NCBI GenBank assembly: GCA_036787895.1 | Contig: DAIQOK010000007.1 | Coordinates: 42,883 to 106,882 of the forward strand | DNA length: 64,000 nt | Direction of reading: 5' to 3' | From: Bacteroidota bacterium | Lineage (GTDB): Bacteria; Bacteroidota; Bacteroidia; UBA7662 | Shown here: in pieces, positions 1 to 64,000 of the stretch | How positions within the stretch are numbered: position 1 is the stretch's first letter | How the letters are laid out: each line of letters begins with the position of its first letter | The notes under the pieces: model-generated | The model's input: the letters and a program-made list of their open reading frames with translations, nothing else | Told to the model about the DNA's origin: nothing | The model's database searches: none | Made by a program: the position numbers and the translations under genes

Positions 1-112
1 GAATCAACACTATGTAGACATATATTATCTTTTCATATTGTTAAATAAACTACATTTAAGACATCCAAACTAAAGATGTTCTAATTCCAAACCTACAGCA
101 GAACTCAATCGC

Positions 113-3100
113 ATGAAATCTATCGTTTTTATCGATACCGAAATTGAGCCTAAAAGCTTGCGGATACTGGATATAGGGGGCATTAAGAGCGATGGCAGTT
201 CTTTTCATAAAACTTCGCCTCTTGATTTTATTCAGTTTTTAAAAGGAGTAAAGTTTATTGCGGGGCACAACGTTTTAAATCACGATTACAAATATATTGG
301 CAACCTAATTACTGAGGCCGGCATTGCTCATGATGACCTCATAGATACATTATTCTTATCTCCTTTGCTTTTTCCTGCCAAGCCTTATCATACTTTATTA
401 AAAGACGACAAGCTGCAAACGGAAGAGATGAACAATCCTTTGAACGATGCCATAAAGGCAAAGGAATTGTTTGACGATGAGCTTGCTGCCTTTCAACAGC
501 TGGATGAAACGCTGAAACAGATTTTTTACAATTTGTTGTTTGACAAAAGGGAGTTTATCGCCTTTTTCCGTTTTTTGGAATACAAAGGGGGTTCACTTGA
601 TACCGAAACATTAATTCGACAAGTATTTAAAAAAGAGTTGTGTACACAGGCCAATCTTTCCCAAATAATTAGCGAAAAACCTATTGAACTGGCCTATTGT
701 ATATCGCTGATTCATGCTTTGGTTAAAAACAAAAAAACACATTCTATCACGCCCCCATGGGTGCTGCATAACTTTCCGGATGTTGAAAATATAATGTATC
801 GTTTGCGCAACCAGCCATGTGTAAGTGGCTGTGAGTATTGCAACAATGCTTTGGATATACACAAAGGACTTACTAGATTTTTTGGATTTGATAAGTTTAG
901 AACATATGCCGGTGAGCCCCTCCAGGAAAAAGCAGCCAAGGCGGCCATTAACAACAAATCGATTTTGGCCATTTTCCCTACCGGTGGCGGTAAATCAATT
1001 ACTTTTCAGCTGCCAGCCTTAATGAATGGTGAGCAAGCAAGGGGATTAACGGTTGTAATTTCCCCCTTACAATCGTTGATGAAAGACCAGGTTGATAATC
1101 TGGAAAGAATTGGCATAACAGATGCTGTTACCATTAATGGTTTACTAGATCCTATAGAAAGAGCCAAATCGTTTGAAAGGGTAGCCGATGGTTCAGCCAC
1201 TATCTTGTATATCTCGCCCGAATCGCTGCGGTCAAAGACAATTGAACGTTTATTACTGGGCAGAAACATCGTCCGATTTGTGATAGATGAAGCACACTGT
1301 TTTTCTTCCTGGGGCCAGGATTTTAGGGTTGATTATTTGTACATAGGCGATTTCATTAAACAGCTCCAGGAAAAGAAAAATCTTTCGGAAGGCATACCCG
1401 TTTCCTGTTTTACCGCAACAGCAAAACAGAAAGTAATTGAAGATATACGAGAATATTTTAAAGATAAACTATCGCTAGATCTTGAATTATTTACCTCCCA
1501 AGCAACGCGAACCAATCTCCAATACAAAGTATTTCAAAAAGGCACTGAAGATGAAAAATATCAAGAAGCCAGAGCCTTGATAGAAGCCAAAAATTGTCCT
1601 ACAATTATTTATGTTTCCAGAACTCGAAAAGCTTATTTACTGGCTGAAAGATTGTGCATGGATGGTTTTATTGCCAAGCCCTATCACGGCAAAATGGACA
1701 AACAGGAAAAGTCAGAAAACCAGGATTCGTTTATTAACGGTGAAACCCAAATAATGGTAGCAACTTCTGCTTTTGGTATGGGGGTTGATAAAAAGGATGT
1801 TGGCATGGTGATTCATTATGAAATATCCGACTCACTCGAAAATTACATACAAGAAGCCGGGAGAGCTGGGAGAGATGAAAATATAGTTGCAGATTGTTTT
1901 GTACTCTACAACGAAGAAGATTTAAGCAAACATTTTATCCTATTAAATCAGACTAAACTCTCGATTAAAGAGATACAACAAGTTTGGAAAGCCATCAAAG
2001 ATATCACCAAATTTCGTTCGAGTGTTTCAAACTCCGCTCTCGAAATAGCTAGAAAAGCAGGCTGGGATGACAATGTGGTTGAAATAGAAACCCGGGTAAC
2101 CACGGCAATTGCAGCTCTGGAAGATGCCGGCTATTTAAAACGCGGGCAAAATATGCCTCGAATTTTTGCTAATAGTATTCTATCAAAAAATGCTCAAGAG
2201 GCCATTGATAAAATTTGTGCTTCTGAAAAATTTGAAGAAAAGCAAAAAGAAACCGCTATTCGAATCATTAAAAAGCTCTTTTCCAGTAAAAGTAGAACAC
2301 AATCGGCAGAAGATCCAGCCGAATCAAGGGTAGATTATATCAGCGATCATTTAGGTATTCTAAAAAAAGATGTAATAAACATCATCAACTTGCTTCGTGA
2401 AGAGAAGATTTTAGCCGATAATAAAGATTTAACTGCATTTATAAAAAAAGGGGAGAATAAAAATCGTTCACTCAACATAGTTGAGAATTATCGAAAAATA
2501 GAAAACTTCCTTCTAACGAAATTTAGTCAGGAGGAAAAAACATTTCACATCAAAGAACTGAATGAAGAAGCCGAAAGTCAAGGCTGTGATGAGGTATCGC
2601 CCAGTAAAATTAAAACACTCATCAATTTTTGGGCAATTAAAAATTGGATTAGGCGTCAAAACTTACAATATTCAAAGAACCATTTTTCCGCCGTCTCACT
2701 CTATAGTCCTGATAGTTTAAAAGAAAAATTAGAGAAACGACATGTGTTGAGTGAATTCATTATTAATTTACTTCATACAAGAAGTAGTGCAAATAGTGAA
2801 AGCAAAGAAGAGGAAGTTTTAGTTGAGTTTTCTGTACATGAATTAAAATCAGCTTATGAAAAACTACCTGATTTATTTAAACTAGCCATAGGCATAGAGG
2901 ATATTGAAGACGCCCTCTTTTACCTATCCAGGATAGAAGCACTTAAAATTGAAGGTGGGTTTTTAGTGGTCTACAACAGTTTAACCATCGAACGCATTGA
3001 ACAAGACACTAAACGGCGTTATAAAGTTGAAGATTACCAAAAGCTCAATCAGTTTTATGAAAACAAAGTGCAGCAAATTCATATTGTTGGTGAGTATGCC

Positions 3101-4918
3101 AAAAAAATGATCAACGACTACAGAGAGGCATTACAATTTGTAGAAGATTATTTTCAACTCAATTATCAGTCATTTCTAAATAAATACTTCAAGGGCAGTC
3201 GTCAGAATGAAATCAAAAGAAATTTAACCCCTGAGAAATTCAAACAACTCTTTGGAGAACTGTCTCCAACCCAATTAAAAATTATAAACGACAACGAAAG
3301 TAAACACATAGCGGTTGCTGCCGGCCCCGGTAGCGGAAAAACACGGGTTTTGGTTCATAAATTGGCATCGTTGTTACTGATGGAAGATGTAAAACATGAG
3401 CAATTGCTTATGCTTACATTTTCACGGGCTGCTACTACAGAGTTTAAAAAGCGATTATTAAAACTTATTGGAAATGCAGCGAATTTCATCGAAATAAAAA
3501 CCTTTCACTCTTATTGTTTCGATTTATTAGGTAAGGTTGGTAGCCTTGAAAAGTCAGATGTAGTTTTGAAAAAGACCATTGACAAAATCAAACGAAAAGA
3601 AGTTGAGTCAAGTAGGATTACCAAAACCGTTTTGGTAATTGACGAAGCCCAGGACATGAACGAGGATGAATACAACCTAATAGCTACGTTGATGGAGGAA
3701 AACGAGGAAATGCGCGTAATAGCCGTAGGAGACGACGATCAGAATATTTACGAATTCAGAGGTGCCAGTTCCAAATATCTAGAACGTTTTATAAAAGAAA
3801 ACAATGCAAGTAAGCATGAAATTTTAGAAAATTACAGAAGTAAAAGTAATTTGGTAACACTTACAAATCACTTCGCAGCCACTATTCAACACCGTTTAAA
3901 AAGCACGCCCATCGTTGCCAAACAAACAGATTATGGAAAGTTAAAATTAGTTCGTTATCAAAGTGGAAAACTAATAAGTCCGCTGGTAGAGGGTGTATGT
4001 AGTGCTGAATTAAGGGGGACTAGCTGTGTGCTTACCAAAACCAATGAAGAAGCACAGCAAATAACCGGTCTGTTGTTAAAGAATAAACTTCAAGCAAAAT
4101 TGATTCAATCGAATGAAGGTTTTAGTTTATACAACCTTTTAGAGGTTCGTTTCTTTTTAGATCAACTTAAATTGTCAGATGATGTATTCGTTATTTCTGA
4201 TGAGGTTTGGGATAATGCCATTAGAGCATTAAAAAGCAAGTTTCAACGCAGCACGAAATTTGAAATATGTTTGAATATCATAAAGGATTTTAAAGAAGTC
4301 AACCCCAAAAGGAAATACAAATCTGATTTAGAAGTATTCATACGTGAATCCAAGATGGAAGACTTCTACAATGAGCACGGAGAAACTATTTTCGTATCTA
4401 CCATTCACAAAGCAAAAGGCAAAGAGTTTGACAACGTTTTCCTGATGCTTGACAACATCACAGCAAATAGCGATGAGGCCAAAAGACAATTGTATGTAGC
4501 CTTGACCAGGGCCAAACAACAATTGGTTATACATACTAATTCAACAGTTTTTGATACTATTTCGGCCGAACAGTTGGAAAGAATAGTTGACTTTGATCAA
4601 TACGAACAGCCCAAAGAGCTGGTCATGCATTTAAACTTAAAAGATGTGTGGCTTGACTATTTTATTGACAAACAAAATGCAATAGCAGAACTCATAGCCG
4701 GAGATATGTTGGTTATAAAGAACGATGAATGTTTGAATTCAAAAGGGGATTCTATTTTAAGGTTTTCAAGACATTTTTTGGCACAAATTGACGAATTACA
4801 AGAGAAAGGCTATCAATTGAAGTCAGGCAAGGTAAACTTCATCGTGTACTGGTTAAAGGAAGGCACTACGAATGAGGTAAGAGTTGTTTTGCCAGAGCTT
4901 TATTTTGAGAAAGTTTAG
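113..4918 (+). CDS. Large multidomain DNA-processing protein: N-terminal DnaQ/epsilon-like 3'-5' exonuclease, RecQ-family SF2 helicase core, uncharacterised ~350-aa middle region, C-terminal UvrD/PcrA-like SF1 helicase core
   Basis: The protein starts with a DEDD-type exonuclease signature (FIDTEIE ... HNVLNHDYKYI). RecQ motifs follow: motif I FPTGGGKSITFQLPAL, motif II FVIDEAHCFSSWGQDFRVDY (DEAH), motif III FTATA, motifs V-VI MVATSAFGMGVDKKDVGMVIHYEISDSLENYIQEAGRAGRD. UvrD motifs lie in the C-terminal third: motif I AAGPGSGKTRVL, motif Ia LTFSRAATTEF, motif II VIDEAQDMNEDEY, motif III GDDDQNIYEFRGA, motif IV NYRS, motif V STIHKAKGKEFDNVF, motif VI LYVALTRAK. It is a single uninterrupted 1601-aa ORF with ATG at 113. 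Confidence 0.8.
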   Translation: MKSIVFIDTEIEPKSLRILDIGGIKSDGSSFHKTSPLDFIQFLKGVKFIAGHNVLNHDYKYIGNLITEAGIAHDDLIDTLFLSPLLFPAKPYHTLLKDDKLQTEEMNNPLNDAIKAKELFDDELAAFQQLDETLKQIFYNLLFDKREFIAFFRFLEYKGGSLDTETLIRQVFKKELCTQANLSQIISEKPIELAYCISLIHALVKNKKTHSITPPWVLHNFPDVENIMYRLRNQPCVSGCEYCNNALDIHKGLTRFFGFDKFRTYAGEPLQEKAAKAAINNKSILAIFPTGGGKSITFQLPALMNGEQARGLTVVISPLQSLMKDQVDNLERIGITDAVTINGLLDPIERAKSFERVADGSATILYISPESLRSKTIERLLLGRNIVRFVIDEAHCFSSWGQDFRVDYLYIGDFIKQLQEKKNLSEGIPVSCFTATAKQKVIEDIREYFKDKLSLDLELFTSQATRTNLQYKVFQKGTEDEKYQEARALIEAKNCPTIIYVSRTRKAYLLAERLCMDGFIAKPYHGKMDKQEKSENQDSFINGETQIMVATSAFGMGVDKKDVGMVIHYEISDSLENYIQEAGRAGRDENIVADCFVLYNEEDLSKHFILLNQTKLSIKEIQQVWKAIKDITKFRSSVSNSALEIARKAGWDDNVVEIETRVTTAIAALEDAGYLKRGQNMPRIFANSILSKNAQEAIDKICASEKFEEKQKETAIRIIKKLFSSKSRTQSAEDPAESRVDYISDHLGILKKDVINIINLLREEKILADNKDLTAFIKKGENKNRSLNIVENYRKIENFLLTKFSQEEKTFHIKELNEEAESQGCDEVSPSKIKTLINFWAIKNWIRRQNLQYSKNHFSAVSLYSPDSLKEKLEKRHVLSEFIINLLHTRSSANSESKEEEVLVEFSVHELKSAYEKLPDLFKLAIGIEDIEDALFYLSRIEALKIEGGFLVVYNSLTIERIEQDTKRRYKVEDYQKLNQFYENKVQQIHIVGEYAKKMINDYREALQFVEDYFQLNYQSFLNKYFKGSRQNEIKRNLTPEKFKQLFGELSPTQLKIINDNESKHIAVAAGPGSGKTRVLVHKLASLLLMEDVKHEQLLMLTFSRAATTEFKKRLLKLIGNAANFIEIKTFHSYCFDLLGKVGSLEKSDVVLKKTIDKIKRKEVESSRITKTVLVIDEAQDMNEDEYNLIATLMEENEEMRVIAVGDDDQNIYEFRGASSKYLERFIKENNASKHEILENYRSKSNLVTLTNHFAATIQHRLKSTPIVAKQTDYGKLKLVRYQSGKLISPLVEGVCSAELRGTSCVLTKTNEEAQQITGLLLKNKLQAKLIQSNEGFSLYNLLEVRFFLDQLKLSDDVFVISDEVWDNAIRALKSKFQRSTKFEICLNIIKDFKEVNPKRKYKSDLEVFIRESKMEDFYNEHGETIFVSTIHKAKGKEFDNVFLMLDNITANSDEAKRQLYVALTRAKQQLVIHTNSTVFDTISAEQLERIVDFDQYEQPKELVMHLNLKDVWLDYFIDKQNAIAELIAGDMLVIKNDECLNSKGDSILRFSRHFLAQIDELQEKGYQLKSGKVNFIVYWLKEGTTNEVRVVLPELYFEKV

Positions 4919-5329
4919 GCTAACTGAGATAAAATCACAATTAGTTGACAATCCATCTCTCTGTGCTGCCGCAAAAAGCCGAATCGGGATAATACTACTG
5001 TCGTTCCGGCAACAGCAACAAACGCCCCGCCAAAGGTGCCTGGGCATAAGGCCCGTGGCTTTCGTGCATATCGGGACACATCAGCACCCAGCATTGGACT
5101 TCATAAACCGTAACAGGCCCCTCCTGTTGAACATTATTGTATTCTACGAAAAAAATGTATCTAATACCGGTTTATAAAACAGTCGAGTATTCGGAAAATA
5201 TATCACTAAAATTTCTGCCGGATATGTTTACACATCACGCAACCAACAACACATGGATCGGGAGAAAAATACTGTAGCAAATTGAGGCGGTATAAACCTA
5301 AATTTTGACATTACAACATAATAACAATT

Positions 5330-5447
5330 CACAGAAATTGTTGTATTTTTTCCATGAATTTTACAAAATTTAGCCATTAGCAGGAATTATTTAGTTTGAC
5401 TTTCTATATTTCTGAATTAGTAATTTAAGCTAATCGAAAAATAGCTC
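5330..5447 (+). promoter_or_regulatory. Candidate promoter region in the AT-rich 530-bp spacer upstream of the NUDIX/PLD-helicase operon
   Basis: This is a long AT-rich intergenic region. It contains TAGTTTG (~5390), which matches the Bacteroidota -7 TAnnTTTG consensus, a few tens of bp upstream of the NUDIX ATG at 5448. The call is positional only. Confidence 0.25.
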
Positions 5448-5870
5448 ATGACAGATAAACAAAAATCTCGAGAGAACAAATTGACAAAGTCAGTAAAGGT
5501 TTGTTGTGCTATAATTCTTAATGAGAAAAAAACACTTGTAGTTCAACGTAGTGAAAAGATGTCGTTACCTCTGAAATGGGAGTTTCCAGGTGGTAAAATA
5601 GAATTTGGAGAAACGGAAGAAGAATGTGTCCTTAGAGAGATAAAAGAGGAATTGAATATTGAAATTATCCTTATATCTAGATTAACCCCAACAACATTTT
5701 TTTATCCCAATATTGTGGTACATTTAGTTCCATTTTTGGCCGTATTTTCAAGGGGTGAGATGAAATTATCCGAACATATAAATTACAAATGGTTACAAAA
5801 GGATAAACTTGCTGAATTGGATTGGGCAGAAGCAGATATTCCAATATTAAAAGAATATATCAATATATGA
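5448..5870 (+). CDS. NUDIX hydrolase (MutT-like)
   Basis: The Nudix box GGKIEFGETEEECVLREIKEELNI fits the GX5EX7REUXEEXGU consensus. The protein is 140 aa. Its stop codon TGA overlaps the start codon of the next gene (ATGA at 5867-5870). Confidence 0.85.
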   Translation: MTDKQKSRENKLTKSVKVCCAIILNEKKTLVVQRSEKMSLPLKWEFPGGKIEFGETEEECVLREIKEELNIEIILISRLTPTTFFYPNIVVHLVPFLAVFSRGEMKLSEHINYKWLQKDKLAELDWAEADIPILKEYINI

Positions 5871-8800
5871 TAGAGGGTATTTACGAAGAGCTGGTAACGC
5901 AACTTGTAAGGCAAAATATAGGTGCTTTAGACCAGAGTTCATTCTATATTGAGAAGAGCGTTTTAGACAAAGAAGAGGCTGCAACAATTCTTGCCAAGCA
6001 TCTTGGTCAAACCATAAAACATGCCTTGAGCTATATTAAAGGCGAAAAATCTATAGAACTACAAATAGAGATTGCTAATAAAATTATATTATTTCTGAAA
6101 GAGGAACTGAAAAGAGAAGAATTTGATCAAGATCTTATAGCCATAGAGGGTGAAATATTGAAGGCTGTCTTTTCAAAAATTGATGCGCAATTTTCAGACA
6201 TAAACCTTCATTTAAAAGAAATTACCCCTTATACGCGACTAACACATAGTGAGCTCTTTACTGGTGGAAATGTGGGTTTGTCGCTAGAAAGCGAACTAAA
6301 AAAAGAGATTCTCTCAGCAAATGAAATTGATTTGCTCGTTTCCTTTATCAAGTTTAAAGGTATCATTATACTCGAAAGGGAATTGCGTGAGTTTGCAAAA
6401 CGTGGCGGAAAATTGCGCGTAATTACCACCACGTATATGGGCGCATCAGACTACAAGGCTATCCAGCTCTTGTCCAAATTACAGAATGCAGAAATAAGGA
6501 TATCCTACAATAATGGCAATGAACGCCTGCATGCCAAGGCTTATCTTTTCAAAAGGTCTACAGGTTTTCATACGGGATATATTGGTTCTTCCAATTTTTC
6601 GCGTTCAGCCCTTACTGATGGTTTAGAATGGAACCTGAAAATCACAACCAAAGAGGTAAGTCACATTATTGATAAGTTTCAGAAGACGTTTGATTCATAT
6701 TGGGTGAGTGATGATTTCGAAAAGTTTGATGATAGTATTCATAAGGAGAAATTGATTAGCTCACTGAATCAAGGAAGAATTGGAAAATCTACCTCATTAA
6801 ATACTAATTTTTTTGATGTTAAACCCTTTCCATTTCAGGAGGAAATACTTGAAAAGCTTGATGTTGAGCGTACAAAGCACCATAGAAATAGAAATCTAGT
6901 TGTAGCCGCAACCGGCACTGGTAAAACCGTTATTTCTGCATTTGATTTCAACAGATTCAAGAAAGATAACAGCTCTGCTAAGCTTCTTTTTTTAGCGCAT
7001 AGAAGGGAAATCCTAGAACAATCCATGAGTGCTTTTCGAGGCATTCTAAAAGATAACAATTTTGGCGAGTTATGGGTGGGAGGGATTGAACCTACGAGTT
7101 ATGAACATATTTTTGCATCCATTCAAATATTAAATAATCGTTTAAACGATTTAAATCTTTCTCCACAATATTTTGACTATATAGTAATTGATGAGTGTCA
7201 CCATTTAACTGCAAACTCTTATCGAGGAATCATTAATTATTTCAAGCCTAAAGTTTTAATTGGATTAACTGCCACGCCTGAACGAATGGATGGTGGAGAT
7301 ATTCAAGAAGATTTTCATCACCGAATTGCCGCTGAAATTCGATTGCCAGAAGCCCTAAACAGAAAGTTGTTATGCCCGTTTCAATATTTCGGAATTACAG
7401 ATAGTATAGATCTTTCTCGTATAGGGTGGGAACGCGGGCGATATATAGCCAGTGAATTGTCATCTATTTACACAGCAAACGATAAAAGGATTCGTGAAAT
7501 TATTGACGCATTAGAAAAGTATACCAGAGAACCTAGTGATGTTCGTGCACTTGGGTTTTGCGTAACTATGGAGCACGCCAAGTTTATGGCTGAGAAGTTT
7601 GCGCTTGCTGGACTCAAAGCAGATTATCTAACAAGCGACAACACCCAACACCGAGATAGTGTTAAAGAAATGTTGCTCAGGAAAGAAATTAATTACCTTT
7701 TTGTGGTTGATATTTTTAATGAAGGTGTTGATATTCCGGAAATTGATACCGTTTTGTTTTTAAGGCCAACAGAAAGTCTAACAATATTCTTACAGCAACT
7801 AGGTCGGGGGTTGCGTTTGGCAGAAAATAAAGAGGTCCTAACTGTTTTAGATTTCGTAGGAAATTCTAGACCTGAGTACAATTTTGAAAACAAATTCAGG
7901 GCACTCATTGGCAAAACCGCAACCACTGTAAAAAAAGAAATTGAAGACAATTTTCCGCATTTACCATTAGGCTGCTCTGTAATTTTGGAGAAAAAGGCAA
8001 AGCAGATTATTCTTGAGAATATCACGGCAGCCACTTCGCTCAACAGAAAACAACTAATTCTAAAGATTCAAAGCTTTCAACATCAAACATTACTCGATTT
8101 AAACTTGAAGAATTTTATAGAATTTTATAATATCCCACTTCAATTGATCTATAAGCGCGGGAGCTGGAAAAGACTTTGCCATGAGGCTGGTAGGATTAAA
8201 GATTTTGAAAGTACTAACGAAAAACAAATTGTAAATGCCATTTCAAATAAATGGCTTTCGTGTAACTCATTAAGCTATTTTGAGTTTGTTCGAACTTTAG
8301 CAGAAAATCAATTTAATATATCTGGAATTAAGTTCAATAAAGCTGAGAAGCAAATGCTTTTGATGCTACATTATGATGTTTGGCAAAGTGCAGGCGGCTT
8401 TTCTTCTTTAAAAAATAGTATTGAAGAATTGGGGAAAAACCAGATATTAATTGATGAAATAATAGAAGTCTTGAATATTTTAATTGACAGAGTTGACTTC
8501 AAAGAAATAGACATTGACCTACCCTACCAACAGCCCTTAAAAGTTCATGCGCGTTACACTAGAGATCAAATATTAGCGGCTTTTGGCCTTAGTACCTTTG
8601 AAAAAAAATCTTCAAACCGTGAAGGTGCTGCTGTAAATTTAGCACTGAATACAGAGCTTTTATTTATCAATTTAATTAAGTCAGAAGAAAACTTCTCTCC
8701 TACCACCATGTATGATGACTATGCGATTAATGAAAACCTGTTTCATTGGCAAAGTCAAAATTCAGCAGGCCCAGAAACTCCTAAAGGTTTGTCCTACTTA

Positions 8801-9007
8801 GACCATGAACGGAATCAAAAGAAAATATTACTTTTTATTCGCGAGAAGAATAAAGATGAATTTGGCAATACTCAGGGCTATGTGTTTGTAGGCGAAGCAA
8901 ATTTGCGAGATCATTATGGTGCAAAACCAATGAACATAAAATGGGAGTTGAATGAGCCTTTGCCCCATTTTTTGTGGCATGATGCAGCAAAACTGAGGGT
9001 GGGTTAG
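5867..9007 (+). CDS. PLD-family (HKD) nuclease domain + SF2 ResIII/DEAH-type helicase + C-terminal DUF3427-like domain protein
   Basis: An HKD-type motif RLHAKAYLF ... GSSNFS lies in the N-terminal third. Helicase motif I is VVAATGTGKTVISAF, motif II is IVIDECHHLT, motif III is GLTATPER, and motif VI is QQLGRGLR. The C-terminal ~250 aa (HARYTRDQILAAFG ... GYVFVGEANL) resembles DUF3427, which commonly follows this helicase type. I place the start at ATG 5867, overlapping the NUDIX stop. The ORF track begins at 5822 with a non-ATG start. Confidence 0.8.
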   Translation: MIEGIYEELVTQLVRQNIGALDQSSFYIEKSVLDKEEAATILAKHLGQTIKHALSYIKGEKSIELQIEIANKIILFLKEELKREEFDQDLIAIEGEILKAVFSKIDAQFSDINLHLKEITPYTRLTHSELFTGGNVGLSLESELKKEILSANEIDLLVSFIKFKGIIILERELREFAKRGGKLRVITTTYMGASDYKAIQLLSKLQNAEIRISYNNGNERLHAKAYLFKRSTGFHTGYIGSSNFSRSALTDGLEWNLKITTKEVSHIIDKFQKTFDSYWVSDDFEKFDDSIHKEKLISSLNQGRIGKSTSLNTNFFDVKPFPFQEEILEKLDVERTKHHRNRNLVVAATGTGKTVISAFDFNRFKKDNSSAKLLFLAHRREILEQSMSAFRGILKDNNFGELWVGGIEPTSYEHIFASIQILNNRLNDLNLSPQYFDYIVIDECHHLTANSYRGIINYFKPKVLIGLTATPERMDGGDIQEDFHHRIAAEIRLPEALNRKLLCPFQYFGITDSIDLSRIGWERGRYIASELSSIYTANDKRIREIIDALEKYTREPSDVRALGFCVTMEHAKFMAEKFALAGLKADYLTSDNTQHRDSVKEMLLRKEINYLFVVDIFNEGVDIPEIDTVLFLRPTESLTIFLQQLGRGLRLAENKEVLTVLDFVGNSRPEYNFENKFRALIGKTATTVKKEIEDNFPHLPLGCSVILEKKAKQIILENITAATSLNRKQLILKIQSFQHQTLLDLNLKNFIEFYNIPLQLIYKRGSWKRLCHEAGRIKDFESTNEKQIVNAISNKWLSCNSLSYFEFVRTLAENQFNISGIKFNKAEKQMLLMLHYDVWQSAGGFSSLKNSIEELGKNQILIDEIIEVLNILIDRVDFKEIDIDLPYQQPLKVHARYTRDQILAAFGLSTFEKKSSNREGAAVNLALNTELLFINLIKSEENFSPTTMYDDYAINENLFHWQSQNSAGPETPKGLSYLDHERNQKKILLFIREKNKDEFGNTQGYVFVGEANLRDHYGAKPMNIKWELNEPLPHFLWHDAAKLRVG

Positions 9008-9152
9008 GTGAAAAGGGGATAATATTCTTGTGATCAGGTTTAATACAAGTCTTTTTATACACCAGAAGCAGTTACAGAAATCACAAAGAAGTAAAGTAGT
9101 TCGAGTAGACCCAGCCTCTACAAAAGGAAGCCACCTAAAAAAGGAGTTATCG

Positions 9153-9201
9153 CCCTGCCTTTGGGCCTTTTCGTATTCACCGGCTGCCGTTGGGGCATAC
9201 A
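9153..9201. repeat. Direct repeat copy A (~47 bp) duplicating the 5' end of the downstream TlpA-like lipoprotein gene; candidate att site
   Basis: cctgcctttgggccttttcgtattcaccggctgccgttggggcataca (copy A) against cctgcttttgggccttttcgtattcatcggctgccgttggggcataca at ~10470-10518, with 2 mismatches in 47 bp. Flanking bases are also partly similar (cctaaaaaagga / cctaaaaaggaa). Confidence 0.8.
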
Positions 9202-9292
9202 AAGTGTAGGCAATACAGCAGACAATTTCTATTGAATCTGAAAGAAGCACACATAGCACCAAGCAATAAAACCTTTGTCATACCCAAGGTAA

Positions 9293-9393
9293 ATGTCGAT
9301 TTTTTCCTGTTTCATCGACATATCCGAATAATAGGTTTATGCCATCGACATAAGCCACAGATATGTTTAAAACTGGGCAATATTTCGACATAT
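9293..9393. repeat. Cluster of four TCGACATA-type 8-bp motifs (one inverted, three direct); candidate protein-binding (arm-type/operator) sites
   Basis: atgtcgat at 9293-9300 (inverted); tcgacata at 9315-9322, 9345-9352 and 9385-9392. Spacing between copies is ~30-40 bp. The region is non-coding and lies immediately inside repeat copy A. Confidence 0.6.
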
Positions 9394-9484
9394 CTCGAAA
9401 ATAGCTTTACAACAGCGATAGGTTAACCAACTAAAAAACACACATGGGACCAGCAACCGTTTGGTTTTATAATCTCGTGTAGGG

Positions 9485-10084
9485 TCAATCTTCTCCCTTC
9501 AAAGTAATCAAATCAAAATACATCAATCTCGTGGACAAAGGTATGCTGGGTTCATGTCCAGTGTGTTCTGCTTCCTGTTTTTCGGTACTGAATATAAACT
9601 CGAAGCTATTGTCTTGATAATACTTTAGGGGTGCAGCTTGGTTATAGGCATCTACAACGATGAAGCGACATCCGGTTTTATTTTGTTCATCTACAAACCA
9701 AGATTTAATAAAATCCATCAGTTCTTTGCCGATTCCTCTTTTTTTAAAGTCTTCTGCAACACCCAAGCGACCAATTAATACTGCAGGATAACTTCTTATG
9801 TGTTTCTCTCTTGGAACATCCTTGATAACCTTCTTTTTCCGGCTGCCTGGCATTCCATTTACTTTTATGCTGTCGTTGGATATTGTGAATGCACAAACCA
9901 TTTGACATGGAGATTCATCGGTAGTGAATACATAAGTTTTGCCAAGCAATTCTCTGGCATAAGCCAATGCCTCGTTTTCAAAAAAGTCGTTTAAGTCTGC
10001 ATTTCCACAGTCGAGTGGTTTGCAGGATTTGAAAAGATCTGCCGTGAGCAGTTGCAATTGGCAATGTTCGAGCAGATAACCCAA
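9485..10084 (-). CDS. GNAT-family N-acetyltransferase, toxin-like (candidate type II TA toxin)
   Basis: The 199-aa protein has an acetyl-CoA-binding GNAT core (VLIGRLGVAEDFKKRGIGKELM). It is preceded 11 bp upstream by a small ORF. Its position in the island and its size class are consistent with GNAT toxins, but the toxin assignment is inferential. Confidence 0.55.
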   Translation of the reverse strand: MGYLLEHCQLQLLTADLFKSCKPLDCGNADLNDFFENEALAYARELLGKTYVFTTDESPCQMVCAFTISNDSIKVNGMPGSRKKKVIKDVPREKHIRSYPAVLIGRLGVAEDFKKRGIGKELMDFIKSWFVDEQNKTGCRFIVVDAYNQAAPLKYYQDNSFEFIFSTEKQEAEHTGHEPSIPLSTRLMYFDLITLKGED

Positions 10085-10095
10085 CGGCTGAATGT

Positions 10096-10254
10096 TTAAA
10101 TATTAGCCTTTTTAAGAATTGCTTTTGCTGTTTTTTGTTGCGCGCTGAAGTTAACAGTAGCTTTTTTTGCCAAGCCTGCTTTGGCTTTTTTCTGAAAAGA
10201 CGCAGCTACCCGTCCGGTGAGTACAGGAATAGATTTAATAGTAGTTGCCATCAT
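10096..10254 (-). CDS. Unannotated small ORF (~52 aa, MMATTIKSIPVLTGRVAASFQKKAKAGLAKKATVNFSAQQKTAKAILKKANI), candidate antitoxin/partner of the GNAT gene
   Basis: I translated this by hand from the minus strand: ATG (revcomp) at 10252-10254 and TAA stop at 10096-10098. It is lysine-rich and lies immediately upstream of and co-oriented with the GNAT gene. It is below the 60-aa cutoff of the supplied ORF track. Confidence 0.4.
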   Translation of the reverse strand: MMATTIKSIPVLTGRVAASFQKKAKAGLAKKATVNFSAQQKTAKAILKKANI

Positions 10255-10450
10255 CGTTTCGTTTTAGTGTCTACAAAATAAACATAAAGGACTGATATAC
10301 CAAAACATAAGACAGTTAACCTATCTCAGGTCTATTCATCATTTCATCGCTTGAGTGAACCTCAAAGCCTTCCAAATCGTTCTGCACGGTATACCATTTG
10401 GCTCAGCTTCAATCGTATCTTTATCCCCATCCCCTAAAAAGGAAAACCAC

Positions 10451-11701
10451 ATGAAAAAATTAACACTCGGCCTGCTTTTGGGCCTTTTCGTATTCATCGG
10501 CTGCCGTTGGGGCATACATCTCGAAGGGCAGTACCGCCTCCAATTTGGCCAATGGCGCGGAGCGCTGCTTACCGATGGGGGCGAGTTGCCCTTTATTTTT
10601 GAGATGAGTCGTTTGCCCGATTCGTCTTTCAGCTTTGTGCTGCACGATGGCGATCAACTGGTGGAGTCGAGCGAGTTTGAGATTGTGGGCGATTCGTTTA
10701 TTGTGCGTTTTCCGGTCTTTGAGAGTACTTTAATCGGTGCCATCTCTACCATGGGCGATACGCTGCGGGGGGAGTTGATACGAGTGAAATACGATGTAGA
10801 AAGCCGCTTGCCTTTTGTGGCGGTAGCAGGGGGTAAATATAAGTTCGCTGCCATTAGTGGCCGACTGCCGGCCGAGCTAGATGGCAAATGGCAGACGACC
10901 ATGTACAAAAACAATGGCGACAGCACCGAAGCCATCGGCCTGTTTAGCCAGACCGGCAGCGACATTAGCGGTTCTTTTGCCACCAATTTTGGCGATTACC
11001 GCTTTTTGAGCGGCATAGTCGATGGCGATTCGTTGTTTATGTCGGGTTTCGACGGTTCGGGAGCTTATTTGTTCAAGGCGCGTTACGACAAAGTCACCGC
11101 TACCCTCAGCGGCGATATGTATGCCGGGCAGTCGAAAATCCGGACTTGGAAAGCGGTGCGTAATGCCGACTACCAACTCGCCGATCCGAACGCGCTCACC
11201 TACCTCAAAAATCCGAAAGCCGGCATCAGCTTCAGCTTCCCGAATACCGAAGGCAAAATGATCAGCACCTCCGACCCGGCCTACCAGGACAAAGTGGTGG
11301 TACTGCAAATTTTAGGCAGCTGGTGCCCGAATTGTCTGGATGAAACACCTTTTTTGGCCGAATTCCACAACAAATACCAAAGTCAAGGACTCGAAGTTAT
11401 CGGCCTCGGATTTGAACGTACCGCCATTAAAGAGAAGGCCTTCAACAATCTGCAGCGCCTGAAAACCCGCTACAAAGCCAATTACGAAATAGTTTTGGCC
11501 GGCACCCCCGATTCAACCGGTGTAGCCAACGCCTTGCCGAATCTGGCGAAAATAGCCGCTTTCCCGACCACCATTTTTATCGATAAAAAAGGTGTGGTTC
11601 GACGCATACATACCGGCTTTAATGGTCCCGCCACCGGCGAACCTTATACCGAATACCAGGCCGAGTTTACGCATTACATCGAAAGTCTGCTCGCCGAATG
11701 A
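10451..11701 (+). CDS. TlpA-like thiol:disulfide oxidoreductase (thioredoxin-fold) lipoprotein
   Basis: A lipoprotein-type signal peptide, MKKLTLGLLLGLFVFIGC, starts at ATG 10451. The C-terminal redoxin domain carries a WCPNC active site (VVLQILGSWCPNCLDETPFLAEF). The stop overlaps the mfd start (ATGA). Confidence 0.8.
   Translation: MKKLTLGLLLGLFVFIGCRWGIHLEGQYRLQFGQWRGALLTDGGELPFIFEMSRLPDSSFSFVLHDGDQLVESSEFEIVGDSFIVRFPVFESTLIGAISTMGDTLRGELIRVKYDVESRLPFVAVAGGKYKFAAISGRLPAELDGKWQTTMYKNNGDSTEAIGLFSQTGSDISGSFATNFGDYRFLSGIVDGDSLFMSGFDGSGAYLFKARYDKVTATLSGDMYAGQSKIRTWKAVRNADYQLADPNALTYLKNPKAGISFSFPNTEGKMISTSDPAYQDKVVVLQILGSWCPNCLDETPFLAEFHNKYQSQGLEVIGLGFERTAIKEKAFNNLQRLKTRYKANYEIVLAGTPDSTGVANALPNLAKIAAFPTTIFIDKKGVVRRIHTGFNGPATGEPYTEYQAEFTHYIESLLAE
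10470..10518. repeat. Direct repeat copy B (within the signal-peptide codons of the tlpA-like gene); partner of copy A
   Basis: See copy A: 45 of 47 bases are identical. Confidence 0.8.
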
Positions 11702-14700
11702 GCGACAGCCTCGTCGCCCTTGTAGGTGAGCGCCCCCGGGAGGAGAGCACCAAAAGTGCCCTCGGCCAGCTGCTCGCTTTATACGGACTGCATCCCAAAC
11801 ACCAGGAGCTCTGCGCTGCCCTGAATCAGAACCAGGCGCGGATCGTACTCAAGGGCACCCCCGGTTCCTTGCCGGCGGTATTGGCAGCAGCTACCTGGCA
11901 ACAGCGGCCAGCCACCTATTTGTTGGTGCTCAACGATCGCGAAGAGGCGGCCTATTTTCACAACGACCTGGCCAGTCTGCTGCCCGAGCGGGAAATTCTG
12001 TTTTTCCCGGCCAGCTACAAAAAACATTTCGACCCGGAACAACTGCAGAGCAGCCATGTGCTCCAACGCGCCGAGGTGCTCAACCAGGTAAACCACAACA
12101 AACGCCAGGGCGAGCTCATCGTCACCTATCCCGAAGCGCTGGCCGAGAAGGTCGTCAACAAATTCACCATCACCAAAAACACCATCGACATCCGGCTGAA
12201 GGAGAAACTCAATCTCGACTTCATCACCGAAATGCTCGTCGAATACGGTTTTGAGCGGGAAGATTTTGTGTACGAACCCGGTCAGTTCAGCATACGCGGA
12301 GGCATAGTAGATGTATTCAGCTTCGCCAACGAGTTGCCCTACCGCATCGAGCTCTTCGGCGACGAGGTCGACAGCATACGCACCTTCGACCCCGAATCGC
12401 AGCTCAGCGTCAAAACCATCGGTCAGCTGAGCCTCATCCCCAACATCCAAACCCATCTCCTCAAAGAAAGTCGGGAGTCGTTGCTCAACTTCCTACCCGC
12501 CAACACCACAGTCTGGATACGCGACATCGTGCTCACGGCCGACGTCATAGATCAGTGTTACGAAAAAGCCGAGGAAAACTGGAACCAGGCCCACGATTTA
12601 TCGGAACTCACCCCATCGGAGGCTTTCGAAGACGGCAACTCCTGGCAGGCTTTGTTGCTGGAGAAGCAAGTCGTGGAATTCGGCACAGATCAGTTGGCCG
12701 GCAAAAAAACCATCATCGACTGGGCCTCGCAACCCCAGATTGCCATCCGCAAAAACTTCGACCTGCTCATCAGCAGCATGCAGGAGAACGAAAAAAAGGG
12801 CATAAAAAACCTCTTGTTCAGTGATGCCAAAGCACAAATCGAGCGATTGTACCACATTTTCGAAGATTTGAAAGCCGGCGTGGCTTTTTACCCTTTGTAT
12901 ACCAGTCTGCACGAAGGATTTATAGACCAGCAGCTGCACATCAGTGTATTTACTGACCACCAGATTTTTGAGCGTTACCACAAATACAAGCTCAGCAGTT
13001 ATAAGTCGAAAGGTGCCGGCATCACGCTCAAAGACCTGAAAGAACTCCGCCCAGGCGACCATGTGGTGCATATCGACCACGGCGTTGGGGTATTCGACGG
13101 CCTGCAGAAGATAGATGTGAACGGCCAGCAACAGGAGGCCGTGCGTTTGATTTACCGCGATGGCGATTTGTTGTATGTCGGCATCAACTCCCTCCACAAA
13201 ATTGCCAAATACAGCGGCAAAGAAGGCGTACCTCCGCGGGTCAACAAACTCGGCAGCGATGTGTGGGAGAAGCTGAAGAGCAAAACGAAGTCGAAGGTTA
13301 AGGACATCGCCAAAGACCTCATCGAGCTTTACGCCAAACGCAAAGGCACCGCCGGCTTCGCCTTTTCACCCGACAGTTATCTTCAGAACGAACTCGAGGC
13401 CAGCTTCATTTACGAAGACACCCCCGACCAATACAAGGCCACCGAAGCCGCCAAGGCTGATATGCAAAAACCATATCCCATGGACCGTTTGGTCTGCGGT
13501 GATGTAGGTTTTGGCAAGACGGAAGTCGCCATACGCGCTGCCTTTAAAGCCGCCACCGATGGCAAACAGGTCGCTGTACTCGTGCCCACCACCATACTTG
13601 CCCTCCAACATTTCAAAACTTTCAGCACCCGATTGCGCGATTTTCCGGTCACAGTAGATTATGTCAACCGTTTCCGTTCTGCCAAAGATGAAAAGGCTGT
13701 TCTAGAAAAAGTAACGAGCGGTAAAGTAGACATACTGATCGGTACGCATAAGTTGGTAGGCAAAAATGTGAAGTTTAAAGACCTAGGCTTGCTCATCATC
13801 GATGAAGAACAAAAGTTTGGCGTAGGTGTAAAAGAAAAGCTCCGGCAAATGCGGGTGAATGTAGATACGCTCACGCTTACTGCTACACCGATACCACGCA
13901 CTTTGCAGTTTTCGCTCATGGGTGCCCGCGATTTGAGCGTCATCACCACACCGCCACCCAACCGTCAGCCGGTACAGACGGAATTGGTACACTTCGACGA
14001 GGACAAAATCCGGGAAGCCATTTTGTATGAAGTTGACCGCGGTGGCCAGGTCTTTTTCGTGCACAACCGGGTCACCAACATCAAAGACGTGGCGCAGCTC
14101 GTGCAGCGGCTTTGTCCGAAAGTGAGCATTTGTGTAGGCCATGGCCAAATGCCCGGCGATGAGCTCGAAGATGTGCTTTTAGACTTCATCGACGGCAAAT
14201 ACGATGTATTGGTGGCCACCAACATCATCGAATCGGGCCTCGACATCCCGAATGCCAATACCATCATCATTAATATGGCTCAGAATTTTGGGCTCAGCGA
14301 TTTGCACCAGATGCGCGGCCGGGTGGGTCGGAGTAATACCAAGGCTTTCTGTTATCTCGTCACGCCACCCACGGCAACGCTCACCACCGAGGCCCGCAAA
14401 CGTCTCAAAGCACTCGAAGAATACAGCGATTTAGGCAGCGGTTTCCAGATTGCCATGCGCGATTTGGACATACGTGGTGCTGGTAATATGCTGGGTGCCG
14501 AACAAAGTGGTTTCATCACCGAAATCGGCTTCGATATGTATCAAAAGATACTCGACGAGGCCTTGCGCGAGCTGAAAGACACTGAATATGCCGGCTTGTT
14601 CGAAGATGCCGGTCCACGTGAATTTGTGCGCGATGTACAGTTAGATACCGATTTGAACGCCTTGTTGCCCGAGCGTTATGTGCGTAATACCACCGAACGT

Positions 14701-15072
14701 CTGGCCCTCTATATGCAGCTCGACAATACCGAAACCGAGGATGGCCTCGAACGTTTCCGCGCCGAATTGCTCGACCGTTTTGGTCCCTTGCCGCAGGAAG
14801 CAGAAACTTTGCTTACGTTAATCCGTTTGCGTTGGGCCGCGAAAGGCCTGGGCATGGAAAAAGTGGTATTGAAAGGCGGCAAGATGAAGTGTTATTTCGT
14901 CAGTGGCAAAAACGAAGCCTTTTACCAAAGCGACATATTTGGTCGTATACTCGACCATGTGCGGATAAACGCTGCACGGGTAAGCCTAAAACAAACTACG
15001 GCCACTGTGGTGCTCGAATTCCAGGGCGTAAAGGGAGCAGAGGCTGCTTTAACTGCTTTGAACGAAATCTAA
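11698..15072 (+). CDS. mfd: Transcription-repair coupling factor Mfd
   Basis: The protein is 1124 aa. SF2 translocase motifs are present: LVCGDVGFGKTEVAIRAA, LIIDEEQKFGV, TLTATPIPRT, QMRGRVGRS. The overall architecture matches Mfd/TRCF. Confidence 0.95.
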   Translation: MSDSLVALVGERPREESTKSALGQLLALYGLHPKHQELCAALNQNQARIVLKGTPGSLPAVLAAATWQQRPATYLLVLNDREEAAYFHNDLASLLPEREILFFPASYKKHFDPEQLQSSHVLQRAEVLNQVNHNKRQGELIVTYPEALAEKVVNKFTITKNTIDIRLKEKLNLDFITEMLVEYGFEREDFVYEPGQFSIRGGIVDVFSFANELPYRIELFGDEVDSIRTFDPESQLSVKTIGQLSLIPNIQTHLLKESRESLLNFLPANTTVWIRDIVLTADVIDQCYEKAEENWNQAHDLSELTPSEAFEDGNSWQALLLEKQVVEFGTDQLAGKKTIIDWASQPQIAIRKNFDLLISSMQENEKKGIKNLLFSDAKAQIERLYHIFEDLKAGVAFYPLYTSLHEGFIDQQLHISVFTDHQIFERYHKYKLSSYKSKGAGITLKDLKELRPGDHVVHIDHGVGVFDGLQKIDVNGQQQEAVRLIYRDGDLLYVGINSLHKIAKYSGKEGVPPRVNKLGSDVWEKLKSKTKSKVKDIAKDLIELYAKRKGTAGFAFSPDSYLQNELEASFIYEDTPDQYKATEAAKADMQKPYPMDRLVCGDVGFGKTEVAIRAAFKAATDGKQVAVLVPTTILALQHFKTFSTRLRDFPVTVDYVNRFRSAKDEKAVLEKVTSGKVDILIGTHKLVGKNVKFKDLGLLIIDEEQKFGVGVKEKLRQMRVNVDTLTLTATPIPRTLQFSLMGARDLSVITTPPPNRQPVQTELVHFDEDKIREAILYEVDRGGQVFFVHNRVTNIKDVAQLVQRLCPKVSICVGHGQMPGDELEDVLLDFIDGKYDVLVATNIIESGLDIPNANTIIINMAQNFGLSDLHQMRGRVGRSNTKAFCYLVTPPTATLTTEARKRLKALEEYSDLGSGFQIAMRDLDIRGAGNMLGAEQSGFITEIGFDMYQKILDEALRELKDTEYAGLFEDAGPREFVRDVQLDTDLNALLPERYVRNTTERLALYMQLDNTETEDGLERFRAELLDRFGPLPQEAETLLTLIRLRWAAKGLGMEKVVLKGGKMKCYFVSGKNEAFYQSDIFGRILDHVRINAARVSLKQTTATVVLEFQGVKGAEAALTALNEI

Positions 15073-15917
15073 ACCGGATAAACCAATACCGGAATTTCGG
15101 CCCGGTACACGAGATCGTCGACTACATTGGAGCCAAAAACGGCATCGAAAAAGCTGCGGTTCTGGTGGATAAGGATGACGAGATGCGGGTAGATTTCGGC
15201 AATGGCTTTATCGAGCCCCTCTTCCACATCGTTATTGCGCAACTCCATAAAATGCAGGTTTTTGTACTCCACAGCCTTGCGGGTAAGCGTTTCGAAGCCA
15301 ATAAAGCGTAATTTTTCATCAAAACTTGGTTTGGTTCTGATGTGTAATACATGTATTGAGCTTTTGAATTCTTTGGCCAGGGTGGTGGCTTTTTGGAGCA
15401 CATTGAGGTCGTTTTCCTTGAAGTCGGTGGCAAACAACATACGATCGAGCTTCACCTCCGGCAATTTGGAGGTTGTGGCCAATACAGGGCAGGAAGTAAG
15501 GTCGATAACGCCAGAAGTGGTGGTATCAAACACAAAACGACGTAAGCCGGTAGTGATCCGATTACCCATACAAATGAGATCGGCTTGAACTTCTGCGGCG
15601 GTTTGAATGATGGTGGTCACCGCTGCGCCTGTCCGCAATAAACTCACGACCCTGGATTTGCTGCCGGCTAAATTGAGCTTAGCACGTTCCAGGGCTTGTT
15701 TCAACGCAGGTTTGGAGACTTTTTCATGCTCCTTCCTGATTTTATCTTGCTGGATATTGGTGCCGTGAGCTAATTCAATCACGTGCAGCAAGATGATACG
15801 TGCTTTGGTTTTGGAAGCGATTAAGGTGGCGTAGTCGATGGCTCGATTGGCTTTGTCGCTGAAATCGGTGGGGACCAATATGATTTGTACCGTTGATTTT
15901 TCTTTTTTCTCGGCCAT
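15069..15917 (-). CDS. Universal stress protein (tandem UspA domains)
   Basis: Two Usp-like halves are visible: ILVPTDFSDKANRAIDYA ... and LFATDFKEN ... The protein is 282 aa. It is convergent with mfd and overlaps it by 4 bp. Confidence 0.75.
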   Translation of the reverse strand: MAEKKEKSTVQIILVPTDFSDKANRAIDYATLIASKTKARIILLHVIELAHGTNIQQDKIRKEHEKVSKPALKQALERAKLNLAGSKSRVVSLLRTGAAVTTIIQTAAEVQADLICMGNRITTGLRRFVFDTTTSGVIDLTSCPVLATTSKLPEVKLDRMLFATDFKENDLNVLQKATTLAKEFKSSIHVLHIRTKPSFDEKLRFIGFETLTRKAVEYKNLHFMELRNNDVEEGLDKAIAEIYPHLVILIHQNRSFFDAVFGSNVVDDLVYRAEIPVLVYPV

Positions 15918-15918
15918 C

Positions 15919-16752
15919 TTAGTGGGTTATAAATGCTTGAAGGGTGCCGCTTTTAAGCAGGTGATCAGCAGTGCTGCCCGAGAAAAAGCGCGCAATGCCA
16001 CTTTTGCCATAGGCACCCATTACCACCAGCGGGTCTCCTTTCTGACTGGCAAAATACGGGATTTCTTCCTTGGGTTTTCCAACCAGATCAACCCAGTTCA
16101 AGTTCGGGAAACGCAGTTGAAGTATTTCCACTAAACCTTCTTCGGCTGCTGTAATGGTCTCGGCCTGATCAAATACCCGTATAAGGTAGTGGTCCCAGTC
16201 GGCGCAGGCTGGTTTGAAGGTGTGAAAATACTCGTCGATAGCGCGCATGCTGCTGTCGGAGCCATCGTAACAGAGGGCGACCGATTCAAACAATCGGGCA
16301 TTTTCGGGGAGAAGCAGTATAGGGCAGCGTGACCGACTGAGCAATTGTTTTACCACTTGCTGGTCGCTGTCGCTGGCAAACGTATTGTACGACCGGTAGC
16401 CCATAAGCAGCAAATCGGCAAAGAGGGTTTCTTTGACTACCTCTTCCACGGGGTCACCTTTGTCGAAGTGGACTTTAAAGCGCACATTGGCCTTTTTACA
16501 TTCCTCCACAAAATAATTGATGAGCTCAACTGTCTTTTTTTCGCTTTCGCTCAGGCTGTCTTTAATGATTTGGAAGGTATGTTCGTAATACACGGGTTCA
16601 CCACCGAGTACGGTATAATAATCCACGAGTGTAAGGTCTTGCACAAATACACCGGTGAGTACGGCATCGTTTTTTTTGGCGAGGGCAAAAGCCTGATCCA
16701 GCACATTTCCGGCATTAATTCCCTGGTCGACGACCAATAATAATTTGTCCAT
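15919..16752 (-). CDS. Universal stress protein family (tandem Usp domains)
   Basis: MDKLLLVVDQGINAGNVLDQAFALAKKNDAVLTGVFV ... The likely start is the ATG at 16752, with a longer ORF running to 16785. It lies adjacent to the other usp gene. Confidence 0.7.
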   Translation of the reverse strand: MDKLLLVVDQGINAGNVLDQAFALAKKNDAVLTGVFVQDLTLVDYYTVLGGEPVYYEHTFQIIKDSLSESEKKTVELINYFVEECKKANVRFKVHFDKGDPVEEVVKETLFADLLLMGYRSYNTFASDSDQQVVKQLLSRSRCPILLLPENARLFESVALCYDGSDSSMRAIDEYFHTFKPACADWDHYLIRVFDQAETITAAEEGLVEILQLRFPNLNWVDLVGKPKEEIPYFASQKGDPLVVMGAYGKSGIARFFSGSTADHLLKSGTLQAFITH

Positions 16753-16854
16753 GGCGAATTGCTTTGGTGATATAAAGATACACAATTGTCTGGGCTTCGG
16801 GGAGGATGGGAACAGGGTTAATTCTGACTTCAGGGAAGCTGTACAGCGTCGTAG

Positions 16855-17055
16855 GGCTCCTGGGTTTAGATATGGCTTTGCCTCAGGTTTAGACTCGGCT
16901 TCGCCTCGAGTTTGGTGGCGCTGCGATTCTGTTTAGTCGTATGTTTCCCAAGAGAACGTCAGCTAAGCCAGTTTCACCCTTGACGGACGACTAAACAGGC
17001 GCAGCCGCTAAACCCAGGCCGTAGGCCGGCTATACCTCGCGCCCAGCGCCTAAAC
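16855..17055. repeat. Long imperfect inverted repeat / structured element in the usp-hydrolase divergent intergenic region
   Basis: The left arm carries gggtttaga / aggtttaga / gagtttgg and ctgtttagtcgt (16929-16940). The right arm carries the reverse complement acgactaaacag (16991-17002), then ctaaaccca twice. Arms are ~70-80 nt around a ~40-nt centre. Confidence 0.5.
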
Positions 17056-17133
17056 CCAAAACAGCAACACAGCATTTTGACATCCTCACAACTTAGTACA
17101 CCCAAAGCCCGGCGCATCACGTATTTTTGCGGC

Positions 17134-17907
17134 ATGAATTTGTTTTTTCAAGAGATCGGCCAGGGCGACCCCCTCATCATCTTACATGGCATTTTTGGCT
17201 CAGGCGACAATTGGCTAACCCTCGGCCGGCAATTCGCCGAAAACCGACGGGTATTCCTACTCGACCAACGCAACCACGGCCGCTCCCCCTGGGACGACAC
17301 TTTCAGTTACCAACTGCTCGCCGACGATTTGCTGGCATTTATGAATACCCACGGCCTAGATACAGTCGATCTTATCGGTCACTCCATGGGCGGCAAGGTG
17401 AGCATGTTGTTTGCCCTCCAGCATCCCGAAAGGGTGAAAAGCCTGGTGATAGTCGACATTGCCCCGCGTATGTACAATCTCCAGGAGCACAAACATATAC
17501 TCAGCACCCTTGCCGATTTCGACCTCAACCGCTACCAAACGCGCACCGAAATCGACCAGGCGCTGGCCGCCGATTTGCCCGAGTACAGCACCCGGCAGTT
17601 TATTCTCAAAAACATCTACCGCAATGAGGCGCATCAGTTTGCCTGGCGGCTGAATGTGCAGGCATTACGTGCTAATCTTCCTGAAATTGGCATGTCGATA
17701 AGCAGTGAGGCTCGTTATATCAAGCCAACGCTTTTTATTGCCGGCGGCAAATCCAAATACATCCAACCCGAAGACCACGCCCGCATACATACCCTCTTCC
17801 CCCAGGCCCGCATCGCCACCGTACCCCATGCCGGTCATTGGGTGCATGCCGAAGCCCCCGACGCCTTATTTGCCCTGGTTAACGACTATCTCGTACACAA
17901 AAAATGA
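17134..17907 (+). CDS. Alpha/beta-fold hydrolase (esterase/lipase family)
   Basis: LIILHGIFGSGDNW, a GHSMGG nucleophile elbow, and a C-terminal HAGHWVH. The start is probably the ATG at 17134 (MNLFFQEIGQ). Confidence 0.8.
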   Translation: MNLFFQEIGQGDPLIILHGIFGSGDNWLTLGRQFAENRRVFLLDQRNHGRSPWDDTFSYQLLADDLLAFMNTHGLDTVDLIGHSMGGKVSMLFALQHPERVKSLVIVDIAPRMYNLQEHKHILSTLADFDLNRYQTRTEIDQALAADLPEYSTRQFILKNIYRNEAHQFAWRLNVQALRANLPEIGMSISSEARYIKPTLFIAGGKSKYIQPEDHARIHTLFPQARIATVPHAGHWVHAEAPDALFALVNDYLVHKK

Positions 17908-19319
17908 AAAAAGCCCGCTATAAAAATGAGCCGCATGCTGCGGTCAGCATCATCGATACGGCCAGCGACGGCTTTGGCATCGCCCGTCTAGGTGAGAAAG
18001 TGGTGTTTGTGGAACAGACCATACCCGGCGATGTGGCCGATATTGTCATCTATCAAGACAAAAAGAAATTTGGTCAGGCCCGGTTGAGTAAGCTGGTAGA
18101 ACCCTCGCCTTACCGTGTCGAACCCGTTTGTGACCATTTTGGTGTTTGTGGCGGCTGTAAGTGGCAGATGATGGACTACAATGCCCAACTGATCTTCAAA
18201 GAAAAGCAGGTTTTTGATGCCTTAACCCGCATTGGTCACCTTGAAATAACGAGTCGCACGCCCATCATCGGCGCTGAAAAAACCATGGAATTCCGCAACA
18301 AACTGGAGTTCACCTTTACGCATAACCGTTGGCTTACTGCCGCTGAAATTGCCGATCCGGCGGTTGAAAAACCACTTCCCGGGCTCGGTTTCCATCTTCC
18401 CGGTCGCTTCGACCGTATTTTGCAGGTAGATCAATGCCATTTGATGGACAACCGCATGAATGAAGTGCGGAACAGCCTCTATCAACTTGTCCAGGAACAT
18501 AAAATTCCCTGCTACGACATCCGTGGGCACCATGGTTTTCTGCGCACGCTGACCATTCGTAATACCAGCCTCGACCAATGGATGGTATTGGTAATGTTTG
18601 GTCAGCCAAACGATGTTTTTATACCTATGGTGATGAACCACCTGCAGGCCGAATTTCCGTGGATTACGAGTCTGTTGTACGTCATCAACGAAAAAGCCAA
18701 CGAAACCCTCGACGGACAAACCGTACTCACCTGGAGCGGCGAATCACAAATTGTGGAACGTTTTGAAGACATCGAATACATCATCTCGCCCAAGTCCTTT
18801 TTCCAGACCAATAGCGACCAGGCGTTAAAACTGTACCAGCTCACGCGCGAAATGGCCGGATTAACGGGCAAAGAAAATGTCTACGACCTCTATACCGGCA
18901 CCGGCTCTATCGCCCTTTTTGTGGCCAAACATGCCGCCAAAGTAGTAGGCGTTGAGTATGTGGAAGATGCAGTGGTGGATGCCCGTAGAAATGCCGAACG
19001 TAACGGCATCACGAACACCAGCTTTTTCGCCGGCGACATGAAAGACCTGCTCAACGACGAATTTATAGCTATACATGGAAAACCCGACGTCGTCATCACC
19101 GACCCGCCCCGGGCCGGCATGCATCCCGATGTGGTGGCCATGTTGAATCGTTTAGGCGCCCCGCGTATCGTTTATGTGAGTTGTAACCCGGCTACCCAGG
19201 CCCGCGACCTCGACTTGATGCGCGAGCATTACCGCCTGGTAAAATACCAACCCGTGGATATGTTCCCGCAGACCGCCCATGTGGAGAATATAGCCTTGTT
19301 GGAACGTATCGTTGGATAA
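17904..19319 (+). CDS. rlmD: 23S rRNA (uracil-5-)-methyltransferase RlmD/RumA-type (TRAM + Fe-S + SAM-MTase)
   Basis: An N-terminal TRAM-like region is followed by the Fe-S motif CDHFGVCGGCKWQ and the C-terminal methyltransferase motifs DLYTGTGSIALF and DPPRAG. Confidence 0.85.
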   Translation: MKKARYKNEPHAAVSIIDTASDGFGIARLGEKVVFVEQTIPGDVADIVIYQDKKKFGQARLSKLVEPSPYRVEPVCDHFGVCGGCKWQMMDYNAQLIFKEKQVFDALTRIGHLEITSRTPIIGAEKTMEFRNKLEFTFTHNRWLTAAEIADPAVEKPLPGLGFHLPGRFDRILQVDQCHLMDNRMNEVRNSLYQLVQEHKIPCYDIRGHHGFLRTLTIRNTSLDQWMVLVMFGQPNDVFIPMVMNHLQAEFPWITSLLYVINEKANETLDGQTVLTWSGESQIVERFEDIEYIISPKSFFQTNSDQALKLYQLTREMAGLTGKENVYDLYTGTGSIALFVAKHAAKVVGVEYVEDAVVDARRNAERNGITNTSFFAGDMKDLLNDEFIAIHGKPDVVITDPPRAGMHPDVVAMLNRLGAPRIVYVSCNPATQARDLDLMREHYRLVKYQPVDMFPQTAHVENIALLERIVG

Positions 19320-19716
19320 TGCCGTTGAATTAGCTGTCATGGAAGAAAAAAATCCACTTTTTGAGTCCCTTCGCAACGATTTGCGCTATTATTCCGACTA
19401 CCTCCAGGGTCTCTCCCGAGAGATACTCGACAGTGGCACCAGCAAATACCCCGTTTTTGTGGCCCACCAGGAAAAAACCATAGGTGTGGGTAAACCCATC
19501 ATGAACCACGACCAGCTCGAAACCAGCTGGAGCATCAATGTAAGTTTGTTAGAGGAATTTGTGAAGCGCGGTATCGTACAAATGGACCGCATCAGCGACT
19601 TTAAAGCCAGCTGGAAAGACCCGGAAAGTTATATGTGTGTGTTTATGGTTGCCGGCGAAGCGAGTTCTTTTGTTTTTCTGCCTTATGACATTGTTGAAAA
19701 TACAGACGACGAATAA
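19312..19716 (+). CDS. Hypothetical protein
   Basis: The 134-aa ORF overlaps the rlmD stop. I recognise no motifs. An alternative start is at MEEKNPLF (19339). Confidence 0.4.
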   Translation: MDNAVELAVMEEKNPLFESLRNDLRYYSDYLQGLSREILDSGTSKYPVFVAHQEKTIGVGKPIMNHDQLETSWSINVSLLEEFVKRGIVQMDRISDFKASWKDPESYMCVFMVAGEASSFVFLPYDIVENTDDE

Positions 19717-19904
19717 TTCATGCTTCAACCAGCAAGTATTTTATGAAAGTTTAGTTAATATCCTTAACTATAACAAATTATACTTTTAGCCTGTTTTATA
19801 CCATTCCGGTAATTCCTTCTTATTTGTAGCATTTCCATTCACTTGTTAATCGAAATCATTTTAACCATCAATTGAAGCAATAATTGAGACTTTAAATAAC
19901 ATTA

Positions 19905-19939
19905 AAAAAGGGCGCTTCGAATGAAGCGCCCTTTTTAAT
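19905..19939. terminator. Bidirectional rho-independent terminator between convergent genes
   Basis: aaaaagggcgcttcgaatgaagcgccctttttaat forms a perfect GC-rich stem flanked by A-run and T-run. Confidence 0.8.
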
Positions 19940-19956
19940 CACAGCAAGCTTTAAGC

Positions 19957-22900
19957 TTATTCTGATTTAACGAACTTACCAAAGGAGAGTTTCGATTGCA
20001 TTTCCAAGCGATAACTATATGCACCGGAAGCAAAACCTTCAATGTTTACATCAATTCGGCTTAAACCTGCATCAACCTGAATTGTTTTAACTTTTCTTCC
20101 CATAGCATCGAAAATATCCAAAGTCGCACCCTTTTCAACTTGCTCATTTATTTCAATAGAAATTTGGTTGGTTGCTGGGTTTGGATATAATACGCTATTG
20201 ATTAGTCCTAAGTTCTGAGTGCTCGTGGTATTTGAAATAGTCACACAGCTCGTGTCATTAGCGCGGTTATTATCTCCTGGCATGAGTGTGAAAGCACAGA
20301 GCTCAAAAGTCATACCCTGGGTCGGGTTCCATTGCTCTGAAAAGCTGTGTTGAAGTGAATCACCAGCTGCAATGCTTGCCAATATGGTATTGGTACGGAT
20401 AAAGTTGCCCGGCATTACGCGATAACTTACATCAAAACCAGTTGCCGGAATCTGACCAAAATTACGAATCATGACAGTCACCGTTTGTGGCGAATTAACT
20501 ATAGCTCCATTAGCAGGTGACACTATGCGATAAACACCTACGTCTGGCAACTGTTGGTTAACAAAAACGGTTACAGTATCACGTTTCACACAATTGCCAT
20601 CGCTGTAGGTAGCCACATAGGTTGTAGTGACTGTTGGGCGCACGACAAATTGACGTCCTTGACCGAGATATACGCCCGCTAAGGTACTCCAGCCGACTGT
20701 ATCATTGCTAATTAGAGTATAACCTCTATTCAAATAACCAATGCTCGAAACAGTATCTGCGGAGTTCAAGCTCCAGTCGTTGGCACTATTGGTGTCGAAA
20801 ATTGTCTTGCGGAACAAACCAACTACTGATGCACTTCCTGAAATATTACTATTACTTGGCCATTCTGAAGCCGGAACTCCAAATGATGAAGGAAAATCTG
20901 CAGAATTATATCTTACCGCATCAATTACGGTAGTTCCATTTGATTCATAGAGTACAACAGCAGCAGGACTGGTACTCGATAGCCATTCATTATTATCGGC
21001 ACCTCCTAAGAAGTACAGATTGTTGGCTATATCGTTGGCAGCTGTACCTGGCATAATTATCGCCACAGCACCAGGAGCCAGGACTGCTCCAGTCGGGAAG
21101 GTTAATTGATGGGTAATTGTGCCAATAGCTGCTTTAACTACCAAACCGGCAAGATTTACCGGGGATGTGCTGATATTACTAATTTCTACATAGTCGTCAT
21201 CAACACTTGTGTTTGGTAAATAAGGAGGGAAAGTCGTTTGCCTTGTAGTTGCACTTCCTCCTTTATAATACATAAACTCAGAGATCAGCAGAGCACCTTG
21301 TCCACCAGAACTACCCCCGCGAGTAGTGGTGGATAGAATAGCTGAGTCACCAACACTTATGGTTTGGTCTGGACCAGCATTTATGAACAGATAGTCATCT
21401 GCATACAATTGGACTGCTGATACTGTTGTAATACTTGTGCTGCTTACGGTTTCTACGAAATAGCGTACTGTATCTCCTGACGCTGCTGCCGGTATGGTTG
21501 CAGTATAATAATTACCCGATAAGGTCATTGGCAATGACGTGGTCGTGCCATTATTTACAGTGTATTTGAGACTAACCGTATTCAACAGAGGTACTGAAAA
21601 AATCCGGGCAGCAACTGTTTTTGCAGTTGGGCTACAAGCTGGAGTTACAGCAGTAATTGAGTCAAATCTCGCATCAGCAGGTACAAAAAACATGAGGTCA
21701 TCAACAATGTTGACAGATGGTGGTGCGCCAGCGTAATTATAGCGCACATTGGAATGAAGGGTAATTTTAACAGTGTCGCCCACAAAATCATCCAAATCAT
21801 ATTCCAAACGCATGGTATCGGTATTACTAGCCGCCGAAACCGCTATAAAATCTGTAGTGGTTCGGCCCATTGCAGCCAAAGGCTGGCCATTAACCAGTAC
21901 TCTAAAATGCGTGCTGTTTGCAGCCCGGTACAATTGCAGCAATTTAAAGCTCAATTTAAGGCGCTGAATTTGAGACGCATCAACGTAATAGTCGACATAT
22001 GTCTGAAAAGCTGGATTTAAAGTGTGCCAGTTTGTATTGTTCGCAGTAACCCAAGGGGTTCCGGATGCATTGCCAGAAAGTACTAAGCTATGCGTTCCAG
22101 AAATATTCAGACTAGTACTGCCGCCTGTTGCGAGAACTTCAGCATTTGAGTTAGCGCCATTAACAACACATAATGAAGCTGGAAGCACGCCTGAATCGAA
22201 ATTATCTGTATGAGGAACGCTTAATACAGTGCTTACGCCAATATTGTATTGTACAGTTACAGTGTCATTAGCAGTATTAACATCGCCTGATTTACCGGCC
22301 CATACACGAAGCGTATTCACACCTGAAAGCAGTTGAACTTGCTGACGAAAAACATAGGTAACTACTTGAGCACTTGAGAGGCTGGTAAAGACAGTATCCG
22401 TGACAACCGGTCCGTTGTTGTGCTGATAAAACACTATAGTGCTATCCAGGTTTAAAGTACCGGCATTTACTACTTCAATTGAAACGGCAGATAAAAGATT
22501 CGTCAAACACACCACTCCCGGAGCATATATATTACCACCTGATATGATAGATGCGCTGTTTATTGCAGCATCAACACCAGCAGGAACAAATTCCAAGGCG
22601 CCCATATCCGGAGAAGCCGATCTATTCTGGCCATTCAAATCCTGTGTAACGAACGCGAGTAAATTTGCTCCGGAATTATTCAAAAATACATTTGAAGGCG
22701 TAAAATTATCTGCTGGCAAATTAATAAAATCAGGATTTACTGCCACACTGTTAGAGTCATAAGGCGTTCCAACACCCCCTGCTGCTTTCCAGTCGGCCAT
22801 TGTAGTCCTGGCACTGCTTCGGTAACCAATATGTGCAAGACCCGTAGATCCTGGAGGGGTTTGAATCCAAAATGCATTGTGATCTGTTTCCAATTGAGTT

Positions 22901-25900
22901 GCAGCTGTACTCTGATATATACCATATTTCAAGCCTGATCCAGCACGATTAATATAAAATATATTGTTTTTAAGCTGAATTCCCGGAACACTTGTTGTTT
23001 GATAAAACCCATAGCTGGCACCCGATGTAGACGCCGGATTATCAATAATCACTGTATTGTGGTAATAATAATTAAATCCGCTACCTGAATTGTAAAAACC
23101 ATACATAGAACCTGTGCCACCATTAGCCAAACGATAAATAGCATTATTAGAAATAATATTAGGATTAGCAGCTGTTGCAGTAGCACTAGATGAATAAACA
23201 CCATAGAAATTCAGTGAAGTTGAAGTTGCTATGCCATGGGCATTATAAATTCGGTTCCTGTCTACGCGTGTTCCAACAGTTCCTGTTCCGAGATATACAC
23301 CGTACAACGCCCCCAATGCTGTTCGGCTGGGGCGGGTAATCTCGTTACCTACTATTTCACAATCAACTGCCTGTAATAAATAAATCGCATAGGTGTAGCT
23401 ATCCTCTACCTGGTTACCAACGATTTGATTACTGATATTACTACCAGGTACTGCTGCACCATTCAAACGAATACCAAAATAAGCTCCGGATACAAAATTG
23501 GAATCAATTCGATTATAATTAGCATTCGTAGCGCTTGTTACAGAATTCACACCACCCGAAGAGGCAATACCCGCAAGCGTAGCGGCTGTTACAGTACGGT
23601 CCATCAATACCCTGTTTTTGGTAATTCTATTGAAAGAAGCATTATCGGTTAACAATATACCGCTGGTATTGGCACCTGAAATCGAACGCATATCAACCAC
23701 AAAGCCGTCGATAGTTGCATGATTCGTCCCTAAGAGTACTATCGCAGGTGTGTTGGTAGTAGCTGCCGGTGTAAAAGCAATGGTATCACCATTTCCGACA
23801 TAATGAATCGTATTGTGAGGACTTGTATTTACAATACTCGGCACAACAAACTGCCCGGCAAATTTATTACCAGGAAATTCAACTTGAATAGTTACCGGAC
23901 CATTCACGATACCGCCACATGTCAATACCGCATTTAAATCGGTTAGAGTTTGAAAATTAGACGTCGGCGAGCCCAAGGTATAGGTTCCTGCACCCAGACC
24001 TACACATAAATTAATATTTAAGGTATCGTTAGTAAAATCTTCATCGATGCCGCCATTTGGAGAAGACACCCAAATTCTGAGGACTTCTGAACCAGCCGCT
24101 TGTAAGTTGACAGGTGTTGAGAAAACTATATAAGCGGTATCGCCAAAAGGTATAGTCTGATTAAATAACTGACTAACTACTGTGCCATTTCCTAACTGAT
24201 AACTTGCAGTGAAGCTATTTACGGTAACTGTACCCAGGTTTTTAATGAAGGCCGACACTGTATCTATAGCTCCACCAAGTACAGAGGTTGATGGACGATC
24301 GGAGGCTAATGCAAACAAATTAAGTGCTAAGGTAAAATTCTCATAAGCACCAATATCCGGACTGCTTGAACTTCTGTTATTGCCTAGAACATCCGTAGTA
24401 ATGTTTGCCAAAGGTGTAGCAGCACCAATATTAGGCGAAAAAGGCAAAATATCGAGATTTGAGCTGCTAATGTACTGCGGATCAGCAAAAATTGAATTTA
24501 CATCCTTTGTTGTAGCCGTTTGCCATGCTGCTAAGTTAAGGTACTCAGTAGTACCAATACGCACTAATGGCCCGGCTTGATTGGCATGAAAGAGGTTATT
24601 GTAATTGCTTTCAAGGACATTCGTAATGCTTTCATTCACAAAGTATAGTGAAGTATATACCAGAGAAGAGCCATTCATTACGGTTTTAACAGAGTTGTTT
24701 CGGAATTTAACCCCGTTATAAGCTGGAGAAGCAACTGTACCACCCAGAAAATGTACTGTTCCTGCTACGGTACCTGAAGTGTGATTCGAGATCATCTCCA
24801 GGGAATTGTGATCTATTTCGAGATAATCCAAACCATCGGAAGTATTGCCAGTTACACTAATTAAACGTCGTGTGGTTCCGGCTAATTCACCACTGATAAC
24901 GTTATTATATATTCTATTGGGAGCAGTAGCACTTCCGCTGATATTACTCAGAAAAAACCCATAATTTCCTGTTAAACCAGTCATGCGGTTTCCTTCAATC
25001 GTCGTGTTTTCTGCACGTAAAAGATAAAGGCCCTGTCCGGCAGTTGATGCCCCAGACACACCAGTTACCACATTCTGACTAATCAAAGCAAAACTCTCAC
25101 TTTGTAAGTACAAAGGCGTATGGTATATACGACTAAAATTGTTCAGTATATATTGATTAGCATTACTATAATTTGGCGTTCCGCCGTTGTTAGAAATACC
25201 GTAGTACAAATCACTAAAGTTATTTCCAATTATTGTTGATTGAGAACTTGCTACCAATACCAAAGCAAGGTTATTTGCAGAAGTAGTGGAATCAATATTA
25301 TACCCTTCAAATGTGCAAGAGGTGACTGTCAATGCCGTACTTCCGGAGGTAGAAATCATCGCTGAACCTGCAGCTGGCGGACTATCATTTTTAAACTTAA
25401 GATTGGCAAAGGTGATGTATGAAGAGCCATTCAGCGTAAAAGTTGAGCCGGTACCGCCATTGGTTAATATTACATCGGCGGAGTTTCCTGTGGCAGAAGT
25501 AAAAGTTAGTGTGGAATTTGTACCATTCGGGAATTGTCCAAAAGTTGCATTCAATACATAAGTACCCGGATGGAAATTGATGGTTACAGGCCCGGAAATT
25601 CCGCCACAATTCAACTGATTTTCAAATTCTGCAAAACTGGCAAAACTAGGTGAGGTTCCTCCAATACTATAGGTGCCCGCTGCAATGGTGAAACAAAGAT
25701 TGGCGAGTATGGTATCATTGGAGAGATTACCATCTGATAAACCGTTTGGATTACTGCCCCAAACCTTTAATACTAGCGGACCACTGCTAGGTAAGACAAG
25801 AGGAGTGCTAAAAGTAAAGGTTGTACTTTGTTGAAAAGGCAATGATCCTGTGAAAGTTTCACTAACAATTGGGCCATTGTTGAATTGATAACTTAAAGCG

Positions 25901-28344
25901 GCACTGGTGAGTAAAGTCGTACCTCCGTTCGCAATTTCAACCGATACAGGCACGGTTGAACCTGCTGCAACTGCTAAAGTAGGTGAAACTAGGGAACTTA
26001 GGACAAGATCTCTGGATGGAATTACCAGTTCAATCGCGCCTATATCCGGGTTAGACAAATCTCGTTGCGTTCCATTGATATCGGTGGTAACATAAGGAAC
26101 GGGAATTGCGGCAGCATTCAACTGCCCCGTTATAGCTGGTGTCAAATCGGTAGTAGAACTATAGCCCGGATCAGATAATAACGAATTGGCTTCTTGCGAA
26201 CTTGCCGTTTGGTAGCTTAACAAATCAGGATATGCTGTTGTTGCAACCCTAAACAACGGATTGTTGCCTTGATTCACATAAAACCAGTTATTATTTGAGG
26301 AGGTTAGGGTGGTCAAATGGTATGCCCCCACCAGATATAATGCCGGACGGACCGCTGTTGATGAACCGGGAAGTGCTTCTATTTGTACACTGTTATTTAT
26401 TATTCTCAACATATGAAATGCTGGAGCGGTGGACGAGCCGCCGGTAATATTAATAGCTCCAGCCACGGTTGTAGCCGCAGTTGAATAGCGGAGGTAAATT
26501 GAGTTGTGTACAATATCTACTGTATCAATTACATCCGTTGTGCTTCCAGAAATAGATATTGCCCTGGAGACGCCAGTGGCTGATTCAAAAGAGAGAACGT
26601 TGTTGTAGATATTTCCTGAGTTGACATTGGTGAAATCAATCCCATAAGCTCCAATACTGTTCATCAACCTATTATTCCTTACCGATGCCATTAGCGCACG
26701 GTTGATATATATGCCATAACTGGATGCATTGGTAGCAAATGGATTCGAAATAAAATTCGAATCTACAATAGCTCCCTGCGTACCGGCTAAATAAATACCA
26801 TAGTAATAGAAGTCAGTAATTGTGTTCCCTTTTACAAAAGGGTCCATCATATAAGCAGCACCTGCTGAGGTTGAACCCACTAAATAAATTCCATAATACC
26901 CTCCTTTTATGGTAGAGTTAATGACCTTTAACTCATGTGTTGGACTTGCCGCATATATATTTCTATTGTTAGAGCTTGTGGTTGCAGCTCCATCCGGTGC
27001 TTCAAGATAACAGTTCTCAATGCGAACATTGGTAACTGCAGAAGTATTTATATTCGCAGCAGCTGCCGTTGGCACAACAGTGCTGACTACACTAATATTT
27101 CGAATTATTATGTGGTTAACACCAGCCAGCGAAAGAATATTTCCAGTCGTACCTGGTCGCGTAAACACAACGTCGTTCCTATTACCAGTGGAAGAAGTAA
27201 TAGTAAGCGTATTCAATGCGCTTGTATTCGGCACACTTGATATATTAAAATTGCCGGAATAAGTGCCAGGTGCCAGCGATAGCGTGGTTGGCCCTGCAAG
27301 ACCAACGCAAGCAAGTCGATTAATGGCGTCCTGAAAATTAGTAAAGTTGGTCGGCGAAGCAGGAAGCGCTGCATTTACTGTATAAGTACCAGACAAAGGC
27401 TGCAGAGCATTTACCCTTACACCCGCCGAATAGCCTGTAGCCGAAGAACAGCTAACCTCACAACGATAGTACATTTGTAAGGCCGTTTGAGTAAGAGAAA
27501 CACCCGCGCTGGTTGCACCAGTTATATTAGTCCAGCTAATGCTGTCTGGAGAAGATTGCCACTGAAAAGTTTGACCCAAGCCGAACTGAAGCCCGCTTAA
27601 AGACAAATTAAAGGAAGAGCCTGTACACAATTCGGTATTGCTTGCCACAGCAGTACCAACATTTGTGGTTGCGATACAAGGATCACTCGTATAGTAAATT
27701 CGAATATTCGGTCTTCTTCTGTATTGATTGGTTAGTGTACCATTTAGCACCGCAGGGATAGAGGTGCTAATTGCACCTGCGATGTGGGTATTGAAACCAT
27801 CGGTAAATTGCCAAAGAACAGGATTTGCAGAATTTGGATTTGAGCCCGATACTGCCAAATCGTGTTCATTGGCAAATGAGAGTACATTTCCCGTGTATAA
27901 AAATGGAGTTTGCAAGTTAAATATAATCCATCCCGGACTGGAGGGTGGCAAATAGTTTGAATCACTAAAAACCTTAGTATGAGAAGATTCAATACTCGCC
28001 CAGGTAATAGTATTCGGCAATGGGAGCGTTGGAGTTACGCTTTCATTCTTCATCCAAAAGGACAAATAAATACCAGTATTACTAAAATCGTCTGTCGAAA
28101 CTTTATTAAATGCAACACCTGTAATAAGGGCGTTCGGCGGCAGACCAGCCTGTGTAAGTTCAGCCTGTGTCAAAATAAAATTGCCCCTGCCGTATCGATT
28201 CGCATTATTCCCTGACAGTCTTAAAAAAGGACTGTATCCAGAATTTGTAGCAGTATCAGTACTTGGGGCAAAAGTCACAAAAGACTGTGCTTCTGAACTC
28301 AAATAAGCGCTCAACATACCGAGCAGAATAATAAGTTTCTTCAT
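19957..28344 (-). CDS. Giant (2795 aa) secreted right-handed beta-helix repeat / lamin-tail-domain protein with T9SS C-terminal sorting domain (putative adhesin)
   Basis: A signal peptide MKKLIILLGMLSAYLSSEAQ opens the protein. There are many NxxIxNN-type parallel beta-helix repeats and an LTD-like segment (GALLISEFMYYKGG). The C-terminal T9SS domain (LYPNPATNQISIEINEQ ... SGAYSYRLEM) is clear. Confidence 0.8.
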   Translation of the reverse strand: MKKLIILLGMLSAYLSSEAQSFVTFAPSTDTATNSGYSPFLRLSGNNANRYGRGNFILTQAELTQAGLPPNALITGVAFNKVSTDDFSNTGIYLSFWMKNESVTPTLPLPNTITWASIESSHTKVFSDSNYLPPSSPGWIIFNLQTPFLYTGNVLSFANEHDLAVSGSNPNSANPVLWQFTDGFNTHIAGAISTSIPAVLNGTLTNQYRRRPNIRIYYTSDPCIATTNVGTAVASNTELCTGSSFNLSLSGLQFGLGQTFQWQSSPDSISWTNITGATSAGVSLTQTALQMYYRCEVSCSSATGYSAGVRVNALQPLSGTYTVNAALPASPTNFTNFQDAINRLACVGLAGPTTLSLAPGTYSGNFNISSVPNTSALNTLTITSSTGNRNDVVFTRPGTTGNILSLAGVNHIIIRNISVVSTVVPTAAAANINTSAVTNVRIENCYLEAPDGAATTSSNNRNIYAASPTHELKVINSTIKGGYYGIYLVGSTSAGAAYMMDPFVKGNTITDFYYYGIYLAGTQGAIVDSNFISNPFATNASSYGIYINRALMASVRNNRLMNSIGAYGIDFTNVNSGNIYNNVLSFESATGVSRAISISGSTTDVIDTVDIVHNSIYLRYSTAATTVAGAINITGGSSTAPAFHMLRIINNSVQIEALPGSSTAVRPALYLVGAYHLTTLTSSNNNWFYVNQGNNPLFRVATTAYPDLLSYQTASSQEANSLLSDPGYSSTTDLTPAITGQLNAAAIPVPYVTTDINGTQRDLSNPDIGAIELVIPSRDLVLSSLVSPTLAVAAGSTVPVSVEIANGGTTLLTSAALSYQFNNGPIVSETFTGSLPFQQSTTFTFSTPLVLPSSGPLVLKVWGSNPNGLSDGNLSNDTILANLCFTIAAGTYSIGGTSPSFASFAEFENQLNCGGISGPVTINFHPGTYVLNATFGQFPNGTNSTLTFTSATGNSADVILTNGGTGSTFTLNGSSYITFANLKFKNDSPPAAGSAMISTSGSTALTVTSCTFEGYNIDSTTSANNLALVLVASSQSTIIGNNFSDLYYGISNNGGTPNYSNANQYILNNFSRIYHTPLYLQSESFALISQNVVTGVSGASTAGQGLYLLRAENTTIEGNRMTGLTGNYGFFLSNISGSATAPNRIYNNVISGELAGTTRRLISVTGNTSDGLDYLEIDHNSLEMISNHTSGTVAGTVHFLGGTVASPAYNGVKFRNNSVKTVMNGSSLVYTSLYFVNESITNVLESNYNNLFHANQAGPLVRIGTTEYLNLAAWQTATTKDVNSIFADPQYISSSNLDILPFSPNIGAATPLANITTDVLGNNRSSSSPDIGAYENFTLALNLFALASDRPSTSVLGGAIDTVSAFIKNLGTVTVNSFTASYQLGNGTVVSQLFNQTIPFGDTAYIVFSTPVNLQAAGSEVLRIWVSSPNGGIDEDFTNDTLNINLCVGLGAGTYTLGSPTSNFQTLTDLNAVLTCGGIVNGPVTIQVEFPGNKFAGQFVVPSIVNTSPHNTIHYVGNGDTIAFTPAATTNTPAIVLLGTNHATIDGFVVDMRSISGANTSGILLTDNASFNRITKNRVLMDRTVTAATLAGIASSGGVNSVTSATNANYNRIDSNFVSGAYFGIRLNGAAVPGSNISNQIVGNQVEDSYTYAIYLLQAVDCEIVGNEITRPSRTALGALYGVYLGTGTVGTRVDRNRIYNAHGIATSTSLNFYGVYSSSATATAANPNIISNNAIYRLANGGTGSMYGFYNSGSGFNYYYHNTVIIDNPASTSGASYGFYQTTSVPGIQLKNNIFYINRAGSGLKYGIYQSTAATQLETDHNAFWIQTPPGSTGLAHIGYRSSARTTMADWKAAGGVGTPYDSNSVAVNPDFINLPADNFTPSNVFLNNSGANLLAFVTQDLNGQNRSASPDMGALEFVPAGVDAAINSASIISGGNIYAPGVVCLTNLLSAVSIEVVNAGTLNLDSTIVFYQHNNGPVVTDTVFTSLSSAQVVTYVFRQQVQLLSGVNTLRVWAGKSGDVNTANDTVTVQYNIGVSTVLSVPHTDNFDSGVLPASLCVVNGANSNAEVLATGGSTSLNISGTHSLVLSGNASGTPWVTANNTNWHTLNPAFQTYVDYYVDASQIQRLKLSFKLLQLYRAANSTHFRVLVNGQPLAAMGRTTTDFIAVSAASNTDTMRLEYDLDDFVGDTVKITLHSNVRYNYAGAPPSVNIVDDLMFFVPADARFDSITAVTPACSPTAKTVAARIFSVPLLNTVSLKYTVNNGTTTSLPMTLSGNYYTATIPAAASGDTVRYFVETVSSTSITTVSAVQLYADDYLFINAGPDQTISVGDSAILSTTTRGGSSGGQGALLISEFMYYKGGSATTRQTTFPPYLPNTSVDDDYVEISNISTSPVNLAGLVVKAAIGTITHQLTFPTGAVLAPGAVAIIMPGTAANDIANNLYFLGGADNNEWLSSTSPAAVVLYESNGTTVIDAVRYNSADFPSSFGVPASEWPSNSNISGSASVVGLFRKTIFDTNSANDWSLNSADTVSSIGYLNRGYTLISNDTVGWSTLAGVYLGQGRQFVVRPTVTTTYVATYSDGNCVKRDTVTVFVNQQLPDVGVYRIVSPANGAIVNSPQTVTVMIRNFGQIPATGFDVSYRVMPGNFIRTNTILASIAAGDSLQHSFSEQWNPTQGMTFELCAFTLMPGDNNRANDTSCVTISNTTSTQNLGLINSVLYPNPATNQISIEINEQVEKGATLDIFDAMGRKVKTIQVDAGLSRIDVNIEGFASGAYSYRLEMQSKLSFGKFVKSE

Positions 28345-28664
28345 AGTGTTTTAAAATTTGATGCTAAAAATATAATATTCGAACAATTTATCACATTAAC
28401 ATTCGAATAATAGGCTCAAAATTTAGCAATAACAGCCCTTACATTGTTTATTGCATAATGTATGCTGAACATACTTTTGAAGATGTGACATTCCAATGAC
28501 AGACATGCTAATGCACTGTGTAAATCTTCTGAAGGTGTGATTAGCTTGTACAAATACTCATCTTCAACCGTTTAATTCTATATTACAGTTAGATGCATTT
28601 CTTGCTGATATATTCGTGACATGCTTGGAGCATACTGGAGATTAACATAACTGCATTTTGCAAG

Positions 28665-29126
28665 ATGAAACAACTTGTCCGCAACCCCTTTATCTTCCGC
28701 CTCTTTCTCATCCGCAAACTACCGCTTGCCTGGTTGGCCGGATTAAAAGTCTTGCAATACAACGACACGGTCTGTGAAATCGGTCTGCGTTATGGCTATT
28801 GGACCCAAAACCCATTCCGAAGTATCTATTTTGCGGCCATGGCCATGGCCGCGGAGATGAGCACCGGATTACCTGCACTTTTATTATTACGTGCCAAAGG
28901 GAAACCCGCCTCCATGCTGGTAACGGGTCTGCAAGCCAGTTATGGCAAGAAGGCTGTGGGCAAAATCCGTTTTCGCTTCGAGCAAATAACCGGCATGAAA
29001 GCAGCTATCGACCAGGCGCTGCAATCAGGCGAAGGTGTGGTATTCAAAGCGGTAAGCATTGGCACCAACAGCCAGGGGGAAGAAGTTGCCCGATTTGAGA
29101 TCAGCTGGTCGTTCAAGAAAAAATAA
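28665..29126 (+). CDS. Hotdog-fold / DUF4442-like thioesterase-superfamily protein
   Basis: The 153-aa protein resembles DUF4442 / PaaI-like hotdog proteins (YWTQNPFRSIYFAAMAMAAEMSTG). This is recognition-based, at moderate confidence. Confidence 0.45.
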   Translation: MKQLVRNPFIFRLFLIRKLPLAWLAGLKVLQYNDTVCEIGLRYGYWTQNPFRSIYFAAMAMAAEMSTGLPALLLLRAKGKPASMLVTGLQASYGKKAVGKIRFRFEQITGMKAAIDQALQSGEGVVFKAVSIGTNSQGEEVARFEISWSFKKK

Positions 29127-29242
29127 TGTGCTAATGTGGCGGCAAAGCAAAGCTTCACATGAGTACATTAATATGGTCTGCCCAAACCCGGCAATATTAT
29201 TTTTAGTTAAGTAAATCCAAACGCAGAGGTGTAGACGTAGGT

Positions 29243-29827
29243 GTGTCAAATTCATTTAAAACAAACACACTCATGAACAAACTTTTTGTTACCCTCCGCA
29301 ATGCTGCTTTTGCAGTGATACTTTTCGCCGGTGCTGCTACAGCACAAACTACCATGGTCGGCGGTGAAGCCATGTATCCCAAGAAAAACATCGTCGAAAA
29401 TGCGGTGAATTCGAAAGATCATACGACGCTGGTGGCAGCGGTAAAGGCAGCGGGGCTGGTGGAGACCTTGCAAAGCGCTGGCCCCTTCACTGTATTCGCC
29501 CCGGTAAACGATGCCTTCGAGAACCTGCCTGCTGGTACAGTCGACAATCTCCTCAAAGCCGAGAACAAAGGGCAGTTAACCGCGGTACTTACTTATCACG
29601 TAGTGGCTGGTAAATACGATTTTGATGCCTTGGCCAAGGCTATCATGGCGGGAAAAGGCAAAGCCACGTTGAAAACCGTTCAGGGTGCAGAACTCACCTT
29701 TATGATGAATGGCAAACGCAACATACAAGTGATGGATGCCAAAGGCAATGTCGCCAATATTTCAACCTACGATGTTTATCAGTCGAATGGTGTCATCCAG
29801 GTCATCGATAAAGTATTGCTTCCTTAA
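29243..29827 (+). CDS. Fasciclin (FAS1) domain secreted protein
   Basis: The FAS1 signature is HTTLVAAVKAAGLVETLQSAGPFTVFAPVNDAFENLP. The probable real start is at MNKLFVTLRNAAFAVILFAGAATAQ (29273), which includes a signal peptide. Confidence 0.85.
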   Translation: MSNSFKTNTLMNKLFVTLRNAAFAVILFAGAATAQTTMVGGEAMYPKKNIVENAVNSKDHTTLVAAVKAAGLVETLQSAGPFTVFAPVNDAFENLPAGTVDNLLKAENKGQLTAVLTYHVVAGKYDFDALAKAIMAGKGKATLKTVQGAELTFMMNGKRNIQVMDAKGNVANISTYDVYQSNGVIQVIDKVLLP

Positions 29828-29851
29828 GCAATAGGTTGTGGTTCAGTGTCG

Positions 29852-29888
29852 ACAGGCTGCCCACCAGGGTGGCCTGTTTATTTTAAAG
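29852..29888 (+). terminator. Candidate rho-independent terminator after the fasciclin gene
   Basis: gacaggctgcccaccagggtggcctgtttatttt is an imperfect GC stem followed by a T-rich tail. Confidence 0.45.
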
Positions 29889-29933
29889 CCCAAGCCAAAG
29901 GCAACTTTTTAACTCTTAAAGTGTTTACTTCAA

Positions 29934-30449
29934 ATGAAAACTTATTTTCTGCTTCTCGGTCTATTTGTCGGCGTGGCCTGTCAAGGCCAGTCTGCCCATA
30001 ACAAACCAACATCTCCTGCTTCCAAATCCACTACTATGACCTCTGATACAACCAACCTCAGCCAGCTCAGTGATGCCGACTGGAAAAAACGCTTAAGTCC
30101 GGAAGCTTACCGGGTGTTACGTCAGCATGGCACCGAACGCCCTTACACTGGTGAGTATGATCAACATTGGGAGGCTGGCACCTATGTCTGCAAAGGTTGT
30201 GGCACGCCGCTCTTCACTTCCGACACAAAATTTGATGCAGGTTGTGGTTGGCCTAGCTTTTATCAAGGTATTGATAAATCTAAAATCAAAGAGGTCATCG
30301 ATCGCTCTTTTGGCATGATACGCACCGAAGTGCGTTGTGCTAAATGTGATGGTCACCTCGGTCATGTGTTTGATGATGGCCCCAATCCTACCGGTTTACG
30401 GTATTGTATCAATTCGGTGAGCCTGGGTTTCGAAAAAAAACAGCCTTAA
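29934..30449 (+). CDS. msrB: Peptide-methionine (R)-S-oxide reductase MsrB (secreted/lipoprotein form)
   Basis: The SelR/MsrB core is [13 protein letters not shown] ... [21 protein letters not shown], with two CxxC pairs and a catalytic region. An N-terminal signal peptide carries FVGVAC. Confidence 0.85.
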
Positions 30450-30543
30450 TTAGGCCTATGACACATTTACTTCTGATTCCTTTAGATTTGCTATATTGCT
30501 GACTACATTTGCTTACTTTCGAAGAGTATAGCCGGGTGCCAAA

Positions 30544-31617
30544 ATGATAAACCTATTAAACGCTAAAGGTCGTTGCAGGCACCTGATGTTTGGGGCCTTA
30601 GCGTTTTTTACAGTTGCTGCTCTGGTTTTTTTATTAGCCAATCAACAATTTCTGCTCGAAAAAAGCGAACAAGAAAGACGGCTCGCTAACCGAGCTATGG
30701 TAGTTCAAAGTCAACTTGAAACTGTAATTAAACAATGTCAGAGCACGACCAAAACTTTAGGTTTTATCGTTGAACAATATGGTGAACCGGAAAACTTTGA
30801 TGCCATAGCGGCTGGGCTCAAGGAAGGCAGTCCGTATATAAGCGCATTACAGTTGCTCAAAGGTGGTATCATTACCCAAGTATATCCATTGAAAGGCAAT
30901 GAGGTGGTGATTGGCTACAATGTGCTTGCCGACAGTACCCGAAACAAAGAAGCCATACGGGCTGTGCGGGAAAAAGACTTTTTTATCGCCGGCCCCTTTG
31001 AGTTGAAACAGGGTGGGCTGGCAGTTGTTGGTCGATATCCCATATTTAAAGATGAGGTATTTTGGGGATTATCAGCCGTTATCGTTCGTTTTGATGCTTT
31101 AATTGCAGCCGCAGGTATGCGCGCTGAAGCAAGCAGTACTTTTTCATATCAGTTCACCAAAAAGGACCCGGACAACGGTCAGGAAGTAAACTTTTTACTT
31201 CCGTATTCGGGCCAGACAAGCAAAAGCAGGGTGTCGGTCGAAATTCCGGATGGTGCCTGGACCATTCATATTATGCCCAAAAACCCGGTTCGATTTATGG
31301 ATAACTGGGCGCTATTGTTGTTTGGCGGCTTGTGTGCGGCTATGACGGCCTATTTGATTGTTCATCTGCTCAATGAGCCGGGTAGGCTGAATCATCAGAT
31401 TGCCAAAAAAACTGCCCACCTCAAAGAAATTGCCTGGATGCAATCCCATCAGGTTAGAGCACCTTTGGCACGCATTATGGCATTGTCGGCCTTGTTAAAC
31501 CCGGAAAGCTTCGATCCGGAGCAGGACAAGGAGCTGGTGGCCGAGTTGAAAAAGTCGTCCGAAGAATTGGATGACATTATACGTGATATCGTGAAGCGTA
31601 CCGAAAATCAGGCTTAA
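30544..31617 (+). CDS. Membrane sensor protein with periplasmic CHASE-like domain and HisKA-type phosphoacceptor region but no recognisable ATPase domain
   Basis: An N-terminal TM segment is followed by a second TM (LLLFGGLCAAMTAYLIV) and an H-box-like SHQVRAPLARI. The protein ends ~60 aa later without an HATPase_c domain. Confidence 0.5.
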   Translation: MINLLNAKGRCRHLMFGALAFFTVAALVFLLANQQFLLEKSEQERRLANRAMVVQSQLETVIKQCQSTTKTLGFIVEQYGEPENFDAIAAGLKEGSPYISALQLLKGGIITQVYPLKGNEVVIGYNVLADSTRNKEAIRAVREKDFFIAGPFELKQGGLAVVGRYPIFKDEVFWGLSAVIVRFDALIAAAGMRAEASSTFSYQFTKKDPDNGQEVNFLLPYSGQTSKSRVSVEIPDGAWTIHIMPKNPVRFMDNWALLLFGGLCAAMTAYLIVHLLNEPGRLNHQIAKKTAHLKEIAWMQSHQVRAPLARIMALSALLNPESFDPEQDKELVAELKKSSEELDDIIRDIVKRTENQA

Positions 31618-32243
31618 ATCAGTCCCTGATCGCTTGCAAATTTTACCAGACCTGCCGCATTTTTAGCATCTAATTTTCGCAGCAGATTTTTACGATGGGT
31701 CATTACCGTATGTTCTGAAATAAATAGCTTATCGGCAATTTCACGTGTAGTCATTTCACGCGCAATGCAACGAATAATGTCCACCTCCCGCCGCGTAAGT
31801 GAAAGTTTGCGGAGGAAATCATCGGTGAAATAATCCTTTTCTTTTTCCTGTATCTCATTTTTGTCCTCATAAAATACCTGCTCACCTCCCTGAATACGCT
31901 TAATAGCATCTATTACCAAGGAAATTGAACTGTTTTTCAGTAAATAACCATCCCCTCCCAGACGTTGCACTTCTCGTTTAAACTCAAGCTGCTCGTAATT
32001 CGAGAGAACCAATACTTTAAGTTGAGGAAAGGAAGCCTTCAGCTGAACCAGGGTCTCCAAACCATTTAAATTCGGCATGTTTAAGTCAAGGGTTACCAAA
32101 TCACAAGGAAGTACGGCTAAAAGTTCCAGCAATTGTTTACCATCCGATGCAGAACCAACTACCTGGAAGTCAGCCTGTCGGCTAAGCATCAATGCCAGGC
32201 CTTCCAAAAAAAGTGCGTGGTCGTCAGCTAAAATGAGGCGCAT
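31614..32243 (-). CDS. Response regulator, NarL/FixJ (LuxR-type HTH) family
   Basis: The REC domain (MRLILADDHALFLEGL ... LDLNMP) is followed by a C-terminal LuxR HTH (LTRREVDIIRCIAREMTTREIADKLFISEHTVMTHRKNLLRKL). Confidence 0.9.
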   Translation of the reverse strand: MRLILADDHALFLEGLALMLSRQADFQVVGSASDGKQLLELLAVLPCDLVTLDLNMPNLNGLETLVQLKASFPQLKVLVLSNYEQLEFKREVQRLGGDGYLLKNSSISLVIDAIKRIQGGEQVFYEDKNEIQEKEKDYFTDDFLRKLSLTRREVDIIRCIAREMTTREIADKLFISEHTVMTHRKNLLRKLDAKNAAGLVKFASDQGLI

Positions 32244-32298
32244 AATCCTTTAAAAATACACAGCTATCCACATACTTCTACCCATTTCTACTGAAAAG

Positions 32299-34536
32299 TT
32301 ATCCATTTTCCAGAGGTAGTTCTATGGAGATTAATGTTCCTTGTCCGGGTGCCGTTTCAACTGTCATCCTGCCGTTCATGAGGTGAATGCGCTACTCGAT
32401 GGTTCTCAAACCAATACCATCAGAACTGTTGTCGATGGGCTCGAAGCCCTTGCCATTGTCTTCTACCATAATCACCAGTTGGTCTTCATGTTCTACCAAT
32501 TGTATGATGACATTCCGCGCCTCGGCATGTTTTAGTATATTGTTACAAAGCTCCAATAAGATGCGGTAAGTGCTTAACGAAAGTGATTCACTCAGGGACC
32601 GGTCGAAGCCGGTTATCAGCAAATCAAAATGCACTTTACCGGCATGGTTCAGCTGGTCGACATACAGTTCAACGGCCTTTTTCAGTCCAAATTTACCCAA
32701 ACTGCTAGGCATGAGGATGTGGCTTAGGTTGCGCACATCGGTAGCCACATGATCGAGCATATCTTTGGCGTTCCGCAAGCTGAGATGAGCTTTTTTCGAT
32801 GCCAGCTGTTCTTCCGTTTCAAATCGTTCGAGTTGCAGGCGAAGGGCCGACAACATGGAGCCCACATCGTCGTGCAGACTTTCAGCTATCCGTTTGCGCT
32901 CAATTTCCTGACCCTCCAAAAGGGCATCGATAACCTCCAGTTTTTTGCGTTTTTCAGCTTCTTCAAGTTCCAGCTCCTTGATTTGACGCTCTTTTTCGGC
33001 CAGCAGTTCGGCCTGTTGTTTCCGGTTCCGGTACCAAAAAATACCGAAGCCACTGATGAGCAGCAACAGCAAAAGACTTAAAAGGAAGAGGTAAAACCTG
33101 AATTCGTTTTTACGTAATTCAGCAGCCTTACGCTTGTTTTCAGCATCCAATAAGGCGATTTTCTCGGTTTGAGCCGCCTGTCGCAAGGAATCTTCGAGCT
33201 GGAGCACCCGCAGTATTTCTGTATCATGGGCTGGCTCATCGGATTTAGGTAGAGTTGCCCGACCTGACAGCTTGCTTTCCTGTTCCTTAATTTCGGGTTG
33301 ACCGCTTTTCCTTCTTTGATGCTTGAGCCAAGCCAGATCATAGCTGTCACGTATAACTACAGGCAAGTGTCGTAATTCCGCTTTTAATTGGGCAAAATGT
33401 TCTTCAGCAATTTTGTAGAAGCCTTTTTCACTAAAATAACTAGCGACCAGCAGCCGGTCGGAAGCTACATAGGCATTCGGATGGCCCTTATCAAGTAAGC
33501 CCCGCTGCATTAAATCGACACCCCGACCCTGAGCACCAGATTCGTATAACAACCGACCTTTTAAAAGCTGGATGGCGGCTTTTCCCTTGAGGTTACGGGT
33601 TAGCTGCAGGGTTTGCAAATTATCGATAAGGGCTTCGGCATTGGCAAGGTCGCCTGTTTGCAAGTATAATCGAGCGAGACGCATTTGCAAGTAAAACTGC
33701 CGATCGGGAGAATTGGTGTTTTTACTCAGCTCGGCAGCCGTTTTCAAATAAGGTAGTGCACGTTGGTAGTCGTTGATATCCTCCAGCAGACCGGCAATTT
33801 CCAGCAGGAAATTGGATTGCATGTCAACATCAAAATTGCTTTCGGCCTTTCGAAGTCCCTGATTTCGGATGCGAAGCGACGCTTCATGCTGACCTAGTTT
33901 GTGCAAGGCACGGCCCTGAAGTAGCAGGCCTTGCTGTTCAAGCATTAAATCGGGGATTTTCGAAGCGATATTGGCAACCACTTCACCTAGTTCGAGCGTT
34001 TTTTCATAATCTCCCAAAGCGAATACGGCGTTGCCATAATTATTAAGTGCAAGTGCCAATTCAGCCCTACTGGCTGTTTTGCGGTATTCTGGAAGCAAAT
34101 CTTCGTATAACTCGATGGCTTTCTGATGCTGACGAAGACGGAAATAAAAGGCGGCTTGAATTAATTTAAGCGACAACGCCCTTTGTTTATCCCCTTGCTT
34201 TTCTATCAGTTCTATGGTTTTAAGCAGGTATTTTAAGCCTTTTTGTTCCTCACGAAAAACGATGGATAATTGGTTGTATATACTTGTTTCCAGCTCAATC
34301 ATTTTATAGCGCTGGGCCACTTCTAATCCACGCAGGTAGTACCGTTCGGCCTGTTGGGGGTTGTTTTGGTAAAATTTTCCCACATTAAATGCCGCCAGAA
34401 CCCATTCTTTCGGGTTCTCAACGGGTTTTTCCAATATGCTCAGATTTTTTTCCAGCTCTGATCGCAAACTTTCCTGCGCGACAAGCTGGAGGCTGAAAAA
34501 ACAGCCCCAAAAGAACAGCCAAGCTCGCAACCACAT
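32299..34536 (-). pseudogene. TPR-repeat sensor histidine kinase (HisKA_3 + HATPase_c) interrupted by an in-frame TAG stop near the 3' end
   Basis: A signal peptide, multiple TPR-like repeats and a TM segment (FYLFLLSLLLLLLISGFGIFWY) precede the HisKA_3 H-box ERKRIAESLHDDVGSMLS and the HATPase N/G boxes. The ORF stops at TAG (32392-32394) after ... GIGLRTIE. The same frame continues RIHLMNGRMTVETAPGQGTLISIELPLENG* to 32299-32301, which is the expected G2-box end of the domain. Confidence 0.6.
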
Positions 34537-34541
34537 CCTTT

Positions 34542-35249
34542 TTAGTGTGCAGCGTGGGCGTCAGCGGCATTGGCCAGGGCCGCCTTGATATAGGCCACAC
34601 TGGCCATGATTTCCTCAGGGCTCAACACTTTACCAAAAGCTGGCATACCGCCCTTGCCCAAGCTGATCCGGTCCACCATGCCGCCTTTATCGAGCATGGA
34701 AAGCTGTAAATCTTTCGCACCGGCAGCCCCCATTTTACCATCGTCGCCATGGCAACGCACGCAATAATTAATATAAACAGCCTTGCCATGCGCTAAAACA
34801 TCATAAGTGTCGGCGGTGGGGTCAAAATCGGATGAAGTATAGGCTGGCGCGTCATTGGCTGCAAGCTGATTGAAATAATCGGCTTTATTCATGGTCATAC
34901 TTTTGGTTTCGGAAACGCCATAAGCATATACCAACAGCACAAAGCTGAGGAGTGCCAGTGCCTTATTCTTACGTTTGAAACCTACGATAGCCAAAGGAAT
35001 GGAAGCGAAAACAGCTATCAGTTTAACCCAGAACCAATTGCCTGCCGAAATGCTCGGCGTCTGGGTGGCCAAATAAATACCACTAAGCAAGAAAAGCGTA
35101 GAAACTACCATTTCTGCTATTTTGGTCTTTTTAGCAAACTTATCCAACAGCTCGTTTTTGCCAGCCAGCAAGAGGGTGGTTTTTACGAGATACAAAACGA
35201 GAAACAAAGCCACCACCAAGGTGTGGGTATGCAGCATGCCGGTATACAT
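34542..35249 (-). CDS. Membrane-anchored c-type cytochrome
   Basis: Several N-terminal TM helices are followed by the C-terminal haem-binding motif CVRCH (YINYCVRCHGDDGKMG). Confidence 0.7.
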   Translation of the reverse strand: MYTGMLHTHTLVVALFLVLYLVKTTLLLAGKNELLDKFAKKTKIAEMVVSTLFLLSGIYLATQTPSISAGNWFWVKLIAVFASIPLAIVGFKRKNKALALLSFVLLVYAYGVSETKSMTMNKADYFNQLAANDAPAYTSSDFDPTADTYDVLAHGKAVYINYCVRCHGDDGKMGAAGAKDLQLSMLDKGGMVDRISLGKGGMPAFGKVLSPEEIMASVAYIKAALANAADAHAAH

Positions 35250-35261
35250 AGTTCGGGTAGT

Positions 35262-36062
35262 TTAAGTGAGTGTAAATTTCATGAAATCATCGAGTAGCGC
35301 GATGGTTTTTTCGGGTTTTTCGTAATGAACCATATGCCCGGCCGATGGTATGCCGTGAAAAACGGTGATTGGAGCCAGCTCAGCGGCTTTTAAAACAGCT
35401 GCATACGGCAAGATTGGGTCTTGCAAACCACCTACCAGCAGCATAGGTTTGGGCCATTTTTGCAATAAGTGGCTGCGGTCGGGTCGATCGCGCATGGCCT
35501 GTAGCTGCATCACATGGGCTTCAGGCGAGAATTCGTTATTGATTTGCTTCAGACTTTGAATAATAGCAGCCATAGCAACGGTGTTTTCGGGAGCGAATAG
35601 GCCCGGAATAAAGGCGTTGATGAATTCTCCTTTCCCTTTTTTACGGATAAGCGCGATGGTACGGTCGCGATTGGCCTTTTTGGTGTCATCGTCGGCAAAA
35701 GGGTGGGAACAAAACAAACCCAGCGCCGCACATCTGTCGGCATAAGCCTCCGCCAACGCCAGCGCCACATAGCCGCCCATGCTGTGACCCACCACCACGG
35801 CTGTCGCCACTTTTTCTGCATCGAGTATCGCTGCTACTGCATCGGCCATCTTCTCCATACTGCTACCGCCTTCGGGCCAGCCACTGCCGCCTGAACCGTG
35901 CAAATCGGGTAAAATGAGGGTATACCGACTGCTTAAAGCTTCTGCAATGTGCCGCCAAACCCGGTGATCTTCGGTAAAACCATGGAGTAAAACCAAGGGC
36001 GGCCCTTGCCCTATCCGGTACCAACTGAGTTCGACCTTTTGAAAGCTGGTTTTTTTGTTCAT
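35262..36062 (-). CDS. Alpha/beta-fold hydrolase
   Basis: LVLLHGFTEDHRVW, a GHSMGG nucleophile elbow, and a C-terminal SAGHMVHYE. Confidence 0.8.
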   Translation of the reverse strand: MNKKTSFQKVELSWYRIGQGPPLVLLHGFTEDHRVWRHIAEALSSRYTLILPDLHGSGGSGWPEGGSSMEKMADAVAAILDAEKVATAVVVGHSMGGYVALALAEAYADRCAALGLFCSHPFADDDTKKANRDRTIALIRKKGKGEFINAFIPGLFAPENTVAMAAIIQSLKQINNEFSPEAHVMQLQAMRDRPDRSHLLQKWPKPMLLVGGLQDPILPYAAVLKAAELAPITVFHGIPSAGHMVHYEKPEKTIALLDDFMKFTLT

Positions 36063-36103
36063 TTTTGCTGATTACCGTTTGCTTAACAAGTATACAAATA
36101 AGC

Positions 36104-39100
36104 ATGAAGAAGCCCCTTCTTTTGTTCCTGCTCCTCCTGATGGCTGCCTTCAGCGCACAGGCCCAGCCACACTTTCCTTATAATGGCGTACAAGACCAAC
36201 GGCCTGATGGTTGGTTGCTCAAAAATGCCACCATCGTTGTGTCACCCGGACTACAACTCGACAAAGCAGATATGCTCATCAGGGAAGGAAAAATAGAAGC
36301 TGTTGGCAAAGGTTTGAGTCTGCCCAAAGGCTACCGTGAGCTCGACATGACCGGCAAATTCATCTATCCCGCCTTTATTGAGCTGAACAGCAGCTATGGC
36401 TTACCAAAAAGCAGTGCCGGCGGTCGCAACCGCAATGCCGGACCGCAGCTTACCCCTGCCCGTGAAGGGGCTTTTGGTGCCAACGACGCCATCAAATCCG
36501 ACACCCGGGCCGATTTGTTGTTTCACACAGACGCTAAAACGGCCGCCTCTTTACGCAAAGCCGGCTTTGGTGCTGTAGTCGCCCACCAAGCCGACGGCAT
36601 CGCCCGAGGCAGTTCCGCACTTGTGGCGCTAGGCGATGGCCCCGATCAGGAACAACTTTTGCGGGCGCCGGTGGCGGCACACTATTCGTTCAATAAAGGA
36701 AGCTCTACCCAGGATTACCCTTCATCGCTCATGGGCAGCATCGCGCTGTTGCGCCAGACCCATCTCGATGCCCAGTGGTACCAGGCCAATAAAACCAGAT
36801 TGCAGCTCAACGATCTCGCCCTCGATGGCTGGCTCGCTACCGTTGCACTTCCCCAGATGTTTGAAACCAGCAGCAAATACGATTTGTTGCGTGCCGACAA
36901 ACTGGGTGATGAATTCGGCATACAATACATCATTAAAGGCACAGGCGAAGAATACCAATATCTCGATGCCATCAAAGCCAGTAAAGCCAGCCTCATCATC
37001 CCCATCAACTTTCCGAATGCACTCGACCTAGAAGACCCTTTCGATGCCATACAAGCCAGTCTGAGCCAAATGAAACACTGGGAAATGGCGCCGGGTAATC
37101 TCGCTGCCTTGCAGCAGGCCGGCATCAAGTTCGCCATCACCCAAAATGGCGTAGAAACAGCCGGTGATTTTTGGGCCAACCTCCGCCTGGCTGTAGAATA
37201 TGGTTTAGACCCTGCTGCAGCCTTGGCGGCACTTACAACGGTTCCTGCTCAACTCAGTCGTCAAATGGATTTGCTCGGCACACTCGACAAAGGCAAACTC
37301 GCCAATTTTATCGTTACCAGCGGGCCTCTTTTCGACAAAGAAACAGAGCTCTACGACAACTGGGTAAAAGGTCAGCGCTACGAAGTTAATCCCATGCCCG
37401 AAGGCCGGGATATACGTGCCAACTACCATTTCCGACTGGCAAACGACAGCACTTACGAAGTACAAATCAAAGGTAAAGCCACCCGTCCCGAAGGCGAACT
37501 TATTGTCAACGACAGCACCAAAATTAAGCTGAACCTGAGTTTTGCCAATGGTTTCTGGTCGGTTTGGTTCGAAGGCAAAAAAGAGGCTTTGCCAGGTGTA
37601 CATCGCTTGAGTTTATGGCCGGTAGGCAATGCACTTGAAGGAAAATACAGCGATGCATCCGGAAAAGACAACGATGTCAGGTGGACTTATGCTTCGCCCT
37701 TTAAGGAGAAAGACAAAAAAGATAAAGAACTCAAAGCTGCCAGTATCGGCTATTTGCCGAAGCCTTTTACCGATTTAGGCTACGACAGTTTGCCCAAGGC
37801 CGAAACTTTTCTTTTCCGCAATGCCACCGTCTGGACGAATGAAAAAGATGGCATACTCACCGAAACCGATGTGGTAGTGAGCAAGGGTAAAATTGTTGCA
37901 GTTGGCAAGAAGCTAAATCAAGGCGCCTTTGGTGCTCAAATCCGTGAAATAGATGCCACTGGTAAACATATCACCGCCGGCATTATCGATGAACATTCGC
38001 ACATCGCCATTAGCCGTGGTGTAAACGAAGGCAGTCGCAGCATTACTGCGGAAGTGCGTATAGGCGACGCGCTCAACCCCGACGATGTAAACATTTACCG
38101 CCAACTGGCCGGGGGGGTTACCAGCTCCAATCTGCTGCATGGTTCTGCCAATAGCATAGGTGGTCAGGCCCAGCTCATCAAATTACGATGGGGAGTGAGC
38201 AATCCTGAAGCTTTAAAATTTGAGGGCGCACCGGGTTTCATCAAATTTGCCTTGGGCGAAAATGTAAAACAGTCGAATTGGGGTGATCGTCAAACGATAC
38301 GTTTCCCGCAAACCCGCATGGGTGTGGAGCAAGTGATGATGGATGGCTTTTTACGCGCCAAGGCCTATGAAGAAGCGCGCAAAACAAATGCCGCAGGCAC
38401 CCGTCGTGACCTTACCCTCGAATCCCTGAATGAAATCCGCAACAATCAGCGCTTCATCACCTGCCACAGTTATGTGCAAAGTGAAATCAATATGCTCATG
38501 AAAGTGGGCGATTCGGTGGGTTTTAAGGTCAATACCTTCACCCACATTCTCGAAGGCTACAAAGTGGCTGACAAAATGAAAGCCCATGGCGCTAATGCCT
38601 CTACTTTCGCCGATTGGTGGGCCTACAAAATGGAAGTTGCCGATGCTATACCGCACAATGCCGGTTTGATGACCCAAGTTGGTTTGAATGTCGCTATCAA
38701 TTCAGATGATGCCGAAATGGCGCGTCGCCTGAACCAGGAAGCGGCCAAATCGGTGATGTATACCGCCATGTCGGAAGAGGATGCGCTGAAAATGGTAACA
38801 CTCAATCCGGCAAAAATGCTGCGTGTTGATCAACGGGTAGGTAGTGTGAAGGTGGGTAAAGATGCCGATATCGTGCTTTGGAACGGGCATCCGCTCTCCA
38901 TTTACACCAAAGCAGAAATGACTTTGGTCGATGGTATTGCCTATTTCGATGCCAGTCGGGAAGCTGAAAAAATGCGTCAGATTGCCGCTGAGCGCCAACG
39001 TCTGATCGAAAAAATGATACTTGCCCGTAAAAACGGCGCCAAAGCCGCCAAACCAAAATTTATGGTCGAAAGCTTCTGGCATTGTGATACCATAGGAGAA

Positions 39101-39112
39101 GCTGCGGAGTAA
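36104..39112 (+). CDS. Large secreted amidohydrolase-family protein (two metal-dependent hydrolase domains)
   Basis: A signal peptide MKKPLLLFLLLLMAAFSAQA opens the protein. Amidohydrolase motifs follow: GIIDEHSHIAISRGVNEGS, and a C-terminal VAINSDDAE ... GKDADIVLW. The start is the ATG at 36104. Confidence 0.75.
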   Translation: MKKPLLLFLLLLMAAFSAQAQPHFPYNGVQDQRPDGWLLKNATIVVSPGLQLDKADMLIREGKIEAVGKGLSLPKGYRELDMTGKFIYPAFIELNSSYGLPKSSAGGRNRNAGPQLTPAREGAFGANDAIKSDTRADLLFHTDAKTAASLRKAGFGAVVAHQADGIARGSSALVALGDGPDQEQLLRAPVAAHYSFNKGSSTQDYPSSLMGSIALLRQTHLDAQWYQANKTRLQLNDLALDGWLATVALPQMFETSSKYDLLRADKLGDEFGIQYIIKGTGEEYQYLDAIKASKASLIIPINFPNALDLEDPFDAIQASLSQMKHWEMAPGNLAALQQAGIKFAITQNGVETAGDFWANLRLAVEYGLDPAAALAALTTVPAQLSRQMDLLGTLDKGKLANFIVTSGPLFDKETELYDNWVKGQRYEVNPMPEGRDIRANYHFRLANDSTYEVQIKGKATRPEGELIVNDSTKIKLNLSFANGFWSVWFEGKKEALPGVHRLSLWPVGNALEGKYSDASGKDNDVRWTYASPFKEKDKKDKELKAASIGYLPKPFTDLGYDSLPKAETFLFRNATVWTNEKDGILTETDVVVSKGKIVAVGKKLNQGAFGAQIREIDATGKHITAGIIDEHSHIAISRGVNEGSRSITAEVRIGDALNPDDVNIYRQLAGGVTSSNLLHGSANSIGGQAQLIKLRWGVSNPEALKFEGAPGFIKFALGENVKQSNWGDRQTIRFPQTRMGVEQVMMDGFLRAKAYEEARKTNAAGTRRDLTLESLNEIRNNQRFITCHSYVQSEINMLMKVGDSVGFKVNTFTHILEGYKVADKMKAHGANASTFADWWAYKMEVADAIPHNAGLMTQVGLNVAINSDDAEMARRLNQEAAKSVMYTAMSEEDALKMVTLNPAKMLRVDQRVGSVKVGKDADIVLWNGHPLSIYTKAEMTLVDGIAYFDASREAEKMRQIAAERQRLIEKMILARKNGAKAAKPKFMVESFWHCDTIGEAAE

Positions 39113-39251
39113 AAGGCTTTACCAGGTTTTTACTTCATTCCCGCTGTGATAAAACTTTCTAGTCGCCGGCAAAATTTTAACTCCCGCCATTACGGCATCC
39201 CGCATGGGCGGGATACAGCTAGCGCGTGATTTTGAATTTTCCTTTTGGAAC

Positions 39252-40412
39252 TCAAGGAACAACCCGCCAAAGCGTTCCCGTGCGGTTTTTAGGCCCCATC
39301 TGCGTTTGACTGAGTACATATAATTCACCGGCCGCATCTTCACCAAAGCTGTTGATAAAGCCTGCCGACTTTTGGTCTTTCAATTTCACGGTGAGCATTT
39401 CCCAACCATCACCCTTGGCCTGTAAACACATCAAATCGCCTTTCCAGTCGCCAAAAAAGTAGCTGTTTTTGAGTGTCGCGACCTTAGTCCCCCGATAAAA
39501 ATAGCCACCTATCACCGACACCATGCCGGTTTGGTGGTTGTATTCATAAATCGGCCGTTTTAAATCGCGCGTATCACAATTCTTTTCGGGATTGAAACAG
39601 TGATTGCCCTCCATGATGCGCCAGCCATAATTGCCACCCTTTTCGATGAGGTTCACCTCTTCCCACTGGTTTTGGCCTACATCGGCACACCACAGCCTCC
39701 CGCGGGCATCAAAGCTGAATTTCCAGGGGTTGCGTAGGCCGTAAGCATAAATTTCATCCCTGCCGACCTTGCCTACAAAAGGATTATCTGCCGGAATGCC
39801 ATACGGCGTTTTGTCGACATCTATCCGAAGTATTTTACCCAACAGCGTTTCCAGATTTTGTCCGTTGCCTATGCTGCCAAAGCGGTCGCCACCACCGCCG
39901 CCATCGCCCAAACCAAGGTATAACAGACCGTCGGGGCCAAACTTGAGCGTGCCGCCATTGTGGTTAGCTGCCGGCTGGTCGATTTTCATGACGATCTTTC
40001 CAGAAGTCGGAAGGGCTTTTACCGGATTTTCTGGATCTCGCTGGTAACTGGCGAGTATGCTCTGGTGGTCACTTCCTTTTTCGTCTTTGGGTGCGGAATA
40101 ATACACGAAGAAACGGCCGTTGGTTTTGTAATTGGGATGAAAAGCCAAGCCCAGCAATCCCATTTCGCTGTAAAAAGGACTTATGTTCGCTAAAGCAGCT
40201 CTCAAATCAAGAAAGGGGGTAGCCAACAGTTTACCGCCGTCGATGACGCGGATTTGTCCGGCTTGTTCTACCACAAACAAACGACCGCTGCCGTCGCCAG
40301 GCTCTGCCAGGGCCACTGGGCCTTGCAGGCCAGTAGCGACTTGTTCGAGTTTAAGGGTAATCTGGCTGAAGCCTAAAAGTGGTAAAAGACAAACAAGAAA
40401 GAAGATGCGCAT
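39252..40412 (-). CDS. PQQ-dependent sugar dehydrogenase (soluble glucose/sorbosone dehydrogenase family)
   Basis: HNGGTLKFGPDGLLYLGLGDGGGGGD; a beta-propeller pattern; a signal peptide MRIFFLVCLLPLLGFSQ. Confidence 0.8.
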   Translation of the reverse strand: MRIFFLVCLLPLLGFSQITLKLEQVATGLQGPVALAEPGDGSGRLFVVEQAGQIRVIDGGKLLATPFLDLRAALANISPFYSEMGLLGLAFHPNYKTNGRFFVYYSAPKDEKGSDHQSILASYQRDPENPVKALPTSGKIVMKIDQPAANHNGGTLKFGPDGLLYLGLGDGGGGGDRFGSIGNGQNLETLLGKILRIDVDKTPYGIPADNPFVGKVGRDEIYAYGLRNPWKFSFDARGRLWCADVGQNQWEEVNLIEKGGNYGWRIMEGNHCFNPEKNCDTRDLKRPIYEYNHQTGMVSVIGGYFYRGTKVATLKNSYFFGDWKGDLMCLQAKGDGWEMLTVKLKDQKSAGFINSFGEDAAGELYVLSQTQMGPKNRTGTLWRVVP

Positions 40413-40455
40413 GGTTGTAGTTTTGGTCAAACTACGAAATATTGATCACTTCTGC

Positions 40456-41943
40456 TTACACCAAAACTACCAGCACCTTGCTGGCAAAATCGGCTTCGAG
40501 CTGAACGGGTTGACCTTGCACCAAAACCGTGGTTTTGTCGGCATTGCTGGCTTCAAGTTCAAGCACACTATTCGGATTGATGCCCAGTTTCCACAAACGT
40601 GTGGTGATGGCGTCGTTGAGTTGTTCTGTGACAACCAGGGCCTTTTGTCCGCTGGCCAGTTTGCTCAAAACCGTGGTTTCTCGATTACTTTGCGGGATCG
40701 GAGAGCCGTGCGGATCGAATTTGGGGTAGCCTAGCTGTTGTTCAACCTCGCGCAAAAACTTCTCGGGCAAACGGTGTTCGAAGGCCTCGGCCTGGGGGTG
40801 GATTTGATCGGCGGATAAGCCCATTTCCTGCACGAGGTAAGTCTCCCATAAACGATGTGCACGGATGAGCTCGTAAGCACGGCGTTTGCCCGCCAGGGTC
40901 AGGTCAAAATCGGGACCCTTGAGCTCCATCAAGCCCTTTTGCTGCAAACGCCGAATACGAGCAGCCGTTTTTGCCGGGGTCAATGCCAACTTCCCGGCCA
41001 GTTTGCTCACCGACAACTCCGCTTGTTCTTTTTGTTTAACCGCCTGTTTGAGCACATCTTCCAGCGCGGCTTCTTTTTGCCGGCGACGTTTCAACATATA
41101 CTGTATGATCAGGCCTTTTTTAGGGGCAAACATCACCGCCAGGCTGTATTGAAAGGCACCCACCAGGGTCATGGCCGGACCTGGAGTAGTCTCGAACAAG
41201 ATGGCCAACACCAGGCCGGTAACGCTGCTGATAACGCCTACCGTTGCCGCAATAAGCAACATGGTTTTCAGCCGACCGGTTAGCAGATAGGCTGTAGAAG
41301 CAGGAATAATCAGCATGGCAACCACCAGTATAACTCCCACCGACTGCAAGGAAGCCACGATAGCAAAACTCAGCAGCAACATCAGGAAATAATGCAGCAG
41401 ATTGGCGTTGATGCCACTGGTTCGGGCTATCACGCTCTGAAAAGTGGTCACAAAAAAGAAACGGTAAAAAGCGGTAACACACACCAAGGTAAAAAAGGTG
41501 ATGAGGCCGGTAAGCCACAAATCCTGATCACCAATGCCCAAAACGTTCCCGAAGAGAAAATCTTTCATATCAAGATGCACGCCTTCTTGCCGGGTAACAG
41601 CGCTGATACCAATAATACCCAGGGCAAACATGGCAGAAAATACGATGCCGATTGCAGCGTCTTCCTTGGTGCGAGCATTACGTTGTAACCAGGTAATAAG
41701 CACCGCTGCAATTATGCCAGCCACTACCGAGCCCACAAAAAAGGCGAACACATTGTGTCCGGCTATCATAAAGCCCGCAACTACACCCGGCAGTATGGCA
41801 TGAGAAAGGGCATCGCCGATAAGCGACATATTTCGTAATACGATAAAACAGCCCAATACGCCACAGCTGATACCTACCAGCATTGACGCTAAAAGCGCTC
41901 TCTGGGCATAGGGATAACTAAAAACTTCGAGTAAAGTCTCCAT
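40456..41943 (-). CDS. Metal (Mn/Zn/Fe) ABC transporter permease (ABC-3 family) fused to a C-terminal DtxR/MntR-like metalloregulator + FeoA-like domain
   Basis: The N-terminal ~280 aa form a polytopic ABC-3 permease (LIGDALSHAILPGVV). The C-terminal region has a DtxR-type wHTH (LTPAKTAARIRRLQQKGLM ... YELIRAHRLWETYLV) and an SH3-like FeoA tail. Confidence 0.75.
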   Translation of the reverse strand: METLLEVFSYPYAQRALLASMLVGISCGVLGCFIVLRNMSLIGDALSHAILPGVVAGFMIAGHNVFAFFVGSVVAGIIAAVLITWLQRNARTKEDAAIGIVFSAMFALGIIGISAVTRQEGVHLDMKDFLFGNVLGIGDQDLWLTGLITFFTLVCVTAFYRFFFVTTFQSVIARTSGINANLLHYFLMLLLSFAIVASLQSVGVILVVAMLIIPASTAYLLTGRLKTMLLIAATVGVISSVTGLVLAILFETTPGPAMTLVGAFQYSLAVMFAPKKGLIIQYMLKRRRQKEAALEDVLKQAVKQKEQAELSVSKLAGKLALTPAKTAARIRRLQQKGLMELKGPDFDLTLAGKRRAYELIRAHRLWETYLVQEMGLSADQIHPQAEAFEHRLPEKFLREVEQQLGYPKFDPHGSPIPQSNRETTVLSKLASGQKALVVTEQLNDAITTRLWKLGINPNSVLELEASNADKTTVLVQGQPVQLEADFASKVLVVLV

Positions 41944-41945
41944 GA

Positions 41946-43682
41946 TTACGCATTTAAAGCTTCAGCTTTGTCGTAAAGCGCCTGGCTTCCACTGAAGGTG
42001 CGCAGTATGTTTTCTTCAGTCATCACCTCACTGGCCGGGCCAAAGGCAATCAAGCGGCGATTGATCAAAATCAAATCATCGAAATATGCCTTGGCTTTCG
42101 ACAAATCGTGATGGATGATGATAACTGTTTTGCCATCGCTAACCAGCCGCTTTAATATGGTCATGATTTTATCCTCCGTGGTCACGTCTACACCTACAAA
42201 AGGTTCATCCAGGAAGTAGATATCTGCTTCCTGCGCCAACGCCCGGGCGATAAATACCCGCTGCTGCTGCCCACCCGAAAGCTCACTGATTTGTTTGTGC
42301 TGCAAGGCTTCAATATCCAATTCCTGCATATGTTGCCTGGCTTTATCATGATCGACTTTATTGAGCCGGTCAAAGGTTTTTTTGTGCGGATATCGACCCA
42401 TAAGCACAACATCCAAAACCGTTGCCGGGAATTGCCAGTCGATTTCTTCCTTCTGCGGCACATAGGCGATGTGTTTGCGCAAGGCATTAACGGGCGCACC
42501 ACCGAGCTGAATGTTGCCCTGATCGGTGGTAACCAACCCTAAAATAGCTTTGAACAAGGTGGATTTACCCGATCCATTCGGGCCTATCAAACCATATAAT
42601 TTACCGGCCGGTAGGCTGAGACGAAAATTGTTGAGGATGACTTTATTGTCGTAAGCCACAGTGAGCCCCTTTACTTCGAGCGTATACCCTTGCTGTAAAA
42701 TCTGCTTGGGCTGGGGTTGTATGCCTACGGCCACTACAGCAAAGGCAACTACAAAAAAAGCTGCGACTATGGCCAATAAAGCCAGGTCTTTGCGCCGACT
42801 TTCGGCCGGACCGGCTAGCAATAACCCGTCGAGTAAAACTTGCGTATTGTGTTCAAGCATGCCCAAATAACTATCTGCTCCAGAGCCTTTGGGGCCCATG
42901 CTGTCGGCATACAGCTTACCACCAATCCGGATACCTGCATCACTGGCGAGCTGTTGCATGAGTTTGGGGTTGATGGTACTCTCTACAAAAATGGCAGGCA
43001 AGTCATATTGCTCAATTACAGCAATCAGCGCCTGCATATCTTCTGTACGCACCTCAGCATCGGTAGTTGTGCCTAAAACCGACACAACCTTGAATCCATA
43101 GCGATTGCCAAAATAGCGAAAAGCGTCGTGTGAGGTGGCGATAACCCTTTTTTCCGCCGGAATAGCAGCAACCCGGGCTTGTATGCTGCTGTCTATTGCA
43201 GCGAGTTTTAGATCATAAGCCTGGTATCGGGCTAACAATTCGACTGCTTTTTCCGGTCTCAGGCTCAATAAGGCTTCGTAAATATTCCGCACATAAATAC
43301 GACCATAATTGGCGCTCATCCAGGCATGCGGATCGTAGCTATCGGCATGTTCGGCACTTCCAATAGGCTGAATACCGGCCGTTACTTCCACCAACCGGGA
43401 GCGGCTACCGCTGTTGTCGATGAGTTTTTGGAGCCAGCCTTCGAGATTGAGGCCGTTTTGTAAGATGAGGTCGGCATCCGCAAGACGTTTGGCGTCGCCA
43501 GGCACCGGGTCATAGATGTGGGGATCGGAGCCCAGCGGTAATATGCTGCTGACTTCAAAATCCGGCCCGGCAATTTGCGCTGCCATATCGGCTATAAAGG
43601 TGGTTGTAGCCACTACCTTTTGCTGTGCCAGCACTATTGCACTCGATAAAATGAAGGATATGAAGATGAATAACTGTTTCAT
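41946..43682 (-). CDS. Fused metal ABC transporter substrate-binding protein (ZnuA/TroA-like) - single TM - ABC ATPase
   Basis: A signal peptide MKQLFIFISFILSSAIVLAQQ precedes a TroA-like SBP (TTTFIADMAAQIAGP ... HIYDP) and one TM helix (LALLAIVAAFFVVAFAVVAVGI). The ABC ATPase motifs follow: Walker A GPNGSGKST, signature LSGGQQQRV, Walker B IYFLDEP. The start is the ATG at 43682. Confidence 0.75.
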   Translation of the reverse strand: MKQLFIFISFILSSAIVLAQQKVVATTTFIADMAAQIAGPDFEVSSILPLGSDPHIYDPVPGDAKRLADADLILQNGLNLEGWLQKLIDNSGSRSRLVEVTAGIQPIGSAEHADSYDPHAWMSANYGRIYVRNIYEALLSLRPEKAVELLARYQAYDLKLAAIDSSIQARVAAIPAEKRVIATSHDAFRYFGNRYGFKVVSVLGTTTDAEVRTEDMQALIAVIEQYDLPAIFVESTINPKLMQQLASDAGIRIGGKLYADSMGPKGSGADSYLGMLEHNTQVLLDGLLLAGPAESRRKDLALLAIVAAFFVVAFAVVAVGIQPQPKQILQQGYTLEVKGLTVAYDNKVILNNFRLSLPAGKLYGLIGPNGSGKSTLFKAILGLVTTDQGNIQLGGAPVNALRKHIAYVPQKEEIDWQFPATVLDVVLMGRYPHKKTFDRLNKVDHDKARQHMQELDIEALQHKQISELSGGQQQRVFIARALAQEADIYFLDEPFVGVDVTTEDKIMTILKRLVSDGKTVIIIHHDLSKAKAYFDDLILINRRLIAFGPASEVMTEENILRTFSGSQALYDKAEALNA

Positions 43683-43824
43683 AAAGTAATTCTCCGGGAC
43701 AAATATAGTATTTTTAGGCTTATCTAAATATATTTTTAGTCTGTTCGTTTTTATTCGTGGGCGCATATTTTATTTTGGTATTTCAGGTAAAAGCGGCTTA
43801 AATTCGACTGTTTTTATTTTAAGC

Positions 43825-44775
43825 ATGGAACAAACCATCCCTTCAATCGATCTGGCTGAGTTTTTATCAGGCGATCCGCAGCGCAAAGCTGCCTTTGTAC
43901 AAGCCATCGGTAAAGCCTACGAGGAAGTGGGTTTTGTAGCCGTCAAAAATCACGGGCTGAGTGATGATTTAAGTGCCGCCTTGTATGCGCAGGTGCAGGC
44001 CTTCTTCCAATTGCCTCAAGAGACCAAAGCTAAATACGAAATTCCGGGTCTCGCCGGACAACGCGGTTACACAGGTTTCGGGAAAGAACACGCCAAAGGT
44101 CGCAGTACAGGCGATTTGAAAGAGTTTTTTCAGTTCGGACAGGAAGTAAACGATGGAGATCCCATTAAAAGTGAATATCCGGCGAATGTAGCTGTAGCAG
44201 AATTGCCTGAATTCAACCCCAAAGCCAGGGAAGCCTATGTTACCCTCGAACAAAGTGGTCGACATTTACTTCGCGCCATTGCTTTGTTTTTAGGGCTCGA
44301 CGAAAATTATTTCGATCAGCATATCCACAATGGCAATAGCATTTTACGTGCGATTCATTACGGCCCAATTACTGAAGAACCGAAGGATGCCGTTCGTGCT
44401 GCCGAGCATGAAGACATTAACCTCATCACCCTCCTCATGGGTGCTTCGGCCGAAGGTTTGCAGGTACTCAGCAAAACTAACCAATGGGTTGGCGTGACCG
44501 CGCTTCCTGAGCAAGTGGTGGTGAATGTGGGAGATATGCTGCAAAGGCTAACCAACAACCGACTCAAAAGCACCACCCACCGTGTAGTAAATCCGCCGCG
44601 TGAAAAGTGGGGTATGTCGCGCTACAGTATTCCATTTTTCCTGCATCCCCGTTCCGGCATGCGGCTCGATTGTCTGCCCAGCTGCGTCACGTCAGAGAAC
44701 CCGCTACATTATGCGCCTATCACCGCCGGCGAATACCTCGACGAGCGCCTGCGTGAGATTGGCCTGAAAAAATAA
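43825..44775 (+). CDS. 2-oxoglutarate/Fe(II)-dependent oxygenase (isopenicillin-N-synthase-like)
   Basis: HxD ... H iron-binding pattern (IHYGPITEE ... EHEDINLITLL ... TTHRVVNPP). Confidence 0.75.
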   Translation: MEQTIPSIDLAEFLSGDPQRKAAFVQAIGKAYEEVGFVAVKNHGLSDDLSAALYAQVQAFFQLPQETKAKYEIPGLAGQRGYTGFGKEHAKGRSTGDLKEFFQFGQEVNDGDPIKSEYPANVAVAELPEFNPKAREAYVTLEQSGRHLLRAIALFLGLDENYFDQHIHNGNSILRAIHYGPITEEPKDAVRAAEHEDINLITLLMGASAEGLQVLSKTNQWVGVTALPEQVVVNVGDMLQRLTNNRLKSTTHRVVNPPREKWGMSRYSIPFFLHPRSGMRLDCLPSCVTSENPLHYAPITAGEYLDERLREIGLKK

Positions 44776-44779
44776 GCCC

Positions 44780-45964
44780 TTGCCGGCCTTTGCCTCTCAG
44801 CACCGATCGTTCCTGCGTGATGTACTCACCTTGGCTCTTTCGGCATTTGGGGGACCACAAGCCCACATCAGTCTGATGCTCGATTTGTTGGTTCACCGGC
44901 GGGCTTATCTTACCGAAAAAGAACTGATGGAGCTCAATGCACTCTGTCAGTTTTTACCCGGCCCAACCTCTACCCAAACGCTCACCGCCATCGGCATGAA
45001 ATTAGGCGGCCCTACGCTTGCATTGGCTACCCTTTTCATCTGGATTACACCTGCCTGTTTGCTCATGACCATGATTGCCCTCATGCTGAATTATATCGAA
45101 GGCGAAGGTTTTGAACTGGAAGTGCTGCGTTTTGTCCGCCCAATCGCCATTGGTTTTATTACAGTGGCCGCCTATCGCCTCATTCGCCGACTCATAAGCG
45201 ATCGCATGAGCTGGTTTATCTGGCTTTTGTCGGTGGTACTCAGCCTAACGCTCACCAGTTCGTTTATTTTTCCAACAGTCTTATTGATTGGGGGCTTGAT
45301 AAGCAATGTATGGCGACAGGAATATACCGAAAGGGAGAATTATGACCTCAGCAAAATACGCTGGCGTAACCTGTGGATATTCAGCATCATTTTTCTGATT
45401 GCCGTCCTGCTGGGTAATTTCGGACAGTTGAAAGCATTTTTGCTTTTCGAAAACATTTATCGTTATGGCAGCCTGGTTTTCGGTGGCGGTCAGGTGCTTA
45501 TCCCCATGATGTTCGAGCACTTTGTGCAGGTAAAAGAATACATGACGGCCGAGCAATTTTTGTCGGGTTTTGGCATAGCTCAGGCCATACCCGGGCCCAT
45601 TTTTTCTTTTGCGTCCTATATAGGTGCCATGTCGTTCCAGGAAAGAGGTCAGCTGATGATGCTGGTTGGTGCCAACATCGGCACTATCGGCATCTTTTTG
45701 CCCGGTACCTTGCTCATCTTTTTCATCTATCCCGCCTGGGATGAGCTAAAAAAAATGCGCGGCGTACGTAATGCCCTTGCTGGATTAAATGCCGCCGCCA
45801 CCGGTCTCATCGCTGCTGCTGCCATATTACTCCTGCAACCACTCGGATTTAACTGGGTTAATTTGGGGGTGGTTGCCACTACTTTTTTGCTCAATTACAG
45901 CCTGCGCGTGCCGCCATTGATCGTGGTTACGCTGGGTTTGATTGCCGGCCTGTTGGTGGTATAA
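44780..45964 (+). CDS. chrA: Chromate transporter family protein (ChrA, duplicated CHR domains)
   Basis: LALSAFGGPQAHISLM and a second repeat FGIAQAIPGPIFSFASYIG. The protein is polytopic. Confidence 0.8.
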   Translation: MPAFASQHRSFLRDVLTLALSAFGGPQAHISLMLDLLVHRRAYLTEKELMELNALCQFLPGPTSTQTLTAIGMKLGGPTLALATLFIWITPACLLMTMIALMLNYIEGEGFELEVLRFVRPIAIGFITVAAYRLIRRLISDRMSWFIWLLSVVLSLTLTSSFIFPTVLLIGGLISNVWRQEYTERENYDLSKIRWRNLWIFSIIFLIAVLLGNFGQLKAFLLFENIYRYGSLVFGGGQVLIPMMFEHFVQVKEYMTAEQFLSGFGIAQAIPGPIFSFASYIGAMSFQERGQLMMLVGANIGTIGIFLPGTLLIFFIYPAWDELKKMRGVRNALAGLNAAATGLIAAAAILLLQPLGFNWVNLGVVATTFLLNYSLRVPPLIVVTLGLIAGLLVV

Positions 45965-46013
45965 GTCGCGGCTTACCGACTTAGTTTGTATTTTCGTCAC
46001 CAAATTCTGCCCC

Positions 46014-47213
46014 ATGTACAGCAATACCCTCCAACCCGTACTTACCCAAGAGCTGGCCGACATACGCGAAGCCGGTTTGTATAAAAAAGAACGTATTATC
46101 GTTTCTTCCCAGGATGCCGAGATTATGCTCGACAATGGTCAGCGGGTATTGAATTTCTGTGCCAACAATTACCTCGGATTGTCGAACCACCCACGCATCA
46201 TTGAAGCCGCCAAAAAAACACTCGACAGCCATGGTTTCGGCATGTCGTCGGTACGTTTTATCTGCGGCACGCAAGACATCCACAAAGAACTTGAGCAGCG
46301 TATCGCCGATTTTTACCAAACCGACGACACCATTTTATATGCTGCCGCCTTTGATGCCAACGGCGGTGTTTTTGAGCCCCTCTTCAACGAGCAGGACGCC
46401 ATCATCAGCGACAGCCTGAACCATGCGTCCATCATCGACGGCGTGCGCTTGTGTAAAGCCGCCCGCTATCGTTACGAAAACAACAATATGGCCGATCTGG
46501 AAGCCAAACTCCAGGAAGCCCGTGCGGCTGGTCATCGCAACATTATCATTGTAACAGATGGCGTTTTTTCGATGGATGGATATGTAGCCCAGCTCGACAA
46601 AGTGGTGGCACTCGCCAAAAAATACCAGTCGCTCACCATGATAGACGAATGTCATGCTGCCGGCTTTTTGGGCAAAACCGGTCGGGGTACACCCGAATTG
46701 TGTGGCGTAGTAGGCGAAATCGACATCATCACCGGCACCCTTGGCAAAGCCCTCGGTGGTGCCATGGGCGGCTATACCACCGGTCGCCAAGAAATTATTG
46801 AATTACTCCGTCAGCGTTCGCGGCCATATCTCTTCTCCAATTCGCTGGCCCCGGCCATAGTAGGCGCGAGCATAGAAGTCTTCAAAATGCTCGACGAAAG
46901 CACCGCCTTGCGTGATAAGCTGGAAGCCAATGTAAAACACTTTAAAGCCGGTATCAAAGCGGCTGGTTTCGACTTCAAAGACGGGAATTCGGCCATCGTA
47001 CCCATTATGTTGTACGACGCCAAGCTCAGCCAGATTATGGCCGACCGACTTTTGGAAGAAGGCATTTATGTAATAGGTTTCTTTTTCCCGGTTGTTGCTA
47101 AGGGACAGGCCCGCATACGTGTGCAGTTATCAGCAGCCCATGAAACAGCGCATCTCGACCGCGCCATTGCCGCTTTTACCAAGGTGGGTAAGGAATTAGG
47201 CGTCATTAAATAA
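46014..47213 (+). CDS. kbl: Glycine C-acetyltransferase / 2-amino-3-ketobutyrate CoA ligase
   Basis: PLP-dependent AOS-family motifs are present (DGVFSMDG, TLGKALGGAMGGY). The start is the ATG at 46014 (MYSNTLQPV). Confidence 0.9.
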   Translation: MYSNTLQPVLTQELADIREAGLYKKERIIVSSQDAEIMLDNGQRVLNFCANNYLGLSNHPRIIEAAKKTLDSHGFGMSSVRFICGTQDIHKELEQRIADFYQTDDTILYAAAFDANGGVFEPLFNEQDAIISDSLNHASIIDGVRLCKAARYRYENNNMADLEAKLQEARAAGHRNIIIVTDGVFSMDGYVAQLDKVVALAKKYQSLTMIDECHAAGFLGKTGRGTPELCGVVGEIDIITGTLGKALGGAMGGYTTGRQEIIELLRQRSRPYLFSNSLAPAIVGASIEVFKMLDESTALRDKLEANVKHFKAGIKAAGFDFKDGNSAIVPIMLYDAKLSQIMADRLLEEGIYVIGFFFPVVAKGQARIRVQLSAAHETAHLDRAIAAFTKVGKELGVIK

Positions 47214-47219
47214 ACACTA

Positions 47220-47951
47220 TTGGAGGCTGCCGGCTGCCGTTTATCGGTCAACATCAACAAATTTGCTACCCTGCGTAACAGTCGTGGAGGTAACAATCCC
47301 GATTTACTTCGGGTGGCCCGTGATTGTGAGCGTTTTGGTGCCGAAGGCCTCACTGTGCATCCCCGTCCCGACGAGCGACACATTCGTTATGCCGATGTAA
47401 CTGCATTAAAGCCGCTACTTACGACCGAATTTAACATCGAAGGCAATCCCAAAGAGCCAGCCTTTGTAGAGCTAGTGCTCGCCACCAGTCCTGCTCAGGT
47501 TACCCTGGTGCCCGACGCCCAAAATCAACTCACCAGCGATCATGGTTGGGATACCATTGCAGAACAAAGCTATCTGCAAGACATCATTGGCACTTTCCGG
47601 GAGCAAGGCATACGTACAAGCATCTTCCTGAATCCCGATCCGGCTTTGGTTGCTGCCGCTAAAACTACCGGCACCGACCGCATTGAGTTGTATACCGAAG
47701 CCTATGCCCATCAATACGCACAAAACCGGGAAAAAGCCATCAAACCATTTATTGAAGCCGCATTGGAAGCGCAAAAACAGGGTTTGGGTTTAAATGCCGG
47801 CCACGACCTCAGTCTGGAAAACCTCGGGTATTTCGCGCAGAATATGCCGGGTTTACTGGAGGTATCCATCGGTCATGCCCTGGTTTGTGATGCCCTGTAC
47901 CTGGGGCTGGAGAATACCATACAACTGTATTTACGGGCACTTCGTAAGTAA
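47220..47951 (+). CDS. pdxJ: Pyridoxine 5'-phosphate synthase
   Basis: [21 protein letters not shown] ... [13 protein letters not shown]; 243 aa. Confidence 0.9.
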
Positions 47952-48174
47952 ACATCTGAGCTGGACCATGGATTTATTAAGATGATTAGGGTAGTCGCTG
48001 ATTTTTTGTCTGCGTATGAATTTTAACGTTGTCCAATCTACATGAAAACAGCTCCATTTTGAATTTTAGACGCGCAATTTTGAATTAAAGAGAATGGCAG
48101 AGATTGTTTATTTTTGCCGCGCCTAAGCGCAAACAAATCAAGGGCTTGGTGCATTATTTTTTAAATCCTTTTCC

Positions 48175-51048
48175 ATGACCCAGTTTTCCGGCAATTCAGA
48201 GTTTCAGGCACGCCATATCGGTCCAAACGCAGCGCATACCGCCCAGATGTTGAAAACCGTTGGCGTAAACAATCTTGAGCAGCTTATCGATGAGACCGTT
48301 CCTGCCAATATTCGCCGCAAAGAAGCTCTCAACATCCCACCGGCATTAAGCGAGCACGAAATGCTGAAACAACTTCGGAAGCTGGCCGACAAAAACAAAG
48401 TCTACAAAAGTTACCTCGGCATGGGTTATTACGACGTCATTGTGCCGGGCGTAATTCAGCGAAACATACTCGAAAATCCAGGTTGGTACACCCAATACAC
48501 TCCTTATCAGGCCGAAATCGCACAAGGTAGACTTGAAGCCCTGTTAAATTTCCAAACCATGGTGAATGACCTCACCGGCATGGAAATTTCCAACGCCTCA
48601 CTTCTCGACGAGGCTACTGCCGCCGGTGAAGCCATGCTCATGTTGCATGCGCAGAGCAATGCCCACGGTAAAAAATTCTTTGTTTCAGAAAAGTGTTTCC
48701 CGCAAACAAAAGCCGTTCTAGAAACACGTGCAGAGCCCCTCGACATTGAAATTGTTTACGGCCTTGTTGAAAATTTCGACTTCAGCACCGACTACTTCGG
48801 CGTGCTTTTCCAATATCCCGATGGCTACGGCTGCATACGTGATTACAAAAACTTCTGCGAAAAGGCCAAAGCTGCCGGCATTTATGTAGCTGTGGTGGCC
48901 GATTTGATGAGCCTTGTACTGCTGAGCCCACCCGGGGAGTGGGGAGCTGATGTAGTAGTAGGCTCGGCACAACGTTTTGGCGTACCTATGGGTTATGGTG
49001 GTCCGCATGCTGCTTTTTTCGCGACCAAAGAAGCTTATAAACGCGACATTCCCGGTCGTTTAATAGGCGTTTCTATCGATAGTCACGGCAACCAGGCTTT
49101 CCGCATGGCATTACAAACCCGGGAACAGCATATCCGTCGTGAGAAAGCTACTTCCAACATCTGTACTGCTCAGGTTTTATTGGCCATAATGGCCAGTATG
49201 TATGCCGTTTATCATGGTCCTCAAGGCATACGTGCCATCGCACAGCGTATCCATCAGCGGGCAGCGCAACTCGATGTTGCCCTCAAACAACTCGGTTTCA
49301 ACCAGCTGAATGAGCAGTATTTCGATACCTTGCAGGTTAAACTCACGGAGGAAGAGCGTGAAAAGCTGCATCGAATCGCGGAATCGAAACAAATCAACCT
49401 CAACTTCTTCGTTCCTGGTCAGGTTGGCATTTCGGTCGACGAAACCACCTCCATAGCCGATTTAGGCCAGGTAATCAGTGTATTTGCCGCCATCACCAAT
49501 GGCAAACAGGTAGATGTAGATCAGCTCAACCAGGAGGTTGATGCCAGCATCGACAGTCGTTTTGTACGTAATTCTGCCATTCTCTCCCATCCGGTATTCA
49601 ACAGCCACCACAGCGAGCATGAGATGCTGCGCTATATCAAGCAGCTCGAAAACAAAGATTTATCGTTGTGCCACAGCATGATTGCCCTTGGTTCCTGCAC
49701 CATGAAGCTGAACGCCACCACCGAGATGGTGCCTGTAACCTGGCCCGAATTCGGAGGAATTCATCCTTTTGCGCCACTGAGCCAGGCCGAAGGTTACAAG
49801 CAGCTTTTCGACGAGCTCAGCGATTACCTGAAAGATGTGACCGGATTTGCCGGCATTTCCTTACAACCCAATAGTGGTGCCCAGGGCGAATACGCCGGCT
49901 TGATGGTAATTCGTAACTACTTTAAAGCCAAAGGCGAAGGTCACCGAAATATCGCCCTCATTCCTTCTTCGGCTCATGGTACCAACCCGGCGTCGGCTGT
50001 TATGGCAGGCATGAAAGTAGTCGTTACCAAATGCGACGAAGCCGGTAATATCGACCTCATCGATCTACGCGAAAAAGCCGAATTACACAAAGACAATCTG
50101 GCTGTTTTGATGGTCACTTATCCATCTACCCATGGTGTTTTTGAAGAAAGCATCATTGAAATTTGTCAGCTCATCCACGACAATGGCGGTCAGGTGTATA
50201 TGGATGGTGCCAATATGAATGCCCAGGTAGGTTTAACCAGTCCCGGATTGATTGGTGCCGACGTTTGTCACCTCAATCTCCATAAAACCTTCTGTATTCC
50301 TCATGGCGGTGGCGGACCTGGCATGGGTCCGATTGGAGTAGCGGCCCATCTTGTGCCTTACTTGCCTGGTCATCCGGTGCAGCAAATCGGCAGCAAAACA
50401 GCGATGACGGCTGTTTCGGCAGCTCCCTGGGGAAGTGCCAGCATTTTGCTCATCAGCTATACCTACATCCGTATGATGGGTCCCGATGGACTTACCAATG
50501 CAACCAAATGGGCCATACTCAATGCCAACTACATCAAAGCACGCCTGGAGCAGCAATACGAAGTGTTGTACAGCGGCAGCAATGGCCGTTGTGCACACGA
50601 AATGATCATCGACTTCCGGCCATTCAAACAAACCGCCGGTTTGGAAGTAGAAGATGTAGCTAAACGTTTAATGGACTACGGCTTTCATGCGCCTACGGTT
50701 TCCTTCCCGGTTGCAGGCACCTTGATGATTGAGCCTACAGAATCAGAACCATTGCATGAACTGGATCGTTTTTGCGATGCTTTGCTGCTCATCCGTGAAG
50801 AAATACGGGAAATCGAAATGGGACTGGCCGACCGGGCAAACAATGTGTTGAAACATGCGCCTCACACTGTAGGTTTGGTAACCGGCGATAGCTGGGACCG
50901 CCCTTACAGTCGCCAAAAGGCTGCCTATCCAGCCACTTGGGTGGCACGTCACAAATTCTGGCCTTCGGTTGGTCGTATCAACAACACCTATGGCGACCGC
51001 AATCTCGTATGTGTATGTCCACCAATGGAAGCCTACGAAAACGCATAA
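48175..51048 (+). CDS. gcvP: Glycine dehydrogenase (decarboxylating), glycine cleavage P protein
   Basis: The 957-aa single-chain P protein has [18 protein letters not shown] and a PLP lysine region ([18 protein letters not shown]). Confidence 0.95.
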
Positions 51049-51067
51049 ACAACCACTTTTGCTTGTC

Positions 51068-51103
51068 AAAAGCCCCGGCCAAAGGCTGGGGCTTTTTTTT
51101 TTG
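51068..51103 (+). terminator. Rho-independent terminator after gcvP
   Basis: aaagccccggccaaaggctggggcttttttttttg. Confidence 0.85.
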
Positions 51104-51214
51104 ACTGTTTGCGGATTTTTGCTCCCGGCTTTCGCCGTTTGAACTAACAAATATTAACTAAATGACTTTTATGTGAGCAACAAAGTGTAGCTTGCTTTAG
51201 CGAAATCTTAATTT

Positions 51215-53077
51215 ATGAAAAAATTATTACTCACCCTGGCCGGCGTAGCGCTGGTCACCGGCCTGATGGCCCAAACCGGAAGTCGCGGTCAGAAGCGGGC
51301 TTTGCAGGAACGACCAGCCCTATATGAAGATGGTCAACTTCGACCGGAAGCGGTATTGTGGTCGCAGAACTTCTCTAACACTACCGGTGTAAGCTTTGCA
51401 CAAACAGCAGCTTCGAGCAATGGTTGGAAGATTATTTCGGCTTTGGAGCCCAATATCACTGCACAAAATTTTGGCACTACCTTAAATTCCCTCTCAGGAG
51501 GCCCTTTTGCCTTCATTAACTCTGATTCATTTCCGAATGGTTCGCAGAACAGCTCGCTAATTTTAAAAGTTGGTGTGAGCTTGGCCGGCGTTTCAGGAGT
51601 ACAGTTGAGTTTTCGGCATTACTTCCGTCGCTTTCAGGAGCAGCATATTGTTGAAGTCAGTAACGACTCCACTGCCTGGGTAATCGTTTACAACAGCTCG
51701 CAAACCATCCCTGTAAACACAACCATTCCAAATGCTACTTTGGAGGAAATCAACATCTCTACCGTTGCCGCCAACCAAGCTAATGTATGGGTGCGCTTTC
51801 GTTATGTTGGCGCCTGGGATTGGTTTTGGGCGGTAGATGATGTAGAGATATCGGATTTGCCACCCAACGACCTTAAATTGGAGGACTACAGTATTGTACC
51901 TGAAAAACGACTTGTATTTTATGGAACCAATACCCCGAACCACAAGACTGATTCGCTTACTTTTCAAGGAGCAGTATTGAACTTTGGCACGAATAGTCAG
52001 CCAAACACCCGCATGACGAGTACTATCATGGCCGGTGCCAATACCCTGTTTAACAATACATCGAGCAGTGTAACTCTGGCCGGTGGCGCCAGAGACACCC
52101 TTGAATCGACTGGTGGCTTTAATCTGAATACCGTGAATGGCTCCGGCGAATTGGTTGCACGTATATTGTTGCAGTCCGATTCGCTAGATGGCAGTCCGGC
52201 CAACAATGAAGTGACCCTACGCTTTAATATCGGCGACAGCGTGATGAGCGTAGCGCGTCCAACGGCGGAACGCACCACCACCCTGGGCACAAGCTCCTTT
52301 GGCGCCGACAGTCATGACGGCTTCATCCTCGCCTCCTTAATTGAGCTTTCTGAACAAGACACCATTACCGGCATCAAAATTCGTCTAGGCAACAGTACAC
52401 CCGGCGCTTTGATTCAAATCAGTGTGAGAGATACCGCCGGATTGTTTGGCACGCCTGCAGGAGGCATTTCCTTCCCAATTTTAATGGAGGCGGATTTATA
52501 TACACTCAGCAGTGCCGATACAGCCGCCGGTTATGTCGTTATACCTATTCCTGACATCCTGGCTGGCTTGCCTCAAAATCGTGTGCTTGCTGCCGGCGCC
52601 TATTATGTGGCTGCCGAGCTATATTCGTCGTCAGGAACTACACACATTCGGGTAGTAGATGATTTAAGCTATGACCGCTTCCAACCAACTTATGCCTCCA
52701 TGATTTACATAGCAACAGATGCTACCTGGTATAACAATGGGGTATCGATGGCAGTTGAAGGTGTATTTGGTCGTGTTTTATCCAGCAACAGCTCCATTGC
52801 GGAATTGGAAAATGGCAACTTAAAATTTGGTGCTGTATACCCTAATCCGGCTCAAAATGAGTTGAACTTGCCGTATACCTTAAAAACCAATGCACAGCTG
52901 AAAGTGAATGTGCGCGATCTGACCGGTCGTTTGGTTTATAATCAAGCGGCACAACATCAAACCGCCGGCGATCACCTGTTTACTTTAGCTCTTGATCAAT
53001 TACGTTCCGGGGTTTATTTCGTTGAGCTCAATGCCAACGGTCAATTACGCCGGCAGAAATTTGTAGTGAATCGTTGA
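51215..53077 (+). CDS. Secreted protein with T9SS C-terminal sorting domain (paralog 1 of 3)
   Basis: A signal peptide opens the protein. The paralogs share a core (RFRYVGAWDWFWAVDDVEISDLPPNDLKLEDY). The T9SS C-terminal domain is VYPNPAQNELNL ... SGVYFVELNANGQ. Confidence 0.8.
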   Translation: MKKLLLTLAGVALVTGLMAQTGSRGQKRALQERPALYEDGQLRPEAVLWSQNFSNTTGVSFAQTAASSNGWKIISALEPNITAQNFGTTLNSLSGGPFAFINSDSFPNGSQNSSLILKVGVSLAGVSGVQLSFRHYFRRFQEQHIVEVSNDSTAWVIVYNSSQTIPVNTTIPNATLEEINISTVAANQANVWVRFRYVGAWDWFWAVDDVEISDLPPNDLKLEDYSIVPEKRLVFYGTNTPNHKTDSLTFQGAVLNFGTNSQPNTRMTSTIMAGANTLFNNTSSSVTLAGGARDTLESTGGFNLNTVNGSGELVARILLQSDSLDGSPANNEVTLRFNIGDSVMSVARPTAERTTTLGTSSFGADSHDGFILASLIELSEQDTITGIKIRLGNSTPGALIQISVRDTAGLFGTPAGGISFPILMEADLYTLSSADTAAGYVVIPIPDILAGLPQNRVLAAGAYYVAAELYSSSGTTHIRVVDDLSYDRFQPTYASMIYIATDATWYNNGVSMAVEGVFGRVLSSNSSIAELENGNLKFGAVYPNPAQNELNLPYTLKTNAQLKVNVRDLTGRLVYNQAAQHQTAGDHLFTLALDQLRSGVYFVELNANGQLRRQKFVVNR

Positions 53078-53103
53078 TTCTTGCTACCAGCAAATTGAAT
53101 ATA

Positions 53104-53128
53104 AGAGGCCTTTGGGCCTCTTTTTTTG
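53104..53128 (+). terminator. Rho-independent terminator after T9SS paralog 1
   Basis: agaggcctttgggcctctttttttg. Confidence 0.8.
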
Positions 53129-53381
53129 TTTTTAGACAAACAACACCGCTTGAGTTAACCGCCAAAAAACAGTGGCAAATATATCCCCTTGAATCAAGCC
53201 GCAAAAAGTCTGTAGAATCGCCAACAGACGTTAACAATTTCCAATTTTATACAATCAAACAAATTCAATGGTCATTCTTAGGTTTTGTTAGCGTCTCTTA
53301 GCTTTCGTTGACGTTGCCTACACATTCTTGTGACAATGCCCGGCGGGGGTGGGTCTAATTTAGATTTCAAACCCCAACGCT

Positions 53382-55496
53382 ATGAAACGTCTCCTTTTTC
53401 TCGGCTTTTTCAGTGTTTCTATTGGTGCTACTGCCCAAGACAATCACAATCCGGTTGCTAACCGACTAAAACTTCAGCAACTCGGTCAAACAACCACCAT
53501 CCGGGCTGATTTGCCTACAGCTAACCAGCCTGTTGGTGTGAACACACCTATTGCCCAACGCTTGCGCCAACAGCAATTGCCGCAAGTCAATAGTATTCGG
53601 CTTTCACCACCATATCCGGGATCACCGAGTAATCAAAGTCCCATCGCCAACCGTTTGCGCTTAAACCCCCTACCAATTGCTCCGGTTAATCACAGCTATC
53701 AGGCCCGCATACATAGTGGTGCGCAATTAATTTATGGCAGCGATTTTAGCGTAGCTGCCGACTGGGTAAGCGGAAAAGCCAGTGGCACTTCCGGCGATTG
53801 GGTCATTTCTGCCACCGGAGCAAGTGGTCCCTTTAGTATAGGTACCATACAATCTACCACCCGCACCAATGGTTTCGCCAAATTCGACTCTGACCTGGGC
53901 TGCAGCGGCAACCAGCATGCTTGGATAAGCATGAGCCAACCCATCAGCCTCAGCAACCACCCTGCAGTAATCGTTGAGTTTCAACAGTATTACAGTAAAT
54001 ACATCGACTCCACTTTTGTGGATGTAAGTAGCAATGGCACAAGTTGGATGGCCTATGAAGTCAATAGCCAATATGCCAACAACGATATCTCCCCCAATCC
54101 CGAAACCGTTCAGCTCAACATTTCAGCTGCAGCCGGCGGTCAGCCCTTGGTATGGATTCGTTTTCGCTTTTACAGCCGTACAGCAACTATGGGGCCCGGT
54201 GCCGGCTGTGGTTACGCCTGGATGGTAGACGACTTCAAGGTAATGACCCTGCCCGACAACGACCTGGTGCTGGAGGATCATGCTGTAAACCCCAGTAACA
54301 AGCTGCTTTTTTACGGTCGTACACCGATAAACCAACTCAACGACTCTATCAATTTTATAGCTACAGCGCACAACTTCGGCGCGGCTTCCCAACCCGGAAC
54401 TTTGATGTATGGTCAGGTTCGCAACGACAATGGCACCTATCGTTTTGCCGACACCGTATTTCGGAGCACGCCTTTATTGGTAGACGCCAGAGATACATCG
54501 GCAACCACCAAGTGGTTTAATATGGTGGGTACACCGATTGGTCGTTACAATTATGTTATAGGCTATAAAAGCGACTCGGTAGATGCCACCCCAACCAACA
54601 ACGCCATTTCGAGAAATTTTTATATAACCGACACTACTTATCGCTTATCGTCGGACTTCTCGCGCACCAATGGCCTGACGACCGATAGTTGGGACTATAC
54701 CGATGATGGCTTGCGCATGGCTGTCTTTTATGAACTGCCCGAGGGCGACACCATTACGTCTGTAACGGTTCGTTTAACGTCCACGACCCGGGTAGGAGCC
54801 TTGCTCCATGCTACTGTCCGCGACACTTTTGGCCTATTTACCAATTACCAGGCGGCTTTGCAGAATCCTTCCAGCTTTGCCCCCTTCCTCGAATCGGATA
54901 TGTATGAAGTTACAGCCGCCGACAGCATAGCAGGCTTTGCCACCATTACCATTCCTTCGGTTTTATTCGGCGGAACCTTGCAAAACACCATTTTACCTGC
55001 CGGCGCCTACTTTGTTGCCGTTGAACTTTTCAGTTCCAATGGCCAATACCCCTGTGGCGTGCTTGACGATGAAAGTTTCATTGCCTTTATGCCGCCTTAC
55101 GCCAGCCTCACCTTCATTCCTGCTGACCCTGCTGATCCCGGAAGCTCACCACGTTGGTGGACCAATGGCACAGCTCATGCCGTCTATGCCAATTTCGGTC
55201 GGCCGGGGAATGTAAGCGTAAACGACTTAACACAGTTCGCTATTGGTTTAAAAGCTTACCCTAATCCAAGTCAAGGTTTGGTTCAAATTGACTTTGAACT
55301 GATTCAATCGAGTCCTGTACAACTGCAAATCCGCGATATGCAGGGCAAACTTTTGCAACAAACCAGCTATGGACAGCTAGCTGCCGGCGAACATCGTCAA
55401 GAACTCAATCTGAATGGCTTGATGGCAGGCATGTATTTAATCCAGCTTCAAACCGGCAAACAATCACAGTTCACCAAGCTCATACTTCAACCCTAA
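53382..55496 (+). CDS. Secreted protein with T9SS C-terminal sorting domain (paralog 2 of 3)
   Basis: Shared core (RFRFYSRTA ... YAWMVDDFKVMTLPDNDLVLEDH). The C-terminal domain is AYPNPSQGLVQIDF ... AGMYLIQLQTG. Confidence 0.8.
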   Translation: MKRLLFLGFFSVSIGATAQDNHNPVANRLKLQQLGQTTTIRADLPTANQPVGVNTPIAQRLRQQQLPQVNSIRLSPPYPGSPSNQSPIANRLRLNPLPIAPVNHSYQARIHSGAQLIYGSDFSVAADWVSGKASGTSGDWVISATGASGPFSIGTIQSTTRTNGFAKFDSDLGCSGNQHAWISMSQPISLSNHPAVIVEFQQYYSKYIDSTFVDVSSNGTSWMAYEVNSQYANNDISPNPETVQLNISAAAGGQPLVWIRFRFYSRTATMGPGAGCGYAWMVDDFKVMTLPDNDLVLEDHAVNPSNKLLFYGRTPINQLNDSINFIATAHNFGAASQPGTLMYGQVRNDNGTYRFADTVFRSTPLLVDARDTSATTKWFNMVGTPIGRYNYVIGYKSDSVDATPTNNAISRNFYITDTTYRLSSDFSRTNGLTTDSWDYTDDGLRMAVFYELPEGDTITSVTVRLTSTTRVGALLHATVRDTFGLFTNYQAALQNPSSFAPFLESDMYEVTAADSIAGFATITIPSVLFGGTLQNTILPAGAYFVAVELFSSNGQYPCGVLDDESFIAFMPPYASLTFIPADPADPGSSPRWWTNGTAHAVYANFGRPGNVSVNDLTQFAIGLKAYPNPSQGLVQIDFELIQSSPVQLQIRDMQGKLLQQTSYGQLAAGEHRQELNLNGLMAGMYLIQLQTGKQSQFTKLILQP

Positions 55497-55521
55497 TTCA
55501 AATCTTATTCAATTCTATTTT

Positions 55522-57432
55522 ATGAAAAAAATCCTACTTCTAGCGCTTAGTTTGGGCGCTTTATCGGCGCAAGCTCAAAAGTCGAACGCCGACGCAGCAC
55601 TGGCTCCATTACGCGACATCGCCCCGGAAGGCCGATCGGTACAAGTAATACAATCCACCACTTATCAAACTGAGGCAAGCACAGTAGTCTGGTCTGAAAA
55701 TTTTGCGGGTGGTTTTCCGGCAGGCTGGATACAAATCGACTCTTCCAACATCAATCCCTGGAAATGGAGCCTGAATGGCAGTCGTGGCTTTTTTAATGGT
55801 CCGGGTGCCGGTCAGCCTTCGCCTGGAATACAGTCGACCACACGAACCAACGGCTTTTTACTCAACGACCCGGATTCCGCGAATCATTTCACTTATGGCC
55901 AGCCTTCGGGTAATACTTATCAGTATTTGTCTTCCTATGTTCAGACCTCTAAAATAACTGGTCTGGCCGCTACGCCTTTTCTAAAATTGGAATTTCAGCA
56001 GCACTTTCGAATGAATAATGAAGTGAGTCCTTTGGTGCAGTTGTCGACCGACTCAACCACCTGGACCACCATCAACATTCGTCAATTGGTAGCGAGCAAT
56101 GCTGCATCACCCGATCCTATGCTCATAAGTTTGAATATCACCAACATACTGAATGGTCAAAATCAATTATGGATCCGTTTTGGCTGGAGTGCACGCGTGT
56201 ATTATTGGATGATAGATGACATCCAGCTCCGGACACTCGAAGACAACGACCTGGCCATTGAAGACATAGGTCTTGCAAATGCCAATCGGGTAATTAACTA
56301 TGCTCAGTTGCCCCTTCGCCAGCTAAGTGCCAATTACACCCCGGAAGTAATGCTTTTCAACAATGGTTCGCTTGCACAGCCCAACACCCGGCTCGAAGCG
56401 GCCTTTTATAATACTGCAGGAGTAGCCATAGCCAGCGGAACCAGCCCGGTGCTTTCCAGTTTTGCTGCCGGTTCACGCGATACCCTCGAAACAGCCGCCA
56501 TCTCTACCGCTAATTTGGTTCCCGGTAACTATGTGTTACGCTATCATGTACGTTCTGATAGTGTTGATTTTAATCCTTTGGATAACCGAGACTCTCTTCG
56601 ACTCCTGGTGGGGGATACCGTTATGGCATTGGACGGACACAATAAACGAATCAGCTTTTCAGGCACAAATTCTTTCACTGGAGGAACAGATGGTTTGATT
56701 TTCGCCAACTATTTTGAACTCCGCCAGCCCGACACGATTACGTCGGTTACCGTACTTTTATCAGCACAAACCCGCCCTGGCGCATTATTGGTGGCTTCTG
56801 TACGTGATACCTCCGGAGAGTTTACCAATCCCGCTTCTTTACCCGTACTCCTTGAATCGGAAATCTACTCCATAACCCGTCAAGATAGCATGGCCGGTCG
56901 TGCAATCATTCCCATTCCCACCCGACTATCGGATGGTACACCGCAAAATGTGGTCTTACAACCCGGCGATTATTTTGTAGGTATTGAAATGTACAGTAAC
57001 AACGACGTCAACCGCGTTCGTATCCTGGATGATGAAAGTATTGAGCAACCCTTTTATGCTGCCATCATCTTCATGCCTGGCGATCGCTGGTATTCGAACG
57101 GAAATGCATGGGGAATACGGGCCAATTTCAACCGGGTTGGGGCAGCCCTTGCATTGGCGAAAACCAGTACGGTTAAAGCCATTAAAACCTATCCTAACCC
57201 ACAAATCGCAGGTGCTGGTATTGTGGTAAGCCTTGAACTAGAGCGTGCCGGTGACTGGCAATTGGAGGTTTACGATGCCATGGGTCGTCGTTTCCAAGTG
57301 CCGGTAAAAATTGAAAAAACAGCATCACACTATCAATTCGACATTTCTACGGAAGGATTAGCCGCAGGCATTTATCATTTACGCCTGAGCAACGGTACGG
57401 AAGTAGTCAACCAAAAGCTCAGTTTGTACTAA
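55522..57432 (+). CDS. Secreted protein with T9SS C-terminal sorting domain (paralog 3 of 3)
   Basis: Shared core (RFGWSARVYYWMIDDIQLRTLEDNDLAIEDI). The C-terminal domain is TYPNPQIAGAGIVV ... AGIYHLRLSNG. Confidence 0.8.
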   Translation: MKKILLLALSLGALSAQAQKSNADAALAPLRDIAPEGRSVQVIQSTTYQTEASTVVWSENFAGGFPAGWIQIDSSNINPWKWSLNGSRGFFNGPGAGQPSPGIQSTTRTNGFLLNDPDSANHFTYGQPSGNTYQYLSSYVQTSKITGLAATPFLKLEFQQHFRMNNEVSPLVQLSTDSTTWTTINIRQLVASNAASPDPMLISLNITNILNGQNQLWIRFGWSARVYYWMIDDIQLRTLEDNDLAIEDIGLANANRVINYAQLPLRQLSANYTPEVMLFNNGSLAQPNTRLEAAFYNTAGVAIASGTSPVLSSFAAGSRDTLETAAISTANLVPGNYVLRYHVRSDSVDFNPLDNRDSLRLLVGDTVMALDGHNKRISFSGTNSFTGGTDGLIFANYFELRQPDTITSVTVLLSAQTRPGALLVASVRDTSGEFTNPASLPVLLESEIYSITRQDSMAGRAIIPIPTRLSDGTPQNVVLQPGDYFVGIEMYSNNDVNRVRILDDESIEQPFYAAIIFMPGDRWYSNGNAWGIRANFNRVGAALALAKTSTVKAIKTYPNPQIAGAGIVVSLELERAGDWQLEVYDAMGRRFQVPVKIEKTASHYQFDISTEGLAAGIYHLRLSNGTEVVNQKLSLY

Positions 57433-57454
57433 CAGAGACTGAAGCAGTAGGGTG

Positions 57455-57487
57455 GGCTGGTTGTCGGGAGATAACCAGCCCTTTTTG
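57455..57487 (+). terminator. Rho-independent terminator after T9SS paralog 3
   Basis: ggctggttgtcgggagataaccagccctttttg. Confidence 0.8.
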
Positions 57488-57541
57488 TTGGCTGTTCTAT
57501 TGTAAATATCGGCTCAACCGGGTATTTTTCAAGATAGTATC

Positions 57542-58240
57542 ATGCTTTACCTTGCTCAACATCATGTTATCGATCCCGGAAGCTCCTGGTGGTGGGCCGG
57601 TTTAGGTATATTATTTCTTCAGATAATATTGGCTTTACAACTTGGAAAAAGTCTTTCCGTAGCCGGTAGGAAGCGTTTTGAGCAGGGCTGGGGTTTATTG
57701 TTGTTGGTGATTTTCCTGGGTATGAATTTTTATCGCCTCTACCAGGGTGTATGGCACCTCAGCGACAGTTTACCCTTGCAGATGTGCGGCATGAGCCACC
57801 TTCTGGCCATTGCAGCTCTTTTATTTCGTCAAAAATGGGCCTTCCTGCCTTTGCTTTTCTGGGGTCTGGCCGGCGGCATCCATTCTTTTCTCACACCCGA
57901 GCTAACTTTAGGCAGCAATACTTTTTTCATCAGTGAATACTATTTCACCCATGCTTCTATCATTGCCGCCCCATTGTACCTTATTTGGGTGAATGGTCAC
58001 CGCATCAGTCGCTGGAGCTGGCTAAAAGCCCTGTGGTGGAATAATCTGATCCTCTTACCCATTGGTTTGTTGAATGTACTGCTCGACGCCAACTATATGT
58101 ACCTCAGCACCAAACCATTGGCCAATAATCCTTTCGTCATGGGAGACTGGCCTTGGTACATATTGGGTTTCGAATTGGCTGCTGTACTCCACTATGTAGC
58201 TCTTTCTTTCGTTTTCAGAAGCCATTGGGCGAAAACCTGA
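57542..58240 (+). CDS. Integral membrane protein (YwaF/TIGR02206-like), function unknown
   Basis: Six or more hydrophobic helices; I recognise no catalytic motif. Confidence 0.5.
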   Translation: MLYLAQHHVIDPGSSWWWAGLGILFLQIILALQLGKSLSVAGRKRFEQGWGLLLLVIFLGMNFYRLYQGVWHLSDSLPLQMCGMSHLLAIAALLFRQKWAFLPLLFWGLAGGIHSFLTPELTLGSNTFFISEYYFTHASIIAAPLYLIWVNGHRISRWSWLKALWWNNLILLPIGLLNVLLDANYMYLSTKPLANNPFVMGDWPWYILGFELAAVLHYVALSFVFRSHWAKT

Positions 58241-58552
58241 CACTGTCAATTGAAAATCGCTGAAGTCCATAGTCCATGCGCTCACTGCGTGAGCTGACCC
58301 TAGACCATGGTCGATAACATCAATCACCGTTGATGTCTGAAGATTGTGATTCTGCCCTCTAGCGCGATTCATTGATCTACCGCAGCGGTGAACGGGACAG
58401 CATTGACCATAGACCAGCGGCTTAGACAGTCACTCCCGGGCTGCCCCAATTATATCTAAAACATATTCACACCAGCTGTTGGAAACTCAAAATCAAGCTG
58501 CTATATTTGCAGTCCTTTTTAGAATCAATAACTATCAATTAACAGAAAAGCA

Positions 58553-58996
58553 GTGAATACGTTAAGTTACAAAACTGTCTCTGCCAACCGTCAGACGGTT
58601 GAGAAAAAGTGGTATCTCATCGATGCCGAAGCAGAGATCGTGGGGCGCCTTGCTGCCCGCGTTGCACATGTGCTCCGTGGCAAAAACAAGGCCAGCTACA
58701 CCCCACACGTAGACTGTGGTGATAATGTGATCATTATCAACGCAGACAAGGTGAGATTTACAGGTGAAAAAATGCGCGAGAAGGAGTACTTCTTCTATTC
58801 GGGACATCCGGGTGGAAAACGTCTCGAAACCGCCAAAGACCTGATGCGTCGTCGGCCTACCTACGTGATGGAAAAAGCCATCAAAGGCATGCTCCCGAAA
58901 AATCGTCTTGGTCGTGAAATGTTCCGCAACTTGCATGTATATGCCGGTGCCCAGCATCCTCATGAAGCGCAACAACCTGAAATTCTCAAATTCTAA
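58553..58996 (+). CDS. rplM: 50S ribosomal protein L13
   Basis: KKWYLIDAEAEIVGRLAARVAHVLRGKNKASYTPHVDCGD. Confidence 0.95.
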   Translation: MNTLSYKTVSANRQTVEKKWYLIDAEAEIVGRLAARVAHVLRGKNKASYTPHVDCGDNVIIINADKVRFTGEKMREKEYFFYSGHPGGKRLETAKDLMRRRPTYVMEKAIKGMLPKNRLGREMFRNLHVYAGAQHPHEAQQPEILKF

Positions 58997-59001
58997 GCCC
59001 T

Positions 59002-59388
59002 ATGTCGGTTACTAACACCCTCGGAAGAAGGAAAAATGCCGTTGTTCGCGTTTACGTGACACCAGGCAAAGGCGATATCACCGTAAATGGTCGCCCTTAC
59101 ACAGAATATTTTCCCCTGGAGACTCTCCAGCAGATTTTGCTGAAATCGTTCTCGGCCACCAACACCCTTGGTCAGTACGATGTTAAAGCCAACGCCTTTG
59201 GCGGTGGCATCAGCGGTCAGGCCGAAGCTTTACAGCTCGCCATTGCCCGTGCACTCGACGAAATTAACCCCGAACACCACAGCGCCCTCAAAGCGATGAA
59301 GCTCCTCACCCGTGATCCACGTATGGTTGAGCGTAAGAAGTTCGGTCAACGTAAAGCTCGTCGTCGTTTCCAATTCAGCAAACGTTAA
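59002..59388 (+). CDS. rpsI: 30S ribosomal protein S9
   Basis: The C-terminal [16 protein letters not shown]; 128 aa. Confidence 0.95.
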
Positions 59389-59407
59389 TCAGCGGAGGAC
59401 AAAAATC

Positions 59408-60184
59408 ATGGCAAAAGTTACTTATCAGGAATTGCTCGACGCAGGAGTTCACTTCGGTCACCTTAAGCGCAAATGGCATCCTAAAATGGCGCCGTTCATC
59501 TTCATGGAGAAGAACGACATCCACATTATCGATCTTAATCAAACCCAAACCCGTCTTGATGATGCTGCCAGTGCAGTTAAGTCAATCGTAAAATCGGGTC
59601 GTAAAATCCTTTTTGTAGCCACCAAAAAACAGGCGAAAGAAATCATCGAGGCAGAGGCTAAACGCCTGAACATGCCTTTCGTGACCGAGCGCTGGTTGGG
59701 TGGTATGCTCACCAACTTCACGACTGTTCGTAAGTCGATCAAGAAAATGGGCAATATCGACAAAATGGAAGGCAACGGCACCATGGCTACGCTCTCGAAA
59801 AAAGAGCGCCTTATGATTGCCCGTGAGCGTGAAAAACTCGGCCGTGTTTTGGGTGGTATCGAAGACCTGAGCCGCCTCCCGGCTGCTTTATTCATCGTTG
59901 ATATCAAAAAAGAACACATTGCTGTTAAAGAAGCCCAGAAGTTGAACATTCCTACCATTGCTATGGTAGATACCAACTCTGACCCTACCCTGGTTGATTT
60001 CCCGATTCCAGCTAACGACGACGCTACTAAGTCGATTGCGCTGATTTCGAAAGTAATCATGCAGGCTGTAGAAGAAGGACTTCAAGAGCGCAAACACGAT
60101 AAAGACGCTGAAGCAGCAGCTGAACAACCAGCTGAGGTGGCAGAAACCACCGCAACTGCCAGCCCAGAAGCTACGGCTGAATAA
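59408..60184 (+). CDS. rpsB: 30S ribosomal protein S2
   Basis: [32 protein letters not shown]. The start is the ATG at 59408, and the ORF track's longer 5' extension is spurious. The C-terminus has an acidic/Ala-rich tail. Confidence 0.95.
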
Positions 60185-60198
60185 GCAAAACAAAAGCA

Positions 60199-60231
60199 GA
60201 TGGGTCGACAACAGTTGGCCCATCTTTTTTT
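60199..60231 (+). terminator. Rho-independent terminator after rpsB
   Basis: gatgggtcgacaacagttggcccatcttttttt. Confidence 0.7.
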
Positions 60232-60266
60232 ACACCCCCTGAACTTCAAAAAATTTTAAGCATACA

Positions 60267-61100
60267 ATGAATATTTCTGCAGCAGATGTGAACAAACTGC
60301 GCCAGATGACCGGCGCAGGTATGATGGATTGCAAAAAAGCCCTCACCGAAGCCAATGGCGATTTCGAGGAAGCCGTTGTCATCCTCCGCAAAAAAGGCCA
60401 AAAAGTATCGGCCAGCCGTGCCGACCGTGAAGCCAACGAAGGTGCTATCGTAACTCTCACCAATGCCGACGCTACTTTTGGTGTATTGGTAAGCCTGACT
60501 TGCGAAACCGACTTCGTTGCTAAAAACGAAGAGTTTGTCGCTCTGGCCAACCAAATCGCACAACTGGCCTTGGCCAAAAACATCACTTCACTAGATGCCC
60601 TGTTAGAAGAGAAACTCGACGGCTTAGCATTGAATGAAAAACTGATTGAATACACCGGTAAAATCGGTGAGAAAATCAGTGTTAGTCGTTACGAAACCCT
60701 CAGTGCCGAAGGTGTGGTCACCTATGTACACAGCAACAACAAGCTGGGTGTATTGGTAGCTATGAACCAAACAGCTTCGGCAGAAGCTACTGCCGCAGGT
60801 AAAGATGCTGCCATGCAAATTGCAGCCATGAGTCCGGTAGCTGTAGATAAAGACGACGTAGATCCTACCATCATTGAGCGGGAAATTGAAATCGGTAAAG
60901 ACCAGGCCCGCCAGGAAGGCAAGCCGGAGAATATTATTGAGAAAATTGCTTTGGGCAAACTCAATAAATTCTACCAGGACAACACCTTGTTGAACCAGGC
61001 ATTTGTGAAAGACGGCAGCATAACAGTAGCCCAGATGCTTGATAAAGCATCGAAAGGCTTATCTGTTAAGTCGTTCAAACGTATTGCCATTGGCGCTTAA
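60267..61100 (+). CDS. tsf: Elongation factor Ts
   Basis: An N-terminal UBA-like region (LRQMTGAGMMDCKKALTEANGD) is followed by the EF-Ts dimerisation core. Confidence 0.95.
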   Translation: MNISAADVNKLRQMTGAGMMDCKKALTEANGDFEEAVVILRKKGQKVSASRADREANEGAIVTLTNADATFGVLVSLTCETDFVAKNEEFVALANQIAQLALAKNITSLDALLEEKLDGLALNEKLIEYTGKIGEKISVSRYETLSAEGVVTYVHSNNKLGVLVAMNQTASAEATAAGKDAAMQIAAMSPVAVDKDDVDPTIIEREIEIGKDQARQEGKPENIIEKIALGKLNKFYQDNTLLNQAFVKDGSITVAQMLDKASKGLSVKSFKRIAIGA

Positions 61101-61116
61101 GCATTCATGACTTTTT

Positions 61117-61151
61117 AAACCCCGTCTGCAGAGCAAACGGGGTTTTTTATT
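61117..61151 (+). terminator. Rho-independent terminator after tsf
   Basis: aaaccccgtctgcagagcaaacggggttttttatt. Confidence 0.85.
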
Positions 61152-61231
61152 GTTTGCCCTTTTCCCTTTACACCCGAAACGGACTGATAGTGGCTCCGAT
61201 TAACTATCTTCGTGCCGGAAAATAAGTCGAA

Positions 61232-61936
61232 ATGAAGTACAAGCGCATACTCGTCAAGCTCAGCGGAGAATCGTTGATGGGACAAAAACAATTCGGTATC
61301 GACCAGATAATTCTGGATCAATATGCCAGTGAAGTGCGCGACCTGGTGCAAGCCGGGGTACAAGTGGCCATCGTAGTTGGTGGCGGCAATATTTTCAGAG
61401 GAGTGCAAGCTGAATCGGGCGGAATGGACCGTGCCCAAGGGGATTATATGGGCATGTTGGCGACCATGATTAACAGCATGGCCTTGCAGGCATCACTCGA
61501 AAAAATGGGCCTGAGTACCCGATTACAGTCGGCCATCAAAATGGAACAAATCGCAGAGCCCTTCATTCGGCGCAAAGCCATCCGTCACCTGGAAAAAGGT
61601 CGGATAGTAATCTTCGGTGCCGGCACCGGCAATCCTTATTTCACCACCGATACCGCTGCTTCTTTGCGTGCTGTAGAAATTGGAGCCGATGTCATCCTCA
61701 AAGGAACTCGGGTAGATGGCATCTACGACAAAGACCCTGAAAAACATGCTGATGCAGTTCGTTATGAAACCGTAAGTTTCAAAGAAGCCATCGCCCAAAA
61801 CCTAAAAGTAATGGACATGACGGCTTTTACCCTGTGTCAGGAGAACAACTTGCCTATTATCGTTTTTGATATGAATAAAGCCGGCAATCTGTTGAACATC
61901 GCCAAAGGTCAACAAATCGGCACACTCGTTTCTTAA
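61232..61936 (+). CDS. pyrH: UMP kinase
   Basis: [12 protein letters not shown] ... [10 protein letters not shown] ... [13 protein letters not shown]. Confidence 0.95.
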
Positions 61937-61958
61937 AACCTGTCTAGCTGCTTAAGCC

Positions 61959-62522
61959 ATGAACGAAGAAGTACAATTTTACATCGCCGAAGCCACCGAA
62001 TCTATGGACAAGGCCATTCATCACCTGCAAGTGGAACTATCCAAACTCCGCGCCGGCAAAGCCTCTCCGGCCATGGTGGATAGCGTGAAGGTGGACTATT
62101 ATGGCGCACCCACACCACTGAGTCAGGTCGCCAATGTTTCAACCTCCGATGCCCGCACCATTAGTATTCAGCCCTGGGAGAAAAACCTGATAGCTGCTAT
62201 CGAGAAGGCCATAATCAATGCCAATCTGGGGTTGAATCCAAGCAATGACGGCATGATCATCCGTATAAATATTCCACCCCTTACCGAAGAGCGCCGGCGT
62301 GAACTCGTTAAACGCACCAAGGCCGAAGGTGAAAATGCCAAAGTCTCTGTACGTAATATCCGCCGCGATGCCAATGAATCGATAAAAAAACTGCAAAAAG
62401 ACGGTTTACCGGAAGATATGGCCAAAGATGGTGAAGCTAAAATTCAGCAACTCACCGACAAATTTATTGCCCGGGTAGATGAAGTCCTGGCCGTAAAAGA
62501 AAAAGAAATTATGACGGTGTAA
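61959..62522 (+). CDS. frr: Ribosome recycling factor
   Basis: The 187-aa protein ends with VRNIRRDANE ... KEITD-like RRF motifs. Confidence 0.95.
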   Translation: MNEEVQFYIAEATESMDKAIHHLQVELSKLRAGKASPAMVDSVKVDYYGAPTPLSQVANVSTSDARTISIQPWEKNLIAAIEKAIINANLGLNPSNDGMIIRINIPPLTEERRRELVKRTKAEGENAKVSVRNIRRDANESIKKLQKDGLPEDMAKDGEAKIQQLTDKFIARVDEVLAVKEKEIMTV

Positions 62523-62540
62523 ATCACCGCTATTGCTATC

Positions 62541-62569
62541 AGCCCCGGTAAATCCGGGGCTTTTTATTT
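62541..62569 (+). terminator. Rho-independent terminator after frr
   Basis: agccccggtaaatccggggctttttattt. Confidence 0.85.
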
Positions 62570-63055
62570 ATAACCAATGGGGTTTCTTTCCTCCTTCAAC
62601 AATTGCCGAAAAGCAATAAACACCTGCTCAAACTGTGCATCGTATTTGCCCTCAAGCGCGTCTAAACGTTTGGTCAATTCCCGGTTTTCAAACATAATTT
62701 CTCGAAAACGCACAAAGGCACGCATAATCTGAATGTGAACCTGAATAGCTTTATCGCTACTCAATACACTCGAAAGCATCCCCACACCTTGTTCGGTAAA
62801 AGCAAAAGGCATGTATCGACTTCCACCCCATCTTGAGGTGCCAAATTGGCACCTCAAGTTTTCCCATTCCTCAGAAGTGAGCTCAAACATAAAATCGGGA
62901 GGGAAACGTGCCTCATTGCGACGAACAGCTCTCTTCAACGTCTTGGTTTCTACCTGATATAATAGGGCAAGGTCAAAGTCGAGTAAAACCCGTTGACCAC
63001 GAATTACATACAAACTAGCGCCCAGGTCCAGCTTTTCTACCACAGCATTTTCCAT
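62564..63055 (-). CDS. ORF6N-domain protein (KilA-N-related DNA-binding domain, often phage/mobile-element associated)
   Basis: IRGQRVLLDFDLALLYQVETKTLKRAVRRNEARFPPDFMFELTSEEWENL matches the ORF6N consensus. A C-terminal coiled-coil-like tail follows. Confidence 0.7.
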   Translation of the reverse strand: MENAVVEKLDLGASLYVIRGQRVLLDFDLALLYQVETKTLKRAVRRNEARFPPDFMFELTSEEWENLRCQFGTSRWGGSRYMPFAFTEQGVGMLSSVLSSDKAIQVHIQIMRAFVRFREIMFENRELTKRLDALEGKYDAQFEQVFIAFRQLLKEERNPIGYK

Positions 63056-63118
63056 GATTCAATTTGGGCAAAAATTATATTTGGTTTCACGCAAGTTTTA
63101 TTACAAACGGCGCAAAAT

Positions 63119-64000
63119 TTAGCCCTTAATCAACTGTTCCAGGGTAGCCTTGGCAAAAATTCTGCGCGGAACACTATTCATTAATGCCAGCTCGGCTGGT
63201 AAACCGGTGGTTTCGTCTAAAAATCCGAGCACCCGTTGGGGTGGATTATGCAAAAACAATCGTTCAAATAAATCTGCACCGGGAAAATACCGCTGGCACA
63301 ATACCCGAAGCAAGGTATTGTCATACAATCGAAACCGCTTTTGCTGCCAGCTTGGCTTAATTATGGGCGATTTGCCGGCAAGCAGGGCATTGGTGATGGC
63401 CTCGCTATGTCGTTGAATGTTTTGAAAAGTATAGCCCGTCGACCCTTTGGTTTGCCCGCCGGCTGTGCCTAGAAAGATGGTGTGCCTTTCATGCACCGGG
63501 AAACGATGACTGGCCATAGGAATTCGGCCCATTTCAGTTTCTTCTATGGCATAACTGGTAATCCCCAGCTGCGTTTCCAAATAATCGCGGAGATAGATGT
63601 CGTAAGAGGATTTGTCCCAGACTTCTTCCGAAAATACCGTAAACTCAACCAATGCGGCATGTGTATCGAATGGCAGTACATAAACAAAACAGCTGCCATC
63701 AATTTGGGGCACCCTGAAATCCATAAAAACAGGCTTCTTCGGGTCGAAAGAAGGCCCCGGCGTATTCACCACCCAACCTTTAAAATGCTGCCAAAGAAAC
63801 AATCCCTTTTTGGCTTCGTGTATCTCTTCATTCGACAGCAAACTCGAGAAGGTCCAGTCGGCTGTAAAGCTACCTTCCGAGCAATCCAGCTGAGATTTCC
63901 CGGCAACTGTATCAATATCATAAATTTCTGCCTTCAACATGCTGATGTGACTGGCAGCCTGGATTTGACCAAGGGTATGGGCATAAAAATCTCTACCCCT
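63119..64000 (-). CDS. Lycopene cyclase-family protein (CrtY/CrtL-like), 5'-truncated by window edge
   Basis: The C-terminal two-thirds resemble lycopene beta-cyclase-family proteins (FVYVLPFDTHAALVEFTVFS ... FLGTAGGQTKGSTGYTF). The reading frame remains open upstream of the M at 63940 to the window end (..RDFYAHTLGQIQAASHIS-M..), so the true start lies outside the window. Confidence 0.55.
   Translation of the reverse strand, partial: RGRDFYAHTLGQIQAASHISMLKAEIYDIDTVAGKSQLDCSEGSFTADWTFSSLLSNEEIHEAKKGLFLWQHFKGWVVNTPGPSFDPKKPVFMDFRVPQIDGSCFVYVLPFDTHAALVEFTVFSEEVWDKSSYDIYLRDYLETQLGITSYAIEETEMGRIPMASHRFPVHERHTIFLGTAGGQTKGSTGYTFQNIQRHSEAITNALLAGKSPIIKPSWQQKRFRLYDNTLLRVLCQRYFPGADLFERLFLHNPPQRVLGFLDETTGLPAELALMNSVPRRIFAKATLEQLIKG

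Follow-up and report, generated by a model that had tools for sequence, protein, structure and literature searches.

Organisation of the gene pair

The window, meaning the whole stretch of 64 000 nucleotides that was analysed, carries on its minus strand two adjacent, co-oriented genes, a small ORF with a lysine-rich product (Lys at 10 of 52 residues) and, 11 nt downstream, the gene of a 199-aa GNAT acetyltransferase. Both were located where an earlier reading made from the sequence alone (the sequence-only reading) had described them, and their features are listed in table 1. That reading had called the small ORF unannotated and 52 aa long. The first description applies to its own ORF track of at least 60 aa alone, because the public gene calls contain the exact 51-aa protein together with the 199-aa GNAT; as to the second, the ORF is present, but the alignment with homologues places its start at the second ATG.

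Table 1. Features of the two-gene locus, in window positions.
Feature	Coordinates	Strand	Basis
Small partner gene, putative antitoxin	10096..10254	-	ORF list; 52 aa from first ATG (ATG ATG GCA...)
Likeliest start of the small gene, second ATG; 51-aa product MATTIKSIPVLTGRVAASFQKKAKAGLAKKATVNFSAQQKTAKAILKKANI	10251	-	start-site alignment with homologues
Conserved N-terminal core motif, small-protein codons 1-20	10192..10251	-	14-sequence alignment of diverse partners
Intercistronic spacer, 11 nt	10085..10095	-	sequence
GNAT acetyltransferase, 199 aa, TTG start; putative aminoacyl-tRNA-acetylating toxin	9485..10084	-	Pfam, PDB, Foldseek, PHROG
Putative promoter and short operon leader	10255..10300	-	sequence; predicted function
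Inserted two-gene cassette, ~0.95 kb	9471..10425	.	comparison with related strain L119

ORFs of 30-60 aa arise by chance in dozens within the same AT-rich 5 kb (ORF list), and a 52-codon ORF alone is not significant against this background, so that the reality of the small gene rests on conservation. Related loci were obtained by a scan of one genome per species, which gave 287 confirmed GNAT loci, 80 of which were retrieved for locus analysis. A homologue of 51-54 aa ends between -1 and 28 nt before the GNAT gene in 79 of these 80 genomic loci; in the sole exception (L046) the C-terminal half of the small ORF remains as a remnant. Nucleotide diversity in the small ORF was 0.35 at both the first and the second codon position and 0.58 at the third, and 65% of the single-nucleotide codon differences were synonymous; the small ORF is therefore translated and under purifying selection. 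Judged by these comparisons, it is a real gene. The sequence-only reading had named a small ORF without conservation or a ribosome-binding site in homologous loci as evidence against the pair. Conservation was found in nearly all loci, and the second point is inapplicable, with no weight attaching to a missing Shine-Dalgarno sequence, because Bacteroidota generally do not rely on such sequences.

Start sites and spacing were compared across 69 non-redundant loci. Spacer lengths run from -1 to 28 nt and peak at 2 and 12 nt. The conserved N-terminus of the GNAT (x-G-F-L) begins at a legal start codon in 69/69 loci, which supports the TTG start in the window; the start codon is TTG in 35, GTG in 12 and ATG in 22 loci. 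The start assigned to the small ORF is ATG in every locus, ATG starts alone having been searched. This asymmetry, ATG for the partner versus mostly TTG or GTG for the GNAT, would keep synthesis of the GNAT below that of its partner.

Upstream of the pair, TATTTTG at 10280-10274, some 22 nt before the small-gene start (ATG, 10251), is an imperfect copy of the Bacteroidota -7 motif and a putative promoter element. A TAnnTTTG sequence lies between -70 and -15 of the small-ORF ATG in 52 of 68 non-redundant loci, with a peak at -35 to -25. Apart from this -7 motif, no recurrent palindrome or k-mer that could represent a conserved operator was found upstream, and scans for sigma-70 promoters, terminators, tRNAs and Rfam families around the locus returned nothing relevant.

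The 51-aa partner is a new protein family

Homologues in the 79 genomic loci share the consensus MAIAIKSIP(T/V)LK.K.A..F...A......K..(V)DFSKQ...A..ILKKAKL. The family comprises at least 1185 clusters when grouped at 90% identity and 705 representatives when grouped at 50%; its members are nearly all 51-53 aa long, every one carries the name 'hypothetical', and Pfam domains are absent. The small protein was placed weakly in phrog_16712, a PHROGs family of unknown function.

The sequence-only reading had assigned the locus to the GNAT/RHH type (DUF1778, TacA/AtaR-like) and had proposed a profile search of the small ORF for such a fold; the assignment was not borne out. Pfam searches of 34 family members at E<=10 gave nothing relevant and no PF08681 (DUF1778), NCBIfam and PADLOC gave no match to the small protein, and a profile search of PDB sequences found none. 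Alignment of the small-protein profile against an AtaR/KacA/TacA3 alignment using hhalign gave a probability of 0.1%; in a control, an AtaR query retrieved PF08681 proteins as expected. In the AlphaFold2 model of the small protein (pLDDT 84), residues 1-12 are extended and residues 13-30 and 35-48 form helices, and a fold search with this model returned no RHH match and no other fold match. The C-terminal toxin-binding extension of about 40 aa that is characteristic of DUF1778 antitoxins is absent from the small protein, which has 51 aa in total. The small protein is a new family and not DUF1778. Classical autoregulation is also unsupported, given a small protein without a recognisable DNA-binding domain and the lack of a conserved operator palindrome.

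Conservation is concentrated at the N-terminus, where about 20 residues carry the core motif M-A-x-x-I-K-x-I-P-x-L-x-G-x-x-A-x-x-F. In an alignment of 14 sequences from diverse partners, A2, P9, L11, G13, A16 and F19 alone are invariant, and for this reason the N-terminal ~20 residues are regarded as the functional core; contact with the GNAT may be made by this core. In diverged phage versions the C-terminal half is unrelated, as in the viral example MATPIKDTPVLTGKDARRFEKMIKENESKRVSPENYERIM....

The acetyltransferase belongs to the toxin branch of GNATs

The profile search proposed for the GNAT identified Pfam acetyltransferase domains, with a weak match to Acetyltransf_1 (1.5e-5) and further matches to Acetyltransf_7 and Acetyltransf_10, and a match to the PHROG acetyltransferase phrog_1758 (3.9e-30). 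Among all PDB sequences, the significant matches were AtaT (5.9e-5), TacT3, KacT, AtaT2 and GmvT and nothing else; the 11 best matches (E 6e-5 to 5e-3) were all toxins, aligned over GNAT residues 8-157, i.e. from the toxin-typical 'DCG..LN.F' N-terminal region to the catalytic Tyr. When an AlphaFold2 model of the GNAT (moderate confidence, pLDDT 73.5, with the basic loop at pLDDT <50) was searched against the PDB using Foldseek, tRNA-acetylating toxins filled ranks 1-37 (E 6e-9 to 2e-6), ahead of GNATs of other kinds (Naa60, NAT10), which begin at rank 38. A tblastn search against plasmids gave about 30% identity (E 2e-9) to GNATs of Ralstonia and Cupriavidus plasmids that are annotated beside DUF1778 antitoxins. 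The GNAT belongs to the toxin branch of GNATs, and the likeness to TacT and AtaT that had been proposed for it is upheld.

The suggestion that it is a longer and possibly diverged member also stands, with 199 aa versus ~172-175 aa in the PDB constructs and 14-19% identity to characterised toxins. The extra length is accounted for by 4 residues at the N-terminus, 7 in the basic loop and about 15 inserted before the last strand, and three cysteines (C8, C64 and C139) are invariant and specific to the family.

Functional residues were mapped by means of the AtaT alignment and published mutational data (PMC7595197) onto an alignment of 20 family members. That study describes the AtaT residues at which mutation abolishes toxicity, with Y144 as the catalytic residue, G108 in acetyl-CoA binding and K77-K82 as the lysine-rich alpha3; R95 is needed for toxicity (R95A behaving like Y144F) and was proposed to act in tRNA recognition, as was F30, and L27 lies in the aminoacyl pocket (PMC7595197). 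The equivalents of these residues are invariant or nearly so in the family (Y144 to Y156, G108 to G119, R95 to R106, L27 to L31 and F30 to F34). Y156 is invariant in 20/20 members and is aligned with AtaT Y144, the catalytic tyrosine that corresponds to Y140 of TacT and Y145 of KacT, and the acetyl-CoA motif R116-G-I-G-K includes the invariant G119. K77-K82 of AtaT correspond to the conserved basic loop R82 K83 K84 K85, which lies in the part modelled at pLDDT <50. The basic residues H34, R37 and R40 of AtaT helix alpha1, and also R71, have no conserved equivalents in the family. The position of A26 in the AtaT aminoacyl pocket is occupied by an invariant Asp (D30), because of which the substrate of the GNAT could differ from that of AtaT.

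The pair is a mobile cassette

The pair was compared with the corresponding region of two related strains. In L119 the cassette is cleanly absent, window positions ~9471-10425 being replaced by about 55 unrelated nt between flanks that are 81-86% identical to window 9220-9454 and 10435-16000. Further upstream, L119 carries HipBA, an HNH nuclease and two cytosine methyltransferases. In L118, whose flanks are about 91% identical, the small gene is intact and the GNAT gene is frameshifted upstream of Y156, a 2-nt deletion after WFVDEQ removing the catalytic Tyr; this GNAT also has P79L at an otherwise invariant proline. The pattern fits decay of a harmful downstream gene with the antidote kept, and is a single case from a short-read assembly that could be an error.

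A 42-nt direct repeat brackets the pair in the window. Its reading as an integration scar (att site) of the pair was rejected, because comparison with L118 assigns the left copy to the neighbouring restriction-enzyme cassette. A metagenome scan for the 38-nt core of the repeat gave no matches, and an 11-nt inverted repeat that flanks the pair is, by estimate, at chance level.

The window copy of the pair lies on the margin of an island of low GC content (33-40% versus 50-56% in the neighbouring mfd region). Encoded in the same island are a type IV PLD-helicase-DUF3427 restriction enzyme and a DpdF/GajB-like double helicase of 1601 aa. Elsewhere, relatives of the GNAT were found on 30 IMG/VR viral contigs, and the small ORF lies upstream of the GNAT gene in all 29 viral loci for which upstream sequence is available, even where GNAT identity is 37-47%. 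In Bacteroides phage BS-TP1 the GNAT relative adjoins an integrase, and the true partner (MARPIKNTPVLYGKDAERFL...) is concealed within the over-extended gene call gp121. A plasmid of Parabacteroides distasonis carries a GNAT relative, and on a plasmid of Segatella copri DSM 18205 a 51-aa gene lies 9 nt upstream of the GNAT gene, with the RefSeq name hypothetical.

The neighbours of the pair vary. Each protein family seen in the flanks of 81 loci occurs in at most 4 of them, and the 121 nearest neighbour proteins match 155 different Pfam families; the commonest is the T4SS coupling protein (4 loci), and the others, which include Fic, RhuM, pAgo, DndH, dGTPase and restriction enzymes, are scattered. 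No transporter, biosynthetic or resistance gene was conserved near the pair in this survey. The pair is thus a co-oriented two-gene unit that is kept together regardless of its neighbourhood, and a module that behaves as an indel and is found on plasmids, in phages and in defence islands. On the best-supported reading, its carriers in Bacteroidota also include conjugative elements.

Interpretation and alternatives

On balance, and with moderate confidence, the locus is interpreted as a self-contained, horizontally mobile two-gene operon, most likely a type II toxin-antitoxin-like module. The proposal of a toxin-antitoxin-like pair in the sequence-only reading is thereby sustained as far as sequence can go, by a toxin-like GNAT with its key residues kept, by near-universal pairing and by mobility. 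The locus most likely combines a known type of toxin with a new antitoxin family. As in TacT and AtaT, the GNAT would use acetyl-CoA to acetylate the alpha-amino group of charged tRNA, which would arrest translation; Y156 would serve as the catalytic acid, and acetyl-CoA would be bound by G117 and G119 and the tRNA acceptor end by R106 and the R82-K85 loop. The 51-aa protein is proposed to be made in excess of the GNAT, because it starts with ATG whereas the GNAT starts with TTG or GTG in two thirds of the loci, and it would bind and neutralise the GNAT through its conserved N-terminal 20 residues. If the small protein is labile, its loss on loss of the plasmid, phage or island, under stress or during infection would free the toxin. 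Toxicity, the tRNA target and neutralisation by direct binding are predicted here from sequence comparison, as is the biological role, which would be stabilisation of mobile DNA and/or abortive infection.

The most serious competitor, which is nonetheless considered unlikely, is that the GNAT is a non-toxic accessory acetyltransferase acting on a small molecule, on a phage or plasmid protein or on the lysine-rich small protein itself, with the 51-aa partner as substrate, adaptor or regulator. The family is distant from validated toxins and probably falls among the TA-like bicistrons outside the 'true TA clade' (PMC9177977), the small protein is lysine-rich and without a DNA-binding signature, the invariant Asp at the A26 position hints at a different acceptor substrate, and GNAT-RHH operons were themselves first taken as possible resistance modules (Makarova et al. 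2009). Against this, the nearest solved relatives of the GNAT are all tRNA-acetylating toxins, with Naa60 and NAT10 following from Foldseek rank 38, and the equivalents of the AtaT toxicity and tRNA-binding residues are invariant or nearly so save for H34, R37, R40 and R71. No transporter, biosynthetic or resistance gene is conserved beside the pair, and a TA module is consistent with the mobile, patchy distribution on plasmids and phages, with the weak start codons of the GNAT gene and with its decay to a pseudogene next to an intact partner. A RiPP or leader-peptide reading of the small gene was considered as well and rejected, because no modifying enzyme or transporter is conserved beside the pair.

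A canonical GNAT/DUF1778 locus of the TacAT/AtaRT kind, in which the small protein would be a shortened ribbon-helix-helix antitoxin, agrees with the gene order and spacing, and in the model an extended N-terminal segment leads into two helices, the strand-helix-helix order that an RHH monomer would show; set beside the profile searches described above, this reading is very improbable. Least probable by far, and already refuted by the comparative data, is that the small ORF arose by chance or is a leader without function, with the GNAT as a solitary gene. Many chance ORFs of 30-60 aa do occur in the AT-rich stretch and the small ORF matches no database family, but its length, position and sequence are conserved in 79/80 genomic and 29/29 viral loci, the third codon position shows an excess of changes with 65% synonymous, its family numbers at least 1185 clusters, and RefSeq annotates it on the S. 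copri plasmid.

Within the toxin-antitoxin-like interpretation, a bolder and rather improbable idea is that the 51-aa protein represents a new class of GNAT-toxin inhibitor acting as a pseudo-substrate through its invariant Ala2 N-terminus. If so, the initiator Met would be removed, the aminoacyl/acceptor channel of the GNAT would take up the conserved A-x-x-I-K-x-I-P-x-L-x-G segment, and the Ala2 amino terminus would mimic the alpha-amine of charged tRNA. The polarity would be opposite to that of DUF1778 antitoxins, which use their C-terminus, and the small protein would have no DNA-binding or autoregulatory function. The N-terminal 'plug' on the unrelated C-terminal halves of the phage versions would then be a modular, exchangeable antitoxin or anti-defence peptide.

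Significance

By acetylating charged tRNA, GNAT toxins are known to bring about growth arrest, persistence and plasmid maintenance, and nearly all work on these toxins has dealt with Proteobacteria and with DUF1778 antitoxins. The family described here, with over 3,000 GNAT clusters and over 1,100 partner clusters, pairs this toxin type with a previously unrecognised 51-aa protein and occurs across Bacteroidota, among them the human-gut genera Segatella, Bacteroides, Phocaeicola and Parabacteroides, and in their plasmids and phages. Literature searches for this Bacteroidota GNAT/51-aa family found no characterisation. The toxin mechanism itself is expected and not surprising; the new part is the partner family. 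If validated, the pair would provide a new antitoxin family, possibly with a new mode of neutralisation, and a name for thousands of 'hypothetical' small proteins. It would settle a question of the GNAT-toxin phylogeny paper, namely whether the bicistrons that fall outside the DUF1778 clade are genuine TA systems, and would offer a candidate module for stabilising the mobile elements and defence islands of Bacteroidota or for abortive infection.

Comparison with known systems

The GNAT/DUF1778 systems AtaRT, TacAT, KacAT, ItaRT and GmvAT have the same order as the pair, an antitoxin-like gene followed by the GNAT gene after a short spacer, and likewise occur on plasmids and mobile islands. Their toxins share with the GNAT described here the 'F-D-C-G...L-N-x-F' N-terminal region, the acetyl-CoA glycines, the catalytic Tyr and the basic loop before the 'P-x-V-L-I-G-R-L' strand. 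They differ in that the present GNAT is ~25 residues longer, has an invariant Asp in place of AtaT A26 and has the extra cysteines C8, C64 and C139. The partners show no detectable homology, that of the present pair having 51 aa and a conserved N-terminus whereas DUF1778 antitoxins have ~90 aa and a conserved C-terminus. The present pair is found in Bacteroidota and the GNAT/DUF1778 systems mainly in Proteobacteria.

A precedent for a GNAT toxin whose DUF1778 partner is replaced by an unrelated antitoxin family is VcaAT, a DUF4065 antitoxin with a clade C GNAT toxin for which toxicity and rescue were both validated (Bikmetov et al. 2022, PMC9177977); its partner is assigned to DUF4065, whereas the partner described here is without any Pfam match. 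In Bacteroidales, a GNAT of the Bacteroides fragilis cfiA element has been reported as AtaT/TacT/ItaT-like (PMC9138018). It lies near a lysine-rich small ORF, as does the GNAT described here, a likeness drawn from the description alone; the partner proposed for the cfiA element is a second acetyltransferase ('XAT'), and the lysine-rich peptide is located upstream of cfiA (PMC9138018).

A further description that fits is that of acetyltransferases related to GNAT toxins that are preceded by short ORFs without predictable DNA-binding domains (PMC9177977). Those short ORFs were called divergent and their function was left open, and for acetyltransferases of TA-like bicistrons that fall outside the DUF1778 'true TA clade', as the present GNAT family probably does, other functions may have evolved (Bikmetov et al. 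2022, PMC9177977). The pair described here fits the short-ORF bicistrons of that study and adds to them a large family, a strict partner, an N-terminal motif and a mobile distribution.

Genomic setting of the pair

The GC content is sharply stepped in the window, being 33-40% over 1-10300 and 50-56% over 10600-16000. The former stretch is a low-GC defence island and the GNAT pair lies among its genes, to the left of the step; the latter, to the right of the step, is core genome. Genes assigned to either side are listed in the table, together with the other features discussed here. A further ORF, on the minus strand of the window, is very large at 2795 aa.

Three related strains were compared at the single chromosomal site that lies between the big helicase and the redoxin gene, and the defence cargo was found to differ among them: the window, strain locus L118 (small gene present, GNAT frameshifted) and strain locus L119 (pair absent) each carry a different set. 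The site is a defence-island hot spot.

Features of the window and of the compared loci
Feature	Coordinates	Location or remark
DEAD+UvrD double helicase, 1601 aa, DpdF/GajB-like	113..4918	low-GC island
Type IV PLD-ResIII-DUF3427 restriction enzyme	5822..9007	low-GC island
Redoxin lipoprotein, mfd, two Usp genes	right of the step	core genome
Window cargo: type IV restriction enzyme	4919-9211	
L118 cargo: Schlafen-like helicase (PADLOC PDC-S41, 5e-277), DarT nearby	L118 7656-9828	
L119 cargo: HipBA, HNH nuclease, two Dcm-type methyltransferases, NOV_C protein	L119 1303-8268	
42-nt direct repeat, left copy	9160-9201	end of restriction-enzyme cassette
42-nt direct repeat, right copy	10477-10518	codes for signal peptide and lipobox of redoxin gene
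Three ~27-nt direct repeats	9313-9409	downstream of GNAT stop
Stretch containing the ~27-nt repeats	9220-9454	81% conserved in L119
GNAT gene	9485-10084	
Very large ORF	19957-28344	minus strand
gp121, phage BS-TP1	L086 1978-2481	annotated, 167 aa

Direct repeats around the pair

The two copies of the 42-nt repeat differ at one position, with a chance expectation of 0. An att-site reading of the repeat, with the GNAT pair as the integrated unit, was rejected, since the left copy is part of the restriction-enzyme cassette and is missing in the sister strain L118, where a different gene occupies that place. It looks instead like a scar left by cassette exchange, the donor having had its restriction gene directly next to its redoxin gene. 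The shorter repeats comprise CATCGACATATCCGAATAATAGGTTTA and two 74% copies, their starts being spaced 30 and 40 nt apart; because the stretch that holds them is kept in the pair-less L119, they are part of the host intergenic region, outside the cassette.

Occurrence and integrity of the pair

A few of the pair-carrying loci among the genome contigs (L011, L062, L076 and L077) derive from bins assigned to Acutalibacteraceae, Lachnospiraceae, Oscillibacter or Bacilli. In sequence they are almost the same as the Prevotella/Segatella versions, which suggests mis-binned contigs and not a genuine occurrence in Firmicutes. An intact small ORF was lacking at a single genomic locus (1/80), that of Parapedobacter sp. 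(L046, about 2880-3580), where it is reduced to its C-terminal 27 codons; the adjoining GNAT has lost its ATG, leaving a possible TTG start, and is altered at two otherwise invariant positions (P152A and N159G). This locus may be a decaying copy.

For Bacteroides phage BS-TP1 (PQ571274.1), the gp121 gene call is probably over-extended, and it is an internal 68-aa ORF, beginning MARPIKNTPVLYGKDAERFL, that appears to be the true partner of gp120, the GNAT of this phage.

Conserved cysteines of the GNAT

Four cysteines, C8, C26, C64 and C139, are invariant in the GNAT family alignment (A1). Of these, C26 alone, in the 'DCG' motif, is held in common with the characterised tRNA-acetylating toxin AtaT.

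Follow-up and report, generated by a model that had tools for sequence, protein, structure and literature searches.

A two-gene metal ABC importer locus in Bacteroidota, with a binding protein fused to the ATPase and a DtxR-type module fused to the permease

Cluster A-I metal ABC importers are the main high-affinity routes for zinc, manganese and iron uptake in bacteria, and they have been studied as systems in which the binding protein, the permease, the ATPase and the regulator are separate proteins. The locus described here, found in a 64-kb stretch of DNA from a Bacteroidota bacterium (64,000 nucleotides, hereafter the window), raises the question of whether such an importer can be built from only two polypeptides, one joining the binding protein to the ATPase and the other joining the permease to a DtxR-type regulator, and whether a regulator joined in this way acts on transcription or on the transporter itself. 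A receptor tied to its motor through the membrane would have its stoichiometry fixed at two per transporter, with no receptor diffusion, which bears on current debates over the number of binding proteins required per importer and the coupling of docking to ATP hydrolysis. If the fused DtxR module gates transport, metal trans-inhibition would have been solved a second time, independently of the zinc-sensing domain of ZnuC, and the module would clearly exemplify the conversion of a transcription factor into an allosteric domain.

Our best explanation, to which we give a probability of roughly 0.55, is that the locus encodes a self-contained two-gene high-affinity importer of a divalent metal (Zn, Mn or Fe), of the cluster A-I/ABC-3 type, in which the fused DtxR module is a built-in metal sensor gating transport and a free DtxR reads the operator.

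Organization of the locus and of gene A

The two open reading frames are neighbours on the minus strand of the window, where the first-pass annotation had placed them:

41946..43682, minus strand: gene A, signal sequence, cluster A-I metal-binding protein, transmembrane (TM) helix and ABC ATPase (open reading frame, Pfam, NCBIfam, homologues)
40456..41943, minus strand: gene B, ABC-3 permease and complete DtxR/MntR-type module (open reading frame, Pfam, NCBIfam, homologues, Foldseek)

Gene B encodes 495 residues and gene A 578, counted from its second ATG, and the two are separated by a 2-nt gap (TAA-TC-ATG). The mechanical open reading frame of gene A reaches 43766; we place the start at 43682 because the homologues (572-592 residues) have matching N-termini and because the operator and the -7 box described below lie downstream of the ATG at 43766. 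Besides gene B, no second ABC-3 gene was found in the 64-kb window. The metal-specific NCBIfam equivalog cut-offs were reached by neither protein, whether for the binding protein (AztC, 230 bits against 350; MntC, 194 against 400), the ATPase (MntA ATPase, 231 against 400; AztA, 189 against 220) or the permease (AztB, 206 against 280; ZnuB, 107 against 284), so that neither metal specificity nor a metal-specific family is assignable by homology. The NCBI annotation names gene A as a substrate-binding protein only and gene B as a permease only, leaving half of each protein unlabelled.

Four parts can be recognized along gene A:

43623..43682, minus strand: N-terminal signal-like hydrophobic segment, residues 1-20, MKQLFIFISFILSSAIVLAQ (hydropathy, homologues)
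42819..43622, minus strand: TroA/ZnuA-like substrate-binding domain, residues 21-288 (PF01297, solved chains, invariant columns)
42726..42782, minus strand: single TM anchor, residues 301-319, within model helix 292-321 (hydropathy, homologous loci)
41949..42683, minus strand: ABC ATPase domain, residues 334-578 (Pfam ABC_tran, solved match, motifs)

The binding domain matches ZnuA (PF01297) over residues 23-284 with 260 bits (cut-off 29), covering model positions 1-261 of 263, and its closest solved chains are MntA (5hx7) and TroA (1toa); the AlphaFold model places a long interlobe helix at 143-172. Residues H55, H119, H185 and D260, invariant in 21 gene A homologues, are the putative metal ligands, an assignment based on the alignment and on the sites of TroA and PsaA. 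H185 is aligned with a Glu of MntA (TSHDAF versus TSEGAF), and the predicted set is the His, His, His-or-Glu, Asp of cluster A-I. The ATPase domain matches ABC_tran (PF00005) over residues 350-495 (114 bits), has PsaB as its best solved match (7kyo_B, E=8.5e-54) and keeps all its motifs intact and invariant in the homologue alignment (Walker A GPNGSGKST, signature LSGGQQQR, Walker B YFLDEP, H-loop HHD).

Hydropathy gives exactly two hydrophobic segments, residues 1-19 (mean 1.98, ending VLA-QQ) and residues 301-319 (mean Kyte-Doolittle value 3.07). The N-terminal one lacks a lipobox Cys, and a similar segment is present in every aligned homologue. The AlphaFold model (mean pLDDT 82.7) consists of the binding protein (21-288), a long helix (292-321), a disordered linker and the ATPase (334-577). 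The architecture proposed in the first-pass annotation, a signal-bearing TroA-like binding protein linked by a single TM helix to a cytoplasmic ATPase, thus finds agreement between Pfam, hydropathy and the structural model.

The predicted signal, the flank charges of the family and the tail-anchored unfused orthologues support a topology with the binding domain outside and the ATPase in the cytoplasm. Across the 21 homologues there are 67 Lys/Arg residues after the TM helix against 43 before it, where acidic residues are enriched. The window's own protein is near neutral on both flanks (+3/-2 before the helix, +1/0 after), so it is the family pattern and the signal sequence that place its ATPase inside. 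A cytoplasmic binding domain is not what these predictions give, since the family charges put the ATPase inside and the unfused orthologues are secreted and tail-anchored.

The unfused sister operons also suggest how gene A arose. In all 53 unfused orthologues the TM helix is the C-terminal tail of the binding protein, followed by a short extension that usually carries basic residues, and in most of these operons the ATPase gene (taken at its aligned start) begins 3-21 nt downstream; the helix is likewise kept in 30 of 30 fused homologous loci. Because the anchor is universal and the ATPase gene closely spaced, gene A looks as if a tail-anchored binding-protein gene had lost its stop codon and come to read on into the ATPase gene directly downstream. 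The locus set spans every intermediate (free dtxR, tail-anchored binding protein, separate ATPase and mixed forms), which makes the gene-fusion steps directly readable.

The permease, its DtxR-type module and the operator

Gene B and the region upstream of gene A contain the following features:

41113..41943, minus strand: permease domain, residues 1-277, about nine TM helices (PF00950, PsaC fold match)
40900..41112, minus strand: linker helix, residues 278-306, then winged helix-turn-helix (wHTH), residues 306-348 (model, conservation)
40690..40899, minus strand: DtxR metal-binding/dimerisation domain, residues 349-418 (PF02742, repressor alignments, invariant columns)
40459..40668, minus strand: SH3-like third domain (Pfam FeoA), residues 426-495 (FeoA match, beta strands in the model)
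43713..43728, no strand assigned: DtxR-box-like palindromic operator, TTTAGATAAGCCTAAA in the minus-strand reading (only exact match to TTTAGRNNNNYCTAAA)
43700..43707, minus strand: predicted Bacteroidetes-type -7 element, TATATTTG (TAnnTTTG, read from the sequence)

The permease part matches ABC-3 (PF00950) over residues 10-272 with 247 bits, and by Foldseek it resembles PsaC (7kyp; E=3.5e-16, target-normalised TM-score 0.70, 38% identity). Nine long helices precede residue 273 in the model (mean pLDDT 76.2), and PsaC has nine TM helices (PMC8346216). D44 and H48 of the GDALSH motif, invariant in 32 gene B homologues, have the same Asp-x3-His spacing as the D46/H50 coordination site of PsaC (PMC8346216). 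According to the mechanism that we propose, gene A would be exported by its signal sequence, its TroA-like domain being held outside the cytoplasmic membrane by one TM helix, and gene B would form a homodimeric channel. An A2B2 complex would then be the working unit; it would carry two DtxR-type modules on the cytoplasmic side, and each of its two gene A chains would add a tethered binding domain and an extra TM helix.

The remainder of gene B matches Fe_dep_repr_C (PF02742) at residues 349-418 (83 bits, cut-off 27) and FeoA at residues 426-492 (28 bits, cut-off 23). Residues 306-340 give weak generic wHTH matches, all under their cut-offs, and the DtxR helix-turn-helix (HTH) model PF01325 has no match to the window protein at E<=0.01. 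The wHTH fold is nevertheless retained in the model (helices 278-306, 312-319 and 323-335, strands within 339-348; pLDDT about 85), where the linker helix is continuous with DtxR helix 1 and its conserved EDxLK. The module matches SloR, MntR and IdeR in Foldseek, with DR2539 at an rmsd of 1.2 Å over 128 residues, and its metal domain aligns with the Mn-dependent repressors 5zr4, DR2539 (8pvt), SloR and ScaR. Ten positions are invariant in 32 homologues (E295, D296, H363, E367, H382, E386, E389, H390, D410 and H412), and by motif alignment they would correspond to DtxR M10/C102/E105/H106 and H79/E83/H98, the Asp/Glu replacements being of the type seen in Mn-responsive members. The fusion of permease, wHTH and FeoA-like SH3 domain noted at first pass holds, with the last of these reinterpreted: the "FeoA" part is the normal SH3-like third domain of three-domain DtxR-family repressors, not a separate acquisition, and gene B therefore holds a whole regulator gene's worth of protein. 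The free DtxRs of sister loci (about 220 residues) likewise have this third domain.

A search for an operator upstream of gene A, at about 43700-43820, had been suggested, and the palindrome was found at 43713-43728 as the single exact match to TTTAGRNNNNYCTAAA in the 64-kb window. Across 572 kb of related loci the palindrome occurs 46 times, against 0.3 expected, and 44 of these matches lie within 200 nt upstream of the first gene of an operon (32 before a free dtxR, 11 before a fused gene A and one before a permease-DtxR gene). Between the operator and the predicted -7 element, whose consensus TAnnTTTG is the one established for Bacteroidetes promoters, there are 5 nt, and the gene A ATG follows about 18 nt after the element; an exact TAnnTTTG follows 5-10 nt past 24 of the 46 related sites. 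Transcription would be controlled at a DtxR-box palindrome abutting the -7 element.

Which protein reads this operator is the point on which the readings of the fused module diverge. The module could itself act as a repressor, cleaved or membrane-tethered in the manner of Chlamydia YtgCR, its metal-loaded wHTH binding TTTAGR-N4-YCTAAA and repressing its own operon with no need of a separate regulator. We regard this as possible but doubtful. Its attraction is that in the window and nine related loci the conserved operator stands at operon promoters with no DtxR nearby other than the fused one, that the three-domain fold is complete with all metal ligands kept, that the recognition-helix region of the fused proteins remains rich in Arg and Lys, and that an experimental precedent exists in Chlamydia trachomatis (PMC6504234, PMC7755916).

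Conservation, however, speaks against it. Among the fused proteins, pairwise identity is 0.71 for the permease and 0.64 for the metal domain and drops to 0.25 in HTH helices 2-3 and 0.28 in the SH3 domain, the recognition helix and wing (0.25-0.28) being the least conserved parts, whereas the operator hardly varies between these loci. The window protein shares 84% overall identity with its counterpart in one related locus (L081), and the operators of the two loci are nearly the same, yet the two recognition helices are almost unrelated. Gene B thus has the wHTH fold in its model, though not the conserved recognition helix that characterizes the DtxR family. In 32 sister loci this operator is followed directly by the gene of a free DtxR. 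Among the free DtxRs the HTH identity is 0.60 (0.73 in the comparison region), their recognition helix is near-invariant (TSAASVTDM(L/I)K(R/K)L), and in at least eight loci they co-occur with fused proteins. Besides the missing PF01325 match, no internal start codon able to yield a free module is conserved among the fused homologues, M283 included. These conservation patterns (invariant operator, unconstrained fused helix, near-invariant free helix) suggest that the predicted operator is read by a free DtxR and not by the fused wHTH.

On the preferred reading, a canonical free DtxR/MntR orthologue, which we assume these genomes to encode, most likely binds the operator when metal is plentiful, and the fused module, with both metal sites and the fold kept and the DNA-reading helix unconstrained, is most likely a cytoplasmic metal sensor. 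Helix 1 runs on from the last TM helix, and metal bridging helix 1 and the dimerisation domain may stiffen or lock the permease dimer and so stop uptake (trans-inhibition). A comparable arrangement in the same transporter class has been described in E. coli, where ZnuC ends in a Zn-sensing domain that keeps ZnuBC locked in a closed state (PMC12236471). The first-pass annotation had proposed metal sensing built into the transporter, with an output either transcriptional or allosteric; for the fused domain the allosteric option is now the better supported and the transcriptional one the less so, the operator being apparently read by a free DtxR.

Three observations count against the preferred reading: the wHTH fold is retained with a conserved helix 1 (EDxLK); the equivalent Chlamydia fusion undergoes cleavage and has a DtxR domain that functions as a repressor (PMC6504234, PMC7755916); and no free DtxR gene was found in the 64-kb window or within about 4 kb of the other window-type operons. 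The more specific proposal, that a DtxR-fold repressor was captured by an ABC importer as a protein-level gate, with the receptor tied to the motor and two receptors per complex, is put forward tentatively, at somewhat under even odds. If true, the DNA-reading surface would have decayed, the metal-triggered movement of helix 1 relative to the dimerisation domain would be passed directly into the last TM helix of the permease, and a subset of Bacteroidota would use the DtxR fold in a regulatory role new to it, within ABC importers whose subunit topology is new as well.

It is improbable that the module is a structural or assembly remnant with no regulatory output (one that helps the homodimeric permease to dimerise, for instance). 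The HTH and SH3 domains do evolve fast (identity 0.25 and 0.28) and some homologues, of about 421 residues, have lost the SH3 domain; yet the ten ligand positions and the surrounding RAHRLWE, AExxEH and DPHG motifs are invariant across proteins only 52-62% identical overall, which is hard to explain without selection on metal binding.

Occurrence of the fusions and comparison with known systems

With a threshold of E<=1e-10, homologue searches gave about 5,000 matches per protein; most of the best 120 listed per protein are full-length and contain both domain sets. Fused homologues come from many independent assemblies (NCBI, JGI, ENA and Logan, complete genomes included) and often share contigs; among the matches listed, all named full-length homologues of either fusion are from Bacteroidota. 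The permease-DtxR fusion type also occurs in loci of Flavobacteriales, Planctomycetota and Desulfobacterales. A frameshift, assembly or gene-calling artefact joining separate genes, which a single-base error could mimic given that related operons keep the binding-protein and ATPase genes separate and usually 3-21 nt apart, is effectively refuted by this recurrence across independent assemblies, by the 30 fused loci recovered independently and by the in-frame alignment of the linker and TM region across 21 diverse sequences. Both fusions are real and common in Bacteroidota, a phylum in which they are unstudied; the description of them as unusual stands against textbook systems and not within this phylum.

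The permease-DtxR fusion has a characterised precedent in Chlamydia YtgCR (PMC6504234). As in gene B, an ABC-3 permease and a C-terminal DtxR-like domain form one open reading frame in Chlamydia trachomatis, and the promoter of the ytg operon contains a DtxR-type operator (PMC6504234, PMC7755916). In Chlamydia, however, the binding protein YtgA, the ATPase YtgB and the second permease YtgD are separate genes, whereas the present locus joins binding protein and ATPase in one chain and has only one permease gene. Cleavage releases YtgR, described as the sole iron-dependent regulator identified in Chlamydia trachomatis (PMC6504234, PMC7755916); in the fused proteins studied here, in contrast, the HTH is unconstrained, and related operons come with free DtxR paralogues.

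Treponema pallidum TroABCD-TroR and the other cluster A-I systems (ZnuABC, AztABC, MntABC/PsaBCA) share with this locus the TroA-like binding protein, the ABC-3 permease with Asp-x3-His and regulation by the DtxR family, and PsaB, PsaC, MntA and TroA are its closest solved chains. The third ligand, H185, is of the TroA/AztC/ZnuA type (His-His-His-Asp) and not the Glu of PsaA/MntC. Each component of those systems is a protein of its own, the binding protein being either free or held by a lipid anchor at its N-terminus.

E. coli ZnuBC and the trans-inhibited importers MetNI and ModBC have an attached cytoplasmic domain that binds the imported substrate and, once enough of it is available, locks the transporter (PMC12236471), which is the role proposed for the fused DtxR. 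The sensors of ZnuBC, MetNI and ModBC, however, lie at the C-terminus of the ATPase and do not have the DtxR fold, whereas the ATPase of gene A stops just past its core domain and the presumed gating sensor is at the permease C-terminus.

Regarding gene A, we found no paper describing a chain of signal-bearing N-terminal binding domain, TM helix and ATPase. GlnPQ and OpuA also have a binding-protein fold covalently joined to a core subunit, the partner being the permease. In NrtC and CmpC a binding-protein-like domain is fused to the ATPase (PMC10945777, PMC13287603), but that domain is C-terminal, cytoplasmic and regulatory. The domain of gene A is instead N-terminal, with a signal-like segment ahead of it and a TM helix before the ATPase, and this arrangement points to a working extracytoplasmic receptor.

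Domain architecture of the two fused genes

The transporter is encoded by two adjacent genes of the window:

41946-43682, minus strand: gene A, ORF of 578 aa
40456-41943, minus strand: gene B, ORF of 495 aa, starting 2 nt past the gene A stop codon

In gene A, Pfam identifies two domains: a ZnuA/TroA-type binding domain (aa 23-284, 260 bits) and, at aa 350-495, an ABC ATPase. The hydropathy profile contains two hydrophobic segments only: a signal-like one (aa 1-19), which ends VLA/QQ and has no lipobox cysteine, and a single, very hydrophobic helix (aa 301-319). The AlphaFold model (mean pLDDT 82.7) is composed of the binding domain (21-288), one long helix (292-321), a short disordered segment and the ATPase (334-577). 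This upholds the first-pass annotation, in which a binding protein was fused to the ATPase through a single TM helix. The binding domain retains H55, H119, H185 and D260 in the alignment of homologues, its third ligand being a histidine (as in TroA, AztC and ZnuA), unlike the glutamate of PsaA/MntC-type Mn proteins. No ATPase motif is disrupted, nor does any vary in the full-length gene A alignment (A1), and the ATPase stops directly past its core, with no ZnuC-type C-terminal sensing domain. Some gene A homologues are larger (660-720 aa), the binding domain being flanked on both sides by long low-complexity tethers; in the homologues P0194 and P0172 and in loci L088-L092 these are Ser/Thr/Gln-rich stretches past the signal sequence and GSGAQQET-like repeated tethers ahead of the TM helix. 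Loci L088-L092 have no exact match to the operator pattern, and the SH3 domain is absent from the permease-DtxR proteins that they encode.

Gene B has three Pfam matches: an ABC-3 permease domain (aa 10-272, 247 bits), the metal-binding/dimerisation domain of DtxR (aa 349-418, 83 bits) and, at aa 426-492, an SH3 domain labelled "FeoA". Between permease and dimerisation domain there are only weak, generic wHTH matches. In the AlphaFold model (mean pLDDT 76.2), nine long helices are followed by a helix (278-306) that links, without a break, the last TM helix with helix 1 of a complete wHTH/dimerisation/SH3 module. In Foldseek, the first half matches PsaC of the pneumococcal Mn importer, and the second half matches the full-length three-domain repressors SloR, Mn-dependent MntR, ScaR, IdeR and DtxR (for DR2539, the rmsd is 1.2 A over 128 residues). 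The previously proposed fusion of a permease to a DtxR/FeoA regulator is thus upheld, with one refinement: given the matches to three-domain repressors, the "FeoA" domain is the ordinary third (SH3) domain of DtxR-family regulators. M283, considered as an internal start for a free DtxR module, was rejected, since this methionine is not conserved. The permease residues D44 and H48, retained in the homologue alignment, correspond to the channel coordination site D46/H50 of PsaC (PMC8346216). Gene B is the single ABC-3 gene in the 64-kb window; the channel would accordingly be a homodimer and the complex A2B2. Neither protein reached any metal-specific NCBIfam equivalog cut-off.

Spread, origin and predicted topology of the fusions

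Both fusions are real. Each protein has ~5,000 database matches (E<=1e-10), and the best 120 of these, which derive from NCBI, JGI, ENA and Logan assemblies, are mostly full-length, with both domain sets present and with gene A and gene B homologues often on shared contigs. The same gene pair was found in two inspected loci, one of which is the complete genome of Pontibacter sp. G13. An assembly artefact, or the frameshift raised in the first-pass annotation, fails against this distribution. The fusions are common in Bacteroidota, and among the matches listed all named members of the fused families are Bacteroidota, including the most divergent fused representative (35% identity). JGI labels describe fusions, and NCBI labels read only "substrate-binding protein" and "permease". 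The full binding-protein/TM helix/ATPase layout occurs in only ~10 clusters of 1.84 billion representatives at 50% identity; longer two-stretch matches in that search (500-660 aa) were rejected as binding-protein fusions, being tandem ATPase-ATPase proteins. A contig scan with alignment A1 used generic ATPase patterns (DEPFVGVD, LSGGQQQR), and the matches listed were mostly unrelated ABC operons; among them, the binding-protein and ATPase genes were separate ORFs in every non-Bacteroidota locus checked, and permease-DtxR fusions also occurred in other phyla.

The origin of gene A can be traced in a metagenome scan with an alignment of the binding domain only, which returned 80 loci (42-67% identity), with the fused protein encoded in 30 and a separate binding protein in 53. 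All 53 separate proteins carry a TM helix at the C-terminus with only a short tail, usually containing basic residues, beyond it, and in most cases the aligned ATPase gene starts 3-21 nt downstream. This anchor and this adjacency point to a fusion in which a tail-anchored binding-protein gene lost the stop codon that separated it from the adjacent gene. The cytoplasmic end of the anchor was then already positive before fusion, and in 21 fused homologues K/R residues number 67 after the helix vs 43 before it, the pre-helix flank being more acidic. Both observations place the ATPase inside and favour the predicted topology (binding domain outside, ATPase cytoplasmic); the same anchors and flanks argue against the cytoplasmic binding domain considered earlier. 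The unfused binding proteins (Bacteroidota loci L094-L162; for instance, L108 3962-4987) thus differ both from free periplasmic binding proteins and from lipoproteins anchored at the N-terminus, and most of their operons have no permease gene <=3 kb downstream of the ATPase gene.

Another fusion from the same gene set is the homologue P0286 (555 aa, Bacillota MAG, MCG0239422.1), in which a DtxR (N-terminally truncated in the record) is followed by an SH3 domain, a low-complexity linker, a TM helix and a TroA-like binding protein. Adjacent genes of such operons have evidently been fused in several ways in different phyla.

Elsewhere in the window, a secreted giant protein (19957-28344, minus strand, 2795 aa) contains beta-helix, lamin-tail and CARDB domains and a C-terminal Por_Secre_tail; this T9SS sorting domain, together with the homologue names, supports the Bacteroidota origin of the window. 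Positions 1-10000 form a low-GC block (0.35-0.38 vs ~0.48-0.51 elsewhere) with two giant ORFs, one (113..4918, 1601 aa) with DEAD/Helicase_C and UvrD-type helicase domains and the other (5822..9007, 1061 aa) with PLD-family nuclease, ResIII/Helicase_C and DUF3427 domains; the block resembles a defence or restriction island gained by horizontal transfer.

The candidate operator and the proposed roles of free and fused DtxR

The search for an operator at ~43700-43820, proposed in the first-pass annotation, yielded a DtxR-box-like palindrome:

43713-43728: candidate DtxR-box operator upstream of gene A, match to TTTAGRNNNNYCTAAA
43700-43707: predicted -7 box TATATTTG, past the operator in the window copy, read from sequence

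The palindrome, found by eye to be common to three divergent loci, lies directly upstream of gene A, and the pattern TTTAGRNNNNYCTAAA matches perfectly at one site only within the 64 kb of the window. The related loci, 572 kb in all, contain 46 perfect matches (0.3 expected from composition), 44 of them <=200 nt upstream of the operon's first gene, which is a free dtxR (32 sites), a fused gene A (11) or a permease-DtxR gene (1). A Bacteroidetes-type -7 box (TAnnTTTG) follows the operator by 5-10 nt in 24 of the 46 sites. The half-sites are similar to the iron box of DtxR/IdeR, TTAGG...CCTAA (the copy in the related locus L150 reads TTTAGGTTAGCCTAAA) and, together with the site position, argue for repression at the promoter by a DtxR-family protein; this predicted repression is part of the transport system. 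The mechanical ORF of gene A has 28 extra codons at its 5' end, up to an ATG at 43766 (window 43683-43766); because this extension runs across both the operator and the -7 box and has no counterpart in homologues, annotations with the 43766 start would be wrong. An inverted-repeat finder reported nothing in 43640-43860, the operator arms being only 5-6 nt long in the window copy, and a sigma-70 promoter scan performed no better than shuffles, Bacteroidota promoters having a consensus other than that of sigma-70. Rfam and tRNA scans of the window were empty, so that there is no riboswitch upstream. The 142-nt operator-bearing region (43683-43824) also lies upstream of a divergent gene (43825-44775, plus strand) for a 2OG-Fe(II) oxygenase, followed by a chromate-transporter gene, with the same neighbours in the related locus L081. 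The candidate box could also control this iron-dependent oxygenase gene.

Which DtxR reads the operator? In the unfused sister operons, a free three-domain dtxR gene (~220 aa) stands directly behind the operator, ahead of the binding-protein gene, and its recognition helix is near-invariant (TSAASVTDM(L/I)K(R/K)L). Pairwise identity among free DtxRs is 0.60 in the HTH and 0.73 in the metal domain; among 32 fused homologues the permease reaches 0.71 and the metal-binding domain 0.64, compared with just 0.25 for HTH helices 2-3 and 0.28 for the wing. Gene B and its L081 counterpart, 84% identical overall and with almost the same operator, share only a few residues in their recognition helices. 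Ten residues are invariant in the 32 fused proteins (E295, D296, H363, E367, H382, E386, E389, H390, D410 and H412), and by alignment they correspond to both metal sites of DtxR/MntR. Free and fused DtxRs occur together in at least 8 loci. From the invariant operator, the unconserved fused HTH with its invariant ligands and this co-occurrence, the simplest reading would be a division of labour, in which reading the operator falls to the free DtxR and the fused module serves as a metal sensor in some other role. Of the two roles first envisaged for the fused wHTH (DNA binding or a metal-sensing gate), the gate is favoured. The motif, RLWExYL in fused proteins vs RLWE(V/T)FL in free DtxRs, hints at a single ancient permease-DtxR fusion. 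One fused and one free copy are each present in a Planctomycetota locus (L009) and an Owenweeksia locus (L003), and in a Desulfobacterales MAG (L006, 5743-7182 and 7134-8483) the two permeases of a canonical operon each end in a DtxR-like domain, with a free DtxR gene upstream as well.

Metal bound by DtxR/MntR proteins connects their helix 1 with the dimerisation domain. Since helix 1 of the fused module is continuous with the permease's last TM helix in the model, metal bound there could act directly on the channel, possibly locking it once the cytoplasm has enough metal. E. coli ZnuBC, a transporter of the same class, offers a functional analogue, being locked closed by the C-terminal zinc-sensing domain of ZnuC (PMC12236471); there the sensor is on the ATPase, which in gene A has no such domain. 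The main rival to the gate follows Chlamydia, where YtgR, released from YtgCR by cleavage, acts as a repressor of its own operon (PMC6504234, PMC7755916): the fused protein would be cleaved and the released DtxR module would repress. In its favour, there is no free DtxR in the 64-kb window nor within ~4 kb of the other operons with both fused genes, and the modelled DtxR fold of gene B is intact; against it stands the poorly conserved fused HTH, and we consider this reading possible but less likely than the gate.

Comparison with known transporters

Binding domains fused to a transporter are known on the permease (GlnPQ, OpuA); that of gene A is on the ATPase. In NrtC and CmpC, binding-protein-like domains are fused to the ATPase (PMC10945777), but these are cytoplasmic, whereas that of gene A is predicted to be extracytoplasmic and is joined via a TM helix. 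The literature searched does not describe any ATPase joined in this way to an extracytoplasmic binding protein, and contains nothing on gene A-type or gene B-type fusions in Bacteroidota. The two-gene fused operon has many representatives in sequence databases and, judging from the searchable literature, has yet to be studied. The permease-DtxR fusion of gene B is of the same known kind as YtgCR of Chlamydia, and, among the matches listed, versions without the SH3 domain occur in Flavobacteriales, Planctomycetota and Desulfobacterales loci. What is new, the permease-DtxR fusion being already known, is the combination of both fusions in one two-gene operon.
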